IMG/VR virus record: IMGVR_UViG_3300033151_000166 | Coordinates: 1 to 64,000 of that record | Direction: 5' to 3' (one strand) | From: a virus | DNA: 64,000 nucleotides | Part shown: piece by piece, positions 1 through 64,000 of the stretch | Position numbering within the stretch: the first letter of the stretch is position 1 | Layout of the letters: every line of letters starts with the position of its first letter | Notes under the pieces: model-generated | The model's database searches: none | What the model was told of the DNA's origin: nothing | Seen by the model: the letters and a program-made list of their open reading frames with translations, nothing else | Program-made: the position numbers and the translations under genes

Positions 1-1328
1 CCGTTTCTACTTTGAGCATCTATTGTTACCTTGTTACGTAAGTCTGTTGTGTGTATCACACCTGAAGAACTTCTAGAAATTCTAGCAACAGTACAAACAT
101 AATTTGTAAGTGTAGGGTCCTGTAAAAATAAACTCTCGTCTATAGACGTAAGCACACCAGTGTCAGTAAGATAAATAATACTTTGAAAGGCTGTTGCCCC
201 TAAAAGAATATCTTTTAGACCTAGAGTTAATTGTACACCATTAGAGTTAACCACAAAATCTGTATTTGTAGGATTAAGACTAAAGGTAGTAGAGTCTATC
301 TCTAGATAAGACTCATCTAGATCATAAAAACCTGGATTAATACTCTCAAGTCTATTGGTCTTAGTAGTATTAGTCGCAGTGTTCTGCTTCATAGTGGTCA
401 GCTCATTCCAAAGATCTGTCTGAGAACTTAAGGTTCCAGTTATCGCACCCCAAACTGCTTCACCTGTTCCACCACCACTGCTACCATCTATGTATACTCT
501 ACTCTTAGAAGTTTGAACCGTACCCTCAAGAACTGGTGAAAACCCATTATCATTTCCAACCTGCTCCTTAATATGATATTGTACAGTGTCATTCTCAGTT
601 AGACCTAAAGAGTTACTGTCAGTGAAAGACATTGCTAGAGTATCTGCAAACCCAGAAGTCAAAGTAACAATTCTAGCTTCTGATATGGTTCCATTATTTA
701 CGCTATAACCAAAGACTATTTGACCAGGTTTATTACTGTCATTAGTTACGTAGTACTCAACATCTAAGTGTACAGCTACTCCTGCCTCAGTGTCCTCTGG
801 AATTGTAGTTTCCAGCAGCACGACCTCTACCCAAGAGTCTTGAATTATATAGTCCTGGTTATTAGTAGTTTTTACTTCCCAACCTGGCGCTGGTGGAGCG
901 ACAGTGTATAGAACACCTTCACTGTTAACGTATACTTGTTGACCATCCATGCCGCCAAGCCCAGAGATCATTAAAGAACTACCATAGATCTCAGCTCTAC
1001 CACTAGCGAGTAATAGAGCACCGTTAGCTAGATCATAGCTACCGTCCTGACTGTAGACTATAAAAGGACTACCGGTAGATGATACACCTATAAGTCCTGC
1101 CAACTGCTTAGCACTGTCAAGCATAACTATCATTTGCTCATTAAGATTTAAAGCCGCGTTTAGTGTAGGATCATCTTCATCGGCTAAGACTGTGTCTAGC
1201 GAATTAAGAGTATCTAATGAGTCTAGAGTAATCTGTCTTACGTCTGCTGCTGATATATCACCACTAGTGTTGTCTGCTAATAGTGCTGCTATGTCATCAC
1301 GTATTTGCTGAACCGTCTTGATTGCCAT
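1..1328 (-). CDS. Virion fibre/appendage protein, 3'-truncated by the window edge (not in ORF track)
   Basis: ATG at 1328 with AAGGA RBS; frame open to the window edge. Starts MAIKTVQQIRDDIAALLADNTSGDISAADVR and contains GGGTGEAVWGAITGTLSSQTDL, motifs I recall from phage fibre proteins. Confidence 0.7.
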   Translation of the reverse strand, partial: MAIKTVQQIRDDIAALLADNTSGDISAADVRQITLDSLDTLNSLDTVLADEDDPTLNAALNLNEQMIVMLDSAKQLAGLIGVSSTGSPFIVYSQDGSYDLANGALLLASGRAEIYGSSLMISGLGGMDGQQVYVNSEGVLYTVAPPAPGWEVKTTNNQDYIIQDSWVEVVLLETTIPEDTEAGVAVHLDVEYYVTNDSNKPGQIVFGYSVNNGTISEARIVTLTSGFADTLAMSFTDSNSLGLTENDTVQYHIKEQVGNDNGFSPVLEGTVQTSKSRVYIDGSSGGGTGEAVWGAITGTLSSQTDLWNELTTMKQNTATNTTKTNRLESINPGFYDLDESYLEIDSTTFSLNPTNTDFVVNSNGVQLTLGLKDILLGATAFQSIIYLTDTGVLTSIDESLFLQDPTLTNYVCTVARISRSSSGVIHTTDLRNKVTIDAQSRN

Positions 1329-1338
1329 TGTATGTCCT

Positions 1339-3696
1339 TTAATTAAATGCTGAGCTGAAGGCTGAATTAAACTGAGCTACTAGAGCTAGACTCTGTACAT
1401 CAGCTTCACCAAGTATATTACTTGAGCTAAACTTGTCTAAATCCCCAGCACTTTGTAACGTTGCTTCAGCGCTTAGACTACTTGCTAGATACTTACTCAA
1501 TCCGCCTGTAGTTAAGACACTTGCGTTGCCTTGTAGACTAGCACTTAGTAATCTTGTTCTTATACCTATAGCTGTCATTGAGGCTGTCTCTAATAATACA
1601 GATCTAGCTCCTATATCTTTAATACCAGTAACTAAGGTTCCAGCGTTTGCTTGTAAGTGAACTGAGATATCTAGATTTAAAGACGCGCTAGTTCTAACTT
1701 TGGCCTCGCCACTTAGTAACGCTTGACCAGCAGTGTTATTAACAAAGTACTCTATAGCAAGACTAGCTTGACCTGATAGTACACTGTTAGCTGGCAGTGT
1801 TAACCCTGATTTTGAATAGATATCAGCCGCCCCTTGTAAGTCAATGCTAGTCTGTAGCTCAAGACCGGCTGTTGACTCAATGATCGCCTCACTGAATAAA
1901 TTAGTTGAAGCACCATAAGATAGTGTAGCTACTGAATCAACATTGGCAACGCCAATTAAGTTACTTTGTAACCATACATTTAGTCTACCTAGAATAGTAA
2001 GATTAACCTCACCTAGTAACTGAGCCTCAGCAATCTTCGTAAGTCCAGCAGTTGTGTACATATAACTGAAGGCTCTTAAACTAGCTAAAGCTGTTATGTC
2101 TATACTACTAAGTATCTCAACGGTTGCTAAACCAGCTAGGTTAGCTGCTCCTGGTACATAAGTACCACCAGCTATGAGTAGATTAGCTGTAGCGACTAGA
2201 TGGGCCTCGGCTAAATGCTCAGTCTCGATAGACCCAAAGGTAGTCATCAATGCCTCGCCTAACAATTGACTTTCAGAGTATCTATCTAAAGTACTAAGTA
2301 TCGTGGTATTTGCTTCACCAAACAGTTGTGCTCTACCTGTTTTAACTCCCTCAACTACAATGCTTAGAACTGCTATACCTTGTAGATCAGATGACGCTAG
2401 TCTAAGTACTGAAGATGAAATATCACTAAGTGCATTAACGCTTAGATGAGCCTCAGCTGAAAGAGCCGCGACTACATTACCAGTGACAAATAGATCAGCA
2501 AGCCCACTTAAATGTGATGAATAGTGCGTGTCAGTACCAAACGTAACGGTCATATCAGCTGAACCACTAATGTGGCTACTTAAGTATTTATGTAGCGTAG
2601 AGTCACCAGAAAGAGTTGCTGAACCACTAAGATCAGAATCACTAAACAGATTTCGACCAGGAACACAGTTTAGTATTGAGATGGTTGTAAGTCTAGCCCT
2701 ACCAAACAGTACTGAAACAATGAGTCCTGAACCTTGTAAGTTAGCTGAACCTTGTAAGTTAGCTGAACCAAGTATAGTACTGGTAAGATCACAAGTAATA
2801 TCGGCTGAACCAAATAAGTGAGCTATGCCAAAGACACCTGGTTGTGTACGACCTGTTGCTATAAGATCTGCTGAACCAAGTAAACCAGCACTACCAAATA
2901 GTGACTTGTACAGTGTGACCATAATATCTAGTTGCGACTCCCCGTATAAGAAGGCTACGCCAAAGATAGTATCTTGTTCCACGACTGCACAACGTAATAA
3001 AGCCTCAGCTTGTAGGTGCGACTCTAAGCTGCGATATCTAGTCCCAACGACTTGTAAATCGGCTTGGCCGAAAAAAACTGCAGAGGCCGTTCCCCCTTCT
3101 ACAAGATTAGCATACAACTCAGCCGCTGCACTAAGTGCTCCGCTAGAAGTAAGTTCTATACCAGCTGAACTTGTTAAGTAGCTATAGCCTTGTAGTCTAG
3201 CTTTACTAGTCTCTGGCTCATCGGCTCCTACTTTAATATTGACAACACCCATAACGCTAAAGGTAATAGATGTTAGGTTATTACGCATCTGAGCTCTAGA
3301 TGTTAGAGCTTGTTCTACTGAACTGACAACAAACTTAATACCAGTCTCATTGAACTCTGATATAGGTTTCTTTAATCCAGCATACTCATAGATACATATA
3401 GCAGTGAAGCGCGGAGTATATAGCATGAAATCTGATAAGAGCTCATTAGTCTTAAGTGAGTTAGCATCTGATGTTTCAGCGAAAGAAATGAAGAGTCTGT
3501 AGTTTATAGTGGTAAAAGTCTTAGTATCTAGTTTCTCTTGAACCAGTATTAGCTGGTCCTTATTTTGTTGCATGAGCGTAGTGACACTCTCTATAGATGA
3601 CGTGTTAACAAACTTAAGATTGTTATCCTTAGCAAAGACATTACAGTGGTATTGAATACTAGCTGTAACATCAATTACTGATGCCTTACTTGCCAT
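1339..3696 (-). CDS. Neck/tail-completion-like N-terminal domain fused to ~30 copies of a ~22-aa beta-strand repeat (putative fibre scaffold)
   Basis: Follows the adaptor and stopper genes. Residues ~165-775 repeat [SA]xLxGxAx[LIV]; ends FNSAFSSAFN. Confidence 0.65.
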   Translation of the reverse strand: MASKASVIDVTASIQYHCNVFAKDNNLKFVNTSSIESVTTLMQQNKDQLILVQEKLDTKTFTTINYRLFISFAETSDANSLKTNELLSDFMLYTPRFTAICIYEYAGLKKPISEFNETGIKFVVSSVEQALTSRAQMRNNLTSITFSVMGVVNIKVGADEPETSKARLQGYSYLTSSAGIELTSSGALSAAAELYANLVEGGTASAVFFGQADLQVVGTRYRSLESHLQAEALLRCAVVEQDTIFGVAFLYGESQLDIMVTLYKSLFGSAGLLGSADLIATGRTQPGVFGIAHLFGSADITCDLTSTILGSANLQGSANLQGSGLIVSVLFGRARLTTISILNCVPGRNLFSDSDLSGSATLSGDSTLHKYLSSHISGSADMTVTFGTDTHYSSHLSGLADLFVTGNVVAALSAEAHLSVNALSDISSSVLRLASSDLQGIAVLSIVVEGVKTGRAQLFGEANTTILSTLDRYSESQLLGEALMTTFGSIETEHLAEAHLVATANLLIAGGTYVPGAANLAGLATVEILSSIDITALASLRAFSYMYTTAGLTKIAEAQLLGEVNLTILGRLNVWLQSNLIGVANVDSVATLSYGASTNLFSEAIIESTAGLELQTSIDLQGAADIYSKSGLTLPANSVLSGQASLAIEYFVNNTAGQALLSGEAKVRTSASLNLDISVHLQANAGTLVTGIKDIGARSVLLETASMTAIGIRTRLLSASLQGNASVLTTGGLSKYLASSLSAEATLQSAGDLDKFSSSNILGEADVQSLALVAQFNSAFSSAFN
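2727..2769. repeat. 18-bp tandem repeat (2.4 copies) encoding SANLQG-SANLQG
   Basis: CTGAACCTTGTAAGTTAG x2 followed by CTGAACC. Confidence 0.9.
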
Positions 3697-4307
3697 TATA
3701 GATCCTGAGTCGCTCGAATTTTAATCACGCCATAGTCGTTGGTACTAGACATAACCTTGTAAGCATTTCCCTTGTAATAGATCGTAAAGGGGGCTTGGTA
3801 ATCTTGTAGTTGTGCTTGTGCTAGAATAAATGTTTGCTCAAAAGCATCAACTGCCTGAGCAGTCGGTTGTACACGTTCTTTACGGTCAAAGGAATCCAAG
3901 TAACAGTGGAAATCGTTATCAAAAATAAGATCAACATTGCCGTCCACCAAAGTGGTATTGCCATCTGTGCTAAGTCCATCTGTGACATCTCCTAGCGCAT
4001 TCTCTCTGGTTATTAGGGCTTTAATACCTACACGCTCATTAGCAGGCATTAGTTGATACTCGAACATGTTCTTGTTAGATCGCTCAAGGAAATGCTTGTA
4101 TACTAACCATGGTTGGTTATGAATAAACATCATGAGTCCATCTATAGTAGGATTGCTACTAGACGTAATATATAGCAAGAATTTATCGCTTGTTAGTGGA
4201 TCCTGTTGTAAGCTATAAGACTTGTGAAATACGTTACCAGTATATTTAGCTGGTATGAAAAAATCTACTTTCTTCTGAAATCTACTGCGGACTGCTGAAA
4301 TTTCCAT
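3696..4307 (-). CDS. Putative head-closure (stopper) protein
   Basis: Synteny after the adaptor; beta-rich C-terminus (FTIYYKGNAYKVMSS); TAATG coupling to neighbours. Confidence 0.5.
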   Translation of the reverse strand: MEISAVRSRFQKKVDFFIPAKYTGNVFHKSYSLQQDPLTSDKFLLYITSSSNPTIDGLMMFIHNQPWLVYKHFLERSNKNMFEYQLMPANERVGIKALITRENALGDVTDGLSTDGNTTLVDGNVDLIFDNDFHCYLDSFDRKERVQPTAQAVDAFEQTFILAQAQLQDYQAPFTIYYKGNAYKVMSSTNDYGVIKIRATQDL

Positions 4308-4696
4308 TATCTTGCGTCCTGTGTCACAGGGTCTACATCTGGAGTCACAATACTGAAACGACTTACTGACACATTGATATCAGTTGGGTTCTCTATCTCA
4401 GCTACTTTGTCTTTAGCTAACTGTATTAGTTCACGAAGCGTATCAAAACGTGTGAGCTCATTAAAGTTATCTTTGATCTTCTCTGGTACAGCTAAGAGTA
4501 TATACGACTCAAGCATTACTATAGCTTTATAACCCATAGCGTACTTTTGTACTGTAGCTGGTACAGTGCTTACGTCATAGCCTGCTAGCCACTCTTCAGT
4601 ATAGCTGATTAAGTCTAGGTCATCAATAACTGAGTCTGGTAATTCAGCCTCTGACAATCCCGATATCGCTCGAATAAATGAATGTGTAATTGTCAT
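4307..4696 (-). CDS. Putative head-tail adaptor/connector
   Basis: 129 aa, helical, IRAISGLSEAELPDSVID pattern; typical position downstream of the MCP; AAGGAG RBS. Confidence 0.55.
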   Translation of the reverse strand: MTITHSFIRAISGLSEAELPDSVIDDLDLISYTEEWLAGYDVSTVPATVQKYAMGYKAIVMLESYILLAVPEKIKDNFNELTRFDTLRELIQLAKDKVAEIENPTDINVSVSRFSIVTPDVDPVTQDAR

Positions 4697-4710
4697 AGAA
4701 GCTCCTTAAC

Positions 4711-4732
4711 ACAAAAGCCCAGCGGCTTCTGC
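4711..4732 (-). terminator. Stem-loop after the capsid genes (probable partial terminator)
   Basis: Minus-strand GCAGAAGCC-GCTG-GGCTTTTGT stem with G-U pairs. Confidence 0.45.
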
Positions 4733-4740
4733 ATAAAGAG

Positions 4741-5079
4741 TTACTTTTTAGGTTCGTCTTTCTTTGGTTCTTTTTTAGCATCTGCTTCCGCTTTTGCTTT
4801 TGCTTCTGCCATTACTTTAGCGTCTGCTGCATCGAACTCAGCTTTGTCAGCTGCTACTTGCTCAGCTTTTTCAGCTTCTACTCTAGCAGTCTTCTTAGCT
4901 TTAGCTTGTGGTGATAGTTCTTTATCAGAAGCTTTTTCAACCTCTACCAAGTGACCATCATTAACTAACTGACGAATGTGGAGAGAAGAACGAACGTCAA
5001 AGACGTCCTTTCCACTCAAACATACTTTTTGATGTTGCTCCCAAAATACCTTTTTAGGTTCTTTAAGTTTAACTAGCAT
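4741..5079 (-). CDS. Hypothetical head-module protein with Ala/Lys/Glu-rich tail
   Basis: 112-aa ORF with GGAGG RBS directly after the MCP gene. Confidence 0.6.
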   Translation of the reverse strand: MLVKLKEPKKVFWEQHQKVCLSGKDVFDVRSSLHIRQLVNDGHLVEVEKASDKELSPQAKAKKTARVEAEKAEQVAADKAEFDAADAKVMAEAKAKAEADAKKEPKKDEPKK

Positions 5080-5094
5080 AGTCCACCTCCAGCT

Positions 5095-6255
5095 TTACGC
5101 TGAGAGCTTCAAGACGAATGTAGCGTCATTGAAGATACGGCTGATCTCATCAGAGATAGAGATTACTACTGAATCAAACTGCTGAGTGATAATACGCTCA
5201 GACTCTTGAATGTCAGTACCAGCTTGGATAACACGCTCAAGAGCATATTGCTTGTCAAGTGTGAACACGTGATCTTCAGGAATAGTACCATCTGTCATTG
5301 GGAAGATAGTAACATTTTCCCACATTCCACGTGAAACCTGGATGTTCTGACCAACTGGACCTTGCTTAAGAGCTGCCATCATTGCTACTGGGTCAACGTC
5401 TGGCTTCTCCATCATGATGATCTTAAGTGCTGTATCAAGTGAACAGTAGTAAACTGAACAGTGGTATGGACGGAAACTTGCAGTCCACTTCAACCATGCA
5501 GTGTAAGTAATCTTACCACCAGTTGCTGCTGCGTCTAGTGAGCTAGACTCAGTAACTGTTGTACCGTTGAAACCGATAGCCATTGCTTTCTTGAATAAGT
5601 CCATAGACTGAGTAAGCATGATACGAGAGATAACGATTGAAAGGATATCAATTGTAGCTTCGCGCTGGAACTCATAAGACATGTCAATTTGGACACCACG
5701 TTTGTAAACTGATTTAGCACTTTCTTCCCATGCAATTTGAACACGAGGGAATGTACCGAATTCACCAACACGACCCATAGCATACTGATCACGATCTACT
5801 TGATCTGACTGGCCTGCTTTAGTGTCAATCCATAACTCTTTGTAAGTTGTACCTTGGATTGTACGTGTAGTTGCTAAAAGGTTGTTGACATCATAGTCTT
5901 GATCTTTTAGTAGTGCCATACGTGCAACACGAGAAACGAACTCAGGGAACAAGATACGAGATTCAGGCACATCAGTTTGAAGTGGCTGGTTATCAGCGTA
6001 GTTGTAATCCGCAGATGCTTTAAGGAAGTCTTCAACAGTTGATGCGTAGATACCTTTTTCTGGGATAGACTTAGTAACAATACCAAAACGCTGCAGTTGA
6101 CGCTCAAATGCATCTAGCTTATCGTCAGACGCAGACGGGTTAACGCGCTCAAGGTACTGAGACAATGACATACGACGCGTTGCAGCGTCATTATACATAG
6201 CTGGCGAGAGTTGAACCTCTGCTGCCGTTGCTACTGATTTAATTTTCTTAGGCAT
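5095..6255 (-). CDS. Major capsid protein (HK97 fold)
   Basis: 386 aa; follows the protease and decoration genes; RVGEFGTFP..K(R)GVQIDMSYE pattern; AAGGAGG RBS. Confidence 0.85.
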   Translation of the reverse strand: MPKKIKSVATAAEVQLSPAMYNDAATRRMSLSQYLERVNPSASDDKLDAFERQLQRFGIVTKSIPEKGIYASTVEDFLKASADYNYADNQPLQTDVPESRILFPEFVSRVARMALLKDQDYDVNNLLATTRTIQGTTYKELWIDTKAGQSDQVDRDQYAMGRVGEFGTFPRVQIAWEESAKSVYKRGVQIDMSYEFQREATIDILSIVISRIMLTQSMDLFKKAMAIGFNGTTVTESSSLDAAATGGKITYTAWLKWTASFRPYHCSVYYCSLDTALKIIMMEKPDVDPVAMMAALKQGPVGQNIQVSRGMWENVTIFPMTDGTIPEDHVFTLDKQYALERVIQAGTDIQESERIITQQFDSVVISISDEISRIFNDATFVLKLSA

Positions 6256-6265
6256 TTAGGCCTCC

Positions 6266-6649
6266 TTAGATTAAGAAGAAGACGGCTACGTCTTCATCTG
6301 CTGCTGTTGCTTGTGTCAATGTAATACACTTAGTAACTTCTGTACCTGCACCTGCTTTAACATAGTCAGTTGTTGCGCCGACTGTTACTGCAACACCAGC
6401 TGCGATAGCTGCAGTTGCTTTAAACGAGTGAACACCAGAGAAGTCAACAGTACAAATGTTGTCATTAGCATTAACAGTACGAAGTACCATAAATTGAGCT
6501 GCGTCAACAGTTGCTGCAACGACTACACCTGTGGCATTAATCATAACAAAGTTTCCAATGTCAGATTTAGTAAGAGCCGGGTCCATAGGCATGGTAAGTA
6601 CACGTTTTAGAGTATACTGACCTTTGTAGAGTAAGTCTGGGTATGCCAT
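6266..6649 (-). CDS. Capsid decoration/cement protein
   Basis: 127 aa, Ala/Val/Thr-rich (ATAAIAAGVAV; ATAADEDVAV), between protease and MCP. Confidence 0.7.
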   Translation of the reverse strand: MAYPDLLYKGQYTLKRVLTMPMDPALTKSDIGNFVMINATGVVVAATVDAAQFMVLRTVNANDNICTVDFSGVHSFKATAAIAAGVAVTVGATTDYVKAGAGTEVTKCITLTQATAADEDVAVFFLI

Positions 6650-6658
6650 AGTGTCTCC

Positions 6659-7708
6659 TTATACTTCGTAAGCTGCAGCTGGCATGCTGTAAGCTTCTGG
6701 TTCGTCATTGTCAGTAGTCTGACGGCCTGTTGGAAGAGCTTTCGCTTTTGCCAAGTATGTATCAAGATCAGCAAACAGTGCAACTAAGTCTGTTGGAGCT
6801 GTATAGTTCTCAGCAAAAGGAACTGCTAACGCAGTGACCTTTTCACCTAGAGAACTAACTGCTTCAGTATACTTAGTAGCTGCTTCTTCTGAAGCTGCGA
6901 TAGCCTCATCACGAGCTGTCACTGCTGTATCATATTGATTTGCTTTATCAAGTAGGTCTATGTTCTTCTCACGAAAGCTTAGGTTGTCTTCTTTAAGTCC
7001 AACGATCGCCTCACGTGATTCAGCATAGCTGTCTTGTAGAGCTTTCAATTCCTCTTCAGTCATTGTAGGTCCTTCGTTATTTTTTACTTCAAACTTGTTT
7101 TGCTCGAAAGAACTAGCATGGACAACCTCTAAACTACCTTCAGCAAAATTGAGAGCGTTCTTGGTAAAGAAATCTTCCTTACTAGATGCTTCAATTACCT
7201 TCGCTTCTTGTACAGCTCCAGAATAAACTAAGCTACCTTCAGAAGCTTTGATATCATCTAACATCACATAACAAGTCTCTTCACCAATAGTTTGACCCTG
7301 ATTATCTTTAGTCTCATATGATCTGCCAGGATAGTGGCTACAGTTTTCATAGTCTCCAATATCGTGACCACAAATAGAACAGTCGTGTTTACTAGCACTA
7401 AAGCCAATAGATACACTATCAAGAATACCAGTATCGATGCGTGTTTTAATGTCATCATATTCGATAATCCCTTGAGGTACAAAGAACTTAGCTTGAACTT
7501 GCTCGCTCTTTACCTCTGCTTCATACCACTGACCAACTGGTAAACCACCAGAGTTATGAGCTAGTAGTAGGGGTAAGCCTTTCTCATTAATGTGCTGCGC
7601 TACTTGAGCTAAGGCGTTCTCACGAAAACGTGTGTTATATGATGTAGGCTTCATATCGATAAAGACTGTCTTTACCTTATAAGCGCCTTCAGTTGGTGTC
7701 TTTGGCAT
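6659..7708 (-). CDS. Prohead protease with C-terminal scaffold
   Basis: LLLAHN...PVG and IDTGILDSVSIGF followed by CSICG...CSHYPG, then an acidic coiled-coil tail. Confidence 0.85.
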   Translation of the reverse strand: MPKTPTEGAYKVKTVFIDMKPTSYNTRFRENALAQVAQHINEKGLPLLLAHNSGGLPVGQWYEAEVKSEQVQAKFFVPQGIIEYDDIKTRIDTGILDSVSIGFSASKHDCSICGHDIGDYENCSHYPGRSYETKDNQGQTIGEETCYVMLDDIKASEGSLVYSGAVQEAKVIEASSKEDFFTKNALNFAEGSLEVVHASSFEQNKFEVKNNEGPTMTEEELKALQDSYAESREAIVGLKEDNLSFREKNIDLLDKANQYDTAVTARDEAIAASEEAATKYTEAVSSLGEKVTALAVPFAENYTAPTDLVALFADLDTYLAKAKALPTGRQTTDNDEPEAYSMPAAAYEV

Positions 7709-7723
7709 TATAGATCCTTTATG

Positions 7724-9142
7724 TTAAGATGACGACTCATTGCCACGAGTGTCTCCTGCTCCGTCACCGCCTGTTACAGACCGCCCTAGTGGGTCTTCAT
7801 TAGGTGAAATATTTTCTGTGTCTACTTCAGGTCCACCATCTAGAAACAGTGTCCCTGATAAATCGTTCTCTGGAAGATGATCAATACCAAGTTCTTGAGC
7901 TGCCTCAGAGTCAGTGATGTGCCCAAAGCTTTGCAGTTGTAGAATTCTATTCTGTTTAGCAAGTCTTTGTGGTTCTAACTCTAAGTCTGGTCTAAGATTG
8001 ATTGATCTGTGTCTAACTTTGATCGAACCTTTAAGTCCCATAAGACGTGCACTCAATGTATAGGCTTGTGACATAAGCTTGTCTGCACGTTGTTGTAAGA
8101 AGGTTGGAGTATTGATAAACACCATAGTCTCAACTGAGGCGATGTTCTGTGAGCCTGAGCTTGCTTTACCTAGAATAGAAGGTAAGACCTTAAGACTAGA
8201 AGTTAGTTGACTATCAAGAACATCAACAATAGGTCTGAAGTCTACAGTCATACTACCTTGAGTGGATAAGTAGTCTACCTCGATAGAGTCAAAGATAACG
8301 ATAGCATCTTCTGGATTCAATTGAGCAAGACCTGTAGAGATATCGTTCTTCTGTTTAACGACCCACTTCTCAAGCTTCTCAGGATCCATGCGTATATCAG
8401 CTGGAGCATTCTTAATTAGAACATCTTCCAGTATAGTTACTTTGTGTCTAGGATAGCCCGCGCGTCTAATGACTCTTTGAATATCCGTAATAACCGTCTG
8501 CTTAAAAGTAACAGCTTGAATAGCTGCCAATAGAGGTGACTCTGATTGTGCTTGATCTGGATGCAAGTCAAGGTTACCGTAGAAGAAGGTTGGTATGTCA
8601 AGATTGATCTCTGTGCCCGCCGCTTCTTGAAAGGGTATGAATACACCATTCTTCTTACGCCATTTAATCTCTTTAGCTGCAACAGGGATATATCTAGTAG
8701 GTAGCTTGAACTCATCCAAGATAACTTCTAAACCAAGTCCACCAAACATGAACAGTTGCATCATGATTTGAACTGATAACTCTCTAGGATCGGGAGCTCC
8801 TACTGTTGATAACCAAGTAGCATCTAGTACTGCGATAAACTGTTTGGTCTTATCAGCATCGTACTCACCTTTTTCATTAACGAAGTATATGTCAATTTCA
8901 GTGTCTGCAAATCTAAGCACTGACCAGATAGCATTTGAACTATCGGCGTCGTACTTCTGTAGGTTCTTTAAAACTGTCTGAGTGTCTCCAGACGATCTAA
9001 TAGTGGTAGGATCAAAGTAGGCTGAGAAAGTGGCTGGTGAATACTTGTCGCCCTCTTTAACCTCAGTCTGAGTCTTAGGCTTGTTAGATGCTTTAGCACC
9101 CTTAAACAAGTTCTTAAGAGTCGGTAATTTTAAAAATTTCAA
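7724..9142 (-). CDS. Portal protein
   Basis: 472 aa between terminase and protease; LFMFGGLGLEV, VLPSILG and G(H)IT..EAAQELG portal-like motifs; TTG start with AAAGGA RBS. Confidence 0.85.
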   Translation of the reverse strand: MKFLKLPTLKNLFKGAKASNKPKTQTEVKEGDKYSPATFSAYFDPTTIRSSGDTQTVLKNLQKYDADSSNAIWSVLRFADTEIDIYFVNEKGEYDADKTKQFIAVLDATWLSTVGAPDPRELSVQIMMQLFMFGGLGLEVILDEFKLPTRYIPVAAKEIKWRKKNGVFIPFQEAAGTEINLDIPTFFYGNLDLHPDQAQSESPLLAAIQAVTFKQTVITDIQRVIRRAGYPRHKVTILEDVLIKNAPADIRMDPEKLEKWVVKQKNDISTGLAQLNPEDAIVIFDSIEVDYLSTQGSMTVDFRPIVDVLDSQLTSSLKVLPSILGKASSGSQNIASVETMVFINTPTFLQQRADKLMSQAYTLSARLMGLKGSIKVRHRSINLRPDLELEPQRLAKQNRILQLQSFGHITDSEAAQELGIDHLPENDLSGTLFLDGGPEVDTENISPNEDPLGRSVTGGDGAGDTRGNESSS

Positions 9143-9157
9143 GTCCTGTCCTTTAGA

Positions 9158-9466
9158 TTAGTTTTCTGGTCCAGTTACATCACTACCAAACAAGCTTCCA
9201 CCACCGACTGTCTGAGTCTCATTAACTGTCGCTTTAGCATCAATGGCTACACCAGTCGGGCTTTTATCTTGTGTTCTAGTTGAACCCTGACTCTCGCTAT
9301 CTATAGCAATAGGATTTCTTGCAGCTGAAGAGTGGACACGTTGTGTCTGCTGAACCTCTACAACTAAATCTCCACAAGCAACAAACATGCTAGCACTGAA
9401 CATTAACAAGATAATGTATAGATACAAATTTACAATCTTTTTATTTATCTGCATACTAGCCTCCAA
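9158..9466 (-). CDS. Putative lipoprotein
   Basis: KK plus hydrophobic stretch plus lipobox FVA-C-G; low-complexity mature part; GGAGG RBS. Confidence 0.6.
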   Translation of the reverse strand: MEASMQINKKIVNLYLYIILLMFSASMFVACGDLVVEVQQTQRVHSSAARNPIAIDSESQGSTRTQDKSPTGVAIDAKATVNETQTVGGGSLFGSDVTGPEN

Positions 9467-9504
9467 TATTTTGTAGGTTATAGTATGTGCAGACTATCGG
9501 GCAA

Positions 9505-11121
9505 TCACTTTATTACAGCGGTTGATATCATAGGTTTAGCTACGTGTTGTGTGCTGGCACCAAAGATATCTATCGCTAACTTCATGTAGCCTAGAGCATG
9601 TAAGAAGTGATCTGGTTTAACCTTAACATATCTTACTGCCTCTACCTCATCATCCTTGAGCCTCTGCTTAATCATACCGTGCATGTGCTTCTCAAAAGTA
9701 TCATACTCATTACTGACGGAGACTGCAATTTCATCTGTAGCTAGAACCTTATCATATAGCATAGTCCTATTGACTGTGACGTCTTGCTCATTTGACTTAA
9801 GTGCAAAGTAGTCTTTCTGGTTATCAGAGTAGTAACAAGTAAAGGCCTTGCCTGGTAACATATCTCTAATATCTGCCGAGAGTTTGGTCTGCGGCAGTGC
9901 GTCTAGTACCATGCCTACAATGAAGTACTTATAGATAAGCTCTTTGACTCTAGCCTTAATCTTATGCTCAGAGACCTTCTCTGTAGAACATATGACTAAG
10001 CCTTTAGGTGTAGGGAAACCTAGGACTAACCAACAGTCTTTACCGAAGTCAATTCCAATGAATAAACCGTAACTCTCAGATGGATCATACTTACCAGGTT
10101 TAAGCTTATCTGTATCAAAGATCTGATTAGCATCAATGTAGTCTTCACCCAAACCAAAGTTAACCCAGTCAGAATACAGTTCGTAGTCTTCACGTGATCT
10201 AAGTAAGTCAAACGGTCGTTGTGTCTCTGTGTGCCAAGGTCTAACCTGATAGCCTGATATGAAACGACCTGGGTGTTCAGCAACCCACTCCATAGCAGTG
10301 TACTCATTATAGTTCATAGGTCTTCTACACTTCTCACACTGCATCACTACTTGATCAGGTCCGATCATAACCAAGTCATCCAATGTAATGTTCTCAAGTG
10401 GTACATCATAATAGTCATCGTGTAGGATCTTTACGTCTCTGAAGAAGTCGTGGTTGTTCCAATGATTACAGTGTGGACACTTTTGAAGGTACTGTTTCTT
10501 AGTACTAAGTTCAAACTCTTTAGACACACCAAAGTCAGGTATAGTAGGCGTAGAGAATCTCTTAATGATCTTATGTTTAGAGTGTGATAGACGTGAGTTG
10601 TATTTACCAACAACTGCCATATCGGAGAAATCGTACTCATCTGTGATGATTGCATCTGCTGGAACTGAAATAGCTGATGAGCTTCCTTTAGTTCCCTTTA
10701 TATATAAGTAAGACTTTCCTAGTTGTTTGAGCTCTTTTGAGTCTACCTTATAATTCAATAAGTTGTGCATAAGAGGCGCCTCTTTAACGATCTCATCTAC
10801 ACGTGTAGTAGAGAAGTTAAGCGCCATGGTTCTAGTAGGTTGTGTCATGATAACAGTCAGACCTTGGTTACGTACTAAGAAAGCCAAGCCCCAACGAATA
10901 ATAATTTCTGTTAGTCCTACCTGCGAACACTTCTTAACTACCATCTGTTGAGCATTGTCATTAAGAATTTCTCTTTGGAACTCATGACCGGCAAGTGAGA
11001 AGTTACGTCCTAGTAGTTTAGTGTTAGCTTCAATCCAATCAGCATTGGTTTGACCGTGGCTTAGCAGTCCGTAGCGACCCATAAGCTCAGCTCTAAAGTT
11101 AGTTATGTAGGGATTATGCAT
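9505..11121 (-). CDS. terL: Terminase large subunit (lambda GpA-like family)
   Basis: KCSQVGLTE Walker A variant, IITDEYD Walker B, FSTPT motif, CPHC/CEKC zinc motifs, GIDFG nuclease motif, DHFLHA. Start likely the ATG at 11121. Confidence 0.92.
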   Translation of the reverse strand: MHNPYITNFRAELMGRYGLLSHGQTNADWIEANTKLLGRNFSLAGHEFQREILNDNAQQMVVKKCSQVGLTEIIIRWGLAFLVRNQGLTVIMTQPTRTMALNFSTTRVDEIVKEAPLMHNLLNYKVDSKELKQLGKSYLYIKGTKGSSSAISVPADAIITDEYDFSDMAVVGKYNSRLSHSKHKIIKRFSTPTIPDFGVSKEFELSTKKQYLQKCPHCNHWNNHDFFRDVKILHDDYYDVPLENITLDDLVMIGPDQVVMQCEKCRRPMNYNEYTAMEWVAEHPGRFISGYQVRPWHTETQRPFDLLRSREDYELYSDWVNFGLGEDYIDANQIFDTDKLKPGKYDPSESYGLFIGIDFGKDCWLVLGFPTPKGLVICSTEKVSEHKIKARVKELIYKYFIVGMVLDALPQTKLSADIRDMLPGKAFTCYYSDNQKDYFALKSNEQDVTVNRTMLYDKVLATDEIAVSVSNEYDTFEKHMHGMIKQRLKDDEVEAVRYVKVKPDHFLHALGYMKLAIDIFGASTQHVAKPMISTAVIK

Positions 11122-11506
11122 TACCTTGCTCCAAGGCACTTATTACTTTGTCTCGTAATATAGGATCTGCTTCATCGAGAGCTGCAAGAACCGCTTCTTT
11201 AAAGGCTTTAACTGCCTCAATACCAGCTAACTTCTCTTCATTACGCATAATAAAAGTAAGGAACTTCTGAGCCTCTTTTACTACGTTAAGGTCTTCAGGG
11301 GTTTCAATTGCTGTTAGTGAATCTAAATACGATTGCACAAGCTTATATGCCTTAGTAAACTCGTCTTTGAGCTCGAATTGTGAATCCTTAACATCGAATA
11401 ATTTCTTAATGTCTTCGCGATATTCAGCATCAACCAGAAGGTCAATAGCGTCTGGATTTTTCTCAATTCGCATCAAGGCTCTGTATACATTGCCGTCTAT
11501 AATCAT
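11114..11506 (-). CDS. Candidate terminase small subunit
   Basis: 130-aa helical protein overlapping the TerL start; position only. Confidence 0.45.
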   Translation of the reverse strand: MIIDGNVYRALMRIEKNPDAIDLLVDAEYREDIKKLFDVKDSQFELKDEFTKAYKLVQSYLDSLTAIETPEDLNVVKEAQKFLTFIMRNEEKLAGIEAVKAFKEAVLAALDEADPILRDKVISALEQGNA

Positions 11507-13395
11507 GGGTCCGCCCTTGGGTCTATTACACTAAAGTGTGCGTACGGTAAAGGCAAAGGCCAATACCACTTACACTCTGCACACCCTACTACTACGCCTA
11601 GATCAGCTAGTTCTTCCACTACCTCTACAGGTAGTTTTTCTTGAATAGCTTTGTACAGTCTTTGCGCTTCATTAGTAAGATGCTCTTCCGGGAAATCTGA
11701 GTACTGTTTCAGTCTACTATAGTCGTAGACCTCTGGAGTATATAAAACAAAGTATGCCCGCGCTGATGATGTTAGGCTCAGATACTGGTCCTCCAATAGT
11801 ATACACCCGCTAAAGTCCAATTGCTTAGTGGGTATTCCGTACTTAGAAACAGCTCCGTCCTGGTCTATAGGTGTATAAGCAATCTCAGCGTTTGGGTTAC
11901 CATCGTTTATGTTCCACTCTGATTTGAGTGCTAGATCTACGCCTACTAACTTGACACCAGCCTTAACAACTGTAGAGCCAGTAGTAGTCATCCAACAGCT
12001 ATCCAGTTGAGCACCTTGTTCGACAGTGACACTGCCAGTTTCAATAGCACAACTAACCATAACGGCTTCACTCTGAGTGATCACTTGGCCCTTAAAATCA
12101 CAGTATTCAATGACAGTGTTTGGTCCAAGAGCTATAGAACAGTTGCTTACACTAGAACTACGGATAGCAATCTTGCCTGTACCGTTAATAGAACAATCTT
12201 TAAGGACGATAGCATTGGAAATGAGCACCTCACCTGCGGTCATAACGATATTCTTAGCCTGTACGTTGTTAATAGTAAGCTTGCTAGCTGTAAGATCACA
12301 CCCTGTAAAGTTAGTTCTAGTAGCAATCATCTCTCCAACTGCGTAGTTACCAGCAAGTAGCATACAACTATCAAGGAAACCAGCTCCTATTGTACCGAGT
12401 ATATCGTCTTTTTCCTCACACAATATCTTAGTATTCTTGAGATCAGCTCCACATACGTAGTCTGTCTGGTTGAAACGGAGACATGAATCGGTAGCATTAG
12501 CGAGAGTAAGGTTACCCCAGTTCATGGCAATAGTGTTTCCCTGTAGTACCTTACCCTTAATAAAGTAGCGAGGCACTGTTCCGTCTAATATATTCATATC
12601 AAAGAACTGATTGTCATAGGCTTCGTCACATTCAATACGTGATGCATTCATGTAGTTACGGTCAAAGACTCCTTTGAACTTACCGTGTACTGACTTGTCA
12701 TCTCCAGGCGAACTCATAGTAGCAAGGTGATATACTCTGAAAGCATTAGCATACAAGAACGTCTTGAAGCTAAACCAGTTGTCCGGACCAATCTCTGCCT
12801 CGCCAAATACGGAGTTGTAATGGTTATTGTCACTAAAGCTAGGAGAGTTAAGAGCAACCGTAGCAAGGCGGTATCCATCTATCTTCATAGTCTGTGGCTT
12901 AGCAGTATACATCCAAGCATAATATTGTCCGATGCCTACCGAGAACAGTTCTTGATGGAGGAACGAAGCTCTAAAGTATGGAGGTGCACCTTCAAAGTAT
13001 CTATTAGGATGAACAAAAGGTGTAGTGAACATATCTCTAGTTACCTCATAGTCTGCACCCTTCTGCGTAAATGGTCCCACAGTTCTCTTCGGCAGTCCTG
13101 GTGATACTACTAGATATGTACAGTCGTCTGCCTGCTTCGCATGGTAATACATGTCAGGGTCATATGGTAACAAGTCATCTGGTATGTTGTCAAACCACTT
13201 CTGGTATTCAGCACATGTTCCAAGACAACTGGCTTGGCCAAATGAGTGCCAGACTCCTACCTCGGTACGATAGCCATTGTAAGGTTTACTCTCCCAACTG
13301 GTGGCTGTAGCTGGTAGGGATGCAGGTGCGCTGCCATCTGATGGGTATCCTGAGCCATTGCCATGGTTAATGCCGAGCTCTCTTTCTATGCCCAT
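11503..13395 (-). CDS. Hypothetical protein with beta-helix-like central region
   Basis: 630 aa; residues ~250-500 show short Cys/Asn/Ile beta-strand periodicity; AAGGA RBS; first gene of the leftward operon. Confidence 0.6.
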   Translation of the reverse strand: MGIERELGINHGNGSGYPSDGSAPASLPATATSWESKPYNGYRTEVGVWHSFGQASCLGTCAEYQKWFDNIPDDLLPYDPDMYYHAKQADDCTYLVVSPGLPKRTVGPFTQKGADYEVTRDMFTTPFVHPNRYFEGAPPYFRASFLHQELFSVGIGQYYAWMYTAKPQTMKIDGYRLATVALNSPSFSDNNHYNSVFGEAEIGPDNWFSFKTFLYANAFRVYHLATMSSPGDDKSVHGKFKGVFDRNYMNASRIECDEAYDNQFFDMNILDGTVPRYFIKGKVLQGNTIAMNWGNLTLANATDSCLRFNQTDYVCGADLKNTKILCEEKDDILGTIGAGFLDSCMLLAGNYAVGEMIATRTNFTGCDLTASKLTINNVQAKNIVMTAGEVLISNAIVLKDCSINGTGKIAIRSSSVSNCSIALGPNTVIEYCDFKGQVITQSEAVMVSCAIETGSVTVEQGAQLDSCWMTTTGSTVVKAGVKLVGVDLALKSEWNINDGNPNAEIAYTPIDQDGAVSKYGIPTKQLDFSGCILLEDQYLSLTSSARAYFVLYTPEVYDYSRLKQYSDFPEEHLTNEAQRLYKAIQEKLPVEVVEELADLGVVVGCAECKWYWPLPLPYAHFSVIDPRADP

Positions 13396-13424
13396 GATGA
13401 TTCCTTAATAAAGATTTAATCTTT

Positions 13425-13437
13425 CTTATGGTATAAT
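13425..13437 (+). promoter_or_regulatory. Extended -10 promoter variant (CTTATGGTATAAT)
   Basis: Matches the genome-wide CTyrTGnTATAAT motif; upstream of the first plus-strand genes. Confidence 0.55.
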
Positions 13438-13483
13438 GTATTATTGGTAGGCACTGATATGTAGAAAAAATTTTTGGTGGTTT

Positions 13484-13575
13484 TTAGCTCACTGATGGTA
13501 GCTGGTAAAAAATTTCCTGGATGCATAGAAGAGTTAGTTCACTGATGGTAGCTGGTAAAAAAATTTCCTGGATGC
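13484..13575. repeat. Two ~41-bp direct repeats at 50-bp period
   Basis: TTAGyTCACTGATGGTAGCTGGTAAAAAA(A)TTTCCTGGATGC at 13484 and 13534; degenerate partial copy near 13452. Confidence 0.9.
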
Positions 13576-13663
13576 GCAGCGGGGCTATATATGTGTGTCA
13601 TACGCACATGTAAATAAAGGCATGGTACCCGCCTTAAGCGGTAGCAGTACGAAAGGTTATGGT

Positions 13664-13753
13664 ATGTTCAAGTATATCTGGTTGAAGATGGATAAGGTAG
13701 AGCAGTTAGTAGATAGAGCAGCACTCTGGTGCGAAGACAAAGGATGGTTGTAA
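13664..13753 (+). CDS. Small early protein (29 aa, not in ORF track)
   Basis: AAAGG RBS, MFKYIWLKMDKVEQLVDRAALWCEDKGWL, TAATG coupling to the next gene. Confidence 0.5.
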   Translation: MFKYIWLKMDKVEQLVDRAALWCEDKGWL

Positions 13754-13950
13754 TGTTAGGTATTAAATGGCACGCGAATAATGTACGATATGAGAAACAA
13801 AACATCAGCTTCTGGGTTAAGGCAGTGGCTATTGCTAAGATGCAACAGCGTAGTACGATGTTTGCTAAAGAGTGTCTAATGGATGCTATCACTAGATTAG
13901 ATCATTATAAACAACAACTGAAAGAGGAGATTGGATTATGTACAGAGTAA
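13753..13950 (+). CDS. Hypothetical early protein
   Basis: ORF; start moved to the TAATG-coupled ATG. Confidence 0.6.
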   Translation: MLGIKWHANNVRYEKQNISFWVKAVAIAKMQQRSTMFAKECLMDAITRLDHYKQQLKEEIGLCTE

Positions 13951-14186
13951 TTGATATAGCTGAGAAGCTACAGGCTGAGAGATTGTACCCACTGGCTATA
14001 GCTGGTGATAGGGTAGTGTGTGACTGGGAAGGTGACAGTAGCATAGTGGTATGGATGGTTAACCTACACGATGGTAGTACACATACAGGTAGATACTACA
14101 GGTATGAGGTATCAGGTAACTATGGTTGTAAGACTAAGACTGAGGCTATAGAAGAAGCTATGGCATACTTCAAGTCTAAGATCTAG
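13938..14186 (+). CDS. Hypothetical early protein
   Basis: 82-aa ORF with GAGGAG RBS. Confidence 0.7.
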   Translation: MYRVIDIAEKLQAERLYPLAIAGDRVVCDWEGDSSIVVWMVNLHDGSTHTGRYYRYEVSGNYGCKTKTEAIEEAMAYFKSKI

Positions 14187-14253
14187 TGAGTAAGAGTGCA
14201 TGGTACGATGCACTCTACGGTCACTAGACCAAATCAAACACACAGGAGTTACT

Positions 14254-15000
14254 ATGAAGTTTAATAATCTTTATACTAATGAAACACATGCTATAATTCT
14301 TTTCGCTGATGGCGAAGTTAACAGTACTAAAGGTCAAGATCTATTGTGGAGTAGATCAATGCACTGCCTTAAGTTACCAGTTGTATCTATAGATGAGGTA
14401 CCTAATGAGCTATTAGCTCTATTCGATACATCATATGCTAATGTACCATGTATCTTATTAAGTAATGATGATGAGGTAGATGCCTATAGAGAGCTACTGT
14501 ATGCACATATAGGTGATCTTGATATACTTAAGATGCTAGGCTATGCTGCTATACATGGTTATATAGACCCTAATCGTATGGACTATATACGTAAAGATCT
14601 GTTTAATGTGGATAATGAGACATTCCCTAAGCAGGTAGTTGAGCTGTACCAGCAGTGTAAGAGTAATCAAGACTCTATAAGCGGCTATCTTAGACAGTAC
14701 TCTAGAGATATCCTTAAGAAGGATAAGGCATCACATGCTTGGATAGCTTACTGTAGAAGACAAGATAGTTATGGCTGGTGGATGCTAGACAATCTAAGAA
14801 GACTAAAGGAGGAGTTTAAAGATCCATCTGGTAAGCAGCGTATGAGTGCTAAACAAGAGCTTAGATTAACCTACGCTAAGCTAGCAAAGGAGGTACCTAT
14901 AGGGCATAGAAAGAGATGGGAGATAGACTGGGCACTCAAGGATAAGGACTTACGAGCATACAAGCTTGATGAGTTAATTAAAATCATAAAGGAACTGTAA
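14254..15000 (+). CDS. Hypothetical early protein
   Basis: AGGAG RBS before ATG 14254; the upstream in-frame ATG lies within a hairpin. Confidence 0.7.
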   Translation: MKFNNLYTNETHAIILFADGEVNSTKGQDLLWSRSMHCLKLPVVSIDEVPNELLALFDTSYANVPCILLSNDDEVDAYRELLYAHIGDLDILKMLGYAAIHGYIDPNRMDYIRKDLFNVDNETFPKQVVELYQQCKSNQDSISGYLRQYSRDILKKDKASHAWIAYCRRQDSYGWWMLDNLRRLKEEFKDPSGKQRMSAKQELRLTYAKLAKEVPIGHRKRWEIDWALKDKDLRAYKLDELIKIIKEL

Positions 15001-15467
15001 TGAGAGAAAGAATAATCACAGCTATGGCTGTAGTAGATAAGGCATGCTATGAGTTTGCTTCAGGTGGTATACCTGCTGAGGACTTAGTTGTACTGAATAA
15101 GTACAAGGCTAATGGTATGATTAAGTTCACTAAGGCACAGCTTAAGATTGGTGAGAACTTGTTCTTACCACTTATGGCTGACCCTGCTATGAGGGGTATA
15201 TACCTCAAGCTATGGGTTAAGATGGTAGTGCATGGTATAGCTAAGTATGGCATCAACAGTAAGTTTGGTGAGAGTACAGCTGCTACATACTTTAGTAACT
15301 TCGATCTGTATAGCCACAAGTATGGTATAGTGGCTATACAAGGACTAGAGTATGATGAGCTTAAGTCTGCATGTATGGTTATAAGCAATGATGATTTGTC
15401 ACCACTAGAGAAAGCGGATGACATGGGTATCTACAATGAACTAATTGAAGGAGAAGATAATGAGTAA
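15000..15467 (+). CDS. Hypothetical early protein
   Basis: 155-aa ORF, TAATG coupling, AAGGA RBS. Confidence 0.7.
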   Translation: MRERIITAMAVVDKACYEFASGGIPAEDLVVLNKYKANGMIKFTKAQLKIGENLFLPLMADPAMRGIYLKLWVKMVVHGIAKYGINSKFGESTAATYFSNFDLYSHKYGIVAIQGLEYDELKSACMVISNDDLSPLEKADDMGIYNELIEGEDNE

Positions 15468-15918
15468 AGAATACATGATGTCCATAGAGGCAGGTGGTGG
15501 TGAGTATGGTAATGGTGAAGTGTACAGTGATCCAGATGAATTGGTTTACTGGTGTATGAAGAATGGTTGCTTTAAGCTAGATAACACTGAATATAGGATT
15601 AACCTTAATCCTCGTGAAGGATGGTACATAGAGGGTCATGAGTGTAGTACACTAGCTGATCTAATGCAAACAATCACTAACCTGATTGATAACCATGAGA
15701 CACTGCATGCACTGAGCTATACTGATATAGGCAATGCTATGCATGATAATAAGGATAGCCTAGATAGGATAGAGCTAGAGAGTGCTATGAGTACTGCTGG
15801 CTGGTGCTATGCTATGGACTACTATAAGGTAGAGCGTAGTGAGGCAGACATGAGTGATACACTGGCTACATACATGGCTATTAAGTATCTAGATATATAC
15901 GAAAAGTGGGAGGTGTAA
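15460..15918 (+). CDS. Hypothetical acidic early protein
   Basis: AAGGAG RBS before ATG 15460. Confidence 0.7.
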   Translation: MSKEYMMSIEAGGGEYGNGEVYSDPDELVYWCMKNGCFKLDNTEYRINLNPREGWYIEGHECSTLADLMQTITNLIDNHETLHALSYTDIGNAMHDNKDSLDRIELESAMSTAGWCYAMDYYKVERSEADMSDTLATYMAIKYLDIYEKWEV

Positions 15919-15919
15919 G

Positions 15920-16246
15920 ATGAGTACAGTCTTTGCTAGAACAAACAACACAGAGGTATCAGTGGTATGTATCACTATACAAGAACATAATGACTGCATG
16001 GACTATATAGAGTCTGTGCTAAAGGCTAATAGCTATGATGTAGCTGCTATCAATAATGACCTATCTGAGACAGTGTTAATCACGTTTATGTCTCATGGTA
16101 GAGAAGACCTTAACATACACGTAGAAAGAGACTTATTGACTGGAGCCTTTATATATGGCCTTGTTGTAATAGAGTGTCACTATTGGACTAGACTAGATAT
16201 TAGCTTAGAAGCCTTGCTTATAGAGCTTAAACACCGATACACATAA
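15920..16246 (+). CDS. Hypothetical early protein
   Basis: GGAGG RBS, 108 aa. Confidence 0.7.
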   Translation: MSTVFARTNNTEVSVVCITIQEHNDCMDYIESVLKANSYDVAAINNDLSETVLITFMSHGREDLNIHVERDLLTGAFIYGLVVIECHYWTRLDISLEALLIELKHRYT

Positions 16247-16278
16247 GTATCGACACTGGATGTTTCCTGAAAGAACCT

Positions 16279-16836
16279 ATGAAAGAAGATATGATGAATG
16301 AGATTAAAAGAGCGAGTTGGTGGTTTGAGGCTGAGATGGTATCAGATGTGGCTGATAAGGCAATCAGTATAGTGTCAACAACAGATGAAGTACGATTTGT
16401 CTTTGCTGAGGTTATGGATAGAGACACGGCTATGAGTAATCTAATTGACTTCCTACCTGATCATGAATGGTATATACCAAGACACACAGCTAATCATACA
16501 CTAACTGTCTATCGTGAAGCACCAGATGCATTCATGTTCAAAGACCTTGTATGTGAGACTGATGAGTATAAAGGCCAAGAGCGTAAGATCAGAGTAAGAG
16601 GCTTTGGTGACATATTCTTATGGAAGAACCTAGACAGTGACATAGGTGAACATAGATGGTTTCCCTCTGGTATAACTCTTCTACCTAGAGAGCACTCATA
16701 TGTATACTCTGATGGTGCAGTGTTCTACTTTGACTTTATGAACAAACTAGGTAAGTTCCTAGATTGTGATGCCGATCAGTTACGTTTCATAGTAGCTAGT
16801 CAGAACCTGATGAATTCAGTAAGCTATAGGAGCTAG
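16279..16836 (+). CDS. Hypothetical early protein
   Basis: 185-aa ORF. Confidence 0.7.
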   Translation: MKEDMMNEIKRASWWFEAEMVSDVADKAISIVSTTDEVRFVFAEVMDRDTAMSNLIDFLPDHEWYIPRHTANHTLTVYREAPDAFMFKDLVCETDEYKGQERKIRVRGFGDIFLWKNLDSDIGEHRWFPSGITLLPREHSYVYSDGAVFYFDFMNKLGKFLDCDADQLRFIVASQNLMNSVSYRS

Positions 16837-16838
16837 AG

Positions 16839-17081
16839 ATGAAATTTCACGAAAAACAGATAATGAGAACAATGATATTCCTTGAGGCCTGTGAAGGTGA
16901 GCAAGGCTGTGTGTCTATAGAAGACTTAACTATCAAGTACGACTACTGGATAAATGGTTATGCTCAAGAGACACTTAAACTGTCTATACTAGACAAGGAT
17001 GATGATGTTCTATGGATGACAGACGGTCCAACACGAAGATCACTCAGAGATTTACACGATATATTAGGAGAGTCAGTATGA
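16839..17081 (+). CDS. Hypothetical early protein
   Basis: AGGAG RBS, 80 aa. Confidence 0.65.
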   Translation: MKFHEKQIMRTMIFLEACEGEQGCVSIEDLTIKYDYWINGYAQETLKLSILDKDDDVLWMTDGPTRRSLRDLHDILGESV

Positions 17082-17260
17082 AATATGTAGTATACACGGA
17101 AGAGACAATCCGTAAAGGGTTTGTAGTCGAGGCTGACAGTCGTGAGGCTGCCATAGTTGAGTTTGAGCGTCAAGAGAAAGATGGTACAGCATATGAGAGT
17201 GAAGATGCTGACTACTTTCAAGAGTCACCGACTGTAATCACTGATGCTGAGCTAGTTTAA
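17078..17260 (+). CDS. DpnD/PcfM-like small protein
   Basis: MKYVVYTEETIRKGFVVEADSREAA pattern; AGGAG RBS; ATGA overlap. Confidence 0.55.
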   Translation: MKYVVYTEETIRKGFVVEADSREAAIVEFERQEKDGTAYESEDADYFQESPTVITDAELV

Positions 17261-17311
17261 GCTTATTAACCACACTGGATGTTGCCTGTAATAAATATAA
17301 AGGAGTCTTAA

Positions 17312-17662
17312 ATGACTTTCATAATCACCAAAGAACTATTAACCGCCGCTTCTGCTAACCACCTATCTAGCTTCAATAGAGCCATTGCAGACCACACTAC
17401 AGCTGATAACATGGGTTGTGACCTAGAACACGCGCCATATCAGGTATCTGATGTTATTCCTCTATTAGCAGTCCGTTTCGCTGATAATAGTATGTATGAG
17501 GATGCTTGTGCTGAATTACCAGCTGGATCTTACCTAATCAACGATATTGATGAGGATATGTTGATGACACCTGAGAGAATCAGCGATTTTGAGCAGACAT
17601 TGAGCAATTATGCTCACGATCTGTACCTTCCAGGCAGTGATCTACTAGTTAATGTAGTATAG
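17312..17662 (+). CDS. Hypothetical acidic protein
   Basis: AAAGGAG RBS, 116 aa. Confidence 0.7.
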   Translation: MTFIITKELLTAASANHLSSFNRAIADHTTADNMGCDLEHAPYQVSDVIPLLAVRFADNSMYEDACAELPAGSYLINDIDEDMLMTPERISDFEQTLSNYAHDLYLPGSDLLVNVV

Positions 17663-17707
17663 TGAGCAGTTATAGCACCTTCCGAGGTGCTATATAGTGC
17701 TTATTTT
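17661..17707 (+). terminator. Strong hairpin (terminator or processing site)
   Basis: TATAGCACCT-TCCG-AGGTGCTATA perfect 10-bp stem, with an outer stem and a T-rich tail. Confidence 0.65.
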
Positions 17708-17925
17708 GAGCCAATAGCGTACTATCAACGCAAAAACAAGGCAATTATACACAAAATACACTAAAATCGAGGCCCATATCATGGCTTATATAGCTAGTGA
17801 TATAACTTAGTAAGTAGAATACTCGTGCGATTATATTCTATAACTACACCTCACGTCCGGCACATAAGCGGGGGTCTAACATCATTTTAGCTATACCATC
17901 CGAATAGCAAGAAAGACCCATCCCG

Positions 17926-18083
17926 CTTGTGATATAATATGTATCAAGAGCAAGGAAGCACTGAGACATATCGATTCTCAGAGTAACTTTAATCTCACTT
18001 GTGATATAATATATGTATGAGTGACTGAGAACCAGCGAGATTTGAAAGAGTCAAAGCAATCTTCAGTCCACTTGCGATATAAT
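17926..18083 (+). promoter_or_regulatory. Three tandem extended -10 promoters
   Basis: CTTGTGATATAAT at 17926 and 17998, CTTGCGATATAAT at 18071; spacing 72 and 73 bp. Confidence 0.8.
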
Positions 18084-18126
18084 ATATATCAAGAGTGAGA
18101 GCTCAAATCAAATCAAGGAGTTCTAA

Positions 18127-18528
18127 ATGAACTTTTCAATCCCAACTGTCGAAGACATCGTAACCAAGTACCAAGCTGTAGAGCTGGACAACCCTGAGCA
18201 AGCAAAAGCTGAACTTATGAAGTTGAACAAAGACGAACTTGTCGAACGTTTAATCCAAGCAACAAGCCACCGTAGTGGAACTGTCCAAGAACTTGCTAAA
18301 GCAATCCTTCAAGATGAGGAGCTGATCGCTGCGAACTATGAGACCATTGCTGATGCCATTAAAGTAATGATGCCTACTGCCAAGACGAGCTCAAAGAGCA
18401 TTGCTTCATATGTAAGCAAGAAACGTGAAGAGTGGGAACTACCTCCAAGAATTCGTATCGCCACTCAACGTCCAAAGAAGGTACCTGAACCTGAAGCTGA
18501 AGCTGAAGCACCTGAAGCTGAAGCGTAA
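18127..18528 (+). CDS. Putative HTH DNA-binding protein with acidic EA-rich tail
   Basis: ILQDEEL..NYETIADAIK...TSSKSIASY aligns with the 27728-28228 product; AAGGAG RBS. Confidence 0.6.
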   Translation: MNFSIPTVEDIVTKYQAVELDNPEQAKAELMKLNKDELVERLIQATSHRSGTVQELAKAILQDEELIAANYETIADAIKVMMPTAKTSSKSIASYVSKKREEWELPPRIRIATQRPKKVPEPEAEAEAPEAEA

Positions 18529-18641
18529 TGGCATTGGCATGGCTATTAGGCCTTGCCGTGTTCCTCTACTCTGTATACGTAGCTGTGAGGTACGTGATCC
18601 CAGCTATCATTCTTCTAACCTACGAATTGTTTAATTCATAG
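18528..18641 (+). CDS. Small membrane protein (37 aa, not in ORF track)
   Basis: TAATG-coupled; MALAWLLGLAVFLYSVYVAVRYVIPAIILLTYELFNS. Confidence 0.55.
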   Translation: MALAWLLGLAVFLYSVYVAVRYVIPAIILLTYELFNS

Positions 18642-19185
18642 GTTCACCCTCCCCACCATTTCATATATCATATTTATTCCGCGAGCCACAACATTTGGGA
18701 ACTATTTTTGTAAAATAATGCAACCCATTTGACTCAATCATTTATCGTATTTCATCCAATCGTGACCGATTTTTGATGCCTGTAACAGCGAGTCGTGAAA
18801 AACGTCAAGGGGTAAGGGACATTTGCAAAATTTTAATTTGGTTTTTCACGTCTAAATATTATGTAAAAGGTACAAATAGACTCTATTTTCATAGACGTCC
18901 AACAGCTGTGATTACCATTGCCATTACAGTGCGATCACTCACAGCGCTTAACAGTGGACTTTTTTTACACATATATATATATATAATAAAGTTATTAAAA
19001 ATAAATATAATATATAATCTTCATGCATATTGACACCGGCTGCATGTTTTGCTCTTTGTTATTTTTATGCGCTGCGTTTTTTTTACAGTCGTACGCTACA
19101 AGGCGTGTTAACATACAATTCGATACTATATTACAAAAATATATTATGAGTCACAGTTCAGCTAATTCCACTGCGTGCGAGCTCA

Positions 19186-19310
19186 ATGGCAATGGCATTT
19201 AACCTTTAACATCTAGGCATTTAACATTTAACATTTAGGCATCAGGCATTTAACATTAGGCAATGGCATTTAACATTAGGCAATGGCAATGGCATCAGGC
19301 AAATCAGCAT
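19186..19310. repeat. Short-unit repeat tract (GGCAAT/GGCATT/TAACAT)
   Basis: Includes GGCATTTTAACATTAGGCAAT twice in tandem. Confidence 0.85.
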
Positions 19311-19345
19311 AAAGGTAAATGATCTATAAGGTATAATTGTTCTAA

Positions 19346-19358
19346 CTTGTGATATAAT
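19346..19358 (+). promoter_or_regulatory. Extended -10 promoter
   Basis: CTTGTGATATAAT. Confidence 0.8.
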
Positions 19359-19391
19359 ATATATAAATAAAGATATATAAATGGAGAAAGA

Positions 19392-19796
19392 ATGCAGTTA
19401 AAGCAGATACCAGAGGGATATAACACTTCCGTGCCTATGTGGCACATGGAGGAACCATCTACAGATGACATCACATACCCTGAAGCTGAATTGGCACAAA
19501 GGATTAGACGTCTTAAAGCAGTGGACCGACCGAAGCATATGACCATACCTGAACATAAGGGACATATGGCAGATCTACTAGGCTTCAGCTTTGTACCTCA
19601 AGACGCAAACCTAATGGCATGGGAGAAGTATGAGAACCCTTACTATATATACTATATGGGCTGGAACAGTACGTTAGCCGGTGGTGCTCATGTCGCGCCT
19701 CAGTTCTTAGGTTACGACACTGCGTACTGGAATGTAGGTGTCAAGGCCATTATCCGAGACATGATGAAGGGAGAACTACTCGCGTCAGGATGCTAG
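19392..19796 (+). CDS. Hypothetical protein
   Basis: GGAGA RBS; follows a promoter. Confidence 0.7.
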   Translation: MQLKQIPEGYNTSVPMWHMEEPSTDDITYPEAELAQRIRRLKAVDRPKHMTIPEHKGHMADLLGFSFVPQDANLMAWEKYENPYYIYYMGWNSTLAGGAHVAPQFLGYDTAYWNVGVKAIIRDMMKGELLASGC

Positions 19797-19803
19797 TGAT
19801 GTT

Positions 19804-20541
19804 GTGCTGTCTGCGACTGCTCTTGACAGTCGATCGCGTCAAGCTCGCCGCGATCAGAGACTTGACGAACTACTCGAGGTTGACGAAGCCGTTAGAAAAC
19901 AGGTTGGCAAGTACTACTGGCAATGGCCCGGTCAAGAGCAAGGACTATACCTAAAGACCTTTGGACCTAACAAGACAGCTGTACATACGAGTCCTGTGAC
20001 TACTCTAATCAACTTCATCTCTGGTAAGCCCGGTGTGAATGGCCGTGCTCACTTCTATGAGCTGGCTGGTAAACGCATCTATCGCTTTGTTCCTTGGGAT
20101 GCTCGGCTAAATGTGCCTGACCATGAGATACTAATAGACGTGGCTACAGACCTCTCGCCCTTGTTTAATGGAGAGCCTGTGTATGACCGATCTACTCATA
20201 GATGGTGTGACTGGCCACAGTGGCTGACGAAGATTCTAGTGCCTAAGTATCTGGTGCGTGGTGCCAATGGCCTTCGTGATGGCAACAGACTCGCTAACTA
20301 CATTAACCGTGTTAAGCAAGGTAAGATGACGGGTACAGGTGGTTACTTTGCCATCACGAGAGAAGATTACATGAGTTTTATAGGTCTCGATCGCTTCGAT
20401 GACCGTATGCACGCCACCAGATCTGAGGTAACACATACATATGTGCAGACGCATTTCGATGGCAAAGGTCAACTGACATTTCCTGACTGGCAGCAAGATA
20501 ACTTTGTACCAGTAGTAGAGGAGTATAGCACCGGACCCTGA
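19804..20541 (+). CDS. Hypothetical protein
   Basis: 245-aa ORF, GTG start uncertain. Confidence 0.65.
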   Translation: MLSATALDSRSRQARRDQRLDELLEVDEAVRKQVGKYYWQWPGQEQGLYLKTFGPNKTAVHTSPVTTLINFISGKPGVNGRAHFYELAGKRIYRFVPWDARLNVPDHEILIDVATDLSPLFNGEPVYDRSTHRWCDWPQWLTKILVPKYLVRGANGLRDGNRLANYINRVKQGKMTGTGGYFAITREDYMSFIGLDRFDDRMHATRSEVTHTYVQTHFDGKGQLTFPDWQQDNFVPVVEEYSTGP

Positions 20542-20613
20542 AGAGACTATTAACATGGATGGTGTGTCATTGGCTGAGCTTGAAGCTATGTTCGATGAGC
20601 AAGGAGAGATATA

Positions 20614-20769
20614 ATGTTAGGCTTATTTGATTGGATGCTGCTAGATTGCATTACCTCTGAGGTAGAGCTAATAGACGTCCCAGACATTACCGTAGACGTA
20701 GATACTAGCATCGATGTTCCTGATATTGATCTTGACTTAGATATACCCGACTGTGATGATATATTTTAA
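20614..20769 (+). CDS. Highly acidic 51-aa protein (not in ORF track)
   Basis: AAGGAG RBS; 14 Asp and 2 Glu, no Lys/Arg/His. Confidence 0.7.
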   Translation: MLGLFDWMLLDCITSEVELIDVPDITVDVDTSIDVPDIDLDLDIPDCDDIF

Positions 20770-20866
20770 TCCTGACTGGGTATTCACAGTGTATGTGCTA
20801 GTACAGACTGTACTTGCCATTGCTCTAGGTCACTCTGTCTATAACATACTAAAGGAGTGGTTATGA
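20756..20866 (+). CDS. Small membrane peptide (36 aa)
   Basis: MIYFNPDWVFTVYVLVQTVLAIALGHSVYNILKEWL; fills the gap and ATGA-overlaps the next ORF; weak RBS. Confidence 0.4.
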   Translation: MIYFNPDWVFTVYVLVQTVLAIALGHSVYNILKEWL

Positions 20867-20943
20867 CATATACAGGCGCAGTGGTTTTATTGCTGCTAAT
20901 AGTTGTGGGGCTGGCATCAGTTCTAGTCCCAGGGTATAAATAA
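20863..20943 (+). CDS. Small membrane peptide (26 aa)
   Basis: AAAGGAG RBS; MTYTGAVVLLLLIVVGLASVLVPGYK. Confidence 0.6.
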   Translation: MTYTGAVVLLLLIVVGLASVLVPGYK

Positions 20944-20948
20944 TGATA

Positions 20949-20961
20949 CTTGTGATATAAT
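20949..20961 (+). promoter_or_regulatory. Extended -10 promoter
   Basis: CTTGTGATATAAT. Confidence 0.8.
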
Positions 20962-20985
20962 TATATATATCATAAGAAAGGATGA

Positions 20986-21249
20986 TTGATGTTAGACCTA
21001 CTAATGTGTGACGGGGAACAAGCACTGTATGTGTTCCCAGAAGAACGTAAAGTAATATGGAATGAGCGTACCTACAATAGCATGGGCAATGGCGTGTTCT
21101 TTGGCCCTGGTGGACCGATTAGCGTTGACCTAGATAAGGGTACAGTAAGCGTTGGCAAGCACGTATTCTTGTGTACGGACCAACCGAAGCCAGATACTAC
21201 TATCATGGTTGATGAGACTCAGTACCTATGTAAAGAGATACAGTGGTAG
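20986..21249 (+). CDS. Hypothetical beta-rich protein (paralogue of the next gene)
   Basis: AAAGGA RBS; shares CD..VIW..G..G.I..DLD...C pattern with 21243-21443. Confidence 0.7.
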   Translation: MMLDLLMCDGEQALYVFPEERKVIWNERTYNSMGNGVFFGPGGPISVDLDKGTVSVGKHVFLCTDQPKPDTTIMVDETQYLCKEIQW

Positions 21250-21443
21250 AGCTCATGCTAGTATGTGACTACCATCAGTTAGTTGTTATCCCTAAGAATG
21301 TTATCTGGGATAATGAGATCTTTTGGCAGATCAGTAGTACCATATACCGAGGCGAGTCTGGCTATATTAATATAGACCTAGACTCAATGACTATATTCGT
21401 CAATGACGATTTATACAAATGTAAGGAGGCACCAGATGCCTAA
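21243..21443 (+). CDS. Hypothetical beta-rich protein (paralogue of the previous gene)
   Basis: Pattern similarity to 20986-21249. Confidence 0.65.
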   Translation: MVELMLVCDYHQLVVIPKNVIWDNEIFWQISSTIYRGESGYINIDLDSMTIFVNDDLYKCKEAPDA

Positions 21444-21837
21444 GAGAAGTAGAGAACCAATATTTGAAAGTGAGCTTGGTTACATTATAACTCACGATGA
21501 CTTAGGTCATAGACCCAATTTACCTGAGTTACTAACTGAACTAACAGAGATGTGTAGTGCAATGAGTGATGGCATCGTACAAGCAGATGAGCGTCAAGAG
21601 TTGATTGCTGAACTGTTCTACTTTAGTGTTCGTGATGGTCGCCGTGTACTCAGTGTTATGGCCCCTCTAAAGCCTTGCCCATTCTGTGGTAACGATGATA
21701 TTGATGGTAAACGTGGTAGTGGCGATGATCGAGACTACTGGTACTATGAGTGTAGTCAATGTAATGTACGTCTACCACTATGCCGTACCAATAGTGATGC
21801 AATCAATGCCTGGAACACTCGTGTCGACTGCAATTGA
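21436..21837 (+). CDS. Lar-family restriction alleviation domain protein
   Basis: LKPCPFCG...ECSQC...AINAWNTR; AAGGAGG RBS before ATG 21436. Confidence 0.8.
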   Translation: MPKRSREPIFESELGYIITHDDLGHRPNLPELLTELTEMCSAMSDGIVQADERQELIAELFYFSVRDGRRVLSVMAPLKPCPFCGNDDIDGKRGSGDDRDYWYYECSQCNVRLPLCRTNSDAINAWNTRVDCN

Positions 21838-22051
21838 TCTACTAGTCTACGACGTCATAGACGTACATGACTTCAAAGAGTTAGAGATGATACTTGATGA
21901 ACTCGAGGTCACTCTAACCGACTGTTGGGTTATCAAGAATAGACTCGAAGCTTTCGAGCTTGATGCTCTATCTAAGACAGACCCTAACAATATGGCTGCA
22001 AGCTTTGCTAAGACGTGTGAGCTTGTAGTACAATACTATCAACGATTCTAA
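21686..22051 (+). CDS. Hypothetical protein (true start probably near 21806-21822)
   Basis: The 3' part fills the gap to the next gene; the 5' part overlaps the Lar gene. Confidence 0.55.
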   Translation: MVTMILMVNVVVAMIETTGTMSVVNVMYVYHYAVPIVMQSMPGTLVSTAIDLLVYDVIDVHDFKELEMILDELEVTLTDCWVIKNRLEAFELDALSKTDPNNMAASFAKTCELVVQYYQRF

Positions 22052-22061
22052 AGGACGGACT

Positions 22062-22460
22062 ATGATGAACCAAAAACAAATGAGAGACCTAGACTACTTC
22101 CTATCACGTGGTGTGCTTGCAGGCAGTAGAGCCTGGTCAACTAACTTCAAGGCTGATGCTGACTATGATATCTTTATGTACTGGGCAGATGTACCAGATG
22201 ATATTAAACGTAGTGACAGCATCGTTAACTATGGTCAAGCAGCTGGAGTGATCTCAGTATTCTATGTCATCACTGCTGAAGGTGAGACTATCAACGTACA
22301 AACAGTGAAAGACCCTCAAACTTTATACAAGTTTAGACTGGCGTCACTAATCATGAAGCAGCTGTTCCCTATCAATGACAAGGTCAAACGTATCAAGCAC
22401 TGGCGTCATGCACTGACCATGGCAAATGTTCAACCCTACAGAGAATACACGACTGACTAG
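22062..22460 (+). CDS. Minimal nucleotidyltransferase (Pol-beta superfamily)
   Basis: LAGSRAW...DADYDIF = hGS-x-DxD motif. Confidence 0.7.
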   Translation: MMNQKQMRDLDYFLSRGVLAGSRAWSTNFKADADYDIFMYWADVPDDIKRSDSIVNYGQAAGVISVFYVITAEGETINVQTVKDPQTLYKFRLASLIMKQLFPINDKVKRIKHWRHALTMANVQPYREYTTD

Positions 22461-22518
22461 ACTACCCTCTTCACAATTACCCTATAGTAAAGTGTATACA
22501 CTTTACTAAGGACTCACA

Positions 22519-23535
22519 ATGGCATTGGCAATCATAGATGGCAATAACGGCTTATACGATGGCAACTCATACCTCTATGATGCCCACTACTACTATGACA
22601 TAGGTCATATGACACAGTACTCAAAGATACCTTCATCTGAATACCTACAGTACAACACTGGTGGCACGCACGAAGGTATACCTAGATACTTTGACGGTAA
22701 CGTAGAGCTTATAACCAATGCTGATGGCAGACAACCTCAGCGACCATTCAAGGGTCTAACACAAGACGGTATACTATTCCAGATACTAGAGACACTTAAG
22801 GGTTGGCCTAAGGATAACTCTAACATCTTTGTGTACAAGAACAAATATGGTGAGGTAGAGCTGGTACAAGCGTATGCAGTTGGTGGTACACAAACAGTCG
22901 TGTCTCATATGCTATGTTTTAATGATAACAAATATAGAAACCATGATACTTATAACCTTCGCTACGCAACTAAGTTCTTGAATGCTAATATTCCTAATCG
23001 CAATGCAGTTCCACTCACTACAACAACCAAGACACCTTGGGACTCGACACTGCAAACACCTGATCGTACTGAGTGTTATATGCTACGTGGCAGCCATAAG
23101 CTATGGAAGATCAACAACAAGTACTATGATGCCGTGGGAAATCAATTAGCTGCAATGGCCCTGGCATCACCAAGAGTCAATGAACTTATATATGCTACCG
23201 ATACAGGTAAACCATTTGAAGGCGTAGTACCTCAACACCTAATATACGAAGCGGGTGCCGCCTATGATAGTTATGGCACTAACTTAGACATACCATTCAC
23301 ATACTCATTCGATGAGATAGTACTATCTAGACAAGAGAAATCACTCAAGGGACCACTCAATATACGTGGCTTATACTACTGGTGTACACTTGAGTTTGCT
23401 ACTAATCCTACTGGTGTTACTGGTCTTTATAAGATCAATAGCTATTTAGAGACTGACATAAGTCGTCTACCATCACGTGATATGATGGTTGGGATTGAGC
23501 ATAATAAAGATGTAGTGATTACCTCAACAAGTTAA
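22519..23535 (+). CDS. Hypothetical Tyr/Gly/Thr-rich protein
   Basis: 338 aa; AAGGA RBS. Confidence 0.7.
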   Translation: MALAIIDGNNGLYDGNSYLYDAHYYYDIGHMTQYSKIPSSEYLQYNTGGTHEGIPRYFDGNVELITNADGRQPQRPFKGLTQDGILFQILETLKGWPKDNSNIFVYKNKYGEVELVQAYAVGGTQTVVSHMLCFNDNKYRNHDTYNLRYATKFLNANIPNRNAVPLTTTTKTPWDSTLQTPDRTECYMLRGSHKLWKINNKYYDAVGNQLAAMALASPRVNELIYATDTGKPFEGVVPQHLIYEAGAAYDSYGTNLDIPFTYSFDEIVLSRQEKSLKGPLNIRGLYYWCTLEFATNPTGVTGLYKINSYLETDISRLPSRDMMVGIEHNKDVVITSTS

Positions 23536-23545
23536 TTACTTACAA

Positions 23546-23558
23546 CTTGTGATATAAT
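23546..23558 (+). promoter_or_regulatory. Extended -10 promoter
   Basis: CTTGTGATATAAT. Confidence 0.8.
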
Positions 23559-23577
23559 ATAATTTAAGGAGTTACAA

Positions 23578-24198
23578 ATGGCTGATACAGGACTTTTATT
23601 ACGCGGGGATCTATTCAACAATATCTTTATAGACCCAGTCGTTACACGTGAAATAGCTATTGCTGGGGCTTGGCTTAGTGCTGGTACTGACAATGGTACT
23701 GGTGGAACTGACGTACACTATCTGAATCTAGCAGCGCTTGCTAAGATAGGAAAATTGAATGATGATCAAGGCTCTAGCGATGCTGGCCTTAAGACTTCCG
23801 ATCTTCCGATCACTTTCGACGGTGGACTATTTAACCAGCAACCAGAAGGCATCATCGTTGATGAGAACTTCATGTTGTACTTCGCAGCTCTAGGCTTTAA
23901 AGAAGTAACAGAGGACAAGCTGACATTCTTGGATGACAGCTTCCTTGACCTACCGTATCTAAAGTTCCTCAACTATCTACCAGATGTAGCTGCAACAGCA
24001 GTTGATATCACTGTTACTTGGAACCAGGGTGTTAAAGCTCAGATTACCAATGAGACGAGTGGCACTGCCCTAGGCTATGCTACGACCTCTGGTTCCCCTT
24101 ACGTATATCCAGTTGCACCAGCAGCTAATGATATTATTAGTGTTGCAATGATTGATGGTACTTTCAATGCAGCTAAGAAACAAACTATAACTATTTAA
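23578..24198 (+). CDS. Hypothetical protein, C-terminal beta-sandwich-like segment
   Basis: AAGGAG RBS; 206 aa. Confidence 0.7.
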   Translation: MADTGLLLRGDLFNNIFIDPVVTREIAIAGAWLSAGTDNGTGGTDVHYLNLAALAKIGKLNDDQGSSDAGLKTSDLPITFDGGLFNQQPEGIIVDENFMLYFAALGFKEVTEDKLTFLDDSFLDLPYLKFLNYLPDVAATAVDITVTWNQGVKAQITNETSGTALGYATTSGSPYVYPVAPAANDIISVAMIDGTFNAAKKQTITI

Positions 24199-24206
24199 GG
24201 ACCCTT

Positions 24207-24512
24207 ATGAATAAAGCTTACAAAGATCTCGTGGACGGACTAGCTCAAGTCGGTGATGCACTCGTTGCAATTGGTGAAGATCCTACACCAGCACCTATTA
24301 AGTTACTTGTATCTGAACTGGTTAATAAACTTAACCTCAACAATGGCGATGCTGTTGACACTCTAACAATGTTGCGCTATGCCGTTGATAATGATGATGA
24401 AACACTGACTAAACTCACTGCTTACATCACTACTAAACCAGGTGAAGCTCCAGTTGCTGAAGCAGTTGTTGAACCTGAACCAGAAGCTGAGCCTACACCT
24501 ACTAAGGCTTAA
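24207..24512 (+). CDS. Hypothetical acidic protein
   Basis: AAGGA RBS; EP-rich tail. Confidence 0.7.
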   Translation: MNKAYKDLVDGLAQVGDALVAIGEDPTPAPIKLLVSELVNKLNLNNGDAVDTLTMLRYAVDNDDETLTKLTAYITTKPGEAPVAEAVVEPEPEAEPTPTKA

Positions 24513-24514
24513 GC

Positions 24515-24748
24515 ATGCACCCTATGGACTTATGCCCGGCGGACTATCCGGCATCAGAAGACTGTAAAAAGATCTTCTGTGAATACCGTAACAAGAAGGG
24601 CAAATGCTCCTTAGACATACAGCTTGAGAACCGCCCTTATGAGGTGGCTGAGATAGCTGATATCCTACAAATCTCTCGTCAACGCATCTGGCGTCTATAT
24701 GACTCAGGTGTTGCAAAGATGAAAAATCTAGTTAACCGGTACTATTGA
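24515..24748 (+). CDS. Sigma70 region-4-like HTH protein with N-terminal Cys cluster
   Basis: YEVAEIADILQISRQRIWRLYDSGVAKMK resembles RpoD region 4.2; four Cys in the N-terminus. Confidence 0.7.
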   Translation: MHPMDLCPADYPASEDCKKIFCEYRNKKGKCSLDIQLENRPYEVAEIADILQISRQRIWRLYDSGVAKMKNLVNRYY

Positions 24749-24777
24749 TAATTAAAGCTCTCGAGCTTTTTTATCAT
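24747..24777 (+). terminator. Intrinsic terminator
   Basis: AAAGCT-CTCG-AGCTTT stem followed by a T run. Confidence 0.5.
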
Positions 24778-24779
24778 TA

Positions 24780-24792
24780 CTTGTGATATAAT
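24780..24792 (+). promoter_or_regulatory. Extended -10 promoter
   Basis: CTTGTGATATAAT. Confidence 0.8.
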
Positions 24793-24819
24793 TATACATA
24801 TCAAAAGTAAGGATAAACA

Positions 24820-25035
24820 ATGGAAATTCCAATGCAGTCAGTCGAGAGCTCAAACATCGACTCAATCGGTTATGATCAAGACAGTGAGACTCTTTATGTA
24901 GAGTTCAAATCAGGTATTACATACAAGTACGAGAATGTCCCATTCTATAAGTACACTGAACTAATGGATGCTAACAGTGTTGGTCGCTATCTCAATGCTG
25001 AGATTAAGGGCGCACATGAGTATTCCAGACTATAA
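24820..25035 (+). CDS. KTSC domain protein
   Basis: VESSNIDSIGYD...LYVEFKSG..YKY.NVP...LM.A.SVGRYLN..IKG. Confidence 0.92.
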   Translation: MEIPMQSVESSNIDSIGYDQDSETLYVEFKSGITYKYENVPFYKYTELMDANSVGRYLNAEIKGAHEYSRL

Positions 25036-25345
25036 ACTTGAGTTCAGCTGCTGGGACCTAAAAGATAAGCACTTGAAAGAGTACAACATCTGGTACTACG
25101 GCACTGACTTAGGTATCATCTGTATGAAGGTGGTAGATGGCGACTTAGAGATACATAACATCTTTATTGATGAAGCTTACAGAGGCAATGCTCACGGAGC
25201 AAGCTTAGTGAGTCAGTTAAGAGTTTATGTTGATCGGGTAACAGCAGTGGACGTAGTTCCAGATGCTGAAGGTTTCTGGGAAAAGATAGGCGTAGATATC
25301 ATTAGACACCCTCACTTTCTTGGCGATCAAACTATTGAAGGATAA
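25016..25345 (+). CDS. GNAT-family acetyltransferase
   Basis: IHNIFIDEAYRGNAHGASL acetyl-CoA motif A; AEGFWEKIG. Confidence 0.85.
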   Translation: MSIPDYKLEFSCWDLKDKHLKEYNIWYYGTDLGIICMKVVDGDLEIHNIFIDEAYRGNAHGASLVSQLRVYVDRVTAVDVVPDAEGFWEKIGVDIIRHPHFLGDQTIEG

Positions 25346-25348
25346 GAT

Positions 25349-25579
25349 ATGAAGGCAGTTACACTAACTAGTCTAGGTTTAGAAGATTATAAGCCTGAGA
25401 CGATTGAAGACGAGATATCTAAGCGAGCTACTAACTTTGCTCGTTATGCTATGGCAGATGTAGAGTATGCACTGCAAGTCCTAGGTATGAAGATGGACGC
25501 CGAGCAGTACGAGCAAGCCTTTAGAGCTATGATGGTTCGTAAAGCTAAGAACGAGGTTCGTAAGTATAATGCAGGATAA
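25349..25579 (+). CDS. Hypothetical protein
   Basis: AAGGA RBS. Confidence 0.65.
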   Translation: MKAVTLTSLGLEDYKPETIEDEISKRATNFARYAMADVEYALQVLGMKMDAEQYEQAFRAMMVRKAKNEVRKYNAG

Positions 25580-25754
25580 AATAGTTATATCTAACTTGAT
25601 ACACTTTATGGAGTTTATCAAGAGAGAGGTATATACAGCTGAGATACCAGAGAATAAGAAGGCTCTGGTAGCTAAACGAATGCAAGACCTAGCTAAACAA
25701 GGCTATGACTTGGCAAAGAATGGTGCTATAACCATTACTATAAAGGAAGACTAG
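25569..25754 (+). CDS. Hypothetical protein
   Basis: Overlapping operon ORF. Confidence 0.6.
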   Translation: MQDKIVISNLIHFMEFIKREVYTAEIPENKKALVAKRMQDLAKQGYDLAKNGAITITIKED

Positions 25755-26012
25755 ATGTATGCAAATGATATGAAAGACGGTATGGCCATTAAGATGACCC
25801 ATGGTAGAGAAGGTCACTGTCGTGACAACAAGAGAGGTATCATTAGAGTAGTTGAGGTACCAGTATTCGGTGGTCAACAAGGCACTGACGTTGGCTCATG
25901 CTATGTAGACGAGATTTTGAAGATTCAAGACTTCGAGGGTGAGTGGCATGCTATGGAGTTAACCAAAGCACATAAGAAGACACTTATTGATATTAGAAAC
26001 GAGGGCTGGTAA
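25755..26012 (+). CDS. Hypothetical protein
   Basis: AAAGGA RBS. Confidence 0.65.
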   Translation: MYANDMKDGMAIKMTHGREGHCRDNKRGIIRVVEVPVFGGQQGTDVGSCYVDEILKIQDFEGEWHAMELTKAHKKTLIDIRNEGW

Positions 26013-26311
26013 TGTTTGACTGGAAAGAGCTTGAAAAGTTGGTAGACGATGGTCGATCACCACTGGCTGAAGACTTGATCAGAACAGATGAGAAAGCAGT
26101 TCATGCTTTTATCTTAGCTCGTTACTTGATGAGTAATAACAAAATCGGGTTCATCATGCTACTAAGCTTGATTGATCGTCGCGAGGTGTCTGTAGTCATT
26201 GCAGCACATCAACTGTGGATGATCTTTAACCTCAAACAGTTGAAAGACATGGCAACTATAGCATATGAAGAGGCTCCAGAGCTATTTGTTAGACCAGAGA
26301 CTCAAGAGTAA
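26012..26311 (+). CDS. Hypothetical protein
   Basis: TAATG coupling. Confidence 0.65.
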   Translation: MFDWKELEKLVDDGRSPLAEDLIRTDEKAVHAFILARYLMSNNKIGFIMLLSLIDRREVSVVIAAHQLWMIFNLKQLKDMATIAYEEAPELFVRPETQE

Positions 26312-26327
26312 GCACTCCACGAGAATA

Positions 26328-26340
26328 CTCGTGGTATAAT
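26328..26340 (+). promoter_or_regulatory. Extended -10 promoter variant
   Basis: CTCGTGGTATAAT. Confidence 0.7.
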
Positions 26341-26466
26341 ATAATTTATAGAGGATATTTGCTGATGTAAATGTCCTCTTAGATTATATCACAGACTAAG
26401 AACTGTGCGGTATGGCTCACGGATTGAGCTTAAAAGTTAACATTTAATCGAAATGGAGGTTGATAA

Positions 26467-27429
26467 ATGGCGTATGAATCAAAAGAGTATGGAAGTTTTC
26501 TTTCAGCTAAGAAGAAGTCTAATATAAATGGCGTGGCACTGTTAAAGTCCAATAGTAATTTATACATTGAAGAGAAATTTGATGGTCACCGTCTTGTCAT
26601 CAGCAAAGTAAATGGTATTTACAGAGCGATGACTAGAGGTGGTAAAGATAAGATGGATATTATTCCTCATATCGAAGCAGCTCTAGAACTAATGGAGTTA
26701 CCAGATGATACGATCATTGATACTGAAGCTATTGTCTTGGACGCAGAAGATCGTTGGGCAGCTACACAGTCTGAACTTGGATCCCATGGCGCTTGTACTA
26801 CTGCTGTCTCTATTATTATATTTGATATTCAGCGTTGGGCGGGTGTAGATCATTCCACAAGCTTCTACCTAGATCGTAGAGCAGTCGTTAAAGAGTGGGT
26901 CGCTGATCACTCTATCAATTCGCGGAAGCCAATTGATAAGACTGAGTCTACGAACTTTGTAGAGACTAACGTTCATTATTCCAGAGCATGGCCCGTATCA
27001 GCATACGAAAGCCACTGGAATAGAATTGTTACAACTGGTGGACGTGAAGGTTTAATGCTTAAAGACAATGCATCTAATCGTTATAACTATGGTTGGACCA
27101 AAGTCAAAAAGCTTATTGAAGTAGACTGTTTTGTTATTGGTACTACCAAGGGTAAAGGTAAGTATGAAGGTATGATCGGGGCTCTTGAAGTCGCAGTATA
27201 CAATCATGGTACTATCTATCCTATAGGTAAGATAACTTCTTTAGGCGACTTACAAAATCGTGCTGAAGCAACTCAATTAGCTATTGATAACAACCTTAAA
27301 TTCAAGGTTCTAACAGTTGAATGTAATGAGGTCACAAAAGATCTTAAGCTACGTCACGGTGTATTCGTTAAGTGGTACCCAGACAAGCTTAAAGATGAGT
27401 GCTTACTAGACCAGCTCAAGGAAGACTAA
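26467..27429 (+). CDS. lig: ATP-dependent DNA ligase
   Basis: EEKFDGHR (motif I), IIDTEA, IFDI, EGLMLK, WTKVK and a C-terminal OB fold. Confidence 0.93.
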   Translation: MAYESKEYGSFLSAKKKSNINGVALLKSNSNLYIEEKFDGHRLVISKVNGIYRAMTRGGKDKMDIIPHIEAALELMELPDDTIIDTEAIVLDAEDRWAATQSELGSHGACTTAVSIIIFDIQRWAGVDHSTSFYLDRRAVVKEWVADHSINSRKPIDKTESTNFVETNVHYSRAWPVSAYESHWNRIVTTGGREGLMLKDNASNRYNYGWTKVKKLIEVDCFVIGTTKGKGKYEGMIGALEVAVYNHGTIYPIGKITSLGDLQNRAEATQLAIDNNLKFKVLTVECNEVTKDLKLRHGVFVKWYPDKLKDECLLDQLKED

Positions 27430-27618
27430 ATGACACATAATGGATGGTTCGTTAACCCTCATAATGCTAATTTAGCAGTGAACTTAGAGCAGGCATCTAC
27501 TCTAGACTTGAAAGACAATAAGGTCATCATTAGCGGTATCAGAATTTGGACTTTCGAGTCTGACACTGTAGCCGCTAGAGTTTTCGAACAGATGATTAGG
27601 ACTGCTCAGCAAAAATGA
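27430..27618 (+). CDS. Hypothetical protein
   Basis: AAGGA RBS. Confidence 0.65.
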   Translation: MTHNGWFVNPHNANLAVNLEQASTLDLKDNKVIISGIRIWTFESDTVAARVFEQMIRTAQQK

Positions 27619-27647
27619 GCTAACAATTACAAGTAGCATAACAACTA

Positions 27648-27660
27648 CTTGTGATATAAT
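27648..27660 (+). promoter_or_regulatory. Extended -10 promoter
   Basis: CTTGTGATATAAT. Confidence 0.8.
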
Positions 27661-27727
27661 ATAAATTCAAAAGAGTATTGGTGCGGACAACGGACTGAAA
27701 TCTTTTATCAAAAAACAGGAGTCAATT

Positions 27728-28228
27728 ATGACAAAGACACAATTAATCGCAAGAGCAGCAGGTCTGGGTTTACCAGTAGAAGACAAAGATACAAAAGAGG
27801 TACTTTTAGAGAAAGTATCAAACTTTTTCATCGAAAACGATGACAAAGAGGCGCTAGTATCTTTCCTTGAAGAGAACGGTTTCACTCTTGATGAAGAGGG
27901 TAACGTTGTTAAGAAGTCAAAGCGTGGTAGTCTTGGTGAGAACCCAAATACTAAAGCTTTCCATACGATCAAAGTACTTCAAGATGAGACTCTTGCTGAA
28001 CTATCTTATGCAGAGCTTGCTAACTACCTTAAAGAGACTGAGGGTGTTGAAACTACAGCTAACTCTATCGCTTGGTATGCTAACTGGCTTAAGACTAAAG
28101 GCAAAGAGTGTGTTGCTCGTGCTAAAAAGTCTAAGAAAGCTGACAAAGCAGCAGCTGAAGCAGCAGAAGCAGCAGAAGCAGAAGACGCTCCTGAAGTCGA
28201 AGAGACTGAAGAAGCAGCAGAGGTTTAA
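27728..28228 (+). CDS. Putative HTH DNA-binding protein with basic patch and acidic tail
   Basis: VLQDETL..LSYAELANYLK...TTANSIAWY; AGGAG RBS; paralogue of 18127-18528. Confidence 0.65.
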   Translation: MTKTQLIARAAGLGLPVEDKDTKEVLLEKVSNFFIENDDKEALVSFLEENGFTLDEEGNVVKKSKRGSLGENPNTKAFHTIKVLQDETLAELSYAELANYLKETEGVETTANSIAWYANWLKTKGKECVARAKKSKKADKAAAEAAEAAEAEDAPEVEETEEAAEV

Positions 28229-28712
28229 TCCTCTCTTCACGGCTTCGGCCGTGCATATGGTCAATGACCACCAAATTCGCTGGTGCTTCCCAGACTAAAC
28301 GAAGCTATGTTAATTTATGATAAAGTTATTGAGGGTCTAGCCATCCTCAGTACGTTTGTTCAATGCAGTCCTAGTGGTTTATCCACATTTTCTCCTAGGG
28401 CTTCTAGAGTAAACTATAACATCACTGTGTGATTTTTGATTTGAGTTCTCAGAACATAGGCCCTCATCCTCCTATGTTCTCTAGAGCTCGTCATCTTAGG
28501 TCTCGTACACCTTAAGACAGTTCTACCTGCTATGGGGTAACAACATAGACGAGTGTTCTGATCCCGATTAATACGATTAAGAAAGGCAAACAGGTCGTGC
28601 CTTCACACTCTCGGGTCACTAAAAGTCTCATACCATCTCTAGGTGACCCGGTATTATCCAATCAACCTTCTTTCAATACTTCCCTGACATAACGCCTTTA
28701 GTTAGGGAAGAT
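28229..28712 (+). ncRNA. Putative structured non-coding RNA (array of ~10 hairpins)
   Basis: No long ORF. A cUUCGg tetraloop hairpin and several stems with G-U pairs that work only on the plus strand. Confidence 0.6.
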
Positions 28713-28737
28713 CTCATATCAAGCAAATCTATTCATA

Positions 28738-28750
28738 CTTGTGTTATAAT
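28738..28750 (+). promoter_or_regulatory. Extended -10 promoter
   Basis: CTTGTGTTATAAT. Confidence 0.8.
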
Positions 28751-28779
28751 AATTTAAACTAAAACTCAAAGGCTAGATA

Positions 28780-29355
28780 ATGAATATTACTGATACAGTG
28801 GAACGTCAATGGAATTGGCAAAAGACAATGAACTCGGATTTTGATACTATGTACTTGGCAGCGATCGAAGAAGTTGGTGAGCTCGTAGCAAGCTTTGGAT
28901 ATGCAGACTGGAAAAAGTCAGAGAGAGATACTCAGAACATTCTAGTTGAGTCAGCCGACTTATTTATCTTTGTTATCAACTGTGCATACTATGCTAAAGA
29001 ACCTATTAAAGGTCAACTCAATCCTCATATGACACCTATCGGTGACGATCGCAAATTTGCTCAGACACTCATTAGAGCACTGTCAGAGAACGATATGGAC
29101 TATCTAATCAACATTCTATTTACTGAGTACCCAATGGCATATGACTATGTAATGGCTAAGCAAGCACTTAATGCTCTACGTCAAGATCATGGCTATAAGA
29201 CTGGTGACTACATTAAAAACTGGGGTACAGATACTAAACCATACGAAGACAATAGAGCTTTATCAGCACTACTTGGTCGTGGTTTAAACTACAATGGTAT
29301 GTACTTGGAACTAAACACGCAGTATACTGCAATGATGACTACTAGACTAGGATAA
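28780..29355 (+). CDS. dut: Dimeric all-alpha dUTPase (possibly dCTPase-dUTPase)
   Basis: EEVGEL..SFGYADWKK, VESADLF and KQALNALRQDHGYKTG.Y.K.W...EDN motifs of the Campylobacter/trypanosomatid-type family. Confidence 0.88.
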   Translation: MNITDTVERQWNWQKTMNSDFDTMYLAAIEEVGELVASFGYADWKKSERDTQNILVESADLFIFVINCAYYAKEPIKGQLNPHMTPIGDDRKFAQTLIRALSENDMDYLINILFTEYPMAYDYVMAKQALNALRQDHGYKTGDYIKNWGTDTKPYEDNRALSALLGRGLNYNGMYLELNTQYTAMMTTRLG

Positions 29356-29358
29356 ATC

Positions 29359-29535
29359 ATGGCAACAAGTGCAAAGAAGGTTTTGAAGATAGATGCTCAC
29401 GGTCAAGTAGCCGGAACGTATCTATCAGCAACTGAAGCAGCTAAAGATGTAGGCGTTACACCTCAAGCTATCTCTAATGCCTGTAGATATGGTATTAAGG
29501 TCAAAGGCACAAGGTGGATATATGCACGTACTTAA
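29359..29535 (+). CDS. Stand-alone NUMOD1/IENR1-like HTH protein (58 aa, not in ORF track)
   Basis: KKVLKIDAHGQVAGTYLSATEAAKDVGVTPQAISNACR...KGTRWIY; AGGA RBS. Confidence 0.75.
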   Translation: MATSAKKVLKIDAHGQVAGTYLSATEAAKDVGVTPQAISNACRYGIKVKGTRWIYART

Positions 29536-32287
29536 ATACTACCATGTAGACCACAAAGATAAGTGGCATATTGTACCTGAAAGCCAGATACCAGTCAATG
29601 CTAAATATGAGTCAGTCATGTACCTTAAGTATAGAGCTGAAGATGTTGAAGCAAGTGGCGAGCAACAAGAGTATTGGGGTCCAATGTACATTGACCTTGA
29701 TAGCGAAGACGTATTAATAGCCTTAGCTGATATGAGAGAGATCTTAACTTACTTAGACCTCAACTTTAATATCCAAGAACCTAACTATAGAATATATGCT
29801 AGTGGTAGTAAAGGCTTTCACCTAGAGATTAATCCATATCTATATATGGATGGTAAATTCAAAGTAGCTCTACCTCTACGTTACAGAGCTATGGCTGCTA
29901 GAATTAAACAAGATCTTGGTGATAGAGTCTGTATTGACATGGGTGTATACTCACAAGGTAAGGGTAGACAGTGGCGTAGACCAAACGTCAAGCGTGAGAA
30001 TGGCAACTATAAAGTCTGGTTACCAAGAGCGGAGTTTAACAAGTTAGACTTGGATAAACTAAATGATGTAGTTAAACAGCCAGGCTTGGTAGCACCAATA
30101 TTTGAAAAAGTAATGGTGAATGAATTGCTTAAGTCCTGGTTTGAATCTACTAAGAAACTAGTTGAAATGGCTAAGCCATCAAAACCTGTACCAGATAACG
30201 TAATCCTAGATACTGAGACTCCTGAGTGTGTCGTTAAGTTAGCTAGGAATAAAGATGTTAAAGGTAATGTTAATTCAAACCTTCTAGCTATGCAAGCTAT
30301 CAGTTATGGTATAGCTAGAGCTTGGAACGTAGATCAGATTATATCATATAACCGTGAGTTTATCAACAACTACCGCTCATCACAGTATAAAACTGCAGCG
30401 GCTTTTGAAGATCACTTTAGAGGTTTATACGACTATGCATCTGAAGCACCAGACAAATTTAAGTTTGGTTGTAAGATGATGCTATCTTGTGTAGACTCAG
30501 TCGACTGTAACTCTTGTGCCATTAAGATCGGCGAAGACGCAGAGAACATGGTTGAAGGTATTATTGTTAAAGATGGTCACTACTATCTTATACCTGATGA
30601 CCCTGATCAACAACCAAGAAAACTATCTAATTTTACCATCGACTTAAGATCAATGACTTATATGGAAAGTGAGCTATACTCTGAAGAGCCACCAGTATTA
30701 GATATAAAATTTAGTAGTCCAAAGAACGCCACCAGAGGACTATGGTCAGAGAGCAAGAAGGTCAAGCAAGATCTTTTCGCAAGCAAACAGGCGTTCACTA
30801 AAATACTGAGCTTAGAGCTAGCTTACTTTGGCTCAGATAAGGACTTACAGATGTTGAAACTAGCTATTATGCATGCCAGTGACCCCAAGAAGATACTACA
30901 GGTTGAATACACTGGGTTATACTGGAAAAATGATGAGTGGCACTTTGTCACTAAAGACGGTTCTATGTCTCTTAACGGGACTATTGATCTTATCAAGACT
31001 ACAGCAGGTGCAGCGGCAGCTACTAAGACTAAGCTTAACTTTGAGTCTGAGCGCCCACCTAGACCTGACGAGATTATAAAGTACTTTGATACTCTAGCTG
31101 AGATCAACTCTAGTATCGTAACAGTTCCACTTATCACTTGGTTCTTTGGAGCATTCTTTAGTCCGCACTGTATGACTATGAATGAGCCAGCACCAAGTCT
31201 ATTTGTTACGGGTTCACATGGAGCTGGTAAAACTCAGTCTATTCTACAGATGCATAGACTGTTTGCACCAGACAGACCATCGTTTCCTTCTATTAGTAGT
31301 ACAACAGCTTTCTCTATGAATAAGTTCTGTAGCTCGACTAACCTGATGCCACTCATATTTGATGAGTTTAAACCTTCAGCTAACACGTCTAAACGTGGTG
31401 AAGAGGGTCAAGTATCTCAAGCTATTCGTGCTTCATACAATAAAGGCTACGAGTCTCGTGGTACTAAGAATAGAACAGTTGAAGAGACTCCTTTCTTGGC
31501 ACCTATCGGCTTTATTGGTGAACAACAAATTAATGAGGGTGCAGTTCAAGATCGTATTGTTCTAGTACACATGGATAAAGCAACTCACTCTAGAAAAAGA
31601 TCTGATGCTCTGGAAGATTTGAAACGTCTTGATATTGAAGTCATTGGTGCTCACTTCCTAGAGTTTGCTATGCGTGTACGTCCAGAAGAATTTGTTAATA
31701 AGGTTCTAAGCTATGATAAGCAGTTAGAAGACAAGTATAACGGAGTCTTTGATAATAGACCACGTAGAAACTTAGCTAATCTTATGACTGTAATGGACTT
31801 GATTGAGCAGTATGTATTACTATATACAAGTGATGAGTCTTTGGTAGAGAAGTTGGCCGGTATTATGAACGAGTATGTTAGCAGCTTCAATAGTCACTCT
31901 ACTAAAGTATACAATGAAATGCGTGGTATGGACGATACAGTTCAAAGCCTTAATTCATTGAATGACCTTGCCGATCTCATTAACCCTAATCTAGGTGATT
32001 TGGCACTGATGAGAAATAGACAGTATACTATTGAGGATGGCATCCTATACATTGATGTAGCAGCTTGTTATACTAACCTCAGCATCTATATCCAGAAGAA
32101 TAGATTGAACTTGTATCTAACAGACAAATCTAGCTTCTTGATGCAGCTTAACCAGAAGAACTATGTAACTAAGAAGATGTTCAAGTCAGATAAGATTATT
32201 AGTGGCAGACAGCGTATGCTAGTTGGTATCAACTTAGAATTAGCTGAAGCTAGCAGTGTTGTTCTAGACAACTTTAGTAGGAAATAA
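29522..32287 (+). CDS. AEP primase-helicase fusion
   Basis: YIDLD, SGSKGFH and RxPN AEP motifs; Cys cluster; GSHGAGKT Walker A and LIFDEF Walker B. Start likely ATG 29522. Confidence 0.88.
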   Translation: MHVLKYYHVDHKDKWHIVPESQIPVNAKYESVMYLKYRAEDVEASGEQQEYWGPMYIDLDSEDVLIALADMREILTYLDLNFNIQEPNYRIYASGSKGFHLEINPYLYMDGKFKVALPLRYRAMAARIKQDLGDRVCIDMGVYSQGKGRQWRRPNVKRENGNYKVWLPRAEFNKLDLDKLNDVVKQPGLVAPIFEKVMVNELLKSWFESTKKLVEMAKPSKPVPDNVILDTETPECVVKLARNKDVKGNVNSNLLAMQAISYGIARAWNVDQIISYNREFINNYRSSQYKTAAAFEDHFRGLYDYASEAPDKFKFGCKMMLSCVDSVDCNSCAIKIGEDAENMVEGIIVKDGHYYLIPDDPDQQPRKLSNFTIDLRSMTYMESELYSEEPPVLDIKFSSPKNATRGLWSESKKVKQDLFASKQAFTKILSLELAYFGSDKDLQMLKLAIMHASDPKKILQVEYTGLYWKNDEWHFVTKDGSMSLNGTIDLIKTTAGAAAATKTKLNFESERPPRPDEIIKYFDTLAEINSSIVTVPLITWFFGAFFSPHCMTMNEPAPSLFVTGSHGAGKTQSILQMHRLFAPDRPSFPSISSTTAFSMNKFCSSTNLMPLIFDEFKPSANTSKRGEEGQVSQAIRASYNKGYESRGTKNRTVEETPFLAPIGFIGEQQINEGAVQDRIVLVHMDKATHSRKRSDALEDLKRLDIEVIGAHFLEFAMRVRPEEFVNKVLSYDKQLEDKYNGVFDNRPRRNLANLMTVMDLIEQYVLLYTSDESLVEKLAGIMNEYVSSFNSHSTKVYNEMRGMDDTVQSLNSLNDLADLINPNLGDLALMRNRQYTIEDGILYIDVAACYTNLSIYIQKNRLNLYLTDKSSFLMQLNQKNYVTKKMFKSDKIISGRQRMLVGINLELAEASSVVLDNFSRK

Positions 32288-32288
32288 T

Positions 32289-33722
32289 ATGACTTCCTTG
32301 GCAATGACTCCCTTCGATTATCAACTGGAAGATATGAAATTCTTAATATCATCTGGTAAAGCCGCATTGACACACGAACCTGGGGTTGGCAAAACCTTTG
32401 GTGCGATGTTAGCACTTACATATATAATCGAAAAGTCCGGCGGACAGGCCCTAGTTGTTATGCCACCTATTTTACTAAATACTTGGTATGAGAAATTCCA
32501 TGAGTACTTTGATACTGATCTTAAGATATTTGTCTACAAAGGTTCGCCGAAAGAGCGTAAAGCGATCAAATTAGAGAACCATGACGTCGTCTTAGTAAGC
32601 TATGATTTATTGCAGCGAGACTATGAGTCGTTCAGAAAAATTCTATGGAAGTCAGTTACCATAGATGAAAGTAAGTATATCAAGGTTGGCACTGTCACTA
32701 AGTCTAAGAAGACTGGAAACATGAATAAGTTTGGTTGTGTACAGTCTTTAGCCTATAGAGCTGAGTATGTGACCATAATGAATGGGACACCCTTGACGAA
32801 ATCACCTATGGATTTATTCCATATCTTTCAATTGATTAACCCTTCTATGTACATAACTAAGAAGAACTTCTTAAGAACCCATGCTAGATATGCTAAGGAT
32901 GATGGCGGTTTCCCTATGATCATTGGTTGGCAGAAGTTAGAAGCACTGCAAGTACGCCTTGATAGAGTCAGTAGACGTATGATAAAGTCACAGGTACTGA
33001 AAGATCTACCACCTAAGCAGTTAATCATTAAACAATTTGACCTTGAACCTAAACATAGTAAGACCTTAAAAGAACTGATAGACTTTGGTTTTGTAGAGCT
33101 CAAAGACTCTAGTAAAGAATTCCTATTCTTAGAGGGTACTTCTTTATTGATGCAAGCTAGACAAGCTATGTTTGATCCTAGTATATTAGGTTTACCTGGT
33201 GAGTCAGCATATGTAGAGGTATTACAAGATATCTTAGAGGACCTAGGTGATGAGCAAGTGATTATTTTTGCTCACTTTCATGGCACTATAGATATTATAC
33301 GTAAGTTACTAGAGAAGATGAAGCTATCACACACTGAACTGCACGGTAGAGTCACAGCAGCTAAGCGAGATGGAGCAGTGACTGCATTTAAACAAAAGAA
33401 AGTCCAAGTACTACTAGCTAATGCTCTATCAGCTGGTGTAGGTCTAGACTTTCAACAAGCAAGGAATGTTATCTTTGCCGAGCTAGATCATCAAGTAGAT
33501 AGTTTCTGGCAAGGTATGGATAGAGTACATAGACCAGGTCAAACTGATGATGTAAATGTCTTTGCACTGGTAGCTAAGAATACACCAGCCGTAGCTCTAA
33601 TGAGAGGTATTAAAACTAATATAGACTATGTATCAGCTGTACTTACTGGTAAAGAAGACGCTTCAGTCCTATATAACAATAGAATTACTGAGAAAGAGGA
33701 GAGAGAATGGATGGCTTTGTAG
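32289..33722 (+). CDS. SNF2-family (SF2) helicase
   Basis: PGVGKT, TIDES, NGTP, GVGLDFQ and QGMDRVHRPGQ motifs. Confidence 0.92.
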   Translation: MTSLAMTPFDYQLEDMKFLISSGKAALTHEPGVGKTFGAMLALTYIIEKSGGQALVVMPPILLNTWYEKFHEYFDTDLKIFVYKGSPKERKAIKLENHDVVLVSYDLLQRDYESFRKILWKSVTIDESKYIKVGTVTKSKKTGNMNKFGCVQSLAYRAEYVTIMNGTPLTKSPMDLFHIFQLINPSMYITKKNFLRTHARYAKDDGGFPMIIGWQKLEALQVRLDRVSRRMIKSQVLKDLPPKQLIIKQFDLEPKHSKTLKELIDFGFVELKDSSKEFLFLEGTSLLMQARQAMFDPSILGLPGESAYVEVLQDILEDLGDEQVIIFAHFHGTIDIIRKLLEKMKLSHTELHGRVTAAKRDGAVTAFKQKKVQVLLANALSAGVGLDFQQARNVIFAELDHQVDSFWQGMDRVHRPGQTDDVNVFALVAKNTPAVALMRGIKTNIDYVSAVLTGKEDASVLYNNRITEKEEREWMAL

Positions 33723-34276
33723 AGGACCTAATAGAAGAGCATATGTATCTAGTAAATATCATAGCTCATAGATACAAGAACGCTAGTAATGGTTTAGGCT
33801 TTAATGATTTAGTACAAGAAGGTTCTATAGGTCTTATAACCGCAGTGGATTATTATGACCCCACCTACGGTACTAAGTTCTCTAGCTATGCTGGTATCTG
33901 GATTAAGCAGTCGATGACTGATGCCTTGACCTCTAAGTCTAGAGTACTGCGTCTACCAAGTCACATAGTATATAACAAGTTTAGAATCCAGAAGTTTAAA
34001 GATCAATTTCTAGCTACTAATAACTTTGAACCTGATGTAGACATGATATCAAAATCATTGGTTATAGACCGACACCTTGTTATACAGATACTAGACCTAC
34101 AGACTGATAAGTGTGGTTTAACTGAACTAGACTTTGAAGATCAAAACTCTGAAGACATGCTAGAAGTGGTTGAGCAAGATGACAATTTCGACTTTGTCAT
34201 TAAAGGGATGAAGCGTCTCAGTACTAAAGAGCAAATTGTCCTAGCACTAAAATTTAACCTAATGAGCAAGATTTAA
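33707..34276 (+). CDS. RNA polymerase sigma70-family factor lacking region 4.2
   Basis: DLVQEGSIGLITAVDYYDPTYGTKFSSYAGIWIKQSM...RVLRLP (region 2); stops after region 4.1. Confidence 0.9.
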   Translation: MDGFVEDLIEEHMYLVNIIAHRYKNASNGLGFNDLVQEGSIGLITAVDYYDPTYGTKFSSYAGIWIKQSMTDALTSKSRVLRLPSHIVYNKFRIQKFKDQFLATNNFEPDVDMISKSLVIDRHLVIQILDLQTDKCGLTELDFEDQNSEDMLEVVEQDDNFDFVIKGMKRLSTKEQIVLALKFNLMSKI

Positions 34277-34291
34277 GAAACGGTTAAAATA

Positions 34292-34304
34292 CTTGTGCTA
34301 TAAT
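34292..34304 (+). promoter_or_regulatory. Extended -10 promoter
   Basis: CTTGTGCTATAAT. Confidence 0.8.
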
Positions 34305-34365
34305 AATAACATCAAAAGTGAATGTGCACCTTTTGAGTAAAAATTTCAGCACACGGAGACAAAAC

Positions 34366-35001
34366 ATGGCAAAAGTAAAACAAAACATTGAAGATATGGA
34401 CGTAACAGCTGAAGTAGAAGCACCTGTAACAGATGTAGTAGTAACAGGTACGGCGGCAACGCCAGTAGCATCAGGTTCACAGATGCAACAAATGAATACA
34501 GAATTTGAAGGTCTTGATACTATCGCTAGTTTCATGCCTTACTTTATTCTTGATGGCTCAGAGCTACTTAACAAGACTGATAACTCAGCGCATCCAGCGC
34601 TTGAGGTGATTCTTGAAGGTGGTAAACCAGTATGGCAACTATGGGACGAAAGTTCTAACTTGATTGCTGAGAGTTTTGATGGAGCAGTTGATACAGCTGG
34701 TCGTCCTATGGCTGGCTTACTTGCAGCTGAGAAAGAAAAAGCTCAGAAACCTCAAGATATGAAGATCCAAGCACGTTATGAGATTTACTTCTTGTGGGAC
34801 TATGCTGAAGAAGGTGAGAAACTTACAAAGATTTCACTGTCACCAGCATCTAAGTTCCAGCTTGCTGATTATATCAAAGAGCTTTCTAAAGATGGTCTTA
34901 AACTATCTGATGCAAAGACAAAGATCACTGCTGAGCGTGTAGTTTCTAAGCAAGGCTTCCGTTACAGCCGCGCTTCATTCGAGAACATCGGAGACGCATA
35001 A
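34366..35001 (+). CDS. Putative single-stranded DNA-binding protein
   Basis: Replication-module position; OB-like C-terminal half (KISLSPAS...TKITAERV...YSRASF); GGAG RBS before ATG 34366. Confidence 0.5.
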   Translation: MAKVKQNIEDMDVTAEVEAPVTDVVVTGTAATPVASGSQMQQMNTEFEGLDTIASFMPYFILDGSELLNKTDNSAHPALEVILEGGKPVWQLWDESSNLIAESFDGAVDTAGRPMAGLLAAEKEKAQKPQDMKIQARYEIYFLWDYAEEGEKLTKISLSPASKFQLADYIKELSKDGLKLSDAKTKITAERVVSKQGFRYSRASFENIGDA

Positions 35002-35156
35002 TGCGTGCCGGTGGTTCTGGCTGTGTAGGCCGACCTGATGGTGGCAATGAGCGTGAAGGTAAAGCCCGCTTTACTAAGACGCCAATGACACTACAACGTA
35101 AGATCAATCGCCGCAAGAGTAAAGCGGCTCGTGCTAGTCGTAAGGCTAATAGATGA
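35001..35156 (+). CDS. Small basic protein (51 aa, not in ORF track)
   Basis: TAATG-coupled; ends RKINRRKSKAARASRKANR. Confidence 0.65.
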   Translation: MRAGGSGCVGRPDGGNEREGKARFTKTPMTLQRKINRRKSKAARASRKANR

Positions 35157-35365
35157 TGGATATGTCAGCAGCAGTTTTAATGGAAGTTATGACTGCTGAT
35201 ATGATGGCTAGAAGAGGGCAGATAAGTCATACTTATACGCGCTTAATGAGTCAACTATCTGGGCTACATGCATCTAAGGCTAGTCATAATCCCTGGCTAT
35301 TCACAGTGTTAAACTGTATCACGTATAAGGCAAGCTATGAGCGTAATCTTAATAGAGGGTCCTGA
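35153..35365 (+). CDS. Hypothetical protein
   Basis: ATGA overlap; AAGG RBS. Confidence 0.55.
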   Translation: MMDMSAAVLMEVMTADMMARRGQISHTYTRLMSQLSGLHASKASHNPWLFTVLNCITYKASYERNLNRGS

Positions 35366-35849
35366 CAAGTGTGGTAAAACCACGCTAGTCAAGAGTCTAA
35401 CTACGGCTGGTCTACTTCCAAGAGCAAAGCATCTACCTGATGGTCCTTTTAGACCATTGGTTATAGATGGTGCAGTGACTGGTTTAGCATCCACTTTCTT
35501 ATTCTTTGCTAATGAACAACAGTTCTGGCAAGACTATGCAACCACTCCAGGCGACTTCGTCTGTGATCGCGGTATGATATCTATGTTAGTCTATCAAGGC
35601 TATCTTCTTGGTAACATGCCACCTATTGTTATTCTTAACCTGTATAAGACGATCATGACTGATCTGAACATTACAGAGATTGTATACTTGACAAATGAAC
35701 CTTTTGAAGAGTATGATGACAATGACTTATTCGAAGCTTATGGGTACACGCAGATACGTGCCTGTTATGAAGACGCTATTAAACTTGTAGAGTCTAACTT
35801 CGCAGATATAAAAATTACCCGCTTAGATCTTTCTGTAGACACACATTAG
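35337..35849 (+). CDS. Thymidylate-kinase-like dNMP kinase
   Basis: ILIEGPDKCGKTT P-loop; CDRG..S..VYQG. Confidence 0.88.
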   Translation: MSVILIEGPDKCGKTTLVKSLTTAGLLPRAKHLPDGPFRPLVIDGAVTGLASTFLFFANEQQFWQDYATTPGDFVCDRGMISMLVYQGYLLGNMPPIVILNLYKTIMTDLNITEIVYLTNEPFEEYDDNDLFEAYGYTQIRACYEDAIKLVESNFADIKITRLDLSVDTH

Positions 35850-35941
35850 ACGCTTAACAGCGTCTTCGGGTACTTTTCAAATATTCTAATTTAAACTTAA
35901 ACTATATGAAAAGTACCCCACCAATTTTAGGAGCTTAAAAA

Positions 35942-36670
35942 ATGTTATTTATTGATGCTAACAACTATGTTAAAAGAATTTATCACGGCGGTGGAAATCC
36001 TTACACGCTAATTCATGACCTACTCATGAAAAATCTGGACGTACAAATTCAATTTGTATGTGACACTAGTTCTAGTCGTAAGCCTAGACGAGAGATACAC
36101 CCTAAGTATAAGTTTGGAAGAGACATGGGTGATGACCCAGTATACTTTGAAGTTATGGAGAACTGTCAGAACATAGCTAGATGCTTTGACAATGTAACAG
36201 CTCTAAACATCATTAACGCTGAGGCTGATGATTACATCGCTAATAGTGTATCAAAAGGTGACACTGTTATCTCTAATGACCGCGATCTTTGGCCTTTAGT
36301 AAAAGACGGTGTTGAGATACTTCTTAACGCTTCTATGCGTGTAGATGAAGTGGCAATGGTACATAAGTTTGACACGAAAAATCCAGACCACATTTATCTC
36401 TATAAATGCTTAGTTGGTGACACATCAGACAAGATCCCAGGTAAACGTGGATTTGGTAAAGCTGCTTGGGGTAAATTATCTGGCTATGAAAGAGATAAAG
36501 TATGGGAAGCATTACGTACTGGTGAGGCGCATGACCTAATCAATGAGCAGGTTCTTATGTGTTATAAGCTAGCGATGCCTTTACCTATTGGCTCTTACGA
36601 AATCGAGCAGCTTGAAAACCTTAATAGAACTTCGGTTCAATATTGTGAAGACAAAGGAATTATCTTATGA
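35942..36670 (+). CDS. 5'-3' exonuclease / RNase H (FEN family)
   Basis: FIDAN, RREIHPKYK, EADD, SNDRDL and GDTSDKIPG..GFG motifs. Confidence 0.92.
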   Translation: MLFIDANNYVKRIYHGGGNPYTLIHDLLMKNLDVQIQFVCDTSSSRKPRREIHPKYKFGRDMGDDPVYFEVMENCQNIARCFDNVTALNIINAEADDYIANSVSKGDTVISNDRDLWPLVKDGVEILLNASMRVDEVAMVHKFDTKNPDHIYLYKCLVGDTSDKIPGKRGFGKAAWGKLSGYERDKVWEALRTGEAHDLINEQVLMCYKLAMPLPIGSYEIEQLENLNRTSVQYCEDKGIIL

Positions 36671-38574
36671 TCTATAACAAATCAAATATACAGGATGCAC
36701 TTGCCATCCTTAAAGACAGTCCAGAAGAGATCTGGTCTATTGACCTCGAGACATACAACCCTTACGAGAACGCCTGGTTTATGGAACTTAGCGCTAAGCA
36801 AAGACCATTGAACCGTATTGACAGTAAGATCGTGTCACTTCAGCTGGCTACACCATCTGGTATTGAGATGTACTTTGACTTTGCTCACAAGCAAGAGGGT
36901 GAAGACTTACGTCTTGACTATAAGTATCTAGGCGAGATCCTAGATCAATGTAAGTCCAATGACTTGATCGCTCACAATGCAGCCTTTGAGTATGGAATGA
37001 TCTTGCGTCATGGCTACGACTGCCCTCAAGATTACTATGATACTATGATTATGGGAGTACTATACAATGAAAACATGGCACAAGGTCTTAAGCCTACGAT
37101 TAAAACTCGTTTTGGTCACATCATGCCTAGCTACGCTGAGACTGTTGGTGACGGTACTATGGCTGATATCACTGCCATCGAAGGTTATGAATATGGTATG
37201 TCTGATGCTGATTGGACTCTTAAGCTTTATGACTGGTATGCTGAGCGCATTAGCATGGCCTATTATGAAACTTTTGAAATGGATACTATTAAAATTATCT
37301 CTCACCAGTACGCCGGAGGACAGGCTATCGATACAGACAGACTTGCAGAAATTCAAGCAGAAGATATCTTGGCTCGTGATGTAATCTTTGACAAGTTTCC
37401 TGAACTAAAAGAGATAAACATGAACAGTCCTAAGCAGGTAGCAGTGTTCTTATACGATGAGATGGGTCTTAAACCTTTTAAAGTCTCAAAGAAAACAGGA
37501 GCTCCGTCCACAGACAAAGAGTCACTGTTTGAGTTGGAGTCAGAGTATGGTAAGCAGTATCCTATTGTTAAAGCCTTCGCTGATATTCGTAAGCTTGAGA
37601 CAAGATTGAAACTATACTATCGTCCTTACCCTAAGTTGATCTATCCTGATGGACTACTACACTCAGAGATACGCCAGACTGGTACAGTTACAGGTAGATT
37701 TAGTTCTAACTCACCTAACACTCAGCAAGTAGCTAAGCGTGGTGATGGTAAGAAGGTTCGTGATGTATACATACCTCATAAAGGTCACGACTGTATCGTA
37801 TGTATTGACTGGTCTCAGATTGAGATGCGTATTGCAGCTCACATGTCTAACGACCCTAAGCTAGTTGATGGATATCTAACTGAGAAAGATATGCACACAC
37901 TGTCTGGTACAAACATCTCTGGTCTAGAGTATGATGAGATGGTAGCGCTGGTCAATGAAGAAGACTCAGAACAGAAAGCTAACCGCCAAAAAGGTAAGAC
38001 TCTAAACTTTGCATCACTATACCTAGCATCACCAATGCGTCTAGCTAAATTTGATCTATTGGATTGTACAGTGCCAGAGGCTGAGCTATTCTTATCAGCT
38101 CACAAGCTAGGTTATGAGGGATACTTCTATAACTATGTTAATAAAGTATCTCGTGATGTTAATACTAATGGCTATGTTCAAACACTATTTGGTCGTACTA
38201 GACACTTGCCTGATATTAAGTCACCGATCAGAGTTTTAAGAAGTAGTGCTGAGACTCAAGCGTTGAACGCTACGATACAGGGAACAGCTGGAGATATAAT
38301 GAAGCTTAGCTTAAACACTCTATGGTCTGAGAAACTTCTATTCTTGAAGGACTTCAGATTTATTATGCAGGTTCATGATGAATTTGTATTTAGTTGTACT
38401 CATGAAGCCGCAGCTGAATTAATGCCTAAGGTCAGAGAGATCATGCAGCGTGTACCTAAAGGTTTCAGAGTACCTATCGTTGCTGAGGTATCTATAGGAC
38501 CGAACTTTGGTGATCAGCGCGAGCTACACGGTGATCTATCACTTGAGAATATCAAGCGCAAACTCTCTTTGTAA
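36667..38574 (+). CDS. polA: Family A DNA polymerase (3'-5' exonuclease plus polymerase)
   Basis: IDLET and AHNAAF exonuclease motifs; TGRFSS, DWSQIEMR, KTLNFASLY and QVHDE polymerase motifs. Confidence 0.96.
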   Translation: MIYNKSNIQDALAILKDSPEEIWSIDLETYNPYENAWFMELSAKQRPLNRIDSKIVSLQLATPSGIEMYFDFAHKQEGEDLRLDYKYLGEILDQCKSNDLIAHNAAFEYGMILRHGYDCPQDYYDTMIMGVLYNENMAQGLKPTIKTRFGHIMPSYAETVGDGTMADITAIEGYEYGMSDADWTLKLYDWYAERISMAYYETFEMDTIKIISHQYAGGQAIDTDRLAEIQAEDILARDVIFDKFPELKEINMNSPKQVAVFLYDEMGLKPFKVSKKTGAPSTDKESLFELESEYGKQYPIVKAFADIRKLETRLKLYYRPYPKLIYPDGLLHSEIRQTGTVTGRFSSNSPNTQQVAKRGDGKKVRDVYIPHKGHDCIVCIDWSQIEMRIAAHMSNDPKLVDGYLTEKDMHTLSGTNISGLEYDEMVALVNEEDSEQKANRQKGKTLNFASLYLASPMRLAKFDLLDCTVPEAELFLSAHKLGYEGYFYNYVNKVSRDVNTNGYVQTLFGRTRHLPDIKSPIRVLRSSAETQALNATIQGTAGDIMKLSLNTLWSEKLLFLKDFRFIMQVHDEFVFSCTHEAAAELMPKVREIMQRVPKGFRVPIVAEVSIGPNFGDQRELHGDLSLENIKRKLSL

Positions 38575-38577
38575 TTA

Positions 38578-38590
38578 CTTGTGATATAAT
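38578..38590 (+). promoter_or_regulatory. Extended -10 promoter
   Basis: CTTGTGATATAAT. Confidence 0.8.
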
Positions 38591-38607
38591 ATGTTTACAA
38601 AGGAAAA

Positions 38608-39453
38608 TTGATGCAAAGAAAATTAAACACGGACTTCACTGAAGTCTATTACAATGTATTGAAACACGTTAAAGATGAGGGACAGTGGCAAGACAATGCT
38701 AGAACTGGTACCAAAGTTCTAGCTACTTTCGGTTACTCATTCCGTTGGGACATGAACTTCATGCCTCTATCTTCAGGTCGCAAGATGCACCTAACAACTA
38801 TGGCTGCTGAAGTAGCTTGGATGCTATCAGGTTCTACATCTATTCAATGGCTTAAGAAGTACACCAAAATCTGGAATGCTTTTGCTGATGATAAAGATGA
38901 GATACCTACTGCGTATGGTCATCGCTGGAGACACTCTTTTGGTGTTGATCAGATTCAAAACATCATCGATAAGTTAACTGAAGACCCAAGCTCTAGACAA
39001 CAAGTCTTGATGAGCTGGGATGCAAGATGTGATAATGTAGTACCAGCTGCTAACATTCCATGTCCATTCACTGCAGTGATCGCTATCATTAATGGTAAGT
39101 TAAACATACACTTGACACTAAGAAGTAATGATGTATTCTACGGTCTACCTTATGATGTTGGTATGTATACTTTCTTAGGTCAAGCCTTCGCTAGTGAGTT
39201 AGGTGTTGAGGTGGGAGAACTATTCTATAGTATCGCTCACGCTCATATCTATGAGAACCAAATGGATGCAGTTGAAGAGATGTTAACTGATAAAGTAACT
39301 CAAGGACCTCAATATAAAGTTGAGCTTAGAGCTTCAATCACTGATATCATTAGTGATAAGTCTGTATTCGTAAGACACGTGGCTGATATATATGAGCAAC
39401 TAAAGTATGAACCAGTCGTCTTAGCTAACAAGCTACCAAAAGTAGTAGAGTAA
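38608..39453 (+). CDS. ThyA-fold pyrimidine nucleotide methylase (predicted dCMP-specific)
   Basis: RTGT, catalytic PC, RSNDVFYGLPYD and HIYEN motifs; Asp at the E. coli N177 position. Confidence 0.9.
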   Translation: MMQRKLNTDFTEVYYNVLKHVKDEGQWQDNARTGTKVLATFGYSFRWDMNFMPLSSGRKMHLTTMAAEVAWMLSGSTSIQWLKKYTKIWNAFADDKDEIPTAYGHRWRHSFGVDQIQNIIDKLTEDPSSRQQVLMSWDARCDNVVPAANIPCPFTAVIAIINGKLNIHLTLRSNDVFYGLPYDVGMYTFLGQAFASELGVEVGELFYSIAHAHIYENQMDAVEEMLTDKVTQGPQYKVELRASITDIISDKSVFVRHVADIYEQLKYEPVVLANKLPKVVE

Positions 39454-39860
39454 TGAAGAAGCGGTGGACGCCAGAGTTCTGGATGGAAGTGGCTGAACTG
39501 TTTAGCAGTCAGTCTACGTGTAACAAAGCCCAGGTTGGTTGTATCCTTACTAAAGATAAGAAAATGATCGCAGCTGGTGTTAATGGCACGACCCATGGTG
39601 ATGACAACTGTTGTGAAGATGACAGTGGACACACAGAACATTGGAGAGTTCACCACGCTGAAATGAATGCCTTGGCAAAGGTAGGTACCAATGCTAAAGG
39701 CTCTGTGGCATACGTCACACTAGCACCTTGCTATGAGTGTGCTAAGAACTTAATACTATTCGGTGTCACCAAAGTATACTACGGCAGTGTCAAAGAAGAG
39801 TATGAAGATGTTCTTATATATTTAGAGTCAATGGGTGTTGACACTGAGAAGGTTGATTAA
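39453..39860 (+). CDS. dCMP deaminase
   Basis: STC...VGC, GVNG, HAEMNAL and PCYEC motifs. Confidence 0.93.
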   Translation: MKKRWTPEFWMEVAELFSSQSTCNKAQVGCILTKDKKMIAAGVNGTTHGDDNCCEDDSGHTEHWRVHHAEMNALAKVGTNAKGSVAYVTLAPCYECAKNLILFGVTKVYYGSVKEEYEDVLIYLESMGVDTEKVD

Positions 39861-39861
39861 G

Positions 39862-40179
39862 ATGGCATTAGAAGGTTTAAACGTAGGCTTCAACATGAAG
39901 ACCGTGCGTGCTGATAGAAAAGAGACGGCAGCTGAGGAAGACAAAGGTAAGATCAAACTTAATTTTAAAACAGTGGCTCGTAAGGGTGGACCTGTTACTA
40001 TAGAGTCTGAAACTATTACGTGGTGTGAAAACCGTGATGAGTCTGATGTATCTGAACTATGGAAGAGATTGTTTATTAGAAAAGAGCATACCACTGAAAT
40101 GGCTAAGCAGTACAAAGATGTTTGTCACTACCTAACTCAAAAGTATGGTTGTGACCTACCTAAAAGGAGTCATAGATGA
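39862..40179 (+). CDS. Hypothetical protein
   Basis: AAGG RBS before ATG 39862. Confidence 0.65.
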   Translation: MALEGLNVGFNMKTVRADRKETAAEEDKGKIKLNFKTVARKGGPVTIESETITWCENRDESDVSELWKRLFIRKEHTTEMAKQYKDVCHYLTQKYGCDLPKRSHR

Positions 40180-40571
40180 CAGGCATCTTATTACTATCAG
40201 AGAACAATTGTTTTGCTGATGAGGATGGTAAAGTAAGTTGGGGACCAGCAGCTGATAAGCTATGGGTTAGACGTATGATCTTTCAAAAGAAAGTCTTTGT
40301 TGGTTATCATACTTGGAAGTCTATACAGTCTCACTACTCACTACTTGATCTACCCTCGTCGTGGCAGTTTGTAAACCCAATGGACGCTACAATTCATTTT
40401 GGTGGACCAAAGTCTTTCAAGAGTTTCCCACCAGATAGATTTATTATACACAAAACTCGTACACCTATTGCTGGTATGTTCTTTGATATGAACTGGCTAG
40501 AAGATAACTACGAGCTAACAGACTCAAGCGACTGTCCTGAGTATACGGAGTTGATCTATGCCAAAAAATGA
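40176..40571 (+). CDS. Divergent dihydrofolate reductase
   Basis: W..AADKLW..., VFVGYHTWKSI (cf. VIMGRHTWESI) and FGG motifs. Confidence 0.75.
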   Translation: MTGILLLSENNCFADEDGKVSWGPAADKLWVRRMIFQKKVFVGYHTWKSIQSHYSLLDLPSSWQFVNPMDATIHFGGPKSFKSFPPDRFIIHKTRTPIAGMFFDMNWLEDNYELTDSSDCPEYTELIYAKK

Positions 40572-41001
40572 TGGTAAGTTAACTGAGCGTATATTCGATG
40601 CTCAGTTCAAAGATGAGACCGCCAGAGATATAAACTTTGTGTACTATAAATTTATCGACAGTCATGCTGCTCGTAACTTGGTACAAAACCAGCCTGCTGA
40701 TAGACTAATAATCTATATGGGAACTGTAATACTTACTGAGATCAAATCTTCTTATGACCCAATGCGTTTCCCACTGAAGAACATCTCTAAGAAACAAATT
40801 GGTACTGGAAGACGCTGGGTAGCAGCTGGTACTAAGTCTATGTTTATTATCCATAGACTACAAACAAATGAGTTCTTCTTCGTACCTCTAACTGAGGTTC
40901 TAAAGAAGATGGACAGTGGTCATAAGAGTTGGAAGTGGTCTGAGCTAGAGTACTTCAAACACGAGGCAACCTATGCGTTTTGGAAACGTTATGGTAATTA
41001 A
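40558..41001 (+). CDS. RecU-like Holliday junction resolvase
   Basis: PD-(D/E)xK pattern: PAD...TEIKS...FPLKNISKKQ. Confidence 0.8.
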   Translation: MPKNDGKLTERIFDAQFKDETARDINFVYYKFIDSHAARNLVQNQPADRLIIYMGTVILTEIKSSYDPMRFPLKNISKKQIGTGRRWVAAGTKSMFIIHRLQTNEFFFVPLTEVLKKMDSGHKSWKWSELEYFKHEATYAFWKRYGN

Positions 41002-41018
41002 ATTCAAAGGAGTAACTA

Positions 41019-41402
41019 ATGAAAATAGTTATTGAAGTAGAAGACCTAAGCAAGATCGGTTACACGCATGAAGTTCGTATGCCTAGCCCAGACATTCATC
41101 ATGTATGTCTAGCTGGTGAGTTGGCAGTTAACGCTGTTGGTACTATCAAAGCAATTGAAACAAAAGTTGGTAACGGTTCTAAAGCCAGACCAAATGCTGA
41201 CGCTGTTCAAGTAACTGGACTTAAGTCTATTGAAGTTGGTGAGAACGGTGAGATCACGATTGAAGGCAATCACACTGTAGTGATTAAACAAAAGGGGTTG
41301 GCTAAAAGTGTCAAAATTGCAGACGTCAAAGCAACCACCAGCAAACCTACAAGAGCTGAGAAGCGTGCCAAAAATAAAGCAGGCGATGCTCAGACTAGCT
41401 AA
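41019..41402 (+). CDS. Hypothetical protein
   Basis: AAAGGAG RBS. Confidence 0.7.
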   Translation: MKIVIEVEDLSKIGYTHEVRMPSPDIHHVCLAGELAVNAVGTIKAIETKVGNGSKARPNADAVQVTGLKSIEVGENGEITIEGNHTVVIKQKGLAKSVKIADVKATTSKPTRAEKRAKNKAGDAQTS

Positions 41403-41439
41403 CAAGCTAAACCCATTCTAATTCAAAAGGCGGACAACC

Positions 41440-42330
41440 ATGAATAATCTAGCACTAGGCGACTTGCATATTGGCAAGCGCCACAAAGTAACCTTCGGAG
41501 ACCCAGCTATCTGGGACGAGTTAACTATGAAAGTAGTTATCGAGTTACTTAAACTTCACAAACCAAAACACTTGATACTAACAGGCGATGTATTCGACTC
41601 TAGTAAACCCACTGCACTAGACTTTGCTCAAGTAGTAATGCTCACATCTATGGTAGACAGAGTAACTATCTTAACTGGTAACCACGATCTATCTATGATT
41701 GCCGAGGATATAGCTTTTAGCTATCTGTCTAGACTTCCTAATGTTACTCTAGTAGAGGCTAATCATTTTACCTATGTATATGACGGTGCTTATGCAGTGG
41801 GCTGGTGTGATACTCAAGAAGAATTTATTAAGACAATGGCAATGGCATTGAGAGATGTACCTGAAAATGGCGTTGTCTATGCTCATTGTAATAGGAAGTA
41901 TTGGGAAAATGACAATGACAATAGCTTTACCGATGAGCTCTACGACTTGGCAGCCAGTAGAAACATTACCGTTATCTCTGGACATGAGCATACCTCTTCT
42001 ATCTCTAACCATTTCATTCATCTCGGTAGCGTTGTACCTCAAGCACGAAATCAACTGAACCAAAAGTATGGTTGGGCTGACGACAAGCTACTTGAGTTAC
42101 CAATGCACTGGGCATCTAGTGAATTAGATGTGGCAAGTGTGTACTTCCTAGAGGAAGATCCTATAGACATGAGTGACTTCTCTTGTTACTTGATACGTAA
42201 TGATAAAGAAGTTAAAGCTGAGGACCTCAAGCTCGAGAGTAAAGATCTTACTATCGATGTTATTGAAAGCTTCAGAGCGGCAGCAGTCAAAGAAGGTTTT
42301 GGAAAGGAATTATTAGATGAGTATCTCTAA
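41440..42330 (+). CDS. SbcD/Mre11-like metallophosphoesterase nuclease
   Basis: GDLH, GDVFD, GNHD and GHEH motifs. Confidence 0.92.
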   Translation: MNNLALGDLHIGKRHKVTFGDPAIWDELTMKVVIELLKLHKPKHLILTGDVFDSSKPTALDFAQVVMLTSMVDRVTILTGNHDLSMIAEDIAFSYLSRLPNVTLVEANHFTYVYDGAYAVGWCDTQEEFIKTMAMALRDVPENGVVYAHCNRKYWENDNDNSFTDELYDLAASRNITVISGHEHTSSISNHFIHLGSVVPQARNQLNQKYGWADDKLLELPMHWASSELDVASVYFLEEDPIDMSDFSCYLIRNDKEVKAEDLKLESKDLTIDVIESFRAAAVKEGFGKELLDEYL

Positions 42331-44179
42331 ACTAAGATTAATAAACTACCGTCAGTACAGTGATAAGACTATAAACTTTAAAGATAAGTTAACAGTCATT
42401 CGCGGGCGCAACGGTATAGGTAAGACAACAATAGTTGAGGCAATTGGTTTTGCTTTATTTGGTTCAGCATTACAACGTGGTAAGGCTAAGGAGTGGATTA
42501 AAAGAGGGGAAGCTCATGGTGGAGTGGTACTTACAATTGACGGCTTTACAATCGAGCGTTCTGATACCCTTGCTATTGTATATGACGGGAGCGGCAACAC
42601 TGTGGCTCGCAATAACACTGGCATTGTACAGTGGGTAGAGAACACTTATGGTTTAACACCTGATCTATATAAGACGTCATTCTATATAGGACAAAAAGAT
42701 ATTGGTAGCTTCGCTGCTCTCAGTCCACTAGAACGTACTAAGAGAGTTGAGAAACTTCTACGTATAGATCGTCTAGACGAGATCAAGACTAGTGTACGTG
42801 AGGCAGCTAAGGCAGAGACAGCCAATGTTACTGCGTACCAGGCTAAGCTAGAGAACATTACTTTAGTGCCCGTAGAAGACTTAGCTGATGAGTTAGCGAC
42901 TGCTCGTACAGTTCTTGAGGTACGTATAGTCGAGAACTCTGAGTACAAGACTAAGCTTGCTGAGTACAACACATATCTACAAGCTAAGCATCAGTGGGTT
43001 GGTGTAACTTATGATCTAGATGTAGCTGAGAAGCAATATCTAGAAGACTTGTCTCACAATGCGGCAGTGGCACCCACTAATAAACTTATTAATGAAAAGC
43101 TACGTCTATTGAAAATACTAAGAGATGTAAATGTATTGCCAAAGTATTTCACGTTGTCTGAACGCGAGATTGTGAACCACGAAAACACTATATTAAAGTT
43201 CGAAAAGCTAAGAACACAAATTAAAGTATTAAATTGTGAGCCAGTAGAACACCGTAGTCTAGACTATCAAGAGCGTGACATACGAGAAGAAGAAAAGATC
43301 TTGAGTCTTAACAAAAACATACCTGACACATGCCCTACTTGTGGACAGGACTGGCCAAGCAAAGCTACCATAGATGTAGACAAATTCAAGGCTCAACTAG
43401 AAGAGAAGAAAGAACGCTTTAGATCAGATGTGTGTGAGAACCAAGCACACGGTTTGAATGAACAACTCAAAGCTATTGAACTACCAGACTATAGCATGCA
43501 AGACCTAGCTGAAGCATCAGTAGCTCTAGCTAACAAAGCTAGTTACCTTAGACTAGAAGAGTTATCTGATGTAGCTGAAGTACTTCTTGATGAGGTTATA
43601 GTTTATAATCTTGAAGAGTGTCAACGTCAAGAAGCTATTCGTGCTAAGCTAACTAAAGTTATAGTAGAACCAGTTGAAGTTGATGTAGCTGGAGCACGTA
43701 AAGAAGTGGCTCGTTTTGAAGGTAACCAAAGAGATCTTGAAGCGTACAAGAGAGATGCAGTCATTGAAGAAGAGTATACTGGTCTACTGAATACATCTAT
43801 AGATAAGGTCGAGGAACTTAAAAGACTCATCAAGTTTATAGACCTGTACAGAAAATCATTTGGTGCTAACGTAATACCACTGCTACAGACAAACGTATCA
43901 AACATAGTTAACTTCCTTAGTGAAGGTAAGTACAGTTCTGTTAAGATCAATAATGATTATTCTATAGAAGACTTTGATTTTTACAGTGGTAGCGAGCAAG
44001 ACTCTGTATCATTTGCATTACGTCTAGCGATCTCACAAGTATCACGTATAGGTAGTTTTAAAACTATGCTCTTAGACGAGGTAGCGGCTAGCTTTGATGA
44101 TGAACGCGAGCAGAAGCTGATGGAAATCTTAGAGCTACAAGATACTCAACTAATCTACATAACTCATGGTGCTATATAG
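42317..44179 (+). CDS. SbcC/Rad50-like ATPase
   Basis: GRNGIGKTT, coiled coil with CPTC zinc hook, SGSE signature, LLDE, ITH. Confidence 0.93.
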   Translation: MSISKLRLINYRQYSDKTINFKDKLTVIRGRNGIGKTTIVEAIGFALFGSALQRGKAKEWIKRGEAHGGVVLTIDGFTIERSDTLAIVYDGSGNTVARNNTGIVQWVENTYGLTPDLYKTSFYIGQKDIGSFAALSPLERTKRVEKLLRIDRLDEIKTSVREAAKAETANVTAYQAKLENITLVPVEDLADELATARTVLEVRIVENSEYKTKLAEYNTYLQAKHQWVGVTYDLDVAEKQYLEDLSHNAAVAPTNKLINEKLRLLKILRDVNVLPKYFTLSEREIVNHENTILKFEKLRTQIKVLNCEPVEHRSLDYQERDIREEEKILSLNKNIPDTCPTCGQDWPSKATIDVDKFKAQLEEKKERFRSDVCENQAHGLNEQLKAIELPDYSMQDLAEASVALANKASYLRLEELSDVAEVLLDEVIVYNLEECQRQEAIRAKLTKVIVEPVEVDVAGARKEVARFEGNQRDLEAYKRDAVIEEEYTGLLNTSIDKVEELKRLIKFIDLYRKSFGANVIPLLQTNVSNIVNFLSEGKYSSVKINNDYSIEDFDFYSGSEQDSVSFALRLAISQVSRIGSFKTMLLDEVAASFDDEREQKLMEILELQDTQLIYITHGAI

Positions 44180-45812
44180 CACTACCATTCGGTAACAATC
44201 CAACAAACTCTCCGTATCTAACTGCATCATCCGTAGTTAGATACATTAACTTAGCAGCGTAGGCATAGAAGTCTTCAGCTATATCAAGTGTACCTATGTA
44301 TGGTGGTAGTGCTATGTATGGATGAATAGATGTGTTAACACGTATGTCCATAGAGTCTAGATCAAAAGCCATAGGCGGACACTCATCCTCACCTATATTA
44401 AACCCACCATTACCGGCATCTCTCCAGACCTCAACATGCATCCACTGGTAAGGTCTAATGTTATTAGTAGCATACAAGTAATCCCAGTTCCAGCGCATAA
44501 AATCTATATTCTTGAGTCTCTCTTTTACTACGTTAGTATCAATAGCAACCAGGTTATTTGTAAGTATATAACCATTGACATTATATATTGAAGTGAAAAA
44601 ACTATTACGCACACCACCTTTATCCGTGATGTATGCAAAAGGTATTTCAAATATGTAGACCCAAATATAAGATCTAAATAGTATGTCATATAGATCGTTG
44701 TCCACACCATCTTTGATAACAACTTTAGAAGCATCTACAAAGTTATGTAGATTAAAGACTCTGAACATTCTAGAAGTATCAATAATTGAGTTAGGTATTG
44801 CAGCTCTTAAGAACATGTTCATACTGAAATCTACATACATGTAAGGACTAATCTCATGTGCAGTTGATGGAACTGCATAGCCAGATGTTGGTGCAGGTAG
44901 ATAAGGAAACTCACCTAACTGTAGAGAACCATTCCTAACATCTGCTGGCTCAGTGTAAGTATGCTTAGGTTGTAGCACGCCATTAATACAGATCATTCCT
45001 GGTGCAGTGTTAGCGTGAAAAGTTACACCATCATAAGTAGCATCAGGATTAAACTTAGTCTCTTGTGTGTAACACTGTGAGTCATAGATATTCTCAACGG
45101 CTTCAAAGCAACAAGTATCAAAGTTATAAACAAGTCTACCATCACATTTAACTGGATAATCCATCACTCTAAATTCAGTGGTTTCTATTAGCTCGCCATC
45201 ATAATAGACTTCGTACCAACCAGCACAGCCTAGTTCTTCAGAGGCTATAATAGCATCTATGTCTCCAACTCTATTACTAGATCTGTATGTGTATATAGGT
45301 TTGTCTAACTCGTAAACGCCTATACCTCTACCATTCTTACTGTAGAATTTGTAGTAGTAATCACGGATTCTAAAGCTGCTATTCTCAAAGTGCACTGAAG
45401 ATCGAGTACTTACAGTGAGGTACCAACGTTCTAGAACATCATCCCATTGTAAAGCTGTATCTATATAGGGCTGATATTCAAACAAAGTACAAGGTACTAT
45501 ATCAACTATAACACTAGGAGGTAATGTCGTGGTATTGGTACTAACCTCTGGTGTAGGTGAACTTGACAAGCCACCACCACCGCCACCAAGTTTCTGAATC
45601 TCTAGTCTACCACTCTTTGGGATATATAAAGTAGTAGTTGTGTTTAGATATACGTGAGCTGAGCCACCTAATCTAGCACCTAGACCAGCAACTACACTAG
45701 CAGAACCTCGCAGTTCTTCAGGTATACCTGTCTTAGTATTGGGTTGTTCAGCTGTCGCCGCTGCTGAGACATTAACAAATGCAGTTATGTATCCTGTAGT
45801 AAATAAAATCAT
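44172..45812 (-). CDS. Putative tail/fibre-associated protein
   Basis: End of the tail operon; scaffold-type repeats near the N-terminus (EELRGSASV, SAHVYLN); ATGA-coupled start at 45812. Confidence 0.6.
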   Translation of the reverse strand: MILFTTGYITAFVNVSAAATAEQPNTKTGIPEELRGSASVVAGLGARLGGSAHVYLNTTTTLYIPKSGRLEIQKLGGGGGGLSSSPTPEVSTNTTTLPPSVIVDIVPCTLFEYQPYIDTALQWDDVLERWYLTVSTRSSVHFENSSFRIRDYYYKFYSKNGRGIGVYELDKPIYTYRSSNRVGDIDAIIASEELGCAGWYEVYYDGELIETTEFRVMDYPVKCDGRLVYNFDTCCFEAVENIYDSQCYTQETKFNPDATYDGVTFHANTAPGMICINGVLQPKHTYTEPADVRNGSLQLGEFPYLPAPTSGYAVPSTAHEISPYMYVDFSMNMFLRAAIPNSIIDTSRMFRVFNLHNFVDASKVVIKDGVDNDLYDILFRSYIWVYIFEIPFAYITDKGGVRNSFFTSIYNVNGYILTNNLVAIDTNVVKERLKNIDFMRWNWDYLYATNNIRPYQWMHVEVWRDAGNGGFNIGEDECPPMAFDLDSMDIRVNTSIHPYIALPPYIGTLDIAEDFYAYAAKLMYLTTDDAVRYGEFVGLLPNGSAI

Positions 45813-46714
45813 ACTGGCCTCACTCTTAAGTTGCCTACGTAGTACCAACCATCTTTGTCTGGTAGTAAGTCAGGAGCTAACTCTAATGTATTGAATTCTA
45901 GTTTAGTACTCTGAGTCTCACTGTCATAACAGAACTTTAAGTTCTCATACTCTCTAGGATCATTTAGTAGGTAACAAGGTCTAATAGGATATTTAATACT
46001 ATAAGCACCAACTACACTAATATAGTCAGACTGCTGAGGTACTGTTACTCTACCTCTCTTATGTTCTACTACCTCTACTACTTGACCAGTCTCTGGGTTA
46101 ATCACATCAGTATACTCTATCCAAGTTTCGTGGCTAGCATTACTAAAAGGTACAACACCATCATGAAAGAACAACTCAATAACTGTTGGTTCGACAAACT
46201 CATTACCAACAAATGTCATAGCTGATCTACTAATAGTATCAACCTCACCACTGTACTCTAGTATGGTTTGATTTTCCTCTTCCTTATAGCACACTGATGT
46301 TAGGTAACTCCAGTCAAAAGGATCTGGTACTTTCTGGGTTGGTGGTAAAGTCCAACTCCAAGTGTAACTGTTACAGGTACGGATTAAGTACAGTGGCATA
46401 ATCCGTACCTTACGATACTCTTCAGCAAACATAATGACTTCTAAACCGGTAGTACCAGCGGGTACCTCAGCTAAGAAGATATAAGAGTAGTCAGCATCTG
46501 AATCAAGTATCAAAGGTCTAACAGAGAAGTTAACAGTTGTGAGTGTTAAAGTAACCGGGTCGTACTGTGCGGTCTGTGAGTCTTGTAGTGTCATATTAAT
46601 AACTGGATTATCGTAGGCAGTTGATTTATAATCTATACAATTAATCCCTTCGTAGAAGTTAGCTAGTAAGAGTCTACACTTCTCTTGTGATACTATCTCT
46701 TGTCCACTATACAT
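45809..46714 (-). CDS. Putative tail-associated protein
   Basis: GAGG RBS before ATG 46714; operon context. Confidence 0.6.
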   Translation of the reverse strand: MYSGQEIVSQEKCRLLLANFYEGINCIDYKSTAYDNPVINMTLQDSQTAQYDPVTLTLTTVNFSVRPLILDSDADYSYIFLAEVPAGTTGLEVIMFAEEYRKVRIMPLYLIRTCNSYTWSWTLPPTQKVPDPFDWSYLTSVCYKEEENQTILEYSGEVDTISRSAMTFVGNEFVEPTVIELFFHDGVVPFSNASHETWIEYTDVINPETGQVVEVVEHKRGRVTVPQQSDYISVVGAYSIKYPIRPCYLLNDPREYENLKFCYDSETQSTKLEFNTLELAPDLLPDKDGWYYVGNLRVRPV

Positions 46715-47438
46715 TTTGCACCTCGAATATAAGTTCACTGTACTCTTGGAACAGTGGTTGTACATCATCAGCTATCAAATGGTCTTTACCATCTTTAGAT
46801 ATCTTTAACACTGCAGCTAGTAACTGTTGTTGTATCCTACAAATCTCACCGATCTTCCAGGTATTATTACGAGTCCAATCCATACTCAAAGTACCTATTA
46901 CACTAGCACCTGTGAACTTAAGCTCGCTTGCACCATAGATAACTATATGACCAGTAGCTCTAGTGTTAGTGTTGAGTACATAATCTACAGGCCAATAACC
47001 ATCGACTGCGTATTGATTACCAGCCACTATACGACAAACAGCATTGATCTCTATTCTATAAGCAACATCAACATTTGAACCACAATCGTTTATAGTACAG
47101 TGCCCTTGTTCTATAGTGCTAACTACATTAGGAATGATAAAGACTGAAGATTGACAAGTCAAGTGCGCTATGTTAGCAGTGGCTGGGTTATATAGTGAGG
47201 AGTCTACAGTTAGATAGGTGTTACTGTTTAGAGGGTGAACGTCACCAGATAGAATCATAAAGCCATTGACGTCTAGTTGAGCACTAGCTAATAGATTTAC
47301 GCTTCCATGTTGGTTGTTGGCAGCTGCAGAGACAAGAGCCTCTGCTGCTAAGCTGAATTGGTTGTATATTACTATACCACCAGTTGTACTAGTAGTGGCT
47401 ATGCCATAGAGGTTGGCTACTCCTAGTACGTCCGCCAT
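46707..47438 (-). CDS. Putative fibre protein with scaffold repeats
   Basis: VANLYGIATT, FSLAAEALV, VNLLASAQL and IAHLTCQSSV repeats. Confidence 0.6.
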   Translation of the reverse strand: MADVLGVANLYGIATTSTTGGIVIYNQFSLAAEALVSAAANNQHGSVNLLASAQLDVNGFMILSGDVHPLNSNTYLTVDSSLYNPATANIAHLTCQSSVFIIPNVVSTIEQGHCTINDCGSNVDVAYRIEINAVCRIVAGNQYAVDGYWPVDYVLNTNTRATGHIVIYGASELKFTGASVIGTLSMDWTRNNTWKIGEICRIQQQLLAAVLKISKDGKDHLIADDVQPLFQEYSELIFEVQNV

Positions 47439-47441
47439 GGG

Positions 47442-47846
47442 TTATGCCAGAGTAATACTTAAATCACCTACGGCGATTTTAAATGTATCACCATTACCAA
47501 CATCTTTAGCAGCTGTTAGCTGACCGTGATAAACCATGTTACCAGCACCCTGAGTTGTTCCGTCCATAAGACCGATGTGAGTAACAATACCCCATGCACC
47601 AGTAGCTTGTGGAAACGAAATCTCAGTAGTGTTAGCACTTGTTTCATTAGTAGCCGCAGAGAACTTGGTACTAATTTCAACACGTGCATATGCTGCAGCA
47701 TTTGGTACTTCATTCGTTAGATCGCCAGTTTCTCCTGGGTCAGCAGTGAATAAAGCCAAATAGACTGTTGGCATTGTGAAAGCTCCTACACCTAATGTGT
47801 GATCAAGCAACGCTTTTTCTAGATAATCCGTCATGTTATTAGCCAT
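47442..47846 (-). CDS. Conserved small virion fibre protein (Gp80-like)
   Basis: MTDYLEKALLDH...VYLALFTADP...EV....YARV...ISFP.AT..WG.VTH.G..D...GN...G.L, a family pattern widespread in tailed phages; AAGGAG RBS. Confidence 0.8.
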   Translation of the reverse strand: MANNMTDYLEKALLDHTLGVGAFTMPTVYLALFTADPGETGDLTNEVPNAAAYARVEISTKFSAATNETSANTTEISFPQATGAWGIVTHIGLMDGTTQGAGNMVYHGQLTAAKDVGNGDTFKIAVGDLSITLA

Positions 47847-47890
47847 GATAGCTCCTTAGTTTAAACTGTTTGAACTTAGCGTTATATATG

Positions 47891-49003
47891 TTAAGGGGAA
47901 ATCCCTAACTCATCTTGTATTTGCCCCATTAGGTCCCAGTTACGAGCAATACAGCGTTGTTTAGATGCTGAGACAGTTAGATAAGTGTAACCTATTAAGT
48001 TAGTATCTGTAGCACCTAGACTGGCATCAGCATATAAAGAGTAAACACCACCAGATAGATACGCTTTATGTCCATTGTTCACTTCTAAAATAGCAATGGT
48101 ATGGAAATGACATTTGCCATAGGCATAGTTAGCTGGTTGAACATCATCTAGTATAGCTTGAGTAAAACCAAAGTTGCTTAAGTCTAAGGGTTTATACTCA
48201 CAAGTAACACGTACTTGTTGACTCATGGTACAAGAGGTATACTTATCAGCAGCAGCGTGCAGTTGTACGTTAGCATTACCACTCATAGGTTGTAAATCTT
48301 TATCAAGTATAGGGTCATGATTTAAGATTATAATACCAGCCGATATTAGATCACTAAAGCTAGAGTTATAGACCATACCCTCAGCAGGCTTAGGATTATA
48401 AGTGCCATCAGGAACTGTGTGTGCTGGTACTACTTGCCAATCATTAGTTGTTGCTGGTCTATAGTATATGTAATAAGAACCATCATCTCTAAGTGCAATT
48501 ATACAGTCAGTATAGTATCTAGTACGCTCATACCTATTATAGTTAGAACTGTAGTAGTACATAACTGAAACCCACTGAGCCTTGTACAACTTTTCAAAAG
48601 AGTAGTTTATAATTGGTTTTTTAAACTTCCACCACATCTCATCTATAGCACTTTGATCTAAAGTACCTGCCAGTGTCTTATTCTGATAGTTAACGGTCTC
48701 ACCCCAAGTGTGAATAAAACCATCTTTATCTAGTACTATACCACCGTATATTGTACCACCGTGACTATAGATATCACCTATCCACTCTAAGTGGTGATAG
48801 CCAACACCATAAGGAGTGTCAAAAAATTTGACGTCTTTATTGTTATAGTCATTGTTTAGGTTATAAGATACACCCCAAGCTAAGATCGTTCCGGTTCTAG
48901 TCATAGCTAAATGCTGGTACTCACGCCCGCCATAGCCGTCGTTTCTATCGGCGACCATGTATTGGGTGAGGTCAGTTAGTGGGTCTGGCTGAGGTACACT
49001 CAT
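47891..49003 (-). CDS. Putative receptor-binding/fibre accessory protein
   Basis: RCC1/BLIP-like blades (LAMTRTGTILAWG, VLDKDGFIHTWG); Tyr-rich. Confidence 0.55.
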   Translation of the reverse strand: MSVPQPDPLTDLTQYMVADRNDGYGGREYQHLAMTRTGTILAWGVSYNLNNDYNNKDVKFFDTPYGVGYHHLEWIGDIYSHGGTIYGGIVLDKDGFIHTWGETVNYQNKTLAGTLDQSAIDEMWWKFKKPIINYSFEKLYKAQWVSVMYYYSSNYNRYERTRYYTDCIIALRDDGSYYIYYRPATTNDWQVVPAHTVPDGTYNPKPAEGMVYNSSFSDLISAGIIILNHDPILDKDLQPMSGNANVQLHAAADKYTSCTMSQQVRVTCEYKPLDLSNFGFTQAILDDVQPANYAYGKCHFHTIAILEVNNGHKAYLSGGVYSLYADASLGATDTNLIGYTYLTVSASKQRCIARNWDLMGQIQDELGISP

Positions 49004-49062
49004 CTAATATCCTTATATAACATCTATGGTTTGTAAATTACCATACTTGTCTATTAAGCCTC

Positions 49063-52000
49063 TTAGTAAGCAGCCATCGGTATAGAGTATTGCTGTACAA
49101 CACCAGCTAAATCAATTAGTAAGATAAATTGCCACTCAGCTGAGTAGAATCCTGATGGCGGTGTTCTACCAATACTACCTGCCATGATAGCTTTATAACC
49201 AGTACCTCTTGGTATCTTAGGTAGTAAGTTATCTTGTATTGGACCTCTAGGGTCGTTGTAATTATCACCGTAGGCAAAGATTTTCTCATACAGTATTTCA
49301 GTTGTGTAGTCAGTCTTTAATAAGAACGTGGCTCTAACATGACCTATGGTTGAATAGGATAGGTTAGGGTGATTCCAATCCAGTCTCTTAATAAAGTTTC
49401 TAATATTGGTACTCTCTTGCATTGGTCTTGTGATAGAGTCACCAACAATTTCTGGTATCAAAGCATTAACTTTACCAGCTTTTCTATAGCCTGCTACACC
49501 TGAAGAGACAGCTAGTACAGTGTTAGACACACTTAGTCTAGCACTCTGAGTTGTTGGAGCTTCAGTGTAAGCTAGAGCTACTAGATCTAAAGATGCCTCA
49601 TTATAGATATTGTTGTCATAGTTAGTAACTGCCAATAATGGTCCAGGTAAATTTTCAGCTCTAGCAAACCTAGGAAGATACTCAACTCCAGTAGTCCTAT
49701 CAAAGAACACATGTGTATTGGTACCATAAATTAATACAGCTGTATTGTCTTTACCACTGAACTGCCAGTAGATTATGTTAAGGAAGTTTTTAGGAGTACT
49801 ATAAACTGGAGAGTTAATTACACCTGTAGAAAAGGCCCAACTACAAGTGGTATTATTTAATTCGTCATTGTCTAACCAACTAAAATTAATTAGATTCAAA
49901 GCGTCACCTGAAGACAGAGCATTAGATGAGAACTTATAGTTGTCCTTAGTAACACCACTAGTTGGCATAGAAGCATTAATACTAGATTGAACCGCTGCTG
50001 GGTCACCGTAGTAAGTATCATAACGAGAGTTGTATACATAGAATTCAACACCACCATCAGCTTTAACAAGACCTATTGCAGTGAGTCCTGAAGGCCATTG
50101 CTTAGGCTTAACTGACACAAAGATATCTACATAGCCAGATGTAAACTGAGACAAGCCGTTATAAAAATCAATAGCATCAGAGTTGATAGTCAATGTTCCA
50201 TCTAGATTAAGACCTACTACTACAGTTGTTCTAACATAAGTTGTTGGAGCCTCGCTATCAGGGTAGTGATAGATATCTACTTCAAAAGCACTGGTCATGT
50301 CATTGCCGTTAACTGTTTGAGCTAGCTTAGAATTGTTAGTCCAAGGATACCAGATAACACCATTAGCTTTGTGCAATGACACAAGACCATAAGCAAGTGT
50401 CTGATAACCAAAGTTATTTAGTTTAACATCAACCCAGTCCTCAGTGCTTGGAAGATCTGGTATATAACTAGTTGAAGCTGCCCAACAAATGGCTGCTCCA
50501 TTCTTCAGCATAACTGCAGCTAGACTAGAGTTAGCGTAGTATAGGGAGAGTAAACTCCCAGCTACTAAATTGGTATGTCCATCATCAACTGGCGCTAGAG
50601 CAGCTAGACTATCAGTACAATATGCTACACCTTCAGGTGTTAGACCAGAGATAAGACTGTTACTAGTAGCCCAGATCTTATCTAACTTAATACCTGGAGG
50701 TGTAAGTCTTACAACGGCTTCTGTATCTGAGTCTCTAATCATATACCATTCTTTGTTTCTAGACACGTAGTAGCCACCGACTCTGTAACCACGAATAGCT
50801 TCTATTGGATCAGGCACATCAAAGTTAGGGAACTCATCGTAAACAGTATCTGTAGACATAAAAGACCAACTATAGATAGGGTTCTGACCTAGGTAAGAAA
50901 ACCAAGATCTATAAGGACTTCTAACAAAACTTTTTGCAGCCCCACTAAGTCTACCTATCATTCTATCACTAGCATCAATAGGTGAGCTAGCTGAACAGTC
51001 CATTGTTGCCACCTCAGACAGTGGGAATTTACTATAGAACTGATTAGACTTACAGGTCATTTGAATTGTAGCACCAAATCTAGTGAATCCGTAACGCGCT
51101 GCGTGCAGTGTAATCTCTGAATTACAATGTAAATGAGCGACAGCTGTGGTACTTAAAACTGTGTCTGTGAGTATTTGATTTGTTATACGCTGTATATCAA
51201 CCAAGTCGTAATTTCCTATAATAGCTGTATGCTCATAGTTGGTTTCCATTCTATGACCGACCAATGACCTATTGCCATCTAGAACATAATCAGGTATAGC
51301 AGGCAGTGCTACATTGGATAAGAAAGTACCGTTAACATATAGATCAGCGGTGTCATCACCAAGAGCATTAGCAAATACGACTGTCATTGAGTCGTCTATC
51401 TCACTTCTATATGCCTGCATCAAACCAAACTTAGTGTATCTAGTAAGATCTAAATGAGTATCCAGAGTACCTGCTGGTATCTCGCTTAGATTATATTGAC
51501 CACCAAGTTCCCAAGGACAACCTAGTTCTGAAGGGGTATTACTAGGGCTCAGACTAAGATCATATGGTTCAGTGTTTCTATTCAAGTAGAAGTACTGATC
51601 TCTACCAGTTCGCCACATTAGATCTCCGAACATCCATTCGCCACCTAACCAGCTTGCAGTGCCAATGTGTTGATGAGTAGTAAGGCGTCTATGTAGTGTT
51701 TGTATACCTGAAGACTGCCAAGAACCACCTCTAGCGCTTATGTATCTAGCAGTTATAGGCCAATTTTGTGAGTCGTAATACATGTAACCCATTTTAGTTT
51801 CATCTAGTTTAGCTTGGAAAGTAACAAAGCTAGCGCTAGTTTGAACCTCGCCATAAGCATACACGTAGTATCGATGTACGTTTAATGATGAGACCATCTC
51901 AGGTAATAACCATTTAGGGTCTTCTCTAAATTTAAGTACCTCAGTTATAGGGAAACCAGTGAAGTTCATCTGTAGGAAGTTAACTTGAATACTGTTAGCA

Positions 52001-55000
52001 AAGTCCTCATGACTAGGTACGTAGCCAGAGCCCTCGTTTTGAAGCTTAAAACCTGATTGAGTTAGAACAACTTCACCATTCATATACCAAACAGCACTTC
52101 CATGTATGATAGACAGTATTAGTTCTACTGAGTCACCCGGAGTATAAGGAATATTAACTCTTTTAGTTGCAGTGCCATAACCAGTACTACCAAAACCAAA
52201 TCTAAGCTCATTATTTTTAGTACCTACAAAGGCTGATGAGTTACCGTTGTCATAGTAGTCCCATATACTTATAGTCTGGAAGCCAAATATCCAGCCAGAA
52301 GAACCATTAGGTAGGTGTACTATTGTTCTCATACCAAAGTTCTCATAACGTAGTTGTTCTTTAACAGGTGCTACACCATCTTGTGTGAATGGATTACCAT
52401 AGAACCGAGGTCTAGAACCCCAAGTAGACTGAGGCGCAGTTCTCGGTTCCATATTGGTATTCCAAAACTCAGCTTGGTTCTTAGCACTAGCTTTATAAGA
52501 ATTGTCATAGCTTACTTGAATGTCTTTATTGATCTTTAGTATCTCATACTTCTCACCGAAATATGAATTACAAGTCATGTGACTTTTAAGATAAGCTTGG
52601 ATACCAGAAAGAACATCTATCTCTGAGCTACCTGACATATGACAAATAGCTACATTAGGTACAGCGTGTACAGTTGCACTACCAGCGTTGAACTTAGCTC
52701 TAGGTTTATGGTCATTCTCATACTTCAGTACATAACGATCAGCATCAGACAGTGTTCTATCAAAGAACCTTACACTGTCCCAGTTACCACCGTGCATTTC
52801 AAAGCTATCCATTAGTACCATAGACCCAGTTAAGGTGTCTCGCTCTAAAGTAAGATCACCATCTATATAGACTTTAAAGTGACTATTTTCAAATTCAATA
52901 GTGACATGATAAAAGCCTTGCTCTCTAGGAATATCTGATGTTGGGTCTAGCTCAGGGTGTACACAAGGTGACATTTCTATATGATCAGCCCATAACTTAT
53001 AGACAGTGTCAGCTCCGGAATAATCAGCCGCCTGAGTCACAGCACAAACGACTGAGACTTGAGAGGTTGGGCTTGCTTGACCAAAAGAATTAGGTATTAA
53101 CTCAAATTTCATACCTTGGTATTCTGAATCTCCACTAGCATGTTGTGCCTCTATAACTATGGGACTGCCCCAGGTATTCTCAGCGTCACCTATAGGTGGG
53201 CACCAAGCTGAATTAGACACATGAAAAGACATGGCCCATAGAGTATTAGAAGTTAACCAAGCTGCTACGTCAGGTGAACCATAACCGAGAGTTCCTGCTT
53301 GATCAAATCTACCAACTCTATGCCCTTCTACACCATTAGCGGAGCGAAAGATAGGTACAAAACCTTGAGCACCTATAGTTCCGTTAGGCCAAAAACCTAG
53401 ACAAGAGCCGTCCTCGAAGATATCAAATATCTGATCAGTGTTAAAAGGTAAAGGATATCTCCAACCAGCGACTGTTAAGTCACTACTAGAGCCAACTAGA
53501 TGAGCCTTAGGTCCAGGAATAGACTGACCTTTAGCTGTAAATCTATACACTTGTGGGTACAGTGTGATAAAAGGAGTGTAGGCTCTAATGTTTATAGCTT
53601 CGCCCTGTAGGTGCGCACTACCATATACTAGATAGAAACCACCTTCTACGTCTAGAGTAGCTGTACCTTGTAGGTTACCGAAAGCTTTAGGTCTAGCATG
53701 TGAAGTAGCTGAGGCACTAAGATGAGACTCTGTAGCACCAAGGTGTTTAGCTAGAACACCGTTTCTTGTACTTTGAGTTATCTCTTGGTCATAGTACTGT
53801 ACAAACTGTATACTAATAGCATTAGCAGAGCTATGAATTGGATGACTAACTGCAGTGCCATTTGAAGCTGGTGCTCTAGCGGTCAATGTTACACTAGCTT
53901 TGATCACACCATCAATACGTATAATGTATGTGGCTTGAGTACCATTAAGAATCTTTTGAACCTCTAGTAGATACGTATTGCCAACGCCATTATGTGGTAT
54001 GTTACCAAAGTTATATGAAGTACCGTTAAGACGCATACTCATACCAACGTAAGTTGAAGCTAGAGTACCATTTATATAGATGTACTCGCCAGTAGGGTGG
54101 TAACACTGATACATAGTTCCACCAGAAGCATTTAGTCTGATACTAGCAAAGTAAGACCAACTAACATATTTAGGGAAGAACGTGTATGATGTACGACCAA
54201 ACCTAGCATAGCCAGAGGTAGGTCGCATTGCTGTACCCTCAGGTAAAACTACGTAGGTCCAAGAACCCGTAGAGTAGTTATGCGTTAAACCAGTGACACT
54301 ATCAAGTGTGTTATTGTCAAAATCAAGGTTGTGAATTAACTTAGGTCCAAAATGTGTAGCACCAGCATCAGCAAAAACTGTAGCACCACCACTTAGAATA
54401 GACTCGCCCCACTCTCTATAGCTACCGGCTTCAGCATCAGCAAATAGATTAGCTTGCTGACTCAAGTGTGACGTACCGAGATAGTTGTACCAAGTATAGA
54501 CAACGTCTAAAGTAGCTGAAGCACTAAGATCAAAAGTAAAGTACCATAGACCACGAATAAACGACAGTACATCTAAAGTAGCTGAAGCAGTGAGCGGTGC
54601 GTTAAAATATAAATAACCTCTGATAGTAGGCACTATATTGACAGTTGCTGTCTCACTCAACACGGAGTCAAAGTACAAGTACCCACGTATAATAGGCACA
54701 ACATCAGGTAAGTAGGCTGAGCTACTTAGTATACTAGAACCTAGTACGTCACCTCTAAGAGTAACTGCGGTAGTCGCTTTACCATAAAGTCTACCTTCAC
54801 CTAGCGTTGGTCCAGTAGTGAAGCTGGTAGCATTACTTATAGCCTCACCAGCCAATCTAGTTCTAGAATCTTGTTCAACTGTTACTCTTATGTTAATAGG
54901 TAAGATCTCAGAAAAACCACTTGTACTATAAGGTCTTACTCCAAAATAGTACTGACCTATAGCCGATAAGAAACTACCATCATTATGAGCTAGACTAGCC

Positions 55001-55629
55001 ATAGTTGGATCATAAGCTTCTAGACGTTCTTGAATCCAATAAGGTTCGCCATTCTCAGTAGTCTCTATACCTGGATCATCGTCCTCGTGTACTAGATAAG
55101 TATTATCGTCAGGTGGTGTATTAGTAGCTGCATACAACTGAATGACTGTATCAATCCAAGGGTCATCCCAGTAAGCATCTGTTTGAATAGTTTCAACACC
55201 AACTAGTAAACCAGTAGTATCAAAAGGCTCACTGTTAATGTACAGTTGACCATCAGCGGGTGCTAGAACATACTCGTAAGTACCTGTTTTTATAGGGAAG
55301 GTTGAACTTAATTCTCTACCTAGATTTGACTCTGCTAGTACAGCTGCTGAACCAGCTAAGTCAGCTTGCTTGATTTTATTAAGAGACGCTTGAACAGTAG
55401 CTGAACCAACTAGTACAGTGCTGAAGTTAGGTCTTGCAACTGTACTCGCTGAACCACTAAGTCTAGCTGCGACTATCTTTAACAGTAGTGTACCAGAACC
55501 CTGTAATTCTGAAGAGCTACGAAGTAATGGCGTGGCTATACTAGTTACTAAAGCTGAACCAGATATAATGATGATAGAGCTGTCTTCAGACCACCCTTGG
55601 GCCGCATAGCCAGTTACTACGTAATTCAA
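49063..55629 (-). CDS. Giant modular tail-fibre/adhesin (2188 aa)
   Basis: Blocks of scaffold repeats alternate with LamG/concanavalin-like domains (LDFDNNTLD; WDSVRFFDRTLS); propeller-like C-terminal region; TTG start. Confidence 0.75.
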   Translation of the reverse strand: MNYVVTGYAAQGWSEDSSIIIISGSALVTSIATPLLRSSSELQGSGTLLLKIVAARLSGSASTVARPNFSTVLVGSATVQASLNKIKQADLAGSAAVLAESNLGRELSSTFPIKTGTYEYVLAPADGQLYINSEPFDTTGLLVGVETIQTDAYWDDPWIDTVIQLYAATNTPPDDNTYLVHEDDDPGIETTENGEPYWIQERLEAYDPTMASLAHNDGSFLSAIGQYYFGVRPYSTSGFSEILPINIRVTVEQDSRTRLAGEAISNATSFTTGPTLGEGRLYGKATTAVTLRGDVLGSSILSSSAYLPDVVPIIRGYLYFDSVLSETATVNIVPTIRGYLYFNAPLTASATLDVLSFIRGLWYFTFDLSASATLDVVYTWYNYLGTSHLSQQANLFADAEAGSYREWGESILSGGATVFADAGATHFGPKLIHNLDFDNNTLDSVTGLTHNYSTGSWTYVVLPEGTAMRPTSGYARFGRTSYTFFPKYVSWSYFASIRLNASGGTMYQCYHPTGEYIYINGTLASTYVGMSMRLNGTSYNFGNIPHNGVGNTYLLEVQKILNGTQATYIIRIDGVIKASVTLTARAPASNGTAVSHPIHSSANAISIQFVQYYDQEITQSTRNGVLAKHLGATESHLSASATSHARPKAFGNLQGTATLDVEGGFYLVYGSAHLQGEAINIRAYTPFITLYPQVYRFTAKGQSIPGPKAHLVGSSSDLTVAGWRYPLPFNTDQIFDIFEDGSCLGFWPNGTIGAQGFVPIFRSANGVEGHRVGRFDQAGTLGYGSPDVAAWLTSNTLWAMSFHVSNSAWCPPIGDAENTWGSPIVIEAQHASGDSEYQGMKFELIPNSFGQASPTSQVSVVCAVTQAADYSGADTVYKLWADHIEMSPCVHPELDPTSDIPREQGFYHVTIEFENSHFKVYIDGDLTLERDTLTGSMVLMDSFEMHGGNWDSVRFFDRTLSDADRYVLKYENDHKPRAKFNAGSATVHAVPNVAICHMSGSSEIDVLSGIQAYLKSHMTCNSYFGEKYEILKINKDIQVSYDNSYKASAKNQAEFWNTNMEPRTAPQSTWGSRPRFYGNPFTQDGVAPVKEQLRYENFGMRTIVHLPNGSSGWIFGFQTISIWDYYDNGNSSAFVGTKNNELRFGFGSTGYGTATKRVNIPYTPGDSVELILSIIHGSAVWYMNGEVVLTQSGFKLQNEGSGYVPSHEDFANSIQVNFLQMNFTGFPITEVLKFREDPKWLLPEMVSSLNVHRYYVYAYGEVQTSASFVTFQAKLDETKMGYMYYDSQNWPITARYISARGGSWQSSGIQTLHRRLTTHQHIGTASWLGGEWMFGDLMWRTGRDQYFYLNRNTEPYDLSLSPSNTPSELGCPWELGGQYNLSEIPAGTLDTHLDLTRYTKFGLMQAYRSEIDDSMTVVFANALGDDTADLYVNGTFLSNVALPAIPDYVLDGNRSLVGHRMETNYEHTAIIGNYDLVDIQRITNQILTDTVLSTTAVAHLHCNSEITLHAARYGFTRFGATIQMTCKSNQFYSKFPLSEVATMDCSASSPIDASDRMIGRLSGAAKSFVRSPYRSWFSYLGQNPIYSWSFMSTDTVYDEFPNFDVPDPIEAIRGYRVGGYYVSRNKEWYMIRDSDTEAVVRLTPPGIKLDKIWATSNSLISGLTPEGVAYCTDSLAALAPVDDGHTNLVAGSLLSLYYANSSLAAVMLKNGAAICWAASTSYIPDLPSTEDWVDVKLNNFGYQTLAYGLVSLHKANGVIWYPWTNNSKLAQTVNGNDMTSAFEVDIYHYPDSEAPTTYVRTTVVVGLNLDGTLTINSDAIDFYNGLSQFTSGYVDIFVSVKPKQWPSGLTAIGLVKADGGVEFYVYNSRYDTYYGDPAAVQSSINASMPTSGVTKDNYKFSSNALSSGDALNLINFSWLDNDELNNTTCSWAFSTGVINSPVYSTPKNFLNIIYWQFSGKDNTAVLIYGTNTHVFFDRTTGVEYLPRFARAENLPGPLLAVTNYDNNIYNEASLDLVALAYTEAPTTQSARLSVSNTVLAVSSGVAGYRKAGKVNALIPEIVGDSITRPMQESTNIRNFIKRLDWNHPNLSYSTIGHVRATFLLKTDYTTEILYEKIFAYGDNYNDPRGPIQDNLLPKIPRGTGYKAIMAGSIGRTPPSGFYSAEWQFILLIDLAGVVQQYSIPMAAY

Positions 55630-55631
55630 TG

Positions 55632-56153
55632 CTATGCCCCGAAGTAGGTCTTAATACCTTTGAATATGTCAACACGGTATTCTACATTCACTGAAGCATC
55701 TTTAAGTTTCATGTAAATACTGGTGCTTGTAACACCATTACCTGGTTGATCAAACTCAACTGTGAAGCCTGCATGTAGTCTAACCTCAGTAGCTGCACTG
55801 CTTCTAAGATTTGTAGTATCATGTAAGTACCATTGACCTGCAGAGTTCGGGTCTGCTTGATTAGGTTTGTCATAGAAAAAATGACCTGAGTAAGTATAGA
55901 ACCCTGAAGCTGTAACCCCAGTGAATGTGAAGTAGTACATGTCTTCAATGTTAGAAGCATCAACTGCTAGGATGTCATGAGTCAACTCTATAGACCCTTG
56001 AATATTTCCCTTCTCTGTAGTCGTAACTAACGTGGTGTTGTTATAGGCAATAGCAGCCTCACCTTGTTCTGCCAATAGAAAGTTCTGGTCAAGCTCATCG
56101 AATGTAAGTTCTCTACCTAGTCCCGATCTGTAAAGTATCTCTTTTCGTGCCAT
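55632..56153 (-). CDS. Fibre/baseplate attachment protein
   Basis: N-terminal R..LGRELTFDELDQNF motif typical of phage fibre anchor segments. Confidence 0.6.
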   Translation of the reverse strand: MARKEILYRSGLGRELTFDELDQNFLLAEQGEAAIAYNNTTLVTTTEKGNIQGSIELTHDILAVDASNIEDMYYFTFTGVTASGFYTYSGHFFYDKPNQADPNSAGQWYLHDTTNLRSSAATEVRLHAGFTVEFDQPGNGVTSTSIYMKLKDASVNVEYRVDIFKGIKTYFGA

Positions 56154-57037
56154 TATAGTCTCCTGCCGGTGAATTGTATTTGCTTACCGTAAAGTGTTAG
56201 ATTGATAAGCTCTTGTGTGTTTTGTCTCATACCTTTTGCGTAGTGAACTATCCCATTAGGATTAATAGTTTCAATGTCTGCATGCAGTATAGGTCTAGTA
56301 ATTATCACTGGGTCTTGATAGTTAAATAGAGTTTCTTCGTCTATGTTAACTACCAGGCTAATTGTTTCATTGCCGTTAGTAAACTCTAAAAGGTCCCCGG
56401 ACTTTAGCTCTTTTAAATCAATTATTGCATTAAGGTTTATATCGACAGTTTCACCTGAATCATATACTATGAATGGGTCTATTACTAAAGGATCTATGTC
56501 AGGAACATCTTTGGCACCAGCCCAACCAACACTGTTTCCAAGAGTAACAGTTGAAGGTATGAATAGTAACTGCTCATAGTTCTTAGGCCATTGGTAAGTT
56601 AGTTTGATGCCTGTAGGTACATAGCCAAGTCTCAAGTTCCACAGATATTCAGAATCAAAGTAGTGAGGATTAAAATAGAACTTGCTTCTCTTAATAGGGT
56701 CCCAACTATATTTACCTGTTATAGGATCTTGGTAAAGGCAATTGCCATTCTCAAGCTTAATGAATACAGCTGAGTCTTGATTAAAGATCGACTTGTTCTC
56801 TTTAGCATCATAAGTCTGACGACTGCCAACGATCAAAAGCTGCAGTAGTTTTTCTTGTGGTAGAAAGTATCTAGTAAAATAGTATTTGTCTGGAGCCTCA
56901 AACATATTAGGTTTGTGATTGCCAATGCTATTGCCGTTGATACTAATACCAACACTAGATGTATCACTAGAGATACCATGTATGTGGTAAGGCAAAGTCA
57001 AGTCTGTATCGTTAGTGGTGTATTTATATTTAAGCAT
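56153..57037 (-). CDS. Putative tail-tip protein
   Basis: Synteny only. Confidence 0.55.
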   Translation of the reverse strand: MLKYKYTTNDTDLTLPYHIHGISSDTSSVGISINGNSIGNHKPNMFEAPDKYYFTRYFLPQEKLLQLLIVGSRQTYDAKENKSIFNQDSAVFIKLENGNCLYQDPITGKYSWDPIKRSKFYFNPHYFDSEYLWNLRLGYVPTGIKLTYQWPKNYEQLLFIPSTVTLGNSVGWAGAKDVPDIDPLVIDPFIVYDSGETVDINLNAIIDLKELKSGDLLEFTNGNETISLVVNIDEETLFNYQDPVIITRPILHADIETINPNGIVHYAKGMRQNTQELINLTLYGKQIQFTGRRL

Positions 57038-57663
57038 CAGTTATCCTTCGCAAATACTATACCAACGTAACTAGTAACGCCAGTATCAAAGTTTACTTTA
57101 ATCTCAATAACAACTATCTTGATATCTTTATCTAGTATGTTAATAATGTCACCTTTGATAAACGCTTGAGCACGATTAAAAGTCACTGTACCACGAAAAA
57201 GTTTGAACTTAAAGTTGTTGTTGTAGAAGCTTCTAGCTCCAGCTACATCTAAAGTAGTATGAATATCTAAAGTCTTAGAATCTGTACTACCAAAAGGTCT
57301 GTAAACATTGGGCTCACCGAGCTGCTCTTTATCAATAAACTTTAGTGCTAGTGGTGCTTCTAAAGTGTTAGCTACAAACTCAAGTGAGTACTTACCATTG
57401 ATATAAGACTGCTCATTAAACTCACGCCATGTCATGCTATAGTTATGACCGCTAACATCTTGACTTATAAAGTTCATACTGTCACCTAGTATAACTGGTT
57501 CACGTGCATGTACTTGTGCTATGTAACTGTAGAAAGATTTATTGTCATTAAAAGATAAAGTAGCATCAGTCTCAATAACATTATCTGCCATAGTCATGAA
57601 GCCAACTGACTCAAACGGTGAGGTGAATTCATTAAGTGCTAAGTCCATTTGTGCTAAGTTCAT
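57037..57663 (-). CDS. Putative tail-tip protein
   Basis: Synteny; C-terminal GDII...VIEI OB-like pattern. Confidence 0.55.
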   Translation of the reverse strand: MNLAQMDLALNEFTSPFESVGFMTMADNVIETDATLSFNDNKSFYSYIAQVHAREPVILGDSMNFISQDVSGHNYSMTWREFNEQSYINGKYSLEFVANTLEAPLALKFIDKEQLGEPNVYRPFGSTDSKTLDIHTTLDVAGARSFYNNNFKFKLFRGTVTFNRAQAFIKGDIINILDKDIKIVVIEIKVNFDTGVTSYVGIVFAKDN

Positions 57664-57664
57664 G

Positions 57665-59869
57665 TTAAGCCTTTACTATAGGATCTTCAGCTGTTAGTAA
57701 CAGTGAAATTTTAGGTAGATTAAAGCTAGACCCAAGAGGAAAGTTCTTGAACTCTACCAAAGCCATGTTAGGATAGTTATTTAGTTGAGACTCATTGACT
57801 ATCTTACTACTCAAGTAATACTTTAGATCATCTGTGGTTATAGTATCGTTAACGATCGAGTCAGCGTTTGTTAGATTCAATACTTCTTTCTGTATCATAG
57901 TCTCATAACTCTTGTTATCTAGAGAAGGGTCATTAAGATTGATGCTATTTATATCTACCTTCCCTATTCTTATAAGCTCTTGTACAGTGCCTTTCATAGG
58001 TTCGTAACCTTTGAACACATATAGCCCCATATCAGAACCACTGTTCTGATCAATGGTTGGTAGTAACTTAGAGAACATACCACTGTATGAACAAGCATTA
58101 TAGTTATGGTACTTGTTTACAGTTGGGCAGTATGGTTGATCTGGTGTACCTGGGTATACATACATCTCTATGACTGGACTGTACGTTGGCATAACATGTC
58201 TAGTAAAAGTAAATTTAGTACAGCCTTTACTAGACACACCGGTTACTGGGTTACCGTCTTCATCTACTATGCCTGTCAAGTTATAGACCTCATCGTCTAT
58301 TAGTATTTGTTTCAAGTCAGTGATACGAGAAAAACCTATGCTATAGGCTATGTCAGCAAAGTGAAAGACACCTGAGTCTTTGAAGTCTGTACTAAAATCA
58401 ACTGTATTGAGTTTGTCTTCTGAAGCTACTTGAGTAGCCTCAACTATACTAGCTCTATGTCTGGCATCTAGTATCTTAGCAACATCACCCACCTCTGAGA
58501 AATATAAATCTAACTCATGAACTATCAAGTCTTTAGCATCAGAGTCAGCTGGATTATATAAGTTACCTACTCGTTGTAAGATATCTCCACCCGAGTACAT
58601 GACCGTGAACTGTCCAATGATTACAGAAGACGAGTCTATCAAAGCTTCCATAGCTAAGTCTTTATCTGGGTCACTAGATAGAAACTTACCTTGAAGATCA
58701 GTTGTATAGAATGACTCATAAGCAAGTAGTATGTTATAAGTAGCAAGAATAGCGTTAGTTTCATCTAAAATCTGTGGTACACTGCTGTAATTATAAAGCC
58801 TTTGAATTAAAATAAGCATGTTAGATTGCTTATCAAATAATTCCGTAGCGTAGCTAACTCCAATAGTGTTTAGTAACAGTTGGTAGTTCTCTTCAGTATA
58901 GGTAGTTCTAGGTCTAACACCAAAGACTCTTACTAACTCACGCTCAAGAAAACTAATATTGAACAAGTAACTAAAGTCGTACTCAGCTAGGTACTCAGCT
59001 ACAGCTTTAGTAATTTCAAAGTCATAGACAGTGAAATCTGTACTAGAGTCAATGGTACTTATCAAAGGCCAAGTAACATTTACATGCATGTCAGTCTCTA
59101 AAGGTACAAGCTGCAATTGATCTATAAGCCCTTCAGCTATAACAATCATGTTATTCATTATTGTAAAGTAGTCATGAGTAATGGTTAAGTTATCTAACAT
59201 ACCTTGTAACTCTATTAAAGACCGCTCTAGTATCTCATCAGCTTCAAAAGCTTTAGTATCCATCTCTATAGCGTAGTCTGGTAGTAGGTAGTAGTTACCA
59301 AGGTTATTAATAGTACCAGCTATTAAGTCTCCTTGGTTCACTACGATACTCACTGCTTTAGAGTAACCTATAGATAGATTTATAACGTTCTGGAAATGTC
59401 CAGTAAGCCTGCAAAGATCATCTTCACAAGTACTAACATCTACTAGAGGTATACCGTAAAAATCTAGAGCATCATCTTTATCCTCTTCTGGTACAGTCAT
59501 ATCGATCTCTGTAATATTAAGTAGCTCTTCTTCAGGAAGACCAAGATCTTGAAGTCTTGGTAGTGGCAGTCTTGGTTTGGAGAATACATCTAAACATCTA
59601 AATGACACCACGCCAAAAGAATTCTTTTGAAGCTGTCTAGTAACAATGTTAGCTATAGCTAATGGCTGTGCTTTAACATAAGAAGTGCCAGCTATATATG
59701 GTAGTGTTGCTTGAGAGATAGAAATCCCAGCAAAACCTGCTTGTGAATAAGTGTCCTCGTTAAAAGGTAAGAACCTAAGGTTATTAGCTATACAAGTACT
59801 GTAGTCTGTTTGTGAACCAGTACAAAAGTTCTGAGCCCCTACAAAATTCTCTATACGACCTGTACTCAT
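57665..59869 (-). CDS. Putative tail-tip/central fibre protein
   Basis: Synteny after the hub; YPGTPDQ and FKNFPLG...LPKIS patterns reminiscent of GpJ/GTA-type tip proteins. Confidence 0.55.
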   Translation of the reverse strand: MSTGRIENFVGAQNFCTGSQTDYSTCIANNLRFLPFNEDTYSQAGFAGISISQATLPYIAGTSYVKAQPLAIANIVTRQLQKNSFGVVSFRCLDVFSKPRLPLPRLQDLGLPEEELLNITEIDMTVPEEDKDDALDFYGIPLVDVSTCEDDLCRLTGHFQNVINLSIGYSKAVSIVVNQGDLIAGTINNLGNYYLLPDYAIEMDTKAFEADEILERSLIELQGMLDNLTITHDYFTIMNNMIVIAEGLIDQLQLVPLETDMHVNVTWPLISTIDSSTDFTVYDFEITKAVAEYLAEYDFSYLFNISFLERELVRVFGVRPRTTYTEENYQLLLNTIGVSYATELFDKQSNMLILIQRLYNYSSVPQILDETNAILATYNILLAYESFYTTDLQGKFLSSDPDKDLAMEALIDSSSVIIGQFTVMYSGGDILQRVGNLYNPADSDAKDLIVHELDLYFSEVGDVAKILDARHRASIVEATQVASEDKLNTVDFSTDFKDSGVFHFADIAYSIGFSRITDLKQILIDDEVYNLTGIVDEDGNPVTGVSSKGCTKFTFTRHVMPTYSPVIEMYVYPGTPDQPYCPTVNKYHNYNACSYSGMFSKLLPTIDQNSGSDMGLYVFKGYEPMKGTVQELIRIGKVDINSINLNDPSLDNKSYETMIQKEVLNLTNADSIVNDTITTDDLKYYLSSKIVNESQLNNYPNMALVEFKNFPLGSSFNLPKISLLLTAEDPIVKA

Positions 59870-60882
59870 ATTGACACTCCAAATAAATTATCGTCAGTAC
59901 CACAAGTATCTTCTGGTAACTCAGCTTCATGCGACCCACAGTAAGTTAGATCATCAGCTGAGAATATATCTAGAGTAGCTACTTGTTTACCTACGTTAGG
60001 AAAACCCCAAAACCTAGGTGTATTCTGAAAGCGCTTATGGCAGATTCCATAGGTTTTGTCACAAGCTAAGTACATCTCTACAGTGTCTATAACTATATCT
60101 TTGTCTAGGTAGTTCAAGAACAAATAGACTCTGTCATTCTCTACTCTTGTAACTCTAGATCTGTACTTACCATTTAACATTAGTATAGTACCAACCCAAT
60201 TGTCTATGTCATAGAACGCTTTATTAGGTTTAGCAAAGGCATCAACAAGTTCTAAGTTACCATCGTACCAGTTCTCGTTACCATCTATGGGTGTAAAGTT
60301 AATGACCGTATAGCCTGCACCAAAAGGATCTATAAACTCTAGGTTACCATCATGATACTCTAAGTTACCATCTAGTATATCTGCATTAGTACGCTCACCT
60401 ATGTAAAGATTGTCCCCGCTCTTAGCCATCTTGAAGTATCCTGTAAGACAGTGTACTGTAACATCACTAGCTACTATTCTATGTTTCAATGGATCAAGAC
60501 CACAGTTCTTTGAGTAGACCTGATTTTGACAAGTAGTATCAAGCTTGGGAGTCATAGGTTGTGATAGCTTATAATTTAGTACACTAGTTACTTCAAACTT
60601 AACCAAGTCTTTAGCATCACTAGATACTTTAGTAACATAACCATTTAAGAACAACTTATTGTCTAGATAAACTTTAATAGATGTGTCATAGCACAAGTAC
60701 ATAAGTTCTTCTTCTAGAGCATCAATAGCTGCGGTTGTTAAAGAGAAGCTAAGTCTATCTGAGACTATACCTTTCTTTGAAGTCAGACTACGAACTATGA
60801 GTCCCGACATGTACGTTGCGTCTGGGTCTGTTAAGTGATTAGCTATCTTGAAACTATTAGCTACAAGCAGTGTGATTAACAT
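59866..60882 (-). CDS. BR0599/DUF2163-family tail hub protein
   Basis: CQNQVYSKNCGLD and ACDKTYGICHKRFQN..RFWGFPNV Cys motifs. Confidence 0.85.
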   Translation of the reverse strand: MLITLLVANSFKIANHLTDPDATYMSGLIVRSLTSKKGIVSDRLSFSLTTAAIDALEEELMYLCYDTSIKVYLDNKLFLNGYVTKVSSDAKDLVKFEVTSVLNYKLSQPMTPKLDTTCQNQVYSKNCGLDPLKHRIVASDVTVHCLTGYFKMAKSGDNLYIGERTNADILDGNLEYHDGNLEFIDPFGAGYTVINFTPIDGNENWYDGNLELVDAFAKPNKAFYDIDNWVGTILMLNGKYRSRVTRVENDRVYLFLNYLDKDIVIDTVEMYLACDKTYGICHKRFQNTPRFWGFPNVGKQVATLDIFSADDLTYCGSHEAELPEDTCGTDDNLFGVSI

Positions 60883-61456
60883 CTGATACTCCTACAACGT
60901 ACATGTTAGAATACATCAGAGGTTTATAGACTTCCGTAAACTGCAACTTCATTTCGTAGACGGTGTTAGTTTTATGAATCTCTTTTATAGACTCGCCTAG
61001 AAATAAAAGTTTTCTAGGTACAACTGTGTCCGCACGTACAACTACTGGTGTATCAGAAGCTATCTGACTTATTGGTATTCTAACACCTATGTCAAGTAGA
61101 TGATCTGTGCCATCGGTAACATAAGAAACTTCACGGTCCATGAACTGATTGTAGTACTGGTACTCAAAGATATAAGTAATATAGTAAGTGACTGGTCCTA
61201 TAGGATTAACTCGCTTACTGATATTAAAACCAGGTCCCACTGGACTTAAGATGTATAAGTCATTAGGTTCTTGTAAGATTGCCGTTTCTATGGCATTCTT
61301 TAACTCGTCAGATACTAGACCAAAGTTAATAGCCCACTTAGTTAAAGGCAAACCTACTCTAGAATTATGAACAGTGTTATTCACCATTACAGGTTTAAAG
61401 CCTGTAACAATATCTAGACTAAGGTCATCATAAAGATACTTGTGTAAGACAGTCAT
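60857..61456 (-). CDS. Putative distal tail protein
   Basis: Lies immediately after the tape measure gene and before the hub. Confidence 0.6.
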   Translation of the reverse strand: MTVLHKYLYDDLSLDIVTGFKPVMVNNTVHNSRVGLPLTKWAINFGLVSDELKNAIETAILQEPNDLYILSPVGPGFNISKRVNPIGPVTYYITYIFEYQYYNQFMDREVSYVTDGTDHLLDIGVRIPISQIASDTPVVVRADTVVPRKLLFLGESIKEIHKTNTVYEMKLQFTEVYKPLMYSNMYVVGVSDVNHTACS

Positions 61457-64000
61457 TAGCTATACTCCTCAAATACTCTCTTAACACCATCAGCTATCTG
61501 GTCCATGTGAGCTTCTATAGAGTCAATGCCTACACTAGCACTAACTCCTATATTCACGTTAATGCCATCGCGGGCACTAGATGGTAACCCCGTGGTTACA
61601 CTCCCTCCACCTTGAACCTCTTGATTAATACCGGCATTTAAGTTCTCGAACCAAGCAAGTCCCTTATCTCTAACGATTTCTTTTCTTACCACGTACTCAC
61701 CAGCTTCTAGCATGTACTGATACTTATCACCACCACCATACTCACCAGGAGCGACTGCTTGCCCAGCTGAAGCATAACTAGGTAGAGGAGTAATCGGTCC
61801 ACCTTTACTTCTGTATCCTGTATTGGTTGCAGTATACGTTGCTGCTTGAATCGTAGCAACCGCTCTATAAGCAGCTTGTGCTATTTGATTAGCCATGATC
61901 TCCATAGTATTACCAACGTAAGCCATGCTGCCTAGGCTATTGATAGCAGCGTAAGAAGAAATCTGTATGCCTTGTGCCAAGGCTAACATAGCTGGACCAA
62001 TCTGAGCGGCTTCACCAAGACTAACTGTAACTGCTTTGACACTAGTAGTTAATGAACCAGCACCTACTGATAATGACTTAGCAGCTGTTTCAGTCTCTGT
62101 ACCTACTTTGCTCATCTCAAGCATAGCATCACCAAGAAGCGCAACGTTCTGAACTACTGGTGATAGGTCTGCTTTAGTATTGCTTCTAACGATCTCTTCT
62201 ATTGATAGGGTAACAGTTTCTAGTTTAGTTACCATGCCTTTAGTTGCAGTGACTGAGGCGTCAAATGATAGCTTGATAGCCTTGTCTATAGACTTCATTT
62301 GTTTACTAACTGTAGTCTGAGTATCTGTAAAGATCTTAGTAAACTGACCACCAACATCTGTACCTAGTGTCTGTACTGCTTGCTTCATAGCATCACTACT
62401 AAGAGCTGCTGAATACATGGCCGCTACGTTCTCTACAATCAAGTTCTGATTAATCTGTAGTTTAGATAGAGAGTCATTAAGTTGTGTCTCTAAAGCTGCT
62501 TTGTCAATAGCGATCTTAAAGACACCTGCTTCTTTAGCTGCTCTAACATCATCTAACCAAAGGTTTAATCCATCAGTTACAGTCTTAGTTACATTCACTG
62601 CCATGTTATGTAGGTTCTCTTCTAGTTGAACCTTAGCTTGATCAGCTCTAGTATTAGCATCCTCAACTGATCTGGTGATCTGAGTGTTAAGCTTTTGAAC
62701 CGCGTCCTCAGCATGTACTAGAAGACCTTTACCCGCTTCGTCATACTGAACAGCCATAGCTGTTAAGTTCTCTTGATAAGCTTTGTTACTAGCATCTATA
62801 GCATCATTAGTCTTATTGATTAGACTTTCCATAGCTCTGTCAATACTAGTTTCAAGTTTAGCCGTGGCTCTTTCAACACTAGTTTCTAAGGCTTGACCAG
62901 CACGCTCTGCTTTTGTATCAAGATCCTCAAAACCTTGATCTTTGTTTCTGTTGGCCTCATCTATACCACGTATAAAGGCTTTACCAGCATCAATAAAAGA
63001 ATCCTCTAGTTGTTGTTTTAAAGTATCTTTAGAGTCAAGAGCCGCTTGTCTAATGTCTGCAGCTCCATCAAGCATAGCTGTGTTCCAGTCAGTACGAGCA
63101 CGAGCATCATTCTCTATAAGCTTAGCTTCCGATCTCTCAATAGAAGTAGTAGCATTGTTTATAAAGTCTTGTGTCTTAGTAACAAGATCAGCTTGAAGCT
63201 GCTCTATCTTGATAGCAAGCTCTTGTCTAGCGTAATCTCTAGAGTCTTCAGCATCATCTGTCTGTCTGTCTTTACTTAAGTTAAGATCATTGATAGCATT
63301 CTGGATACTAACAGCTAAGTCATAAGCAGCATCTTGAATTCTAATTCTTAAGTCTTGACCTGCATAAGCCATCTGTCTGACTAGATCATCCATAGCATAC
63401 TGCATGTTAAGTTTCAAGTCTTCACTAGCTCTTCTAGTCTTAGTTGCTAAGTCTTCACCAGCTCTTGCTAGCTTGAGTTGTAGATCTTCACCAGCTCTTG
63501 CTACGCCAGTTGCAAGGTCTTCTTGAGAACGTGTAAGACTAAGTATCAAATCCTCGTTAGCTTGTTTGTTACTAAGTACAAGATCTTCCATACCACGATT
63601 GAATGCGGTTGTAATATCTAATGACCCACGTTGTTGAGCTATGAGTAGATCTTCTAGAGCTCTTTGGAAACCTTCATTAGCACTTTCTTGAGAACGTCTT
63701 CTAGCTTCTTCAGCATCCTCCTCAGCTTCTTTGGCTTTGATAGCTGCTTCTTGCAGAGCAAAAGAAAGGTTTGAACTTGCAGTTGCTAGTGCTGACTGTA
63801 GTTGATAACCAGCTTCACGTACTTTGATATCGAACTGAATCATAGTACCTTCAAGATCAAATAGCGCACCTTCCATGCCACCTTGAGCCTCTAGTATAAC
63901 ACCAGCAGTTGTGCTAATTCTAACTTCACCTTGACCAGCACCAGCTAAAGCTGCAGCCAGCTCATCAGAAGATAGACCAGAACCAATAATAGAACTACTA
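61456..64000 (-). CDS. Tape measure protein, 5'-truncated by the window edge
   Basis: Frame stays open from 63876 to the window end; helical 11-residue repeats (RAxEDL); C-terminal GG...GDK...MLEAGEYVVR motif. Confidence 0.9.
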   Translation of the reverse strand, partial: SSSIIGSGLSSDELAAALAGAGQGEVRISTTAGVILEAQGGMEGALFDLEGTMIQFDIKVREAGYQLQSALATASSNLSFALQEAAIKAKEAEEDAEEARRRSQESANEGFQRALEDLLIAQQRGSLDITTAFNRGMEDLVLSNKQANEDLILSLTRSQEDLATGVARAGEDLQLKLARAGEDLATKTRRASEDLKLNMQYAMDDLVRQMAYAGQDLRIRIQDAAYDLAVSIQNAINDLNLSKDRQTDDAEDSRDYARQELAIKIEQLQADLVTKTQDFINNATTSIERSEAKLIENDARARTDWNTAMLDGAADIRQAALDSKDTLKQQLEDSFIDAGKAFIRGIDEANRNKDQGFEDLDTKAERAGQALETSVERATAKLETSIDRAMESLINKTNDAIDASNKAYQENLTAMAVQYDEAGKGLLVHAEDAVQKLNTQITRSVEDANTRADQAKVQLEENLHNMAVNVTKTVTDGLNLWLDDVRAAKEAGVFKIAIDKAALETQLNDSLSKLQINQNLIVENVAAMYSAALSSDAMKQAVQTLGTDVGGQFTKIFTDTQTTVSKQMKSIDKAIKLSFDASVTATKGMVTKLETVTLSIEEIVRSNTKADLSPVVQNVALLGDAMLEMSKVGTETETAAKSLSVGAGSLTTSVKAVTVSLGEAAQIGPAMLALAQGIQISSYAAINSLGSMAYVGNTMEIMANQIAQAAYRAVATIQAATYTATNTGYRSKGGPITPLPSYASAGQAVAPGEYGGGDKYQYMLEAGEYVVRKEIVRDKGLAWFENLNAGINQEVQGGGSVTTGLPSSARDGINVNIGVSASVGIDSIEAHMDQIADGVKRVFEEYS

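Follow-up and report, generated by a model that had tools for sequence, protein, structure and literature searches.

A phage sigma factor that ends at region 4.1 and a separately encoded region 4.2-like protein: a candidate two-piece sigma divided inside domain 4

Domain 4 of sigma factors is usually viewed as one unit, which binds the beta-flap of RNA polymerase and reads the -35 element. Can these two functions be carried by separate polypeptides? The question is raised by an uncultured marine phage, without a cultured relative and known from hydrothermal-vent and marine-sediment metagenomes. In the stretch of its DNA that was analysed (the window, 64,000 nucleotides of IMG/VR record IMGVR_UViG_3300033151_000166), a sequence-only reading had noticed a sigma-70 gene that appears to stop just before its -35-binding helix-turn-helix (HTH), and a small open reading frame elsewhere that resembles the missing part.

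The sigma gene (33707..34276, plus strand), the start of which overlaps a SNF2-type helicase gene by 16 nt, encodes a truncated sigma-70-family factor of 189 aa. It matches the Pfam domain Sigma70_r2 (PF04542) with 53.8 bits against a cut-off of 24 bits, and this match is unique within the complete 75.7-kb genome, as the corresponding match is single in the related genome G001. Profile alignment to the solved RpoS and SigA structures (E 1e-24) places the protein on RpoS residues 94-281, ending at the equivalent of “...RFGLL”, with sigma residues ~160-187 on the region 4.1 segment of RpoS and relatives. There is no Pfam Sigma70_r3 match in the protein; in the profile alignments, however, region 3 and the region 3.2 linker align without a break to RpoS/SigA as well as to full-length relatives. 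By inspection of the RpoS alignment, the Gln and Thr of region 2.4 and the His of region 3.0 are retained. In agreement with these boundaries, hhalign has the sigma cover columns 42-234 of a 286-column full-length sigma profile, and the NCBIfam sigma models leave 36-63 C-terminal positions uncovered. No Pfam region-4 match (PF04545 or PF08281) was found in the gene or downstream of it. Judged by these alignments, the protein belongs to the sigma-70 family by both region 2 and region 4.1, and carries regions 2.1-2.4 and 4.1 and probably region 3, without 1.1/1.2 and without a region 4.2 HTH on its own chain, so the end point claimed by the sequence-only reading holds.

The truncation is conserved and not an error, because six distinct sigma sequences that are 46-100% identical share the end point, all stopping 3-4 residues past a K-F-[GN]-[LI] motif, and because an independent sediment metagenome yielded a 914-nt contig that spans 33644-34400 with zero differences and zero gaps. 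On these sequences, the sequencing error that had been named among the possible refutations of the earlier claim is excluded as the cause of the short sigma. Conservation does not fade towards the end of the protein: all five sequences compared agree at 19 of the final 30 positions, and region 4.1 equals the remainder in its degree of conservation. One of the sigmas (P0003) is encoded on a 67.8-kb contig. The next-nearest sigma relatives (≤36% identity) are all 233-330 aa long, most of them with PF04545, and the truncated sigma is 30-36% identical to full-length phage and bacterial sigmas, such as the 256-aa sigma of Bacillus phage Deep Blue. Homology to RpoD, RpoS, SigA and the Deep Blue sigma extends over regions 2.1 to 4.1; those proteins carry region 4.2 on the same chain, whereas the truncated clade ends before it and is without 1.1/1.2. 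The INPHARED phage collection holds no close relative of the sigma or of the small protein described below.

Could the rest of domain 4 be hidden nearby? A remainder reached by frameshift, read-through, an intron or a split intein was rejected, as the six frames contain no other region-4 signal; this bears out the earlier claim that no frameshifted remainder is visible. The small gene, moreover, sits upstream of the sigma gene and not downstream. Inspection of the ends of both proteins found no intein-like motifs. A promoter was also said to follow the sigma directly, and a promoter-like site of the ACTTGTGATATAAT class does lie 15 nt past the sigma stop (34291..34304, plus strand), which marks the end of the gene unit; a matching site is found in G001 at 20550, in the equivalent position after its sigma.

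The candidate for the missing part is a 77-aa protein (24515..24748, plus strand) with an N-terminal cysteine module and a C-terminal region 4.2-like HTH (residues ~40-76). The module consists of C7, C17, C22 and C31 followed by an invariant S-L-D, and all four cysteines, to which the sequence-only reading had pointed, are kept in every full-length member of a family of eight sequences. The protein matches Sigma70_r4 at positions 19-49 of 50 (E 5e-4) with 19.9 bits, which falls below the Pfam cut-off of 24.1 bits, and HTH_17 scores nearly as well, which counts against a two-piece sigma. At the level of the family, Sigma70_r4 is the best Pfam family for six of the eight members (E ≤0.01, best 1e-6), the distant member P0018 combines the four-cysteine module with a canonical region 4.2 signature that follows it, and hhalign places the family on columns 236-271 of the profile of full-length sigmas with a probability of 95.3% (E 2.4e-8). 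These profile comparisons indicate homology to sigma region 4.2, and the resemblance first seen in the translation is thereby confirmed. The open reading frame is the only region-4 match in the complete genome, and G001 likewise has only one.

A reading in which the sigma gene is misassembled or decaying as a pseudogene, and the small frame encodes an unrelated HTH, is barely credible. Its one supporting observation is the sub-threshold Pfam score of the small frame, against which stand six homologues with the same length or end, conservation that reaches the stop codon, the identical independent contig and the profile-profile probability of 95%.

The AF2 model of the small protein has two helices (44-51 and 55-76), where the usual HTH core has three, and mean pLDDT values are 57 and 67 in the models made; the cysteine module is modelled too poorly for a fold to be assigned to it. 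A PDB sequence search with the family profile gave no significant match, and in Foldseek the top rows are mostly sigma region 4 chains, all with E >2; both outcomes count against a two-piece sigma. In the Atlas, the nearest clusters consist of small viral Sigma70_r4 proteins of 68-114 aa. As many Atlas clusters consist of such stand-alone viral mini-proteins, a protein of this kind need not belong to a sigma. The equivalents of sigma-70 E585 and R588 are Q/H and W/Q, and substitutions at these two positions are known to change -35 specificity (PMC2613000). Scans of viral, metagenome and genome contigs for distant members returned only two short contigs (L011 and L012) and three loci that were rejected, L010 being an ordinary sigma, L013 an ABC permease and L014 a spurious hit of high GC.

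The two proteins complement each other closely. On the same profile, the sigma (columns 42-234) and the small protein (columns 236-271) adjoin, and together the two polypeptides cover the sigma domains without overlap, as expected of a split sigma. The small protein covers r4 positions 19-49 only, and the helices it is without are those that the sigma retains. Each of the two complete genomes has one region-2 and one region-4 match, and both genes are present in 2/2, which bears on the co-occurrence in related phages that had been proposed as a check; the distant members that were retrieved, from either family, sit on short contigs. This co-occurrence is not independent, because this phage and G001 are fully syntenic (~50-65% protein identity). 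The genes are not adjacent and co-transcribed as sig7 and sig8 are: they lie 9.2 kb apart here and ~11 kb apart in G001, in different transcription units. This distance of 9-11 kb counts against a two-piece sigma, given the adjacent genes of Tn916 sig7-sig8. Prediction of a complex between the full sigma and the 77-aa protein from their own alignments (5 and 8 sequences) scored 0.14, against a mark of 0.32, a result that weighs neither for nor against contact between them.

We give about an even chance to the reading that these genes encode a natural two-piece sigma cut inside domain 4, with promoter recognition shared by two polypeptides. The conserved cut, the homology of the small protein to the missing segment, the co-occurrence and the lack of a remainder all lend weight to the two-subunit sigma assembled in trans that was suggested at the outset. 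The 189-aa protein would supply core binding and recognition of the -10 and extended -10 elements through regions 2 and 3, and its region 4.1 helices would dock on the beta-flap of RNA polymerase. The 77-aa protein would supply the region 4.2 HTH reading a box at the -35 position, its two helices packing on the region 4.1 helices of the sigma to complete the sigma-4 fold, while the four-cysteine module, probably metal-binding, would form a clasp or an additional contact. From this arrangement we infer that the two proteins assemble, that the module binds metal, and that the holoenzyme reads the promoter-like motifs of these phages, composed of a TATAAT-type extended -10 and, further upstream, a non-canonical box, which is aAGyAA here and GnGTAAC in G001. 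The other option first put forward, in which the small protein mimics sigma-4 on the beta-flap, is weakened: the region 4.1 helices form the flap-tip binding surface, and these stay on the sigma and are missing from the small protein.

The motifs themselves occur in 12 plus-strand copies in this phage, all with a perfect TGTGnTATAAT extended -10, and both phages have a significant element other than TTGACA at -37 to -31. Here it is marked by a G at -34 in 10 of 12 sites (p 4.6e-6), and in G001 by a C at -31 in 7 of 8 sites (p 2.2e-5). A standard TTGACA/TATAAT scan misses both ACTTGTGATATAAT-class promoters in 23400-24900. An extended -10 combined with a non-canonical -35 box fits a detachable -35 reader, and also fits a sigma that acts alone at extended -10 promoters. 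The perfect extended -10 elements count against a two-piece sigma, as region 4.2 is dispensable there for E. coli sigma-70.

This leads to a possible, though somewhat unlikely, explanation, in which the sigma alone is -35-independent at extended -10 promoters and the small HTH is a separate regulator, either an activator or repressor near -35 or a late activator of the RinA/ArpU kind, so that its likeness to region 4.2 reflects only common ancestry. It would account for the 12 perfect promoters, for the retained Gln, Thr and His of regions 2.4 and 3.0, and for two genes 9 kb apart in different units, the small one coupled to the gene of another small protein. Precedents are also available. PMC2613000 cites Kumar et al. 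(1993) for an E. coli sigma-70 that still transcribes at an extended -10 promoter once its region 4.2 is removed, and a sigma-A without region 4.2 is active in vitro (PMC3173786). The sigma-70 of Kumar et al. resembles the present case in combining the lack of a -35 HTH with TGnTATAAT promoters; it was, however, a laboratory truncation, whereas that of the phage sigma is natural and conserved, with the missing piece encoded separately. RinA, which activates late genes of a phage and resembles sigma region 4, is not itself a sigma (PMC3152322), and stand-alone viral r4 mini-proteins are common. Like RinA/ArpU activators and these mini-proteins, the 77-aa protein is a small phage protein with a region-4-like DNA-reading part; it differs in having a four-cysteine module in place of region 4.1, and it has no Pfam or PHROG match to RinA/ArpU-type families. 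What a separate regulator leaves unexplained is why the sigma would keep a strongly conserved region 4.1 without an HTH for it to hold, why 4.1 is precisely what the small protein is without, and why the two profiles meet at a single column. Moreover, a two-helix HTH alone is unlikely to be a stable DNA binder, unless the cysteine module completes it.

Very unlikely, in our judgement, is a third explanation, in which the small protein acts as a mimic or appropriator of sigma region 4.2 on the host holoenzyme and redirects host polymerase to promoters with the non-canonical box, competing with or remodelling host sigma region 4 at -35, functionally like T4 AsiA/MotA. The combination of a host-type extended -10 with a foreign box at the -35 position found here resembles T4 middle promoters. 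WhiB7 (structure 7kug, which is among the Foldseek rows for the small protein) is an example of a small four-cysteine protein binding sigma-A region 4, the cysteine cluster might contact sigma region 4 as WhiB-like proteins do, and the sigma and small-protein genes are unlinked. However, the small protein has no similarity to AsiA, MotA or WhiB-like proteins, and being without region 4.1 it has no obvious flap docking of its own; nor is the conserved truncation of the phage sigma explained. WhiB-like Fe-S proteins have a C-Xn-C-X2-C-X5-C motif and a G[VI]WGG turn. In contrast, inspection of the small protein gives C-x9-C-x4-C-x8-C (C-x9/10-C-x4-C-x7/9-C across the family) and no such turn, and there is no Pfam match to that family, so it does not appear to be a WhiB-like Fe-S protein.

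Among known systems, a two-piece phage sigma would be closest in organisation to the two-subunit sigmas SigO-RsoA of B. subtilis and Sig7-Sig8 of Tn916, which occur naturally and in which both polypeptides are needed on RNA polymerase (bioRxiv 10.64898/2026.10.01.756105; PMC10141391). There, as proposed here, one larger and one small (~80-aa) polypeptide share the promoter recognition of a single sigma. The cut differs, separating sigma-2 from sigma-4 functions in those pairs and region 4.1 from 4.2 here; their small subunit is region-2-like and the large one has region 4, whereas here the small protein is the putative -35 reader. Their genes are adjacent instead of 9-11 kb apart, and the extra four-cysteine module is a feature of the present small protein, so that the likeness drawn here is one of organisation.

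The T4 pair gp55 and gp33, with which the two proteins had been compared from the start, is a looser analogy. In T4 late transcription, gp55 is a sigma-like protein without a -35 reader and gp33 takes the sigma-4 position on the polymerase; gp55 has only the region-2-like part, late activation runs via the gp45 sliding clamp, and gp33, an acidic protein, binds the flap without reading DNA. Both systems share a phage sigma without a -35 reader and a second small phage protein. The sigma described here, however, retains regions 2, 3 and 4.1, and the 77-aa protein is a near-neutral HTH protein (13 basic and 11 acidic residues, counted on the translation) homologous to region 4.2, which does not suit a gp33-type acidic, non-HTH co-activator. 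None of SigO-RsoA, Tn916 Sig7-8 and T4 gp55/gp33 has its cut within domain 4.

A natural, conserved cut between 4.1 and 4.2 would show that flap binding and DNA reading are separable onto two polypeptides, and would offer phages a simple means to re-target or time transcription. To our knowledge, the split sigmas of synthetic biology have so far been engineered, and a two-piece phage sigma would be a ready-made orthogonal two-component one. Assembly might be gated by metal or redox state, a possibility suggested by the conserved cysteine module. Taken further, a Zn or Fe-S clasp would dock a detachable -35 reader on region 4.1, the cut being a recurrent phage design principle; we think this quite unlikely. 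If true, sigma assembly, and hence the whole promoter class, would depend on metal or redox state, and phages could exchange -35 specificity by swapping the 77-aa gene.

The surroundings of the two genes add some further observations. The small HTH gene is the last of a three-gene unit headed by the promoter-like site ACTTGTGATATAAT (23545..23558, plus strand), and a site of the same class (28737..28750, plus strand) heads the unit 28780-34276, made up of an NTP pyrophosphohydrolase-like gene, primase, helicase and sigma. As both the sigma and the small HTH gene lie behind this promoter class, host sigma must be able to fire these promoters first, a further point against a two-piece sigma. Next to the small HTH gene is that of an acidic 101-aa protein of no known family (24207..24512, plus strand), which stops 2 nt before the small gene starts; in G001 the stop is at 9999 and the start at 10001. 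The acidic protein is 62% identical between the two phages and has no Pfam or PHROG match. Its coupling to the small HTH gene counts against a two-piece sigma, as this translationally coupled neighbour may be the small protein's real partner; it could also act as the small protein's chaperone or as a third component. On the late strand no recurring motif was found, and ahead of the late operon lies a conserved non-coding block with a 50-bp tandem repeat.

The sigma-70-family protein encoded at 33707-34276 (plus strand, 189 amino acids, aa) contains a clear Sigma70_r2 domain, the one region-2 match in all six frames of the genome. The sequence-only reading had placed the end of this protein at region 4.1, with a promoter directly behind the gene and no remainder of it visible, and all three statements hold. 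A profile of this protein and four relatives aligns with solved RpoS and SigA chains (E ~1e-24) over a stretch that opens at region 2.1 and stops where region 4.1 does, at “...RFGLL”. NCBIfam sigma models extend 36-63 positions beyond its C-terminal end, and no region-4 match was found in the protein. A promoter-like site lies 15 nt downstream of the stop codon, and the sole region-4 match in the six frames of the genome is the ORF at 24515-24748; r4_2 has no match there. Region 2.4 Gln and Thr and region 3.0 His are retained in the alignment, as inspected by eye, from which the protein is expected to read a TATAAT-type -10 element.

The four relatives in the protein database (62-82% identity) are each exactly 189 aa long, and a profile search added a sixth sequence (46% identity, 183 aa). 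All six end three or four residues past a K-F-[GN]-[LI] motif, and the five closest all agree at 19 of their last 30 positions. Relatives further out (≤36% identity) have 233-330 aa, most with PF04545; the 256-aa sigma that Bacillus phage Deep Blue encodes, matching at 33%, has 43 further residues beyond the aligned part. A sequencing error is excluded by this common end point and by independent sediment-run contigs that cover 33644-34400 and 24532-24916 with zero differences and zero indels, and an artefact of any kind is highly improbable. The truncation is neither error nor decay.

The 77-aa protein encoded at 24515-24748 (plus strand) matches Sigma70_r4 below the cut-off (E 5e-4); its residues 40-70 cover positions 19-49 of the 50 in that model. 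An exhaustive HMMER search with a profile of this protein retrieved, repetitive false hits aside, solely small proteins of 55-102 aa. Every full-length member keeps four cysteines (C-x9/10-C-x4-C-x7/9-C), an invariant S-L-D and an S-R-[QH]-R reading helix, and the most distant member, P0018, has a textbook region 4.2 signature after the same cysteine module. Sigma70_r4 is the best Pfam family for six of eight members (best E 1e-6). The equivalents of sigma-70 E585 and R588, at which changes shift -35 specificity in E. coli (PMC2613000), are Q/H and W/Q. Weak evidence comes from an AlphaFold2 model with two helices (44-51 and a long 55-76, pLDDT 73-81) behind a poorly defined N-terminal part, and from Foldseek matches that are not significant, the top ones being mostly sigma region 4 chains. 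As a lead only, 27 of 30 neighbours in a language-model Atlas are small viral proteins annotated as Sigma70_r4 (scores 0.93-0.94). Another small ORF (29359-29535, 58 aa), directly upstream of the gene for a 936-aa primase and overlapping its start, shows weak similarity to HTH models (Cro, HTH_3 and NUMOD-like; E 0.03-0.1).

Against a reference profile built from twelve full-length relatives of the sigma, the truncated protein takes up columns 42-234 and the small-protein family columns 236-271 (probability 95.3%); they thus adjoin, separated by a single column. The small protein is probably the missing piece of the sigma, in line with the resemblance that had been noted behind its four-cysteine module.

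Both genes recur in the same order, ~11 kb apart, in G001, a complete phage genome of 74,014 bp with terminal repeats that is syntenic with the window phage end to end at ~50-65% protein identity. Its sigma has 189 aa (63% identical), and its small protein is 73% identical with the cysteines conserved. The co-occurrence in related phages that had been named as a check is thus found, but it counts as one observation and not two, because the two phages share ancestry. The start of the small gene lies, in each genome, 2 nt past the stop of a gene for an acidic protein of 81-101 aa (24207-24512 in the window, 101 aa), to which it is translationally coupled. This 101-aa acidic protein gave no Pfam or PHROG match, and its Atlas structure neighbours are TerB-like at low confidence (pLDDT 0.42). 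Directly 3' of the sigma gene lies 34318-35001 (227 aa from a GTG at 34318, an ATG near 34366 being the likelier start), whose product is 76% identical to its G001 counterpart across the last 170 residues and has faint matches only (E 0.016-0.1), among which is a transcriptional-regulator PHROG (residues 167-221).

Twelve plus-strand copies of ACTTGTGaTATAAT lie on one arm of the window phage (17.9-38.6 kb; 17925-38590), three of them in tandem at 17925, 17997 and 18070, and copies stand upstream of the units that hold the small and sigma genes. When the sites are aligned on the -10 element, ten of twelve have G at -34 (p 4.6e-6), inside a box aAGyAA. The eight minus-strand sites of G001 (20550-37565) read CTy-N4-TATAAT with G.Gt..C at -37 to -31, often GTGTAAC. 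In seven of them -31 is C (p 2.2e-5), and the box of this relative can be written GnGTAAC. A standard TTGACA/TATAAT scan of 23400-24900 called neither of the two phage-type sites there. Given these motifs and the misses of the scan, the sites of both phages appear to be promoters of the extended -10 type whose box around -35 is non-canonical, and would form a phage-specific class. Since the sigma and small genes both stand behind such promoters, the host sigma must fire them first.

We propose, with moderate confidence, that the two proteins form a two-piece sigma. The large chain would bind core and read the -10 and extended -10 elements, with its region 4.1 helices set on the flap; the small chain would pack its two helices on region 4.1 and read the upstream box, with the cysteine module as a clasp. 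This model is favoured because the cut is conserved, because region 4.1 is retained and conserved, because the two profiles are exactly complementary, and because the small protein's HTH is incomplete, with two helices. Counting against it are the unlinked genes, the coupling of the small gene to a different small protein, and the commonness of stand-alone viral r4 proteins. The sequence-only reading had offered either a sigma assembled in trans or a -35-independent sigma with a sigma4 mimic; this interpretation is supported in part. The promoters fit a detachable reader with its own box, and they fit equally well a sigma that makes no contact at -35, since promoters of the extended -10 type can do without region 4.2 (PMC3173786; Kumar et al. 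1993, cited in PMC2613000). It is possible, if doubtful, that the sigma works alone and the small protein is an independent regulator in a RinA-like role (PMC3152322); action of the small protein on the host holoenzyme we consider unlikely.

In phage T4, gp55 and gp33 are a minimal sigma and a flap binder that does not read DNA, and SPO1 gp34 likewise lacks part of domain 4. SPO1 gp33 has lately been reported to inhibit transcription that depends on sigma-A (PMC13401047). In the two-subunit sigmas SigO-RsoA (PMC10141391) and Tn916 Sig7-Sig8, whose subunits have been shown to associate with RNA polymerase (bioRxiv 10.64898/2026.10.01.756105), the division falls between region-2 and region-4 functions, and the two genes lie next to each other. 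The literature searched yielded no description of a sigma divided between regions 4.1 and 4.2.

The window covers the opening 64 kb of an IMG/VR virus record of 75,676 bp, complete by CheckV, with no close relative among the deposited phages searched. The genome is small and of siphovirus-like type. Near-identical DNA to 24400-34400 occurs in hydrothermal-vent, marine-sediment and marine metagenomes of different studies, the vent one possibly being the source sample. The ribosome-binding sites, strong and of AAGGAG type, speak against a Bacteroidota host. The plus-strand arm (~13.4-44.2 kb) carries DNA-metabolism genes (ligase, primase, SNF2-type helicase, DNA polymerase and SbcC-like protein), and the minus strand of the remainder encodes the large terminase, the major head protein, a 2188-aa tail protein and a single ORF of 4181 aa (61456-64000 in the window, on to 74001 of the genome); this late arm, which passes across the record ends from 13395 to 44172, has hardly any gaps. 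No recurring motif that would define late promoters was found on the late strand. Ahead of the first late gene, a non-coding block (13455-13640, minus sense) contains two tandem copies of a 50-bp unit (starts near 13575 and 13524) that has no other occurrence in either genome. At the corresponding position G001 has a block of ~65-70% identity, which includes a GGAAA-T-run and GCTACCA[TC]. Late promoter, terminator/antiterminator and packaging signal are candidate roles for the block. At G001 40001-41000 (L006), a ~110-bp element is repeated near 40040 and 40400, with shorter copies of its end near 40640 and 40870, each immediately upstream of a small minus-strand early ORF.

Follow-up and report, generated by a model that had tools for sequence, protein, structure and literature searches.

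The 75.7-kb genome of an uncultured marine phage contains a gap of 551 nt (28229-28779) between a conserved gene for a 166-aa protein and a dUTPase-like gene, and the question is whether this DNA specifies an RNA with a function of its own. The stretch of DNA analysed, here called the window, is 64,000 nt long, and positions refer to it unless stated otherwise. An initial annotation had proposed that the gap yields a polycistronic array of small RNAs, in which six hairpin loops mimic the reverse complement of translation start regions and silence mRNAs of the host or of competitors. We tentatively prefer a different answer, a 3′-UTR-borne antisense RNA that would act on the phage's own early mRNAs.

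Coding content and transcription signals were assessed for the gap and its neighbours, and gave the following arrangement.

27648..27661, plus strand: consensus phage promoter CTTGTGATATAATA, of the extended -10 type, which drives the 166-aa gene and reads through into the spacer
27728..28228, plus strand: conserved 166-aa gene, function unassigned, with 48 homologues and its own promoter in every relative
28229..28737, plus strand: untranslated hairpin-rich segment, pyrimidine-rich (44-45% purine) and depleted of Shine-Dalgarno (SD)-like sequence
28738..28751, plus strand: next consensus promoter, with one mismatch, which drives the dUTPase-like gene and the primase
28780..29355, plus strand: dimeric dUTPase / NTP-pyrophosphohydrolase-like gene, from Pfam and PHROG searches

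All open reading frames with a start in 28229-28779 are 49 aa or shorter, which bears out the earlier statement that the region lacks a long ORF. Stop-to-stop frames inside the spacer reach at most 54 codons, except for one minus-strand frame of 62, and the six stop-to-stop spacer frames had no match in Pfam or PHROGs. No tRNA or tmRNA was found with ARAGORN. Rfam release 15 gave 0 matches at gathering thresholds for the whole window, and at E values up to 10 the best scores were 11-18 bits versus cut-offs of 38-100, on the minus strand throughout. These searches agree with the earlier remark that no described family is recognizable here, and a hairpin-rich, non-coding, RNA-level feature of the plus strand is upheld. 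The 166-aa protein belongs to no Pfam family, has a weak PHROG match, and falls only into unnamed clusters of the protein atlas; its closest homologues (P0002-P0005) are 77-89% identical, and its family profile had only insignificant matches among PDB sequences (E 0.013-0.33).

The consensus promoter has 12 good matches on the plus strand from 17.9 to 38.6 kb, and 14 matches in total versus 1.2 expected by chance. No promoter-like site was detected inside the spacer on either strand. Its 3′ end lacks an intrinsic terminator, and only a weak terminator-like site is present at 28327-28352. As two plus-strand consensus promoters bracket the spacer, it is most likely the untranslated 3′ tail of the mRNA of the 166-aa gene. 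The trinucleotide GGA occurs once on its plus strand versus 5.2 expected (P=0.010), and 6 times versus 14.2 across six related spacers (P=0.0015); its density is 1.9 per kb, compared with 9.2 per kb in plus-strand genes. The region also holds 7 CTAG sites, a number reached in 11% of windows and not special.

All eight hairpins of the initial annotation were confirmed as local folds, with ΔG values from -4.1 to -19.9 kcal/mol.

28238..28253, plus strand: hairpin 1, with a cUUCGg tetraloop (ΔG -9.7), directly after the stop codon, no U-tract
28330..28349, plus strand: hairpin 2, 7 bp including one G-U pair
28367..28402, plus strand: hairpin 3, which encloses a mini-hairpin and leaves a CAUUUUCUC stretch unpaired
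28443..28489, plus strand: hairpin 4, the strongest, with 17 pairs (ΔG -19.9) and CCCUCAUCCUCCUAUG in the loop and 3′ arm
28494..28517, plus strand: hairpin 5
28583..28603, plus strand: hairpin 6
28612..28650, plus strand: hairpin 7, with a 20-nt pyrimidine-rich loop
28679..28710, plus strand: hairpin 8, closest to the next promoter and not followed by a U-tract

The claim that some stems need G-U pairs available only on the plus strand also held: four stems (28330, 28367, 28443 and 28679) contain one G-U pair each that would be an A-C mismatch on the minus strand, and a fifth has one G-U on either strand. The cUUCGg hairpin probably serves as 3′-end protection or as a partial terminator. Whole-region minimum free energy (MFE) was alike on both strands (-147.2 versus -145.2), and two hairpins fold more stably on the minus strand. 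The z-score against shuffles was better on the plus strand (-4.5 versus -1.35), largely because the G-poor plus-strand shuffles fold more weakly. Plus-strand windows of the region had a mean z of about -2 against shuffles, with a background mean of -0.2 to -0.4 (SD 1.3). When the genome was scanned in 200-nt windows, composition-adjusted MFE residuals of the region ranged from about 0 to -2.1 SD; several coding windows reached -3 to -5 SD, and the region was not among the most structured. By these predictions its structure exceeds the genome background by a moderate margin only. Pairing in cis of the spacer with its own 5′ UTR (P=0.73) or with the dUTPase start region (P=0.36) was not above chance, and an 8-bp pairing of 28335-28342 with the dUTPase SD in the MFE fold was likewise at chance level.

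Complementarity in trans was found between the spacer and two genes of the phage.

28431..28451, plus strand: segment antisense to the 18127 leader, partly accessible (mean P-unpaired 0.30)
18096..18112, plus strand: predicted target site in the leader of the 133-aa early gene with its ATG at 18127, from -31 to -15
28660..28672, plus strand: C/U-rich linker, fully accessible (P-unpaired 0.89), complementary to the SD region of the 105-aa gene 39862
39846..39858, plus strand: SD region (-16 to -4) of this 105-aa gene, whose start is at 39862, a possible second target

Within the first segment, 28435-28451 can form 17 contiguous pairs with the 18127 leader (16 Watson-Crick and one G-U); beyond this helix follow a 2-nt bulge and 4 more pairs, and the extended duplex has a ΔG of -25.3. 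Statistical support is modest: the 17-bp match had a P value of 0.0085 against 2000 dinucleotide shuffles, for a target window that was widened post hoc after a first, narrower test had given P=0.09 for this spacer. None of 740 natural sense-strand genome windows reached a match of this length. The target site lies a few bases past the expected transcript start from the promoter at 18071, and the 28435-28451 segment is mostly base-paired in the predicted fold. The linker and gene 39862 can form 12 Watson-Crick pairs and one G-U (ΔG -22.1), which as a genome-wide second hit is not significant (P about 0.2). Reciprocal antisense between the 18.5-19.3 kb block and the 27728 leader was not found (P=0.47). 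Regulator and target share a promoter class, and therefore no temporal logic for the regulation is evident. At least 400 of the 480 nt are left unexplained by the antisense model. The earlier idea that this RNA is antisense to start regions thus gains some support, which comes from the previously unlisted 28435-28451 segment and from the spacers of related phages, and not from the loops that had been named.

Six usable relatives were obtained from metagenome, genome and viral scans. At this locus the spacers measure 66-551 nt, that of the window included, and cannot be aligned with one another, and one relative has three extra genes inserted between the two flanking genes. A hairpin lies directly after the stop codon in every relative, with a terminator at the spacer end, and L004, L007 and L009 have a plus-strand intrinsic terminator at the mRNA end. 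A compensatory change, C-G to U-A, distinguishes the first hairpin of L004 from that of L005. Seed sequence is not conserved in relatives, whose spacers are not homologous to that of the window.

Two of these spacers contain antisense elements analogous to the one in the window. That of L007 has a 14-nt perfect antisense match to the SD and start of an 89-aa gene, and that of L009 has 14 nt, a bulge and 5 nt antisense over the AUG and SD of a 144-aa gene. The L009 spacer also carries an inverted copy of a leader cassette common to seven early genes. With target windows of -22 to +6, the L007 or L009 match was reached by 0 of 200 shuffles; with windows of -45 to +10, P was 0.12 and 0.04, respectively. 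In both phages the antisense element lies immediately 5′ of the plus-strand intrinsic terminator, the usual layout of a 3′-UTR-derived base-pairing RNA. The top targets of the three phages are not orthologous genes, and all fall in the same early cluster, being either the 18127 gene itself or a gene 1-2 kb upstream of its orthologue. When each spacer was compared with the leader of the 18127 orthologue, the best helix started at -30 or -31 in all three phages, with differing sequences and with lengths of 17 bp in the window, 11 bp (P=0.007) and, in L007, 10 bp (P=0.18, not significant). Orthologue tests in relatives for the 39862 target, and for a loop target at genome position 75558 described below, were not significant.

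The region itself was present at 100% identity in four metagenomes, and contigs from three other studies were identical over the parts of the spacer that they cover. An exact 25-mer of hairpin 7 was absent from IMG/VR. Blastn and tblastn searches with the region and the 166-aa protein found no match among 50,697 GenBank phages. As the closest GenBank matches of the primase, which are Pseudomonas and Vibrio phage proteins, are only 22-28% identical, no cultured relative and no host can be assigned. No RNA run was listed among the sequencing runs that contain the sequence.

The antisense model that we tentatively favour is as follows. The transcript from the 27648 promoter would encode the 166-aa protein and carry the spacer as a long untranslated 3′ part, kept free of ribosome-binding-like sequence and folded into a chain of hairpins, of which the cUUCGg hairpin and the others probably protect or process the 3′ end. 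The spacer RNA would then serve as a trans-acting antisense regulator of early messages from the same phage. Its 28431-28451 segment would pair with the 5′ leader of 18127 (-31 to -15) and reach the SD in a second register, and the SD of gene 39862 may be bound by the open linker at 28660-28672; duplex formation at either site would lower translation or trigger cleavage. We infer that the RNA accumulates, pairs in the cell and has an effect there.

Nearly as likely as the antisense model, and a serious competitor to it, is a plain intercistronic or 3′-UTR spacer in a hypervariable slot. Its hairpins would protect the 3′ end, guide RNase processing between units or cause partial or Rho-dependent termination, and such termination would insulate the replication genes from the strong 27648 promoter. 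Variation in spacer length, the failure of spacers to align and the three-gene insertion all fit this reading, as do the hairpin and terminator retained in every relative, the compensatory change between L004 and L005, and a degree of structure that is unexceptional genome-wide. Over its final 120 nt the spacer is rich in C and poor in G (C/G 1.7-2.1), as in a rut-like sequence. GGA depletion accounts for the pyrimidine bias: pyrimidine-rich loops are explained, at least partly, by the avoidance of SD-like sequence in untranslated RNA, and would be a by-product of avoiding ribosome-binding sites. The antisense matches, with single P values of 0.01-0.1, would be due to chance, or could be functionless short inverted duplications of recombinogenic intergenic cassettes. 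Against a plain spacer, 480 nt of function-free RNA would be unusual at about 90% coding density, when 66-120 nt are enough in L006 and L008. The 17-bp match, moreover, exceeds that of every sense-strand genome window, and the top targets of three phages cluster in one early region.

The six-loop array of the initial annotation is improbable as originally conceived. All six motifs that it named are present and five are mainly unpaired, in predicted accessible loops (mean P-unpaired 0.64-0.86), whereas CCATCCTCA is mostly in a stem (0.23). A comparison of CAU-plus-CCU loops with shuffled controls showed marginal enrichment under post hoc definitions. With a strict definition, a CAT followed by an anti-SD tract occurred 3 times (0.46 expected, P=0.013), with a medium one 5 times (1.7 expected, P=0.027) and with a loose one 9 times (4.3 expected, P=0.027), all three definitions having been picked after the data were seen. 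Anti-SD 4-mers (12 versus 10.4) and 5-mers (6 versus 3.1) alone were not enriched in the spacer. Anti-SD pentamers were enriched when six related spacers were pooled (11 versus 3.4, P=0.003), but not in the spacer of the window alone (3 versus 1.9). A start site deduced from these motifs would place its SD only 0-4 nt from the AUG, closer than in the phage's real start regions, and the motifs are not conserved in relatives. None of the six named loops has a better-than-chance target in the phage genome, where matches reached at best 11 nt, for CCTCCTATGTT, and 10 nt, for the hairpin 7 loop; the former, in hairpin 4, is complementary to the start region of a capsid-like gene of 277 aa that lies beyond the window, at genome position 75558, and is at chance level. 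Nothing in the analysis hints at mRNAs of a host or competitor as targets. Because the region has neither its own promoter nor an intrinsic terminator, an independent polycistronic sRNA array was not borne out.

We give an equally low probability to the reading in which the SD-plus-ATG-like motifs of the minus strand are real or decayed starts of small genes, or the remnant of an inverted accessory gene. One example is an ORF of 33-43 aa at 28530-28661, with a hydrophobic stretch and the look of a type I toxin. The plus strand does resemble in composition the antisense of coding DNA, and the slot tolerates insertions. In L009, which carries the inverted gene-leader cassette, a minus-strand AGGAGG followed after 6 nt by ATG opens a 54-codon frame; this frame, however, would cross the end of the 166-aa gene in antisense. 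The window has no minus-strand promoter-like site in or near the region, which sits inside a 24-kb run of plus-strand genes with 12 promoters on that strand, and no frame has a Pfam or PHROG signal. The micro-ORFs span 5-43 codons with SD-ATG spacings of 0-4 nt, and depletion of GGA on the sense strand argues for a constraint on a plus-strand RNA. The locus lacks the features of a type I toxin-antitoxin system: the SD of the 33-43-aa ORF is weak, and neither a promoter nor a family match was found for it.

An element acting at the DNA level, such as an origin of replication or a group of protein-binding sites, for example an operator shared with the 18127 promoter region, is very unlikely. The region is rich in inverted repeats and sits in the replication module beside ligase, dUTPase and primase, and the 17-mer shared in inverted orientation with the promoter-proximal region of 18127 could be a binding site. 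Yet this 17-mer occurs just twice, the repeats are weak (16-18 nt only), and there are no iterons and no AT-rich unwinding element, the GC content being genome-like at 41-43%. The stretch at 18.9-19.3 kb, which has an (AT)n core and GGCATTTAACATT-type repeats, is a far better candidate for the origin. The UUCG loop, the G-U pairs and the strand-specific GGA depletion are features of the RNA level.

A minus-strand CsrA/RsmA sponge, which would resemble CsrB or RsmZ in stringing together hairpins whose loops repeat a short motif and has AGGAUG-like motifs in or beside three hairpin loops, can be dismissed, as GGA lies on the non-transcribed strand at a chance count (11 versus 11.1 expected; A(N)GGA 1 versus 3.4; one GGA on the plus strand) with only 2 of 11 minus-strand sites clearly unpaired, no minus-strand promoter, and no Rfam match to CsrB, RsmY or RsmZ even at E values up to 10.

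Base-pairing small RNAs derived from 3′ UTRs, such as CpxQ, SroC and DapZ, are known in bacteria. In the lytic Pseudomonas phage PAK_P3, the processed 3′-UTR RNAs ncRNA1 and ncRNA2 provide a precedent (PMC10914365). The spacer resembles both in following a stop codon on the sense strand and in lacking its own promoter, and the relatives share with 3′-UTR-derived small RNAs a seed complementary to an SD or start just before the intrinsic terminator of the mRNA. Unlike either, the spacer of the window is 480 nt long with about eight hairpins and does not end in a U-tailed intrinsic terminator, its predicted targets are early messages of the phage itself, and it is known from sequence alone. It has no sequence relationship to any described RNA.

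Other regulatory RNAs are similar in part. RNAIII of Staphylococcus aureus comprises about 514 nt and 14 hairpins, with C-rich loops that pair with the SD sequences of several mRNAs; it has its own regulated promoter and terminator, encodes a peptide, and carries UCCC loops with verified targets. In size, multi-hairpin layout and pyrimidine-rich loops the spacer is similar, making RNAIII the nearest described analogue of what the initial annotation had proposed. The spacer differs in having no promoter or terminator of its own, no better-than-chance loop target in the phage genome and no Rfam match. The c4 RNA of phages P1 and P7 is a trans-acting antisense RNA, excised from a longer transcript, that occludes the ribosome-binding region of the phage's own ant operon; it is encoded within the same operon, upstream of this target, and forms part of an immunity system of temperate phages. 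The proposed spacer RNA would likewise be cut from a longer message and act in trans on a leader or start region of the same phage, whereas about 10 kb separate the predicted regulator from its target, and the phage is apparently lytic. In phage T7, RNase III processing sites lie between the early genes, each junction having a single hairpin of about 60 nt. The spacer shares with these sites irregular hairpins in an untranslated intercistronic stretch read from strong early promoters, and its 17-pair hairpin at 28443-28489 is of suitable length and is a candidate only; unlike them, it is a 480-nt chain and not a single hairpin.

To our knowledge, almost nothing has been established about what non-coding RNAs do in lytic phages, and we know of no targets for the 3′-UTR-derived phage RNAs that transcriptomics has found. 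Extending the antisense model to this group of uncultured marine phages is more doubtful: the 3′ UTR of the 27728 family might be a fast-evolving antisense module that co-varies with the phages' own early-cluster leaders and starts, including the distantly related gene of the 18127 family, and that is expanded here to a 480-nt multi-hairpin RNA whose extra pyrimidine loops may reach host messages. If the pairing is not real, the region is an ordinary structured spacer, and it would show that pyrimidine-rich 'anti-SD' loops can arise merely from the avoidance of ribosome-binding sites in untranslated RNA. If the pairing is true, it would define a concrete, testable circuit in which one phage message silences another, early, phage message, and which could be traced across related genomes by co-varying complementarity and not by sequence conservation.

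The phage record that holds the window is 75,676 bp long, was judged complete and comes from a hydrothermal-vent sample; three further studies, two of sediment and one marine, gave contigs that match the locus at 100% identity wherever they cover it. CTAG is over-represented in the whole genome (6.7 per kb, compared with 3.6 expected from base composition), the reverse of the depletion that bacterial and bacteriophage genomes usually show. Every gene between 13.4 and 44 kb of the window lies on the plus strand, and the 14-nt promoter consensus CTTGTGATATAATA has 12 good plus-strand matches in the 17.9-38.6 kb interval; all told there are 14, with 1.2 expected by chance. Consensus copies bracket the unit formed by the 166-aa gene and the 551-nt gap that follows it:

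27648, plus strand: consensus promoter copy, upstream bracket of the unit
27728-28228, plus strand: 166-aa gene, preceding the 551-nt gap
28738, plus strand: consensus promoter copy, downstream bracket of the unit

An ATP-dependent ligase gene lies 5' of this unit, and genes for a dimeric-dUTPase-like protein, a primase and an SNF2 helicase lie 3' of the gap, hereafter the spacer. Flanking genes and promoters are on the plus strand without exception, and no promoter-like site was found inside the spacer on either strand. No spacer ORF with a start exceeded 49 aa, no stop-to-stop frame exceeded 54 codons except one minus-strand frame of 62, and no frame matched Pfam or PHROGs, which bears out the absence of a long ORF claimed in the initial annotation. 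It recognized no described family with such a layout, and Rfam and ARAGORN returned nothing for the spacer. We conclude that the spacer is a real plus-strand RNA feature, rich in hairpins and not translated, and most likely forms the 3' UTR, or an intercistronic stretch, of the transcript of the 166-aa gene.

Folding confirmed the eight proposed stem-loops at their positions (dG -4.1 to -19.9); the first, with a cUUCGg tetraloop, stands immediately 3' of the stop codon. G-U pairs unique to the plus strand, which had also been claimed, were found in four stems, one pair in each. The argument from folding for a strand preference is weaker than it sounds: minimum free energies of the spacer were near-equal (plus -147.2, minus -145.2), the minus strand gives the more stable fold for two hairpins, and the better plus-strand z-score against shuffles (-4.5, compared with -1.35 for minus) arises largely because the G-poor plus-strand shuffles fold more poorly. 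In 200-nt windows of the spacer, mean plus-strand z was about -2, where the background lay at -0.2 to -0.4 (SD 1.3). As the spacer reached at most -2.1 SD in a whole-genome composition-regressed scan, in which several coding windows reached -3 to -5, its structure is real but moderate. A degenerate 16-18-nt direct repeat of the CTCCTAnGnnTCTCTAGAG type occurs in three copies (28392-28409, 28469-28486 and 28627-28642), which suggests that hairpin units 3, 4 and 7 derive from local duplication.

The 166-aa protein has 48 homologues, and six loci of related phages were compared: L004 and L005 (near-identical to each other), L006, L007 (identical to L002), L008 and L009. In every one an extended -10 promoter of its own precedes the homologue, and a spacer of 66-283 nt separates it from the next gene. 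None of these spacers aligned with that of the window; each begins with a hairpin immediately after the stop codon, with a compensatory C-G to U-A exchange in this hairpin between L004 and L005, and each is closed by a canonical plus-strand terminator. No terminator was found in the window's spacer. In L002/L007 (IMGVR_UViG_3300033146_005170), three extra genes (L002:4791-6395) lie between the homologue and the dUTPase gene, the first encoding 358 aa with a tandem CPEPPEC-type repeat; this slot is an insertion hot spot. L009 (JALWRR010000076.1, 71,673 nt) was assigned to a 'Promethearchaeati archaeon' MAG, yet its ends overlap by 127 nt, and it is almost certainly an entire phage genome that was mis-binned. 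It has in common with the window's phage the 166-aa gene and the dUTPase-like gene, in the same order, as well as a 277-aa capsid-like gene and a counterpart of the 133-aa early gene at 18127.

Three tandem consensus promoters (17926, 17998 and 18071, within 17926-18084, at 72-73 nt spacing) lie upstream of this early gene. The short leaders of the three are not alike; the array may be a very strong early unit, or may give rise to short leader RNAs. An unlisted, strongly hydrophobic 37-aa ORF (18528-18641, beginning MALAWLLGLAVF) starts at an ATG that shares bases with the gene's TAA stop (TAATG); its product is probably a small membrane protein, and the ORF explains the pyrimidine-rich start of a supposed 'non-coding block'. 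At 18950-19310, a core rich in (AT)n precedes about eight repeats of the GGCATTTAACATT type and GGCAATGGCA repeats; this stretch is a better replication-origin candidate than the spacer. Little is shared by the products of 18127-18528 and 27728-28228: a weak motif (LQDE..L...Y..IA......T..SIA.Y, BLASTP E=1.4), one basic patch and an acidic tail of Ala/Glu. Both genes are promoter-driven; paralogy is possible. Orthologues of both genes are present in all three related phage genomes.

Six of the loops had been proposed as anti-start-site decoys against host messages, carried by an independent sRNA array. That specific model is unsupported. Antisense pairing to start regions as such gained moderate statistical support across genomes, the targets being the phage's own early messages. 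Each spacer was compared with the start regions (-22 to +6) of all ORFs in its own genome. The best match in the window was 12 nt (P=0.09); the L007 phage gave a 14-nt perfect match and the L009 phage a 13-14-nt match, neither reached in any of 200 shuffles. The former spans the SD of an 89-aa gene and directly adjoins its AUG, and the latter (14 nt, a one-base bulge and 5 nt; dG -26.4) covers the AUG and SD of a 144-aa gene. Target windows were widened to -45 to +10, with G-U pairs allowed, after this first test, and the best pairing in the window then joined two sites:

28435-28451, plus strand: best antisense segment of the spacer, absent from the initial annotation
18096-18112, plus strand: predicted target site in the leader of the 133-aa early gene, -31 to -15

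These form 17 contiguous pairs (16 Watson-Crick, one G-U); with the widened target windows, comparison with 2000 shuffles gave P=0.0085, and the score was reached by none of 740 natural windows from the sense strand of the genome. Allowing a 2-nt bulge gives 21 pairs (dG -25.3), and a second register extends to the SD. The target lies a few bases past the point where transcription from the 18071 promoter is expected to begin. For the two relatives, the second test gave P=0.04 and 0.12.

From these complementarities it is quite possible, if short of probable, that the spacer RNA acts as antisense on the phage's own early messages. All three top targets belong to the same early cluster: the 18127 gene itself and, in the relatives, genes that lie upstream of its orthologue, by 1 kb in the L007 phage and by about 2 kb in the circular L009 genome; this was noticed post hoc and is suggestive only. 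Likewise suggestive only, and also noticed post hoc, in each of the three phages the best helix between spacer and 18127-orthologue leader begins at -30 or -31, and the sequences differ (17 bp in the window, 11 bp with P=0.007 and 10 bp with P=0.18). The relatives' antisense elements stand immediately 5' of the terminator, as in the standard design of 3'-UTR-derived base-pairing RNAs.

A purely structural spacer is nearly as likely. Most of the 28435-28451 segment is predicted to be base-paired (P-unpaired 0.30), the top targets in the three phages are not orthologous genes, and the pairings found leave about 400 of 480 nt unexplained. The accessible linker 28660-28672 forms 13 pairs with the SD region of gene 39862 (dG -22.1), not beyond chance, and the hairpin 4 loop is complementary over 11 nt to the 277-aa capsid-like gene's start region, a relation not kept in relatives. 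Recombinogenic leader cassettes, duplicated in short inverted form, could also account for the antisense matches; another part of the L009 spacer is a partial inverted copy of the leader cassette found ahead of seven small early genes. On G003:C76 (1100-3650 and 71328; loci L018 and L021), a roughly 60-nt intergenic cassette occurs in seven copies, each preceding one of a series of consecutive small early genes, with the layout hairpin CCCTC..GAGGG, CTTTGAT, tetraloop hairpin GGGCTT(A/C)GGCCC, TAAA(A)TCCCA and SD. A CsrA-sponge reading was removed by minus-strand GGA in the spacer, exactly at expectation (11 vs 11.1).

The spacer is pyrimidine-rich (44-45% purine, 54% in plus-strand genes). 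The SD core GGA occurs once on its plus strand, compared with 5.2 expected from dinucleotide content (P=0.010), and six times across the spacers of six related phages, compared with 14.2 expected (P=0.0015); its density is 1.9 per kb, compared with 9.2 per kb for the coding strand. An untranslated plus-strand RNA under selection to avoid loading ribosomes would show this pattern, and GGA avoidance offers a mundane origin for the anti-SD-looking loops. All six anti-start motifs of the initial annotation are present, five of them mostly unpaired in the predicted ensemble; the start sites they would mirror have an SD-AUG spacing of 0-4 nt, unlike the phage's real start regions. CAT followed by an anti-SD tract was in excess under a definition set post hoc (3 vs 0.46 expected, P=0.013) and under a looser one, also post hoc (9 vs 4.3, P=0.027), but anti-SD words alone were not enriched in the window's spacer. 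Pooled over six spacers, anti-SD pentamers numbered 11 against 3.4 expected (P=0.003), chiefly from L004 and L009.

P1 c4 is a known case of antisense control exerted in trans on the genes of the phage itself. Noncoding RNAs derived from phage 3' UTRs have already been documented in PAK_P3 (PMC10914365). Given both precedents, an antisense RNA from the spacer, if real, would be of a known kind.

Follow-up and report, generated by a model that had tools for sequence, protein, structure and literature searches.

A predicted Xp12-type dCMP methylase with a linked deaminase and a minimal DHFR-fold protein in an uncultured phage from vent and sediment metagenomes

The window analyzed here is a stretch of 64,000 nucleotides (positions 1 to 64,000 of IMG/VR record IMGVR_UViG_3300033151_000166) from the 76-kb genome of an uncultured phage known from vent and sediment metagenomes, whose completeness was given as 100% by CheckV. 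Runs X3 to X6 contained only small shares of this 64-kb stretch. A cassette around a thymidylate synthase (TS) family gene follows a DNA polymerase gene, and two genes further upstream are candidates for the same pathway. The following features, all on the plus strand, were assigned.

28780..29355, +, all-alpha NTP pyrophosphatase of the dimeric dUTPase family (PF08761 dUTPase_2, 25.1 bits; cut-off, 22.9)
35337..35849, +, P-loop dNMP kinase, thymidylate-kinase-related (phrog_761 thymidylate kinase, E 1.9e-10)
36667..38574, +, family A DNA polymerase (PolA), directly upstream of the cassette (PF00476, E 2.8e-82)
38611..39453, +, TS-family enzyme, predicted Xp12-type dCMP C5-methyltransferase (5-methyl-dCMP synthase; PF00303 and residue signature)
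39453..39860, +, small zinc-dependent (deoxy)cytidylate deaminase (PF00383, E 1.8e-21; phrog_174, E 2.4e-35)
39862..40179, +, open reading frame between deaminase and DHFR (105 amino acids from ATG; possible alternative start, GTG 39835)
40176..40571, +, minimal 131-amino-acid DHFR-fold protein (fold and remote homology)

Gene overlaps were found at positions 39453, 40176-40179, and 40558-40571, and this overlap of the cassette genes fits a single operon. The initial annotation had already named the PolA, the adjacent deaminase, the all-alpha pyrophosphatase, the dNMP kinase, and a DHFR in the same operon. The first three were borne out by the profile matches given above, the kinase by weak thymidylate-kinase matches (phrog_761, and PF02223 with an E value of 9e-4; this match and one to AAA_28, with an E value of 3.6e-4, both fall short of the curated cut-offs), and the DHFR by its fold only. 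The open reading frame at 39862-40179 had no Pfam or PHROG match and no credible match in the protein atlas. No nucleotide match to the cassette was obtained in a search of 50,697 phage records. A second TS-family gene, a ThyX gene, or a C5 DNA methyltransferase gene was not found in the CheckV-complete genome; the Tet_JBP profile likewise had no match in the genome, but the control search for this profile was also without a match.

The ThyA homologue starts at ATG 38611, with a TTG at 38608 as a second possible start, and matched PF00303 (Thymidylat_synt) with an E value of 1.2e-56 and 192.2 bits (cut-off, 24.3). The motifs PCP and GLPYD had been reported for it, and both were confirmed in frame in the raw sequence: positions 39058-39066 read CCA TGT CCA (Pro-Cys-Pro), and GGT CTA CCT TAT GAT encodes GLPYD, with GAT at 39154-39156. 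A contig from a sediment metagenome of a second study (run X2) covers positions 38844-39534 with 0 differences. Because this independent contig is identical, the two motifs are not an assembly error. When aligned by HMMER with solved TS structures and by MAFFT with ThyA of E. coli, the homologue had Asp at Asn177 and Pro at His147 of the E. coli enzyme and so lacks both residues of a canonical dUMP-specific ThyA. Residues Cys146, Arg21, Glu58, Tyr94, Arg126, Arg166, Ser167, Asp169, His207, and Tyr209 are kept, with Cys146, Glu58, Arg166, Asp169, and Tyr94 invariant in the alignments. Phe replaces Trp83 and Asn replaces Leu143, resulting in a signature of F83, A93, Q127, N143, C146, P147, and D177 (E. 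coli numbering). The alignment with ThyA and with dCMP methylases and hydroxymethylases that the initial annotation had proposed gave Asp at 177, Pro at 147, and the signature of the phage Xp12 enzyme. Asp177, Pro147, Asn143, and Phe83 are common to the Xp12 enzyme and to the closest public homologues (78 of 78), so the substitutions are not due to chance. Throughout this clade, positions 83, 93, 143, 147, and 177 co-vary and are set apart from the true TS found in the same searches. All of the homologues carry the public annotation "thymidylate synthase." A first IMG/VR scan with the single protein gave distant TS genes only.

Asn177 sets uracil specificity, and with Asp at this position dCMP becomes the preferred substrate (Liu and Santi 1992; Hardy and Nalivaika 1992; both as cited in PMC8670742). 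In the MetaGPA study, positions 147 and 177 were those most associated with contigs carrying modified cytosine (PMC8670742). The C terminus of the ThyA homologue resembles that of TS as well: 66 residues follow Tyr209, compared to 61 in the Xp12 enzyme, 55 in E. coli ThyA, and 28 in T4 gp42, and the tail ends in PKVVE (PEVIE in Xp12). Judged from its sequence, this tail would be TS-like and should permit closure over the cofactor during hydride transfer.

The position of the enzyme in trees and the neighborhoods of related genes were then compared. A FastTree of 106 sequences united the Asn-Pro-Asp proteins (named for positions 143, 147, and 177) and the canonical TS in one set with a support of 100; this set excluded the T4-like and the Asp143/Asn177 groups, and the ThyA homologue grouped with TS, apart from 69 T4-like sequences. 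In a quick IQ-TREE, three Asp177 subclades and TS formed an unresolved polytomy, with the 45-member subclade of the ThyA homologue separate from that of Xp12. Of 80 IMG/VR loci, 12 had the Asn-Pro-Asp signature and 68 were T4-like; a DHFR gene no more than 5 kb away was present in 11 of the former and in none of the latter (Fisher P = 1e-12, with counts that are not phylogenetically independent), and a broader DHFR profile left these numbers unchanged. In T4 itself, frd adjoins td and not gene 42. The argument of the initial annotation that a linked DHFR points to reductive methylation thus holds on a comparative basis. The five nearest IMG/VR relatives all (5/5) contain the TS homologue, the deaminase, and the same minimal DHFR.

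The 131-amino-acid protein encoded at the end of the cassette had no Pfam or PHROG match, and Pfam DHFR_1 was absent even at an E value of 10. However, every hit of a phmmer search in the PDB was a DHFR (40/40; best E value, 0.0024; collinear with E. coli residues 18 to 50), as was every hit of a search with the profile of its family (72/72; best E value, 7.6e-4). A word-index search for homologues had returned only the protein itself, and the family was obtained by an exhaustive HMMER search, which yielded 17 representatives among 1.8 billion proteins. AlphaFold2 with this 17-sequence alignment gave a model with a pLDDT of 94.1, whereas folding from the single sequence was unusable (pLDDT of 43). 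The best 50 Foldseek matches listed for the model were all DHFR, with a probability of 1.00 and TM scores of 0.64 to 0.76. The catalytic residue Asp27 is invariant in the family, as are Gly77 and Gly100, and Thr46 is nearly so; Trp22 and Trp30 align with E. coli DHFR, and the Gly-Gly motif is present. Relative to the E. coli enzyme, about 28 residues are missing between residues 50 and 90, in the adenosine-binding subdomain, and the family alignment contained no conserved Arg in this stretch that could correspond to Arg57, the residue that serves the folate carboxylate. Every member that could be located in IMG/VR adjoins an Asn-Pro-Asp methylase. A role in recycling of the dihydrofolate that the methylase would produce is predicted for the protein. 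More tentatively, and at somewhat less than even chances, we propose that this phage lineage has a self-contained pathway for 5-methylcytosine (5mC) and thymidylate in which folate is recycled by an unclassified DHFR of about 130 residues without helix alpha-E, strand beta-D, and Arg57.

The start of the deaminase gene overlaps the stop codon of the TS homologue. The protein contains the motifs HAE (residues 68 to 70) and PCxxC (residues 92 to 96); its best solved relative is a 138-amino-acid deoxycytidylate deaminase (4p9c; E value, 7e-22), and it shares 29% identity with the Xp12 deaminase (E value, 6e-9). Its gene is placed as in Xp12, Donnerlittchen, RDJL Phi 2, Tedan, and Axy16. The gene context is that of the 5mC-selective deaminases (mSCD), in which a PF00383 zinc deaminase and a TS homologue with Asp177 are encoded in cis. 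Selectivity of such deaminases for 5mC is polyphyletic, and sequence is not predictive of it (bioRxiv 10.1101/2024.12.05.627091). The protein is predicted to deaminate 5-methyl-dC nucleotides for thymidylate supply; it may instead be a plain dCMP deaminase. The pyrophosphatase encoded at 28780 matched dimeric dUTPases in the PDB (e.g., 1w2y; E value, 3e-7). The T4 dCTPase/dUTPase gp56 matches the same Pfam family, PF08761, at 25.4 bits, and direct comparison of the two proteins was marginal (E value, 0.024). By family membership, the protein is a candidate dCTPase/dUTPase, which would serve to keep dCTP out and to provide dCMP; BLASTP detected no similarity to the PRA-PH pyrophosphatase of Donnerlittchen. 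The kinase encoded at 35337 is a candidate for phosphorylation of 5-methyl-dCMP.

Xp12 DNA is fully 5mC modified (bioRxiv 10.1101/2024.12.05.627091; PMC7653180). On expression in E. coli, 5mdC was formed by the Xp12 enzyme and by five metagenomic homologues, while 2 of 7 homologues predicted in the same way gave none (bioRxiv 10.1101/2024.12.05.627091). As for the locus studied here, every in-silico test available favored a dCMP C5-methyltransferase over a dUMP-specific TS and a dCMP hydroxymethylase. The conversion of dCMP to 5-methyl-dCMP predicted in the initial annotation is thus supported by the Asn143/Pro147/Asp177/Phe83 signature, the tail, the tree, and the DHFR linkage. In the proposed pathway, the ThyA homologue would convert dCMP to 5-methyl-dCMP and dihydrofolate, with methylene-tetrahydrofolate as the donor of both carbon and hydride, as for the Xp12 enzyme. 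With its gene 720 bases downstream, the small DHFR would reduce dihydrofolate to tetrahydrofolate, and the phage dNMP kinase together with the host NDP kinase would convert 5-methyl-dCMP to its triphosphate. PolA would incorporate 5-methyl-dCTP, and 5mC would largely or wholly replace cytosine in virion DNA. The adjacent deaminase would convert part of the pool of 5-methyl-dC nucleotides to thymidine nucleotides and in this way supply thymidylate in a genome without a dUMP-specific synthase. The gp56-like pyrophosphatase probably hydrolyzes dCTP and dUTP, which would keep both out of the DNA and feed dCMP to the methylase. The analysis shows homology, the signature of the active site, the fold, the order of the genes, and their co-occurrence; all enzyme activities, the nucleotide level on which the deaminase works, and the degree of cytosine replacement in DNA are inferred. 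Taken as a whole, a pathway with an Xp12-type methylase, recycling by DHFR, 5mC in virion DNA, and partial deamination to thymidylate is, in our judgment, likely. Incorporation into DNA and deamination to dTMP had initially been posed as alternatives; both routes stand, but the choice between them does not, since both reportedly operate together in Xp12-type phages (2024 preprint, bioRxiv 10.1101/2024.12.05.627091).

The methylase and deaminase could instead constitute a two-step route to thymidylate only (dCMP to 5-methyl-dCMP to dTMP), with ordinary or partly substituted cytosine in the virion. The direct succession of the two genes with overlapping stop and start codons is in line with this explanation, as are the lack of another thymidylate synthase in the genome, the candidate status of the 28780 protein as a dCTPase, and the action of the deaminase's nearest solved relative (4p9c) on monophosphates. 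However, 5mC fully replaces cytosine in Xp12 and PaMx74, the characterized systems that have this cassette, and the deaminase that was studied acted on the triphosphate (bioRxiv 10.1101/2024.12.05.627091), which implies that 5-methyl-dCTP arises there and can be used by the polymerase. The phage furthermore encodes a dNMP kinase and a pyrophosphatase of the gp56 family, and we consider a route to thymidylate only unlikely.

A dCMP hydroxymethylase resembling T4 gp42, which would result in DNA with 5-hydroxymethylcytosine or a derivative, is a good deal less probable still. Asp177 is common to gp42, and so is a Ser/Thr-x-Tyr motif before Tyr94 (T-A-Y in the ThyA homologue, S-N-Y in T4 gp42); however, S-A-Y is likewise present in the Xp12 enzyme, which is a proven methylase, and the motif thus tracks cytosine and not hydroxylation. 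Hydroxymethylases are marked by an Asp three residues before the catalytic Cys and by a very short C terminus (PMC6400193). Neither was present in the alignment of the ThyA homologue, which reads ANIPC, with Asn instead of the water-activating Asp at position 143, and retains the long TS-like tail; the corresponding exchange in T4 dCMP hydroxymethylase, D145N, abolished activity (PMC6400193). Clustering with TS away from the T4-like sequences and the linked DHFR, which none of the T4-like loci has, also speak against hydroxymethylation, and no glycosyltransferase or other hmC-decorating transferase was detected among the open reading frames scanned, many of which had no match at all. Finally, an ordinary dUMP-specific TS with an unusual active site, for which deaminase (dCMP to dUMP) and DHFR would complete a classical thymidylate cycle, is hardly credible: the three genes do form the classical dTMP-cycle trio and the public annotations all read TS, but the exchange of Asn177 for Asp switches preference to dCMP (as cited in PMC8670742), the clade co-varies at five positions away from true TS, and 5mdC is the product of the Xp12 homologue, in which these residues are the same.

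The dCMP methylase reading adds a divergent lineage of uncultured vent and sediment phages to those predicted to replace cytosine with 5mC, which is of relevance for restriction escape and for the behavior of metagenomic DNA in methylation-sensitive library methods. It also suggests an annotation rule for genes labeled thymidylate synthase: Asn-Pro-Asp at positions 143, 147, and 177 with a linked DHFR would indicate a methylase, and Asp-Thr/Asn-Asp without a linked DHFR a hydroxymethylase. By-products are a compact DHFR family, which if active would be among the smallest known DHFR-fold reductases, possibly with altered cofactor binding, and a small deaminase that could enter screens for 5mC-selective enzymes of use in methylome sequencing.

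The substitutions at positions 177 and 147 have a precedent in protein engineering, as the initial annotation had pointed out. L. casei TS N229D/H199A is reportedly a dCMP methylase, and the same two positions (177 and 147 in E. coli) are changed naturally in the phage enzyme, which differs by the further co-varying changes F83, A93, N143, and Q127. With T4, the phage shares cytosine specificity through Asp at the position of Asn177 (gp42) and the logic of dCTP removal, dNMP kinase, and incorporation (gp42, gp56 dCTPase, and gp1 kinase). In contrast, gp42 has Asp145 and Thr149 where the phage enzyme has Asn and Pro; its C terminus is short, that of the phage enzyme is long, and only the phage enzyme has a linked DHFR. 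The mSCD systems described from MetaGPA and IMG/VR likewise comprise a small PF00383 deaminase beside an Asp177 TS homologue, near PolA and an all-alpha pyrophosphatase (bioRxiv 10.1101/2024.12.05.627091; PMC8670742).

The system as such has already been described: it is the Xp12 pathway with the same gene order, which the initial annotation did not recognize, and the minimal DHFR family is its only modestly novel part. The Xp12 cassette (GenBank MT664984) comprises a PRA-PH pyrophosphatase, the TS homologue, the deaminase, and a DHFR, and the order of the last three is common to Xp12, Donnerlittchen, and RDJL Phi 2. The methylases share the TS-family fold, Asn143, Pro147, Asp177, Phe83, A93, the S/T-A-Y motif, and a C-terminal tail in which two hydrophobic residues precede a final Glu. 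They are 34% identical (E value, 6e-42), belong to separate subclades, and differ at position 127 (Gln here, Arg in Xp12). Unlike Xp12, the phage has the extra 105-amino-acid open reading frame between deaminase and DHFR; its DHFR is the 131-amino-acid minimal form without a Pfam match, whereas that of Xp12 matches PF00186; and its pyrophosphatase is of the dUTPase_2 family and encoded 10 kb upstream, whereas the PRA-PH gene of Xp12 is directly upstream. The phage backbones are unrelated, with best matches of capsid and PolA to cultured phages at or below about 31% identity.

The initial annotation had read PCP and GLPYD in the ThyA homologue of this virus, and both readings proved correct. 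The raw sequence contains an in-frame CCA TGT CCA at 39058-39066 and an in-frame CCT TAT GAT whose GAT occupies 39154-39156, and an independent sediment-metagenome study yielded a contig with no differences from the window across both motifs. In alignments with solved thymidylate synthases (TS) and E. coli ThyA, His147 is replaced by Pro and Asn177 by Asp (E. coli numbering), and all remaining catalytic residues are kept. We compiled a key-position table of 85 database homologues and references. Phe83 was found in all 78 Asp177 proteins, including the window's protein and the dCMP methylase of Xanthomonas phage Xp12, and Ala93, Asn143 and Pro147 in nearly all of them. Canonical TS rows carried Val, Ile or Leu at position 93 (Gly in one), Leu143, His147 and Asn177, with Trp83 in four of nine. 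A third, small set (homologues P0078, P0081, P0083, P0084 and P0086) combined Asp143, Asn147 and Asn177 with 111 to 137 residues past Tyr209; this pattern would be expected of a dUMP hydroxymethylase, since it joins an acidic water activator to the uracil-specifying Asn. Two Asp177 homologues of 432 to 434 aa (P0019 and P0021) also matched PF13392 (HNH_3), which suggests that a homing endonuclease has been fused to, or inserted into, the methylase gene.

The gene lies in a replication module on the plus strand, at 26-44 kb of the window, in the following order:

DNA ligase, plus strand, first in the module
28780-29355, plus strand, all-alpha pyrophosphatase
Primase and helicase, plus strand
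Sigma factor, plus strand
35337-35849, plus strand, dNMP kinase
5'-3' exonuclease, plus strand
36667-38574, plus strand, PolA
38611-39453, plus strand, TS homologue
39453-39860, plus strand, small deaminase
39862-40179, plus strand, ORF with no assigned function
40176-40571, plus strand, 131-aa ORF (predicted DHFR fold)
40558-41001, plus strand, RecU-like Holliday junction resolvase, directly 3' of the DHFR gene
SbcCD, plus strand, last in the module

Neighbouring genes overlap where one stops and the next starts (39453, 40176-40179 and 40558-40571), consistent with a single operon.

Asp177 is shared with the hydroxymethylase T4 gp42, which aligned with Val83, Asp145 (position 143), Thr149 (147) and Asp179 (177). 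Park et al. described a two-part hydroxymethylase signature: an Asp that sits three positions ahead of the catalytic Cys and activates the substrate water, and loss of the C-terminal tail that closes the TS active site so that hydride can be transferred; in their enzyme, D145N abolished activity (PMC6400193). A hydroxymethylase identity is improbable for the window's enzyme, which lacks the water-activating Asp and keeps 66 residues past the conserved Tyr209 (E. coli, 55; T4 gp42, 28). Every marker agrees with the Xp12 enzyme. Park et al. also list an S/T-x-Tyr motif (PMC6400193), which reads T-A-Y in the window's enzyme and S-A-Y in that of Xp12; because Xp12 has it too, the motif follows cytosine specificity and not hydroxylation. 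A quick FastTree tree of 106 sequences, in which T4 gp42 sat on a very long branch, united 26 Asn-Pro-Asp (143-147-177) proteins and eight canonical TS in one set (support, 100) that left out 69 T4-like and three Asp143/Asn177 proteins. This grouping indicates that the split runs between methyl-forming and hydroxymethyl-forming enzymes. A quick IQ-TREE run returned the Asp177 subclades and TS as a polytomy.

The linked DHFR had been taken to point to reductive methylation, which needs a reductase because the folate is oxidised; hydroxymethylation does not. An IMG/VR pattern search gave 351 relatives, and the best 80 of these were taken with 5-kb flanks and scanned with profiles for TS, deaminase, Xp12-type DHFR and the mini-DHFR encoded by the 131-aa ORF. 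Among these 80, the Asn-Pro-Asp signature occurred at 12 loci, 11 with a DHFR and 11 with a deaminase; the sole locus without a DHFR stops about 1 kb past the TS gene. The T4-like Asp143-Thr/Asn147-Asp177 signature occurred at 68 (L034-L101), none with a DHFR within 5 kb of the TS homologue and nine with a deaminase. The DHFR difference was strong (Fisher's exact test, p = 1e-12), although the counts are not phylogenetically independent, and the result was the same with a broader DHFR profile including E. coli FolA, T4 Frd and a DHFR-TS fusion. Five of the 11 DHFRs were mini-DHFRs, in the window's closest relatives, and six were canonical-like, in the Xp12-like group; that two DHFR types are linked to two Asn-Pro-Asp subclades supports the reasoning. 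In T4 itself, frd adjoins td, the methyl-forming TS, and not gene 42. The homologues at L034-L101 are probably dCMP hydroxymethylases, though genes of this kind usually carry the label thymidylate synthase.

Even at E 10, neither Pfam nor PHROG gave a match for the 131-aa ORF, and BLASTP showed no meaningful resemblance to the DHFR of Xp12. phmmer against the PDB nevertheless gave 40 matches, all of them DHFRs that align collinearly over residues 18-50 (best E, 0.0024). Searched exhaustively with HMMER, 1.8 billion representatives yielded 17 relatives of 114 to 157 aa, whose profile matched only DHFRs (72 matches; best E, 7.6e-4). AlphaFold2 with this alignment gave a pLDDT of 94.1, and the best 50 among the Foldseek matches listed were all DHFRs (probability, 1.00; TM, 0.64 to 0.76). 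Together, these results establish a DHFR fold for the protein, a predicted reductase. Asp27, Gly77 of the Gly-Gly motif and Gly100 (E. coli DHFR numbering) are invariant in the family, and Thr46 nearly so. Relative to E. coli DHFR, the protein is short by about 28 residues; these are missing from the adenosine-binding subdomain, in the stretch from residue 50 to residue 90, and no Arg57 counterpart was seen. The family (window 40176-40571 and homologues P0088-P0103), in which this subdomain is incomplete, is invisible to Pfam and PHROGs.

The genome has one TS-family gene, and no ThyX, C5 DNA methyltransferase or trimeric dUTPase was found in it. The 28780 protein matched PF08761 (dimeric dUTPase) at 25.1 bits, as T4 gp56 (dCTPase/dUTPase) did at 25.4 bits; direct similarity between the two was marginal (E, 0.024), and the protein is a plausible candidate dCTPase. 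The kinase is weakly related to thymidylate kinases, and the best solved relative of the deaminase is 4p9c, a 138-aa deoxycytidylate deaminase.

The window covers 64 kb of a 75,676-bp IMG/VR virus record (CheckV completeness, 100%), likely from a hydrothermal-vent metagenome; the remaining 11.7 kb is nearly all one giant ORF. This 76-kb genome has two such ORFs, at 3-10001 of locus L021 (minus strand; >3333 aa) and at window 49063-55629 (minus strand; 2188 aa), both in minus-strand blocks with structural genes. An early-region ORF (21403-21837, plus strand) carries a Lar restriction-alleviation domain (PF14354; E, 4.8e-9) and would be a second anti-restriction device of the same phage. The closest cultured-phage matches of capsid and PolA reach at most ~31% identity, which places the phage, by sequence, in a lineage without a close cultured relative.

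The inference of the initial annotation, a dCMP methylase, a 5-methylcytosine (5mC) pathway and a deaminase serving as thymidylate route, is the best-supported reading. We regard the predicted enzyme chemistry as likely and full 5mC replacement in virion DNA as somewhat less so. In Xp12, 5mC replaces all C (genome MT664984; PMC7653180); PMC5175136 cites a 1978 description of the phage's dCMP methyltransferase activity. In the MetaGPA study, positions 147 and 177 of TS showed the strongest association of all residues with contigs carrying modified cytosine (PMC8670742). According to a 2024 preprint, 70% of dCMP deaminase genes on contigs with predicted modified cytosine have a TS homologue no more than 3 kb away; most of these homologues bear dCMP-favouring residues, and genes for PRA-PH pyrophosphatase and PolA are often nearby. 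In vivo, 5mdC was made by the Xp12 homologue and by five of the seven from metagenomes, and one such deaminase, mSCD-B5, converts 5mdCTP to dTTP, proposed to replace a dUMP-dependent thymidylate synthase (10.1101/2024.12.05.627091).

The window shares its order of TS homologue, deaminase and DHFR with Xp12 (34% identity, E 6e-42 for the TS homologue; 29%, E 6e-9 for the deaminase) and with phages Donnerlittchen and RDJL Phi 2, whose third gene is annotated DHFR; Tedan and Axy16 have a hypothetical protein there. A close relative, locus L024, has the order TS, mini-DHFR, deaminase. The 105-aa ORF at 39862-40179 (plus strand) had no match in Pfam, PHROG or the protein atlas; no gene stands between deaminase and DHFR in Xp12, Donnerlittchen or RDJL Phi 2. 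Donnerlittchen has a "putative nuclease" after its DHFR, in the position of the window's resolvase, and in Xp12-like phages the gene immediately upstream of the TS homologue encodes a PRA-PH pyrophosphatase instead of the PF08761 type. The cassette is an Xp12-type system, already described, in a phage lineage that lacks a close cultured relative; only the mini-DHFR family and the 143/147/DHFR rule separating methylases from hydroxymethylases go slightly beyond the literature found.
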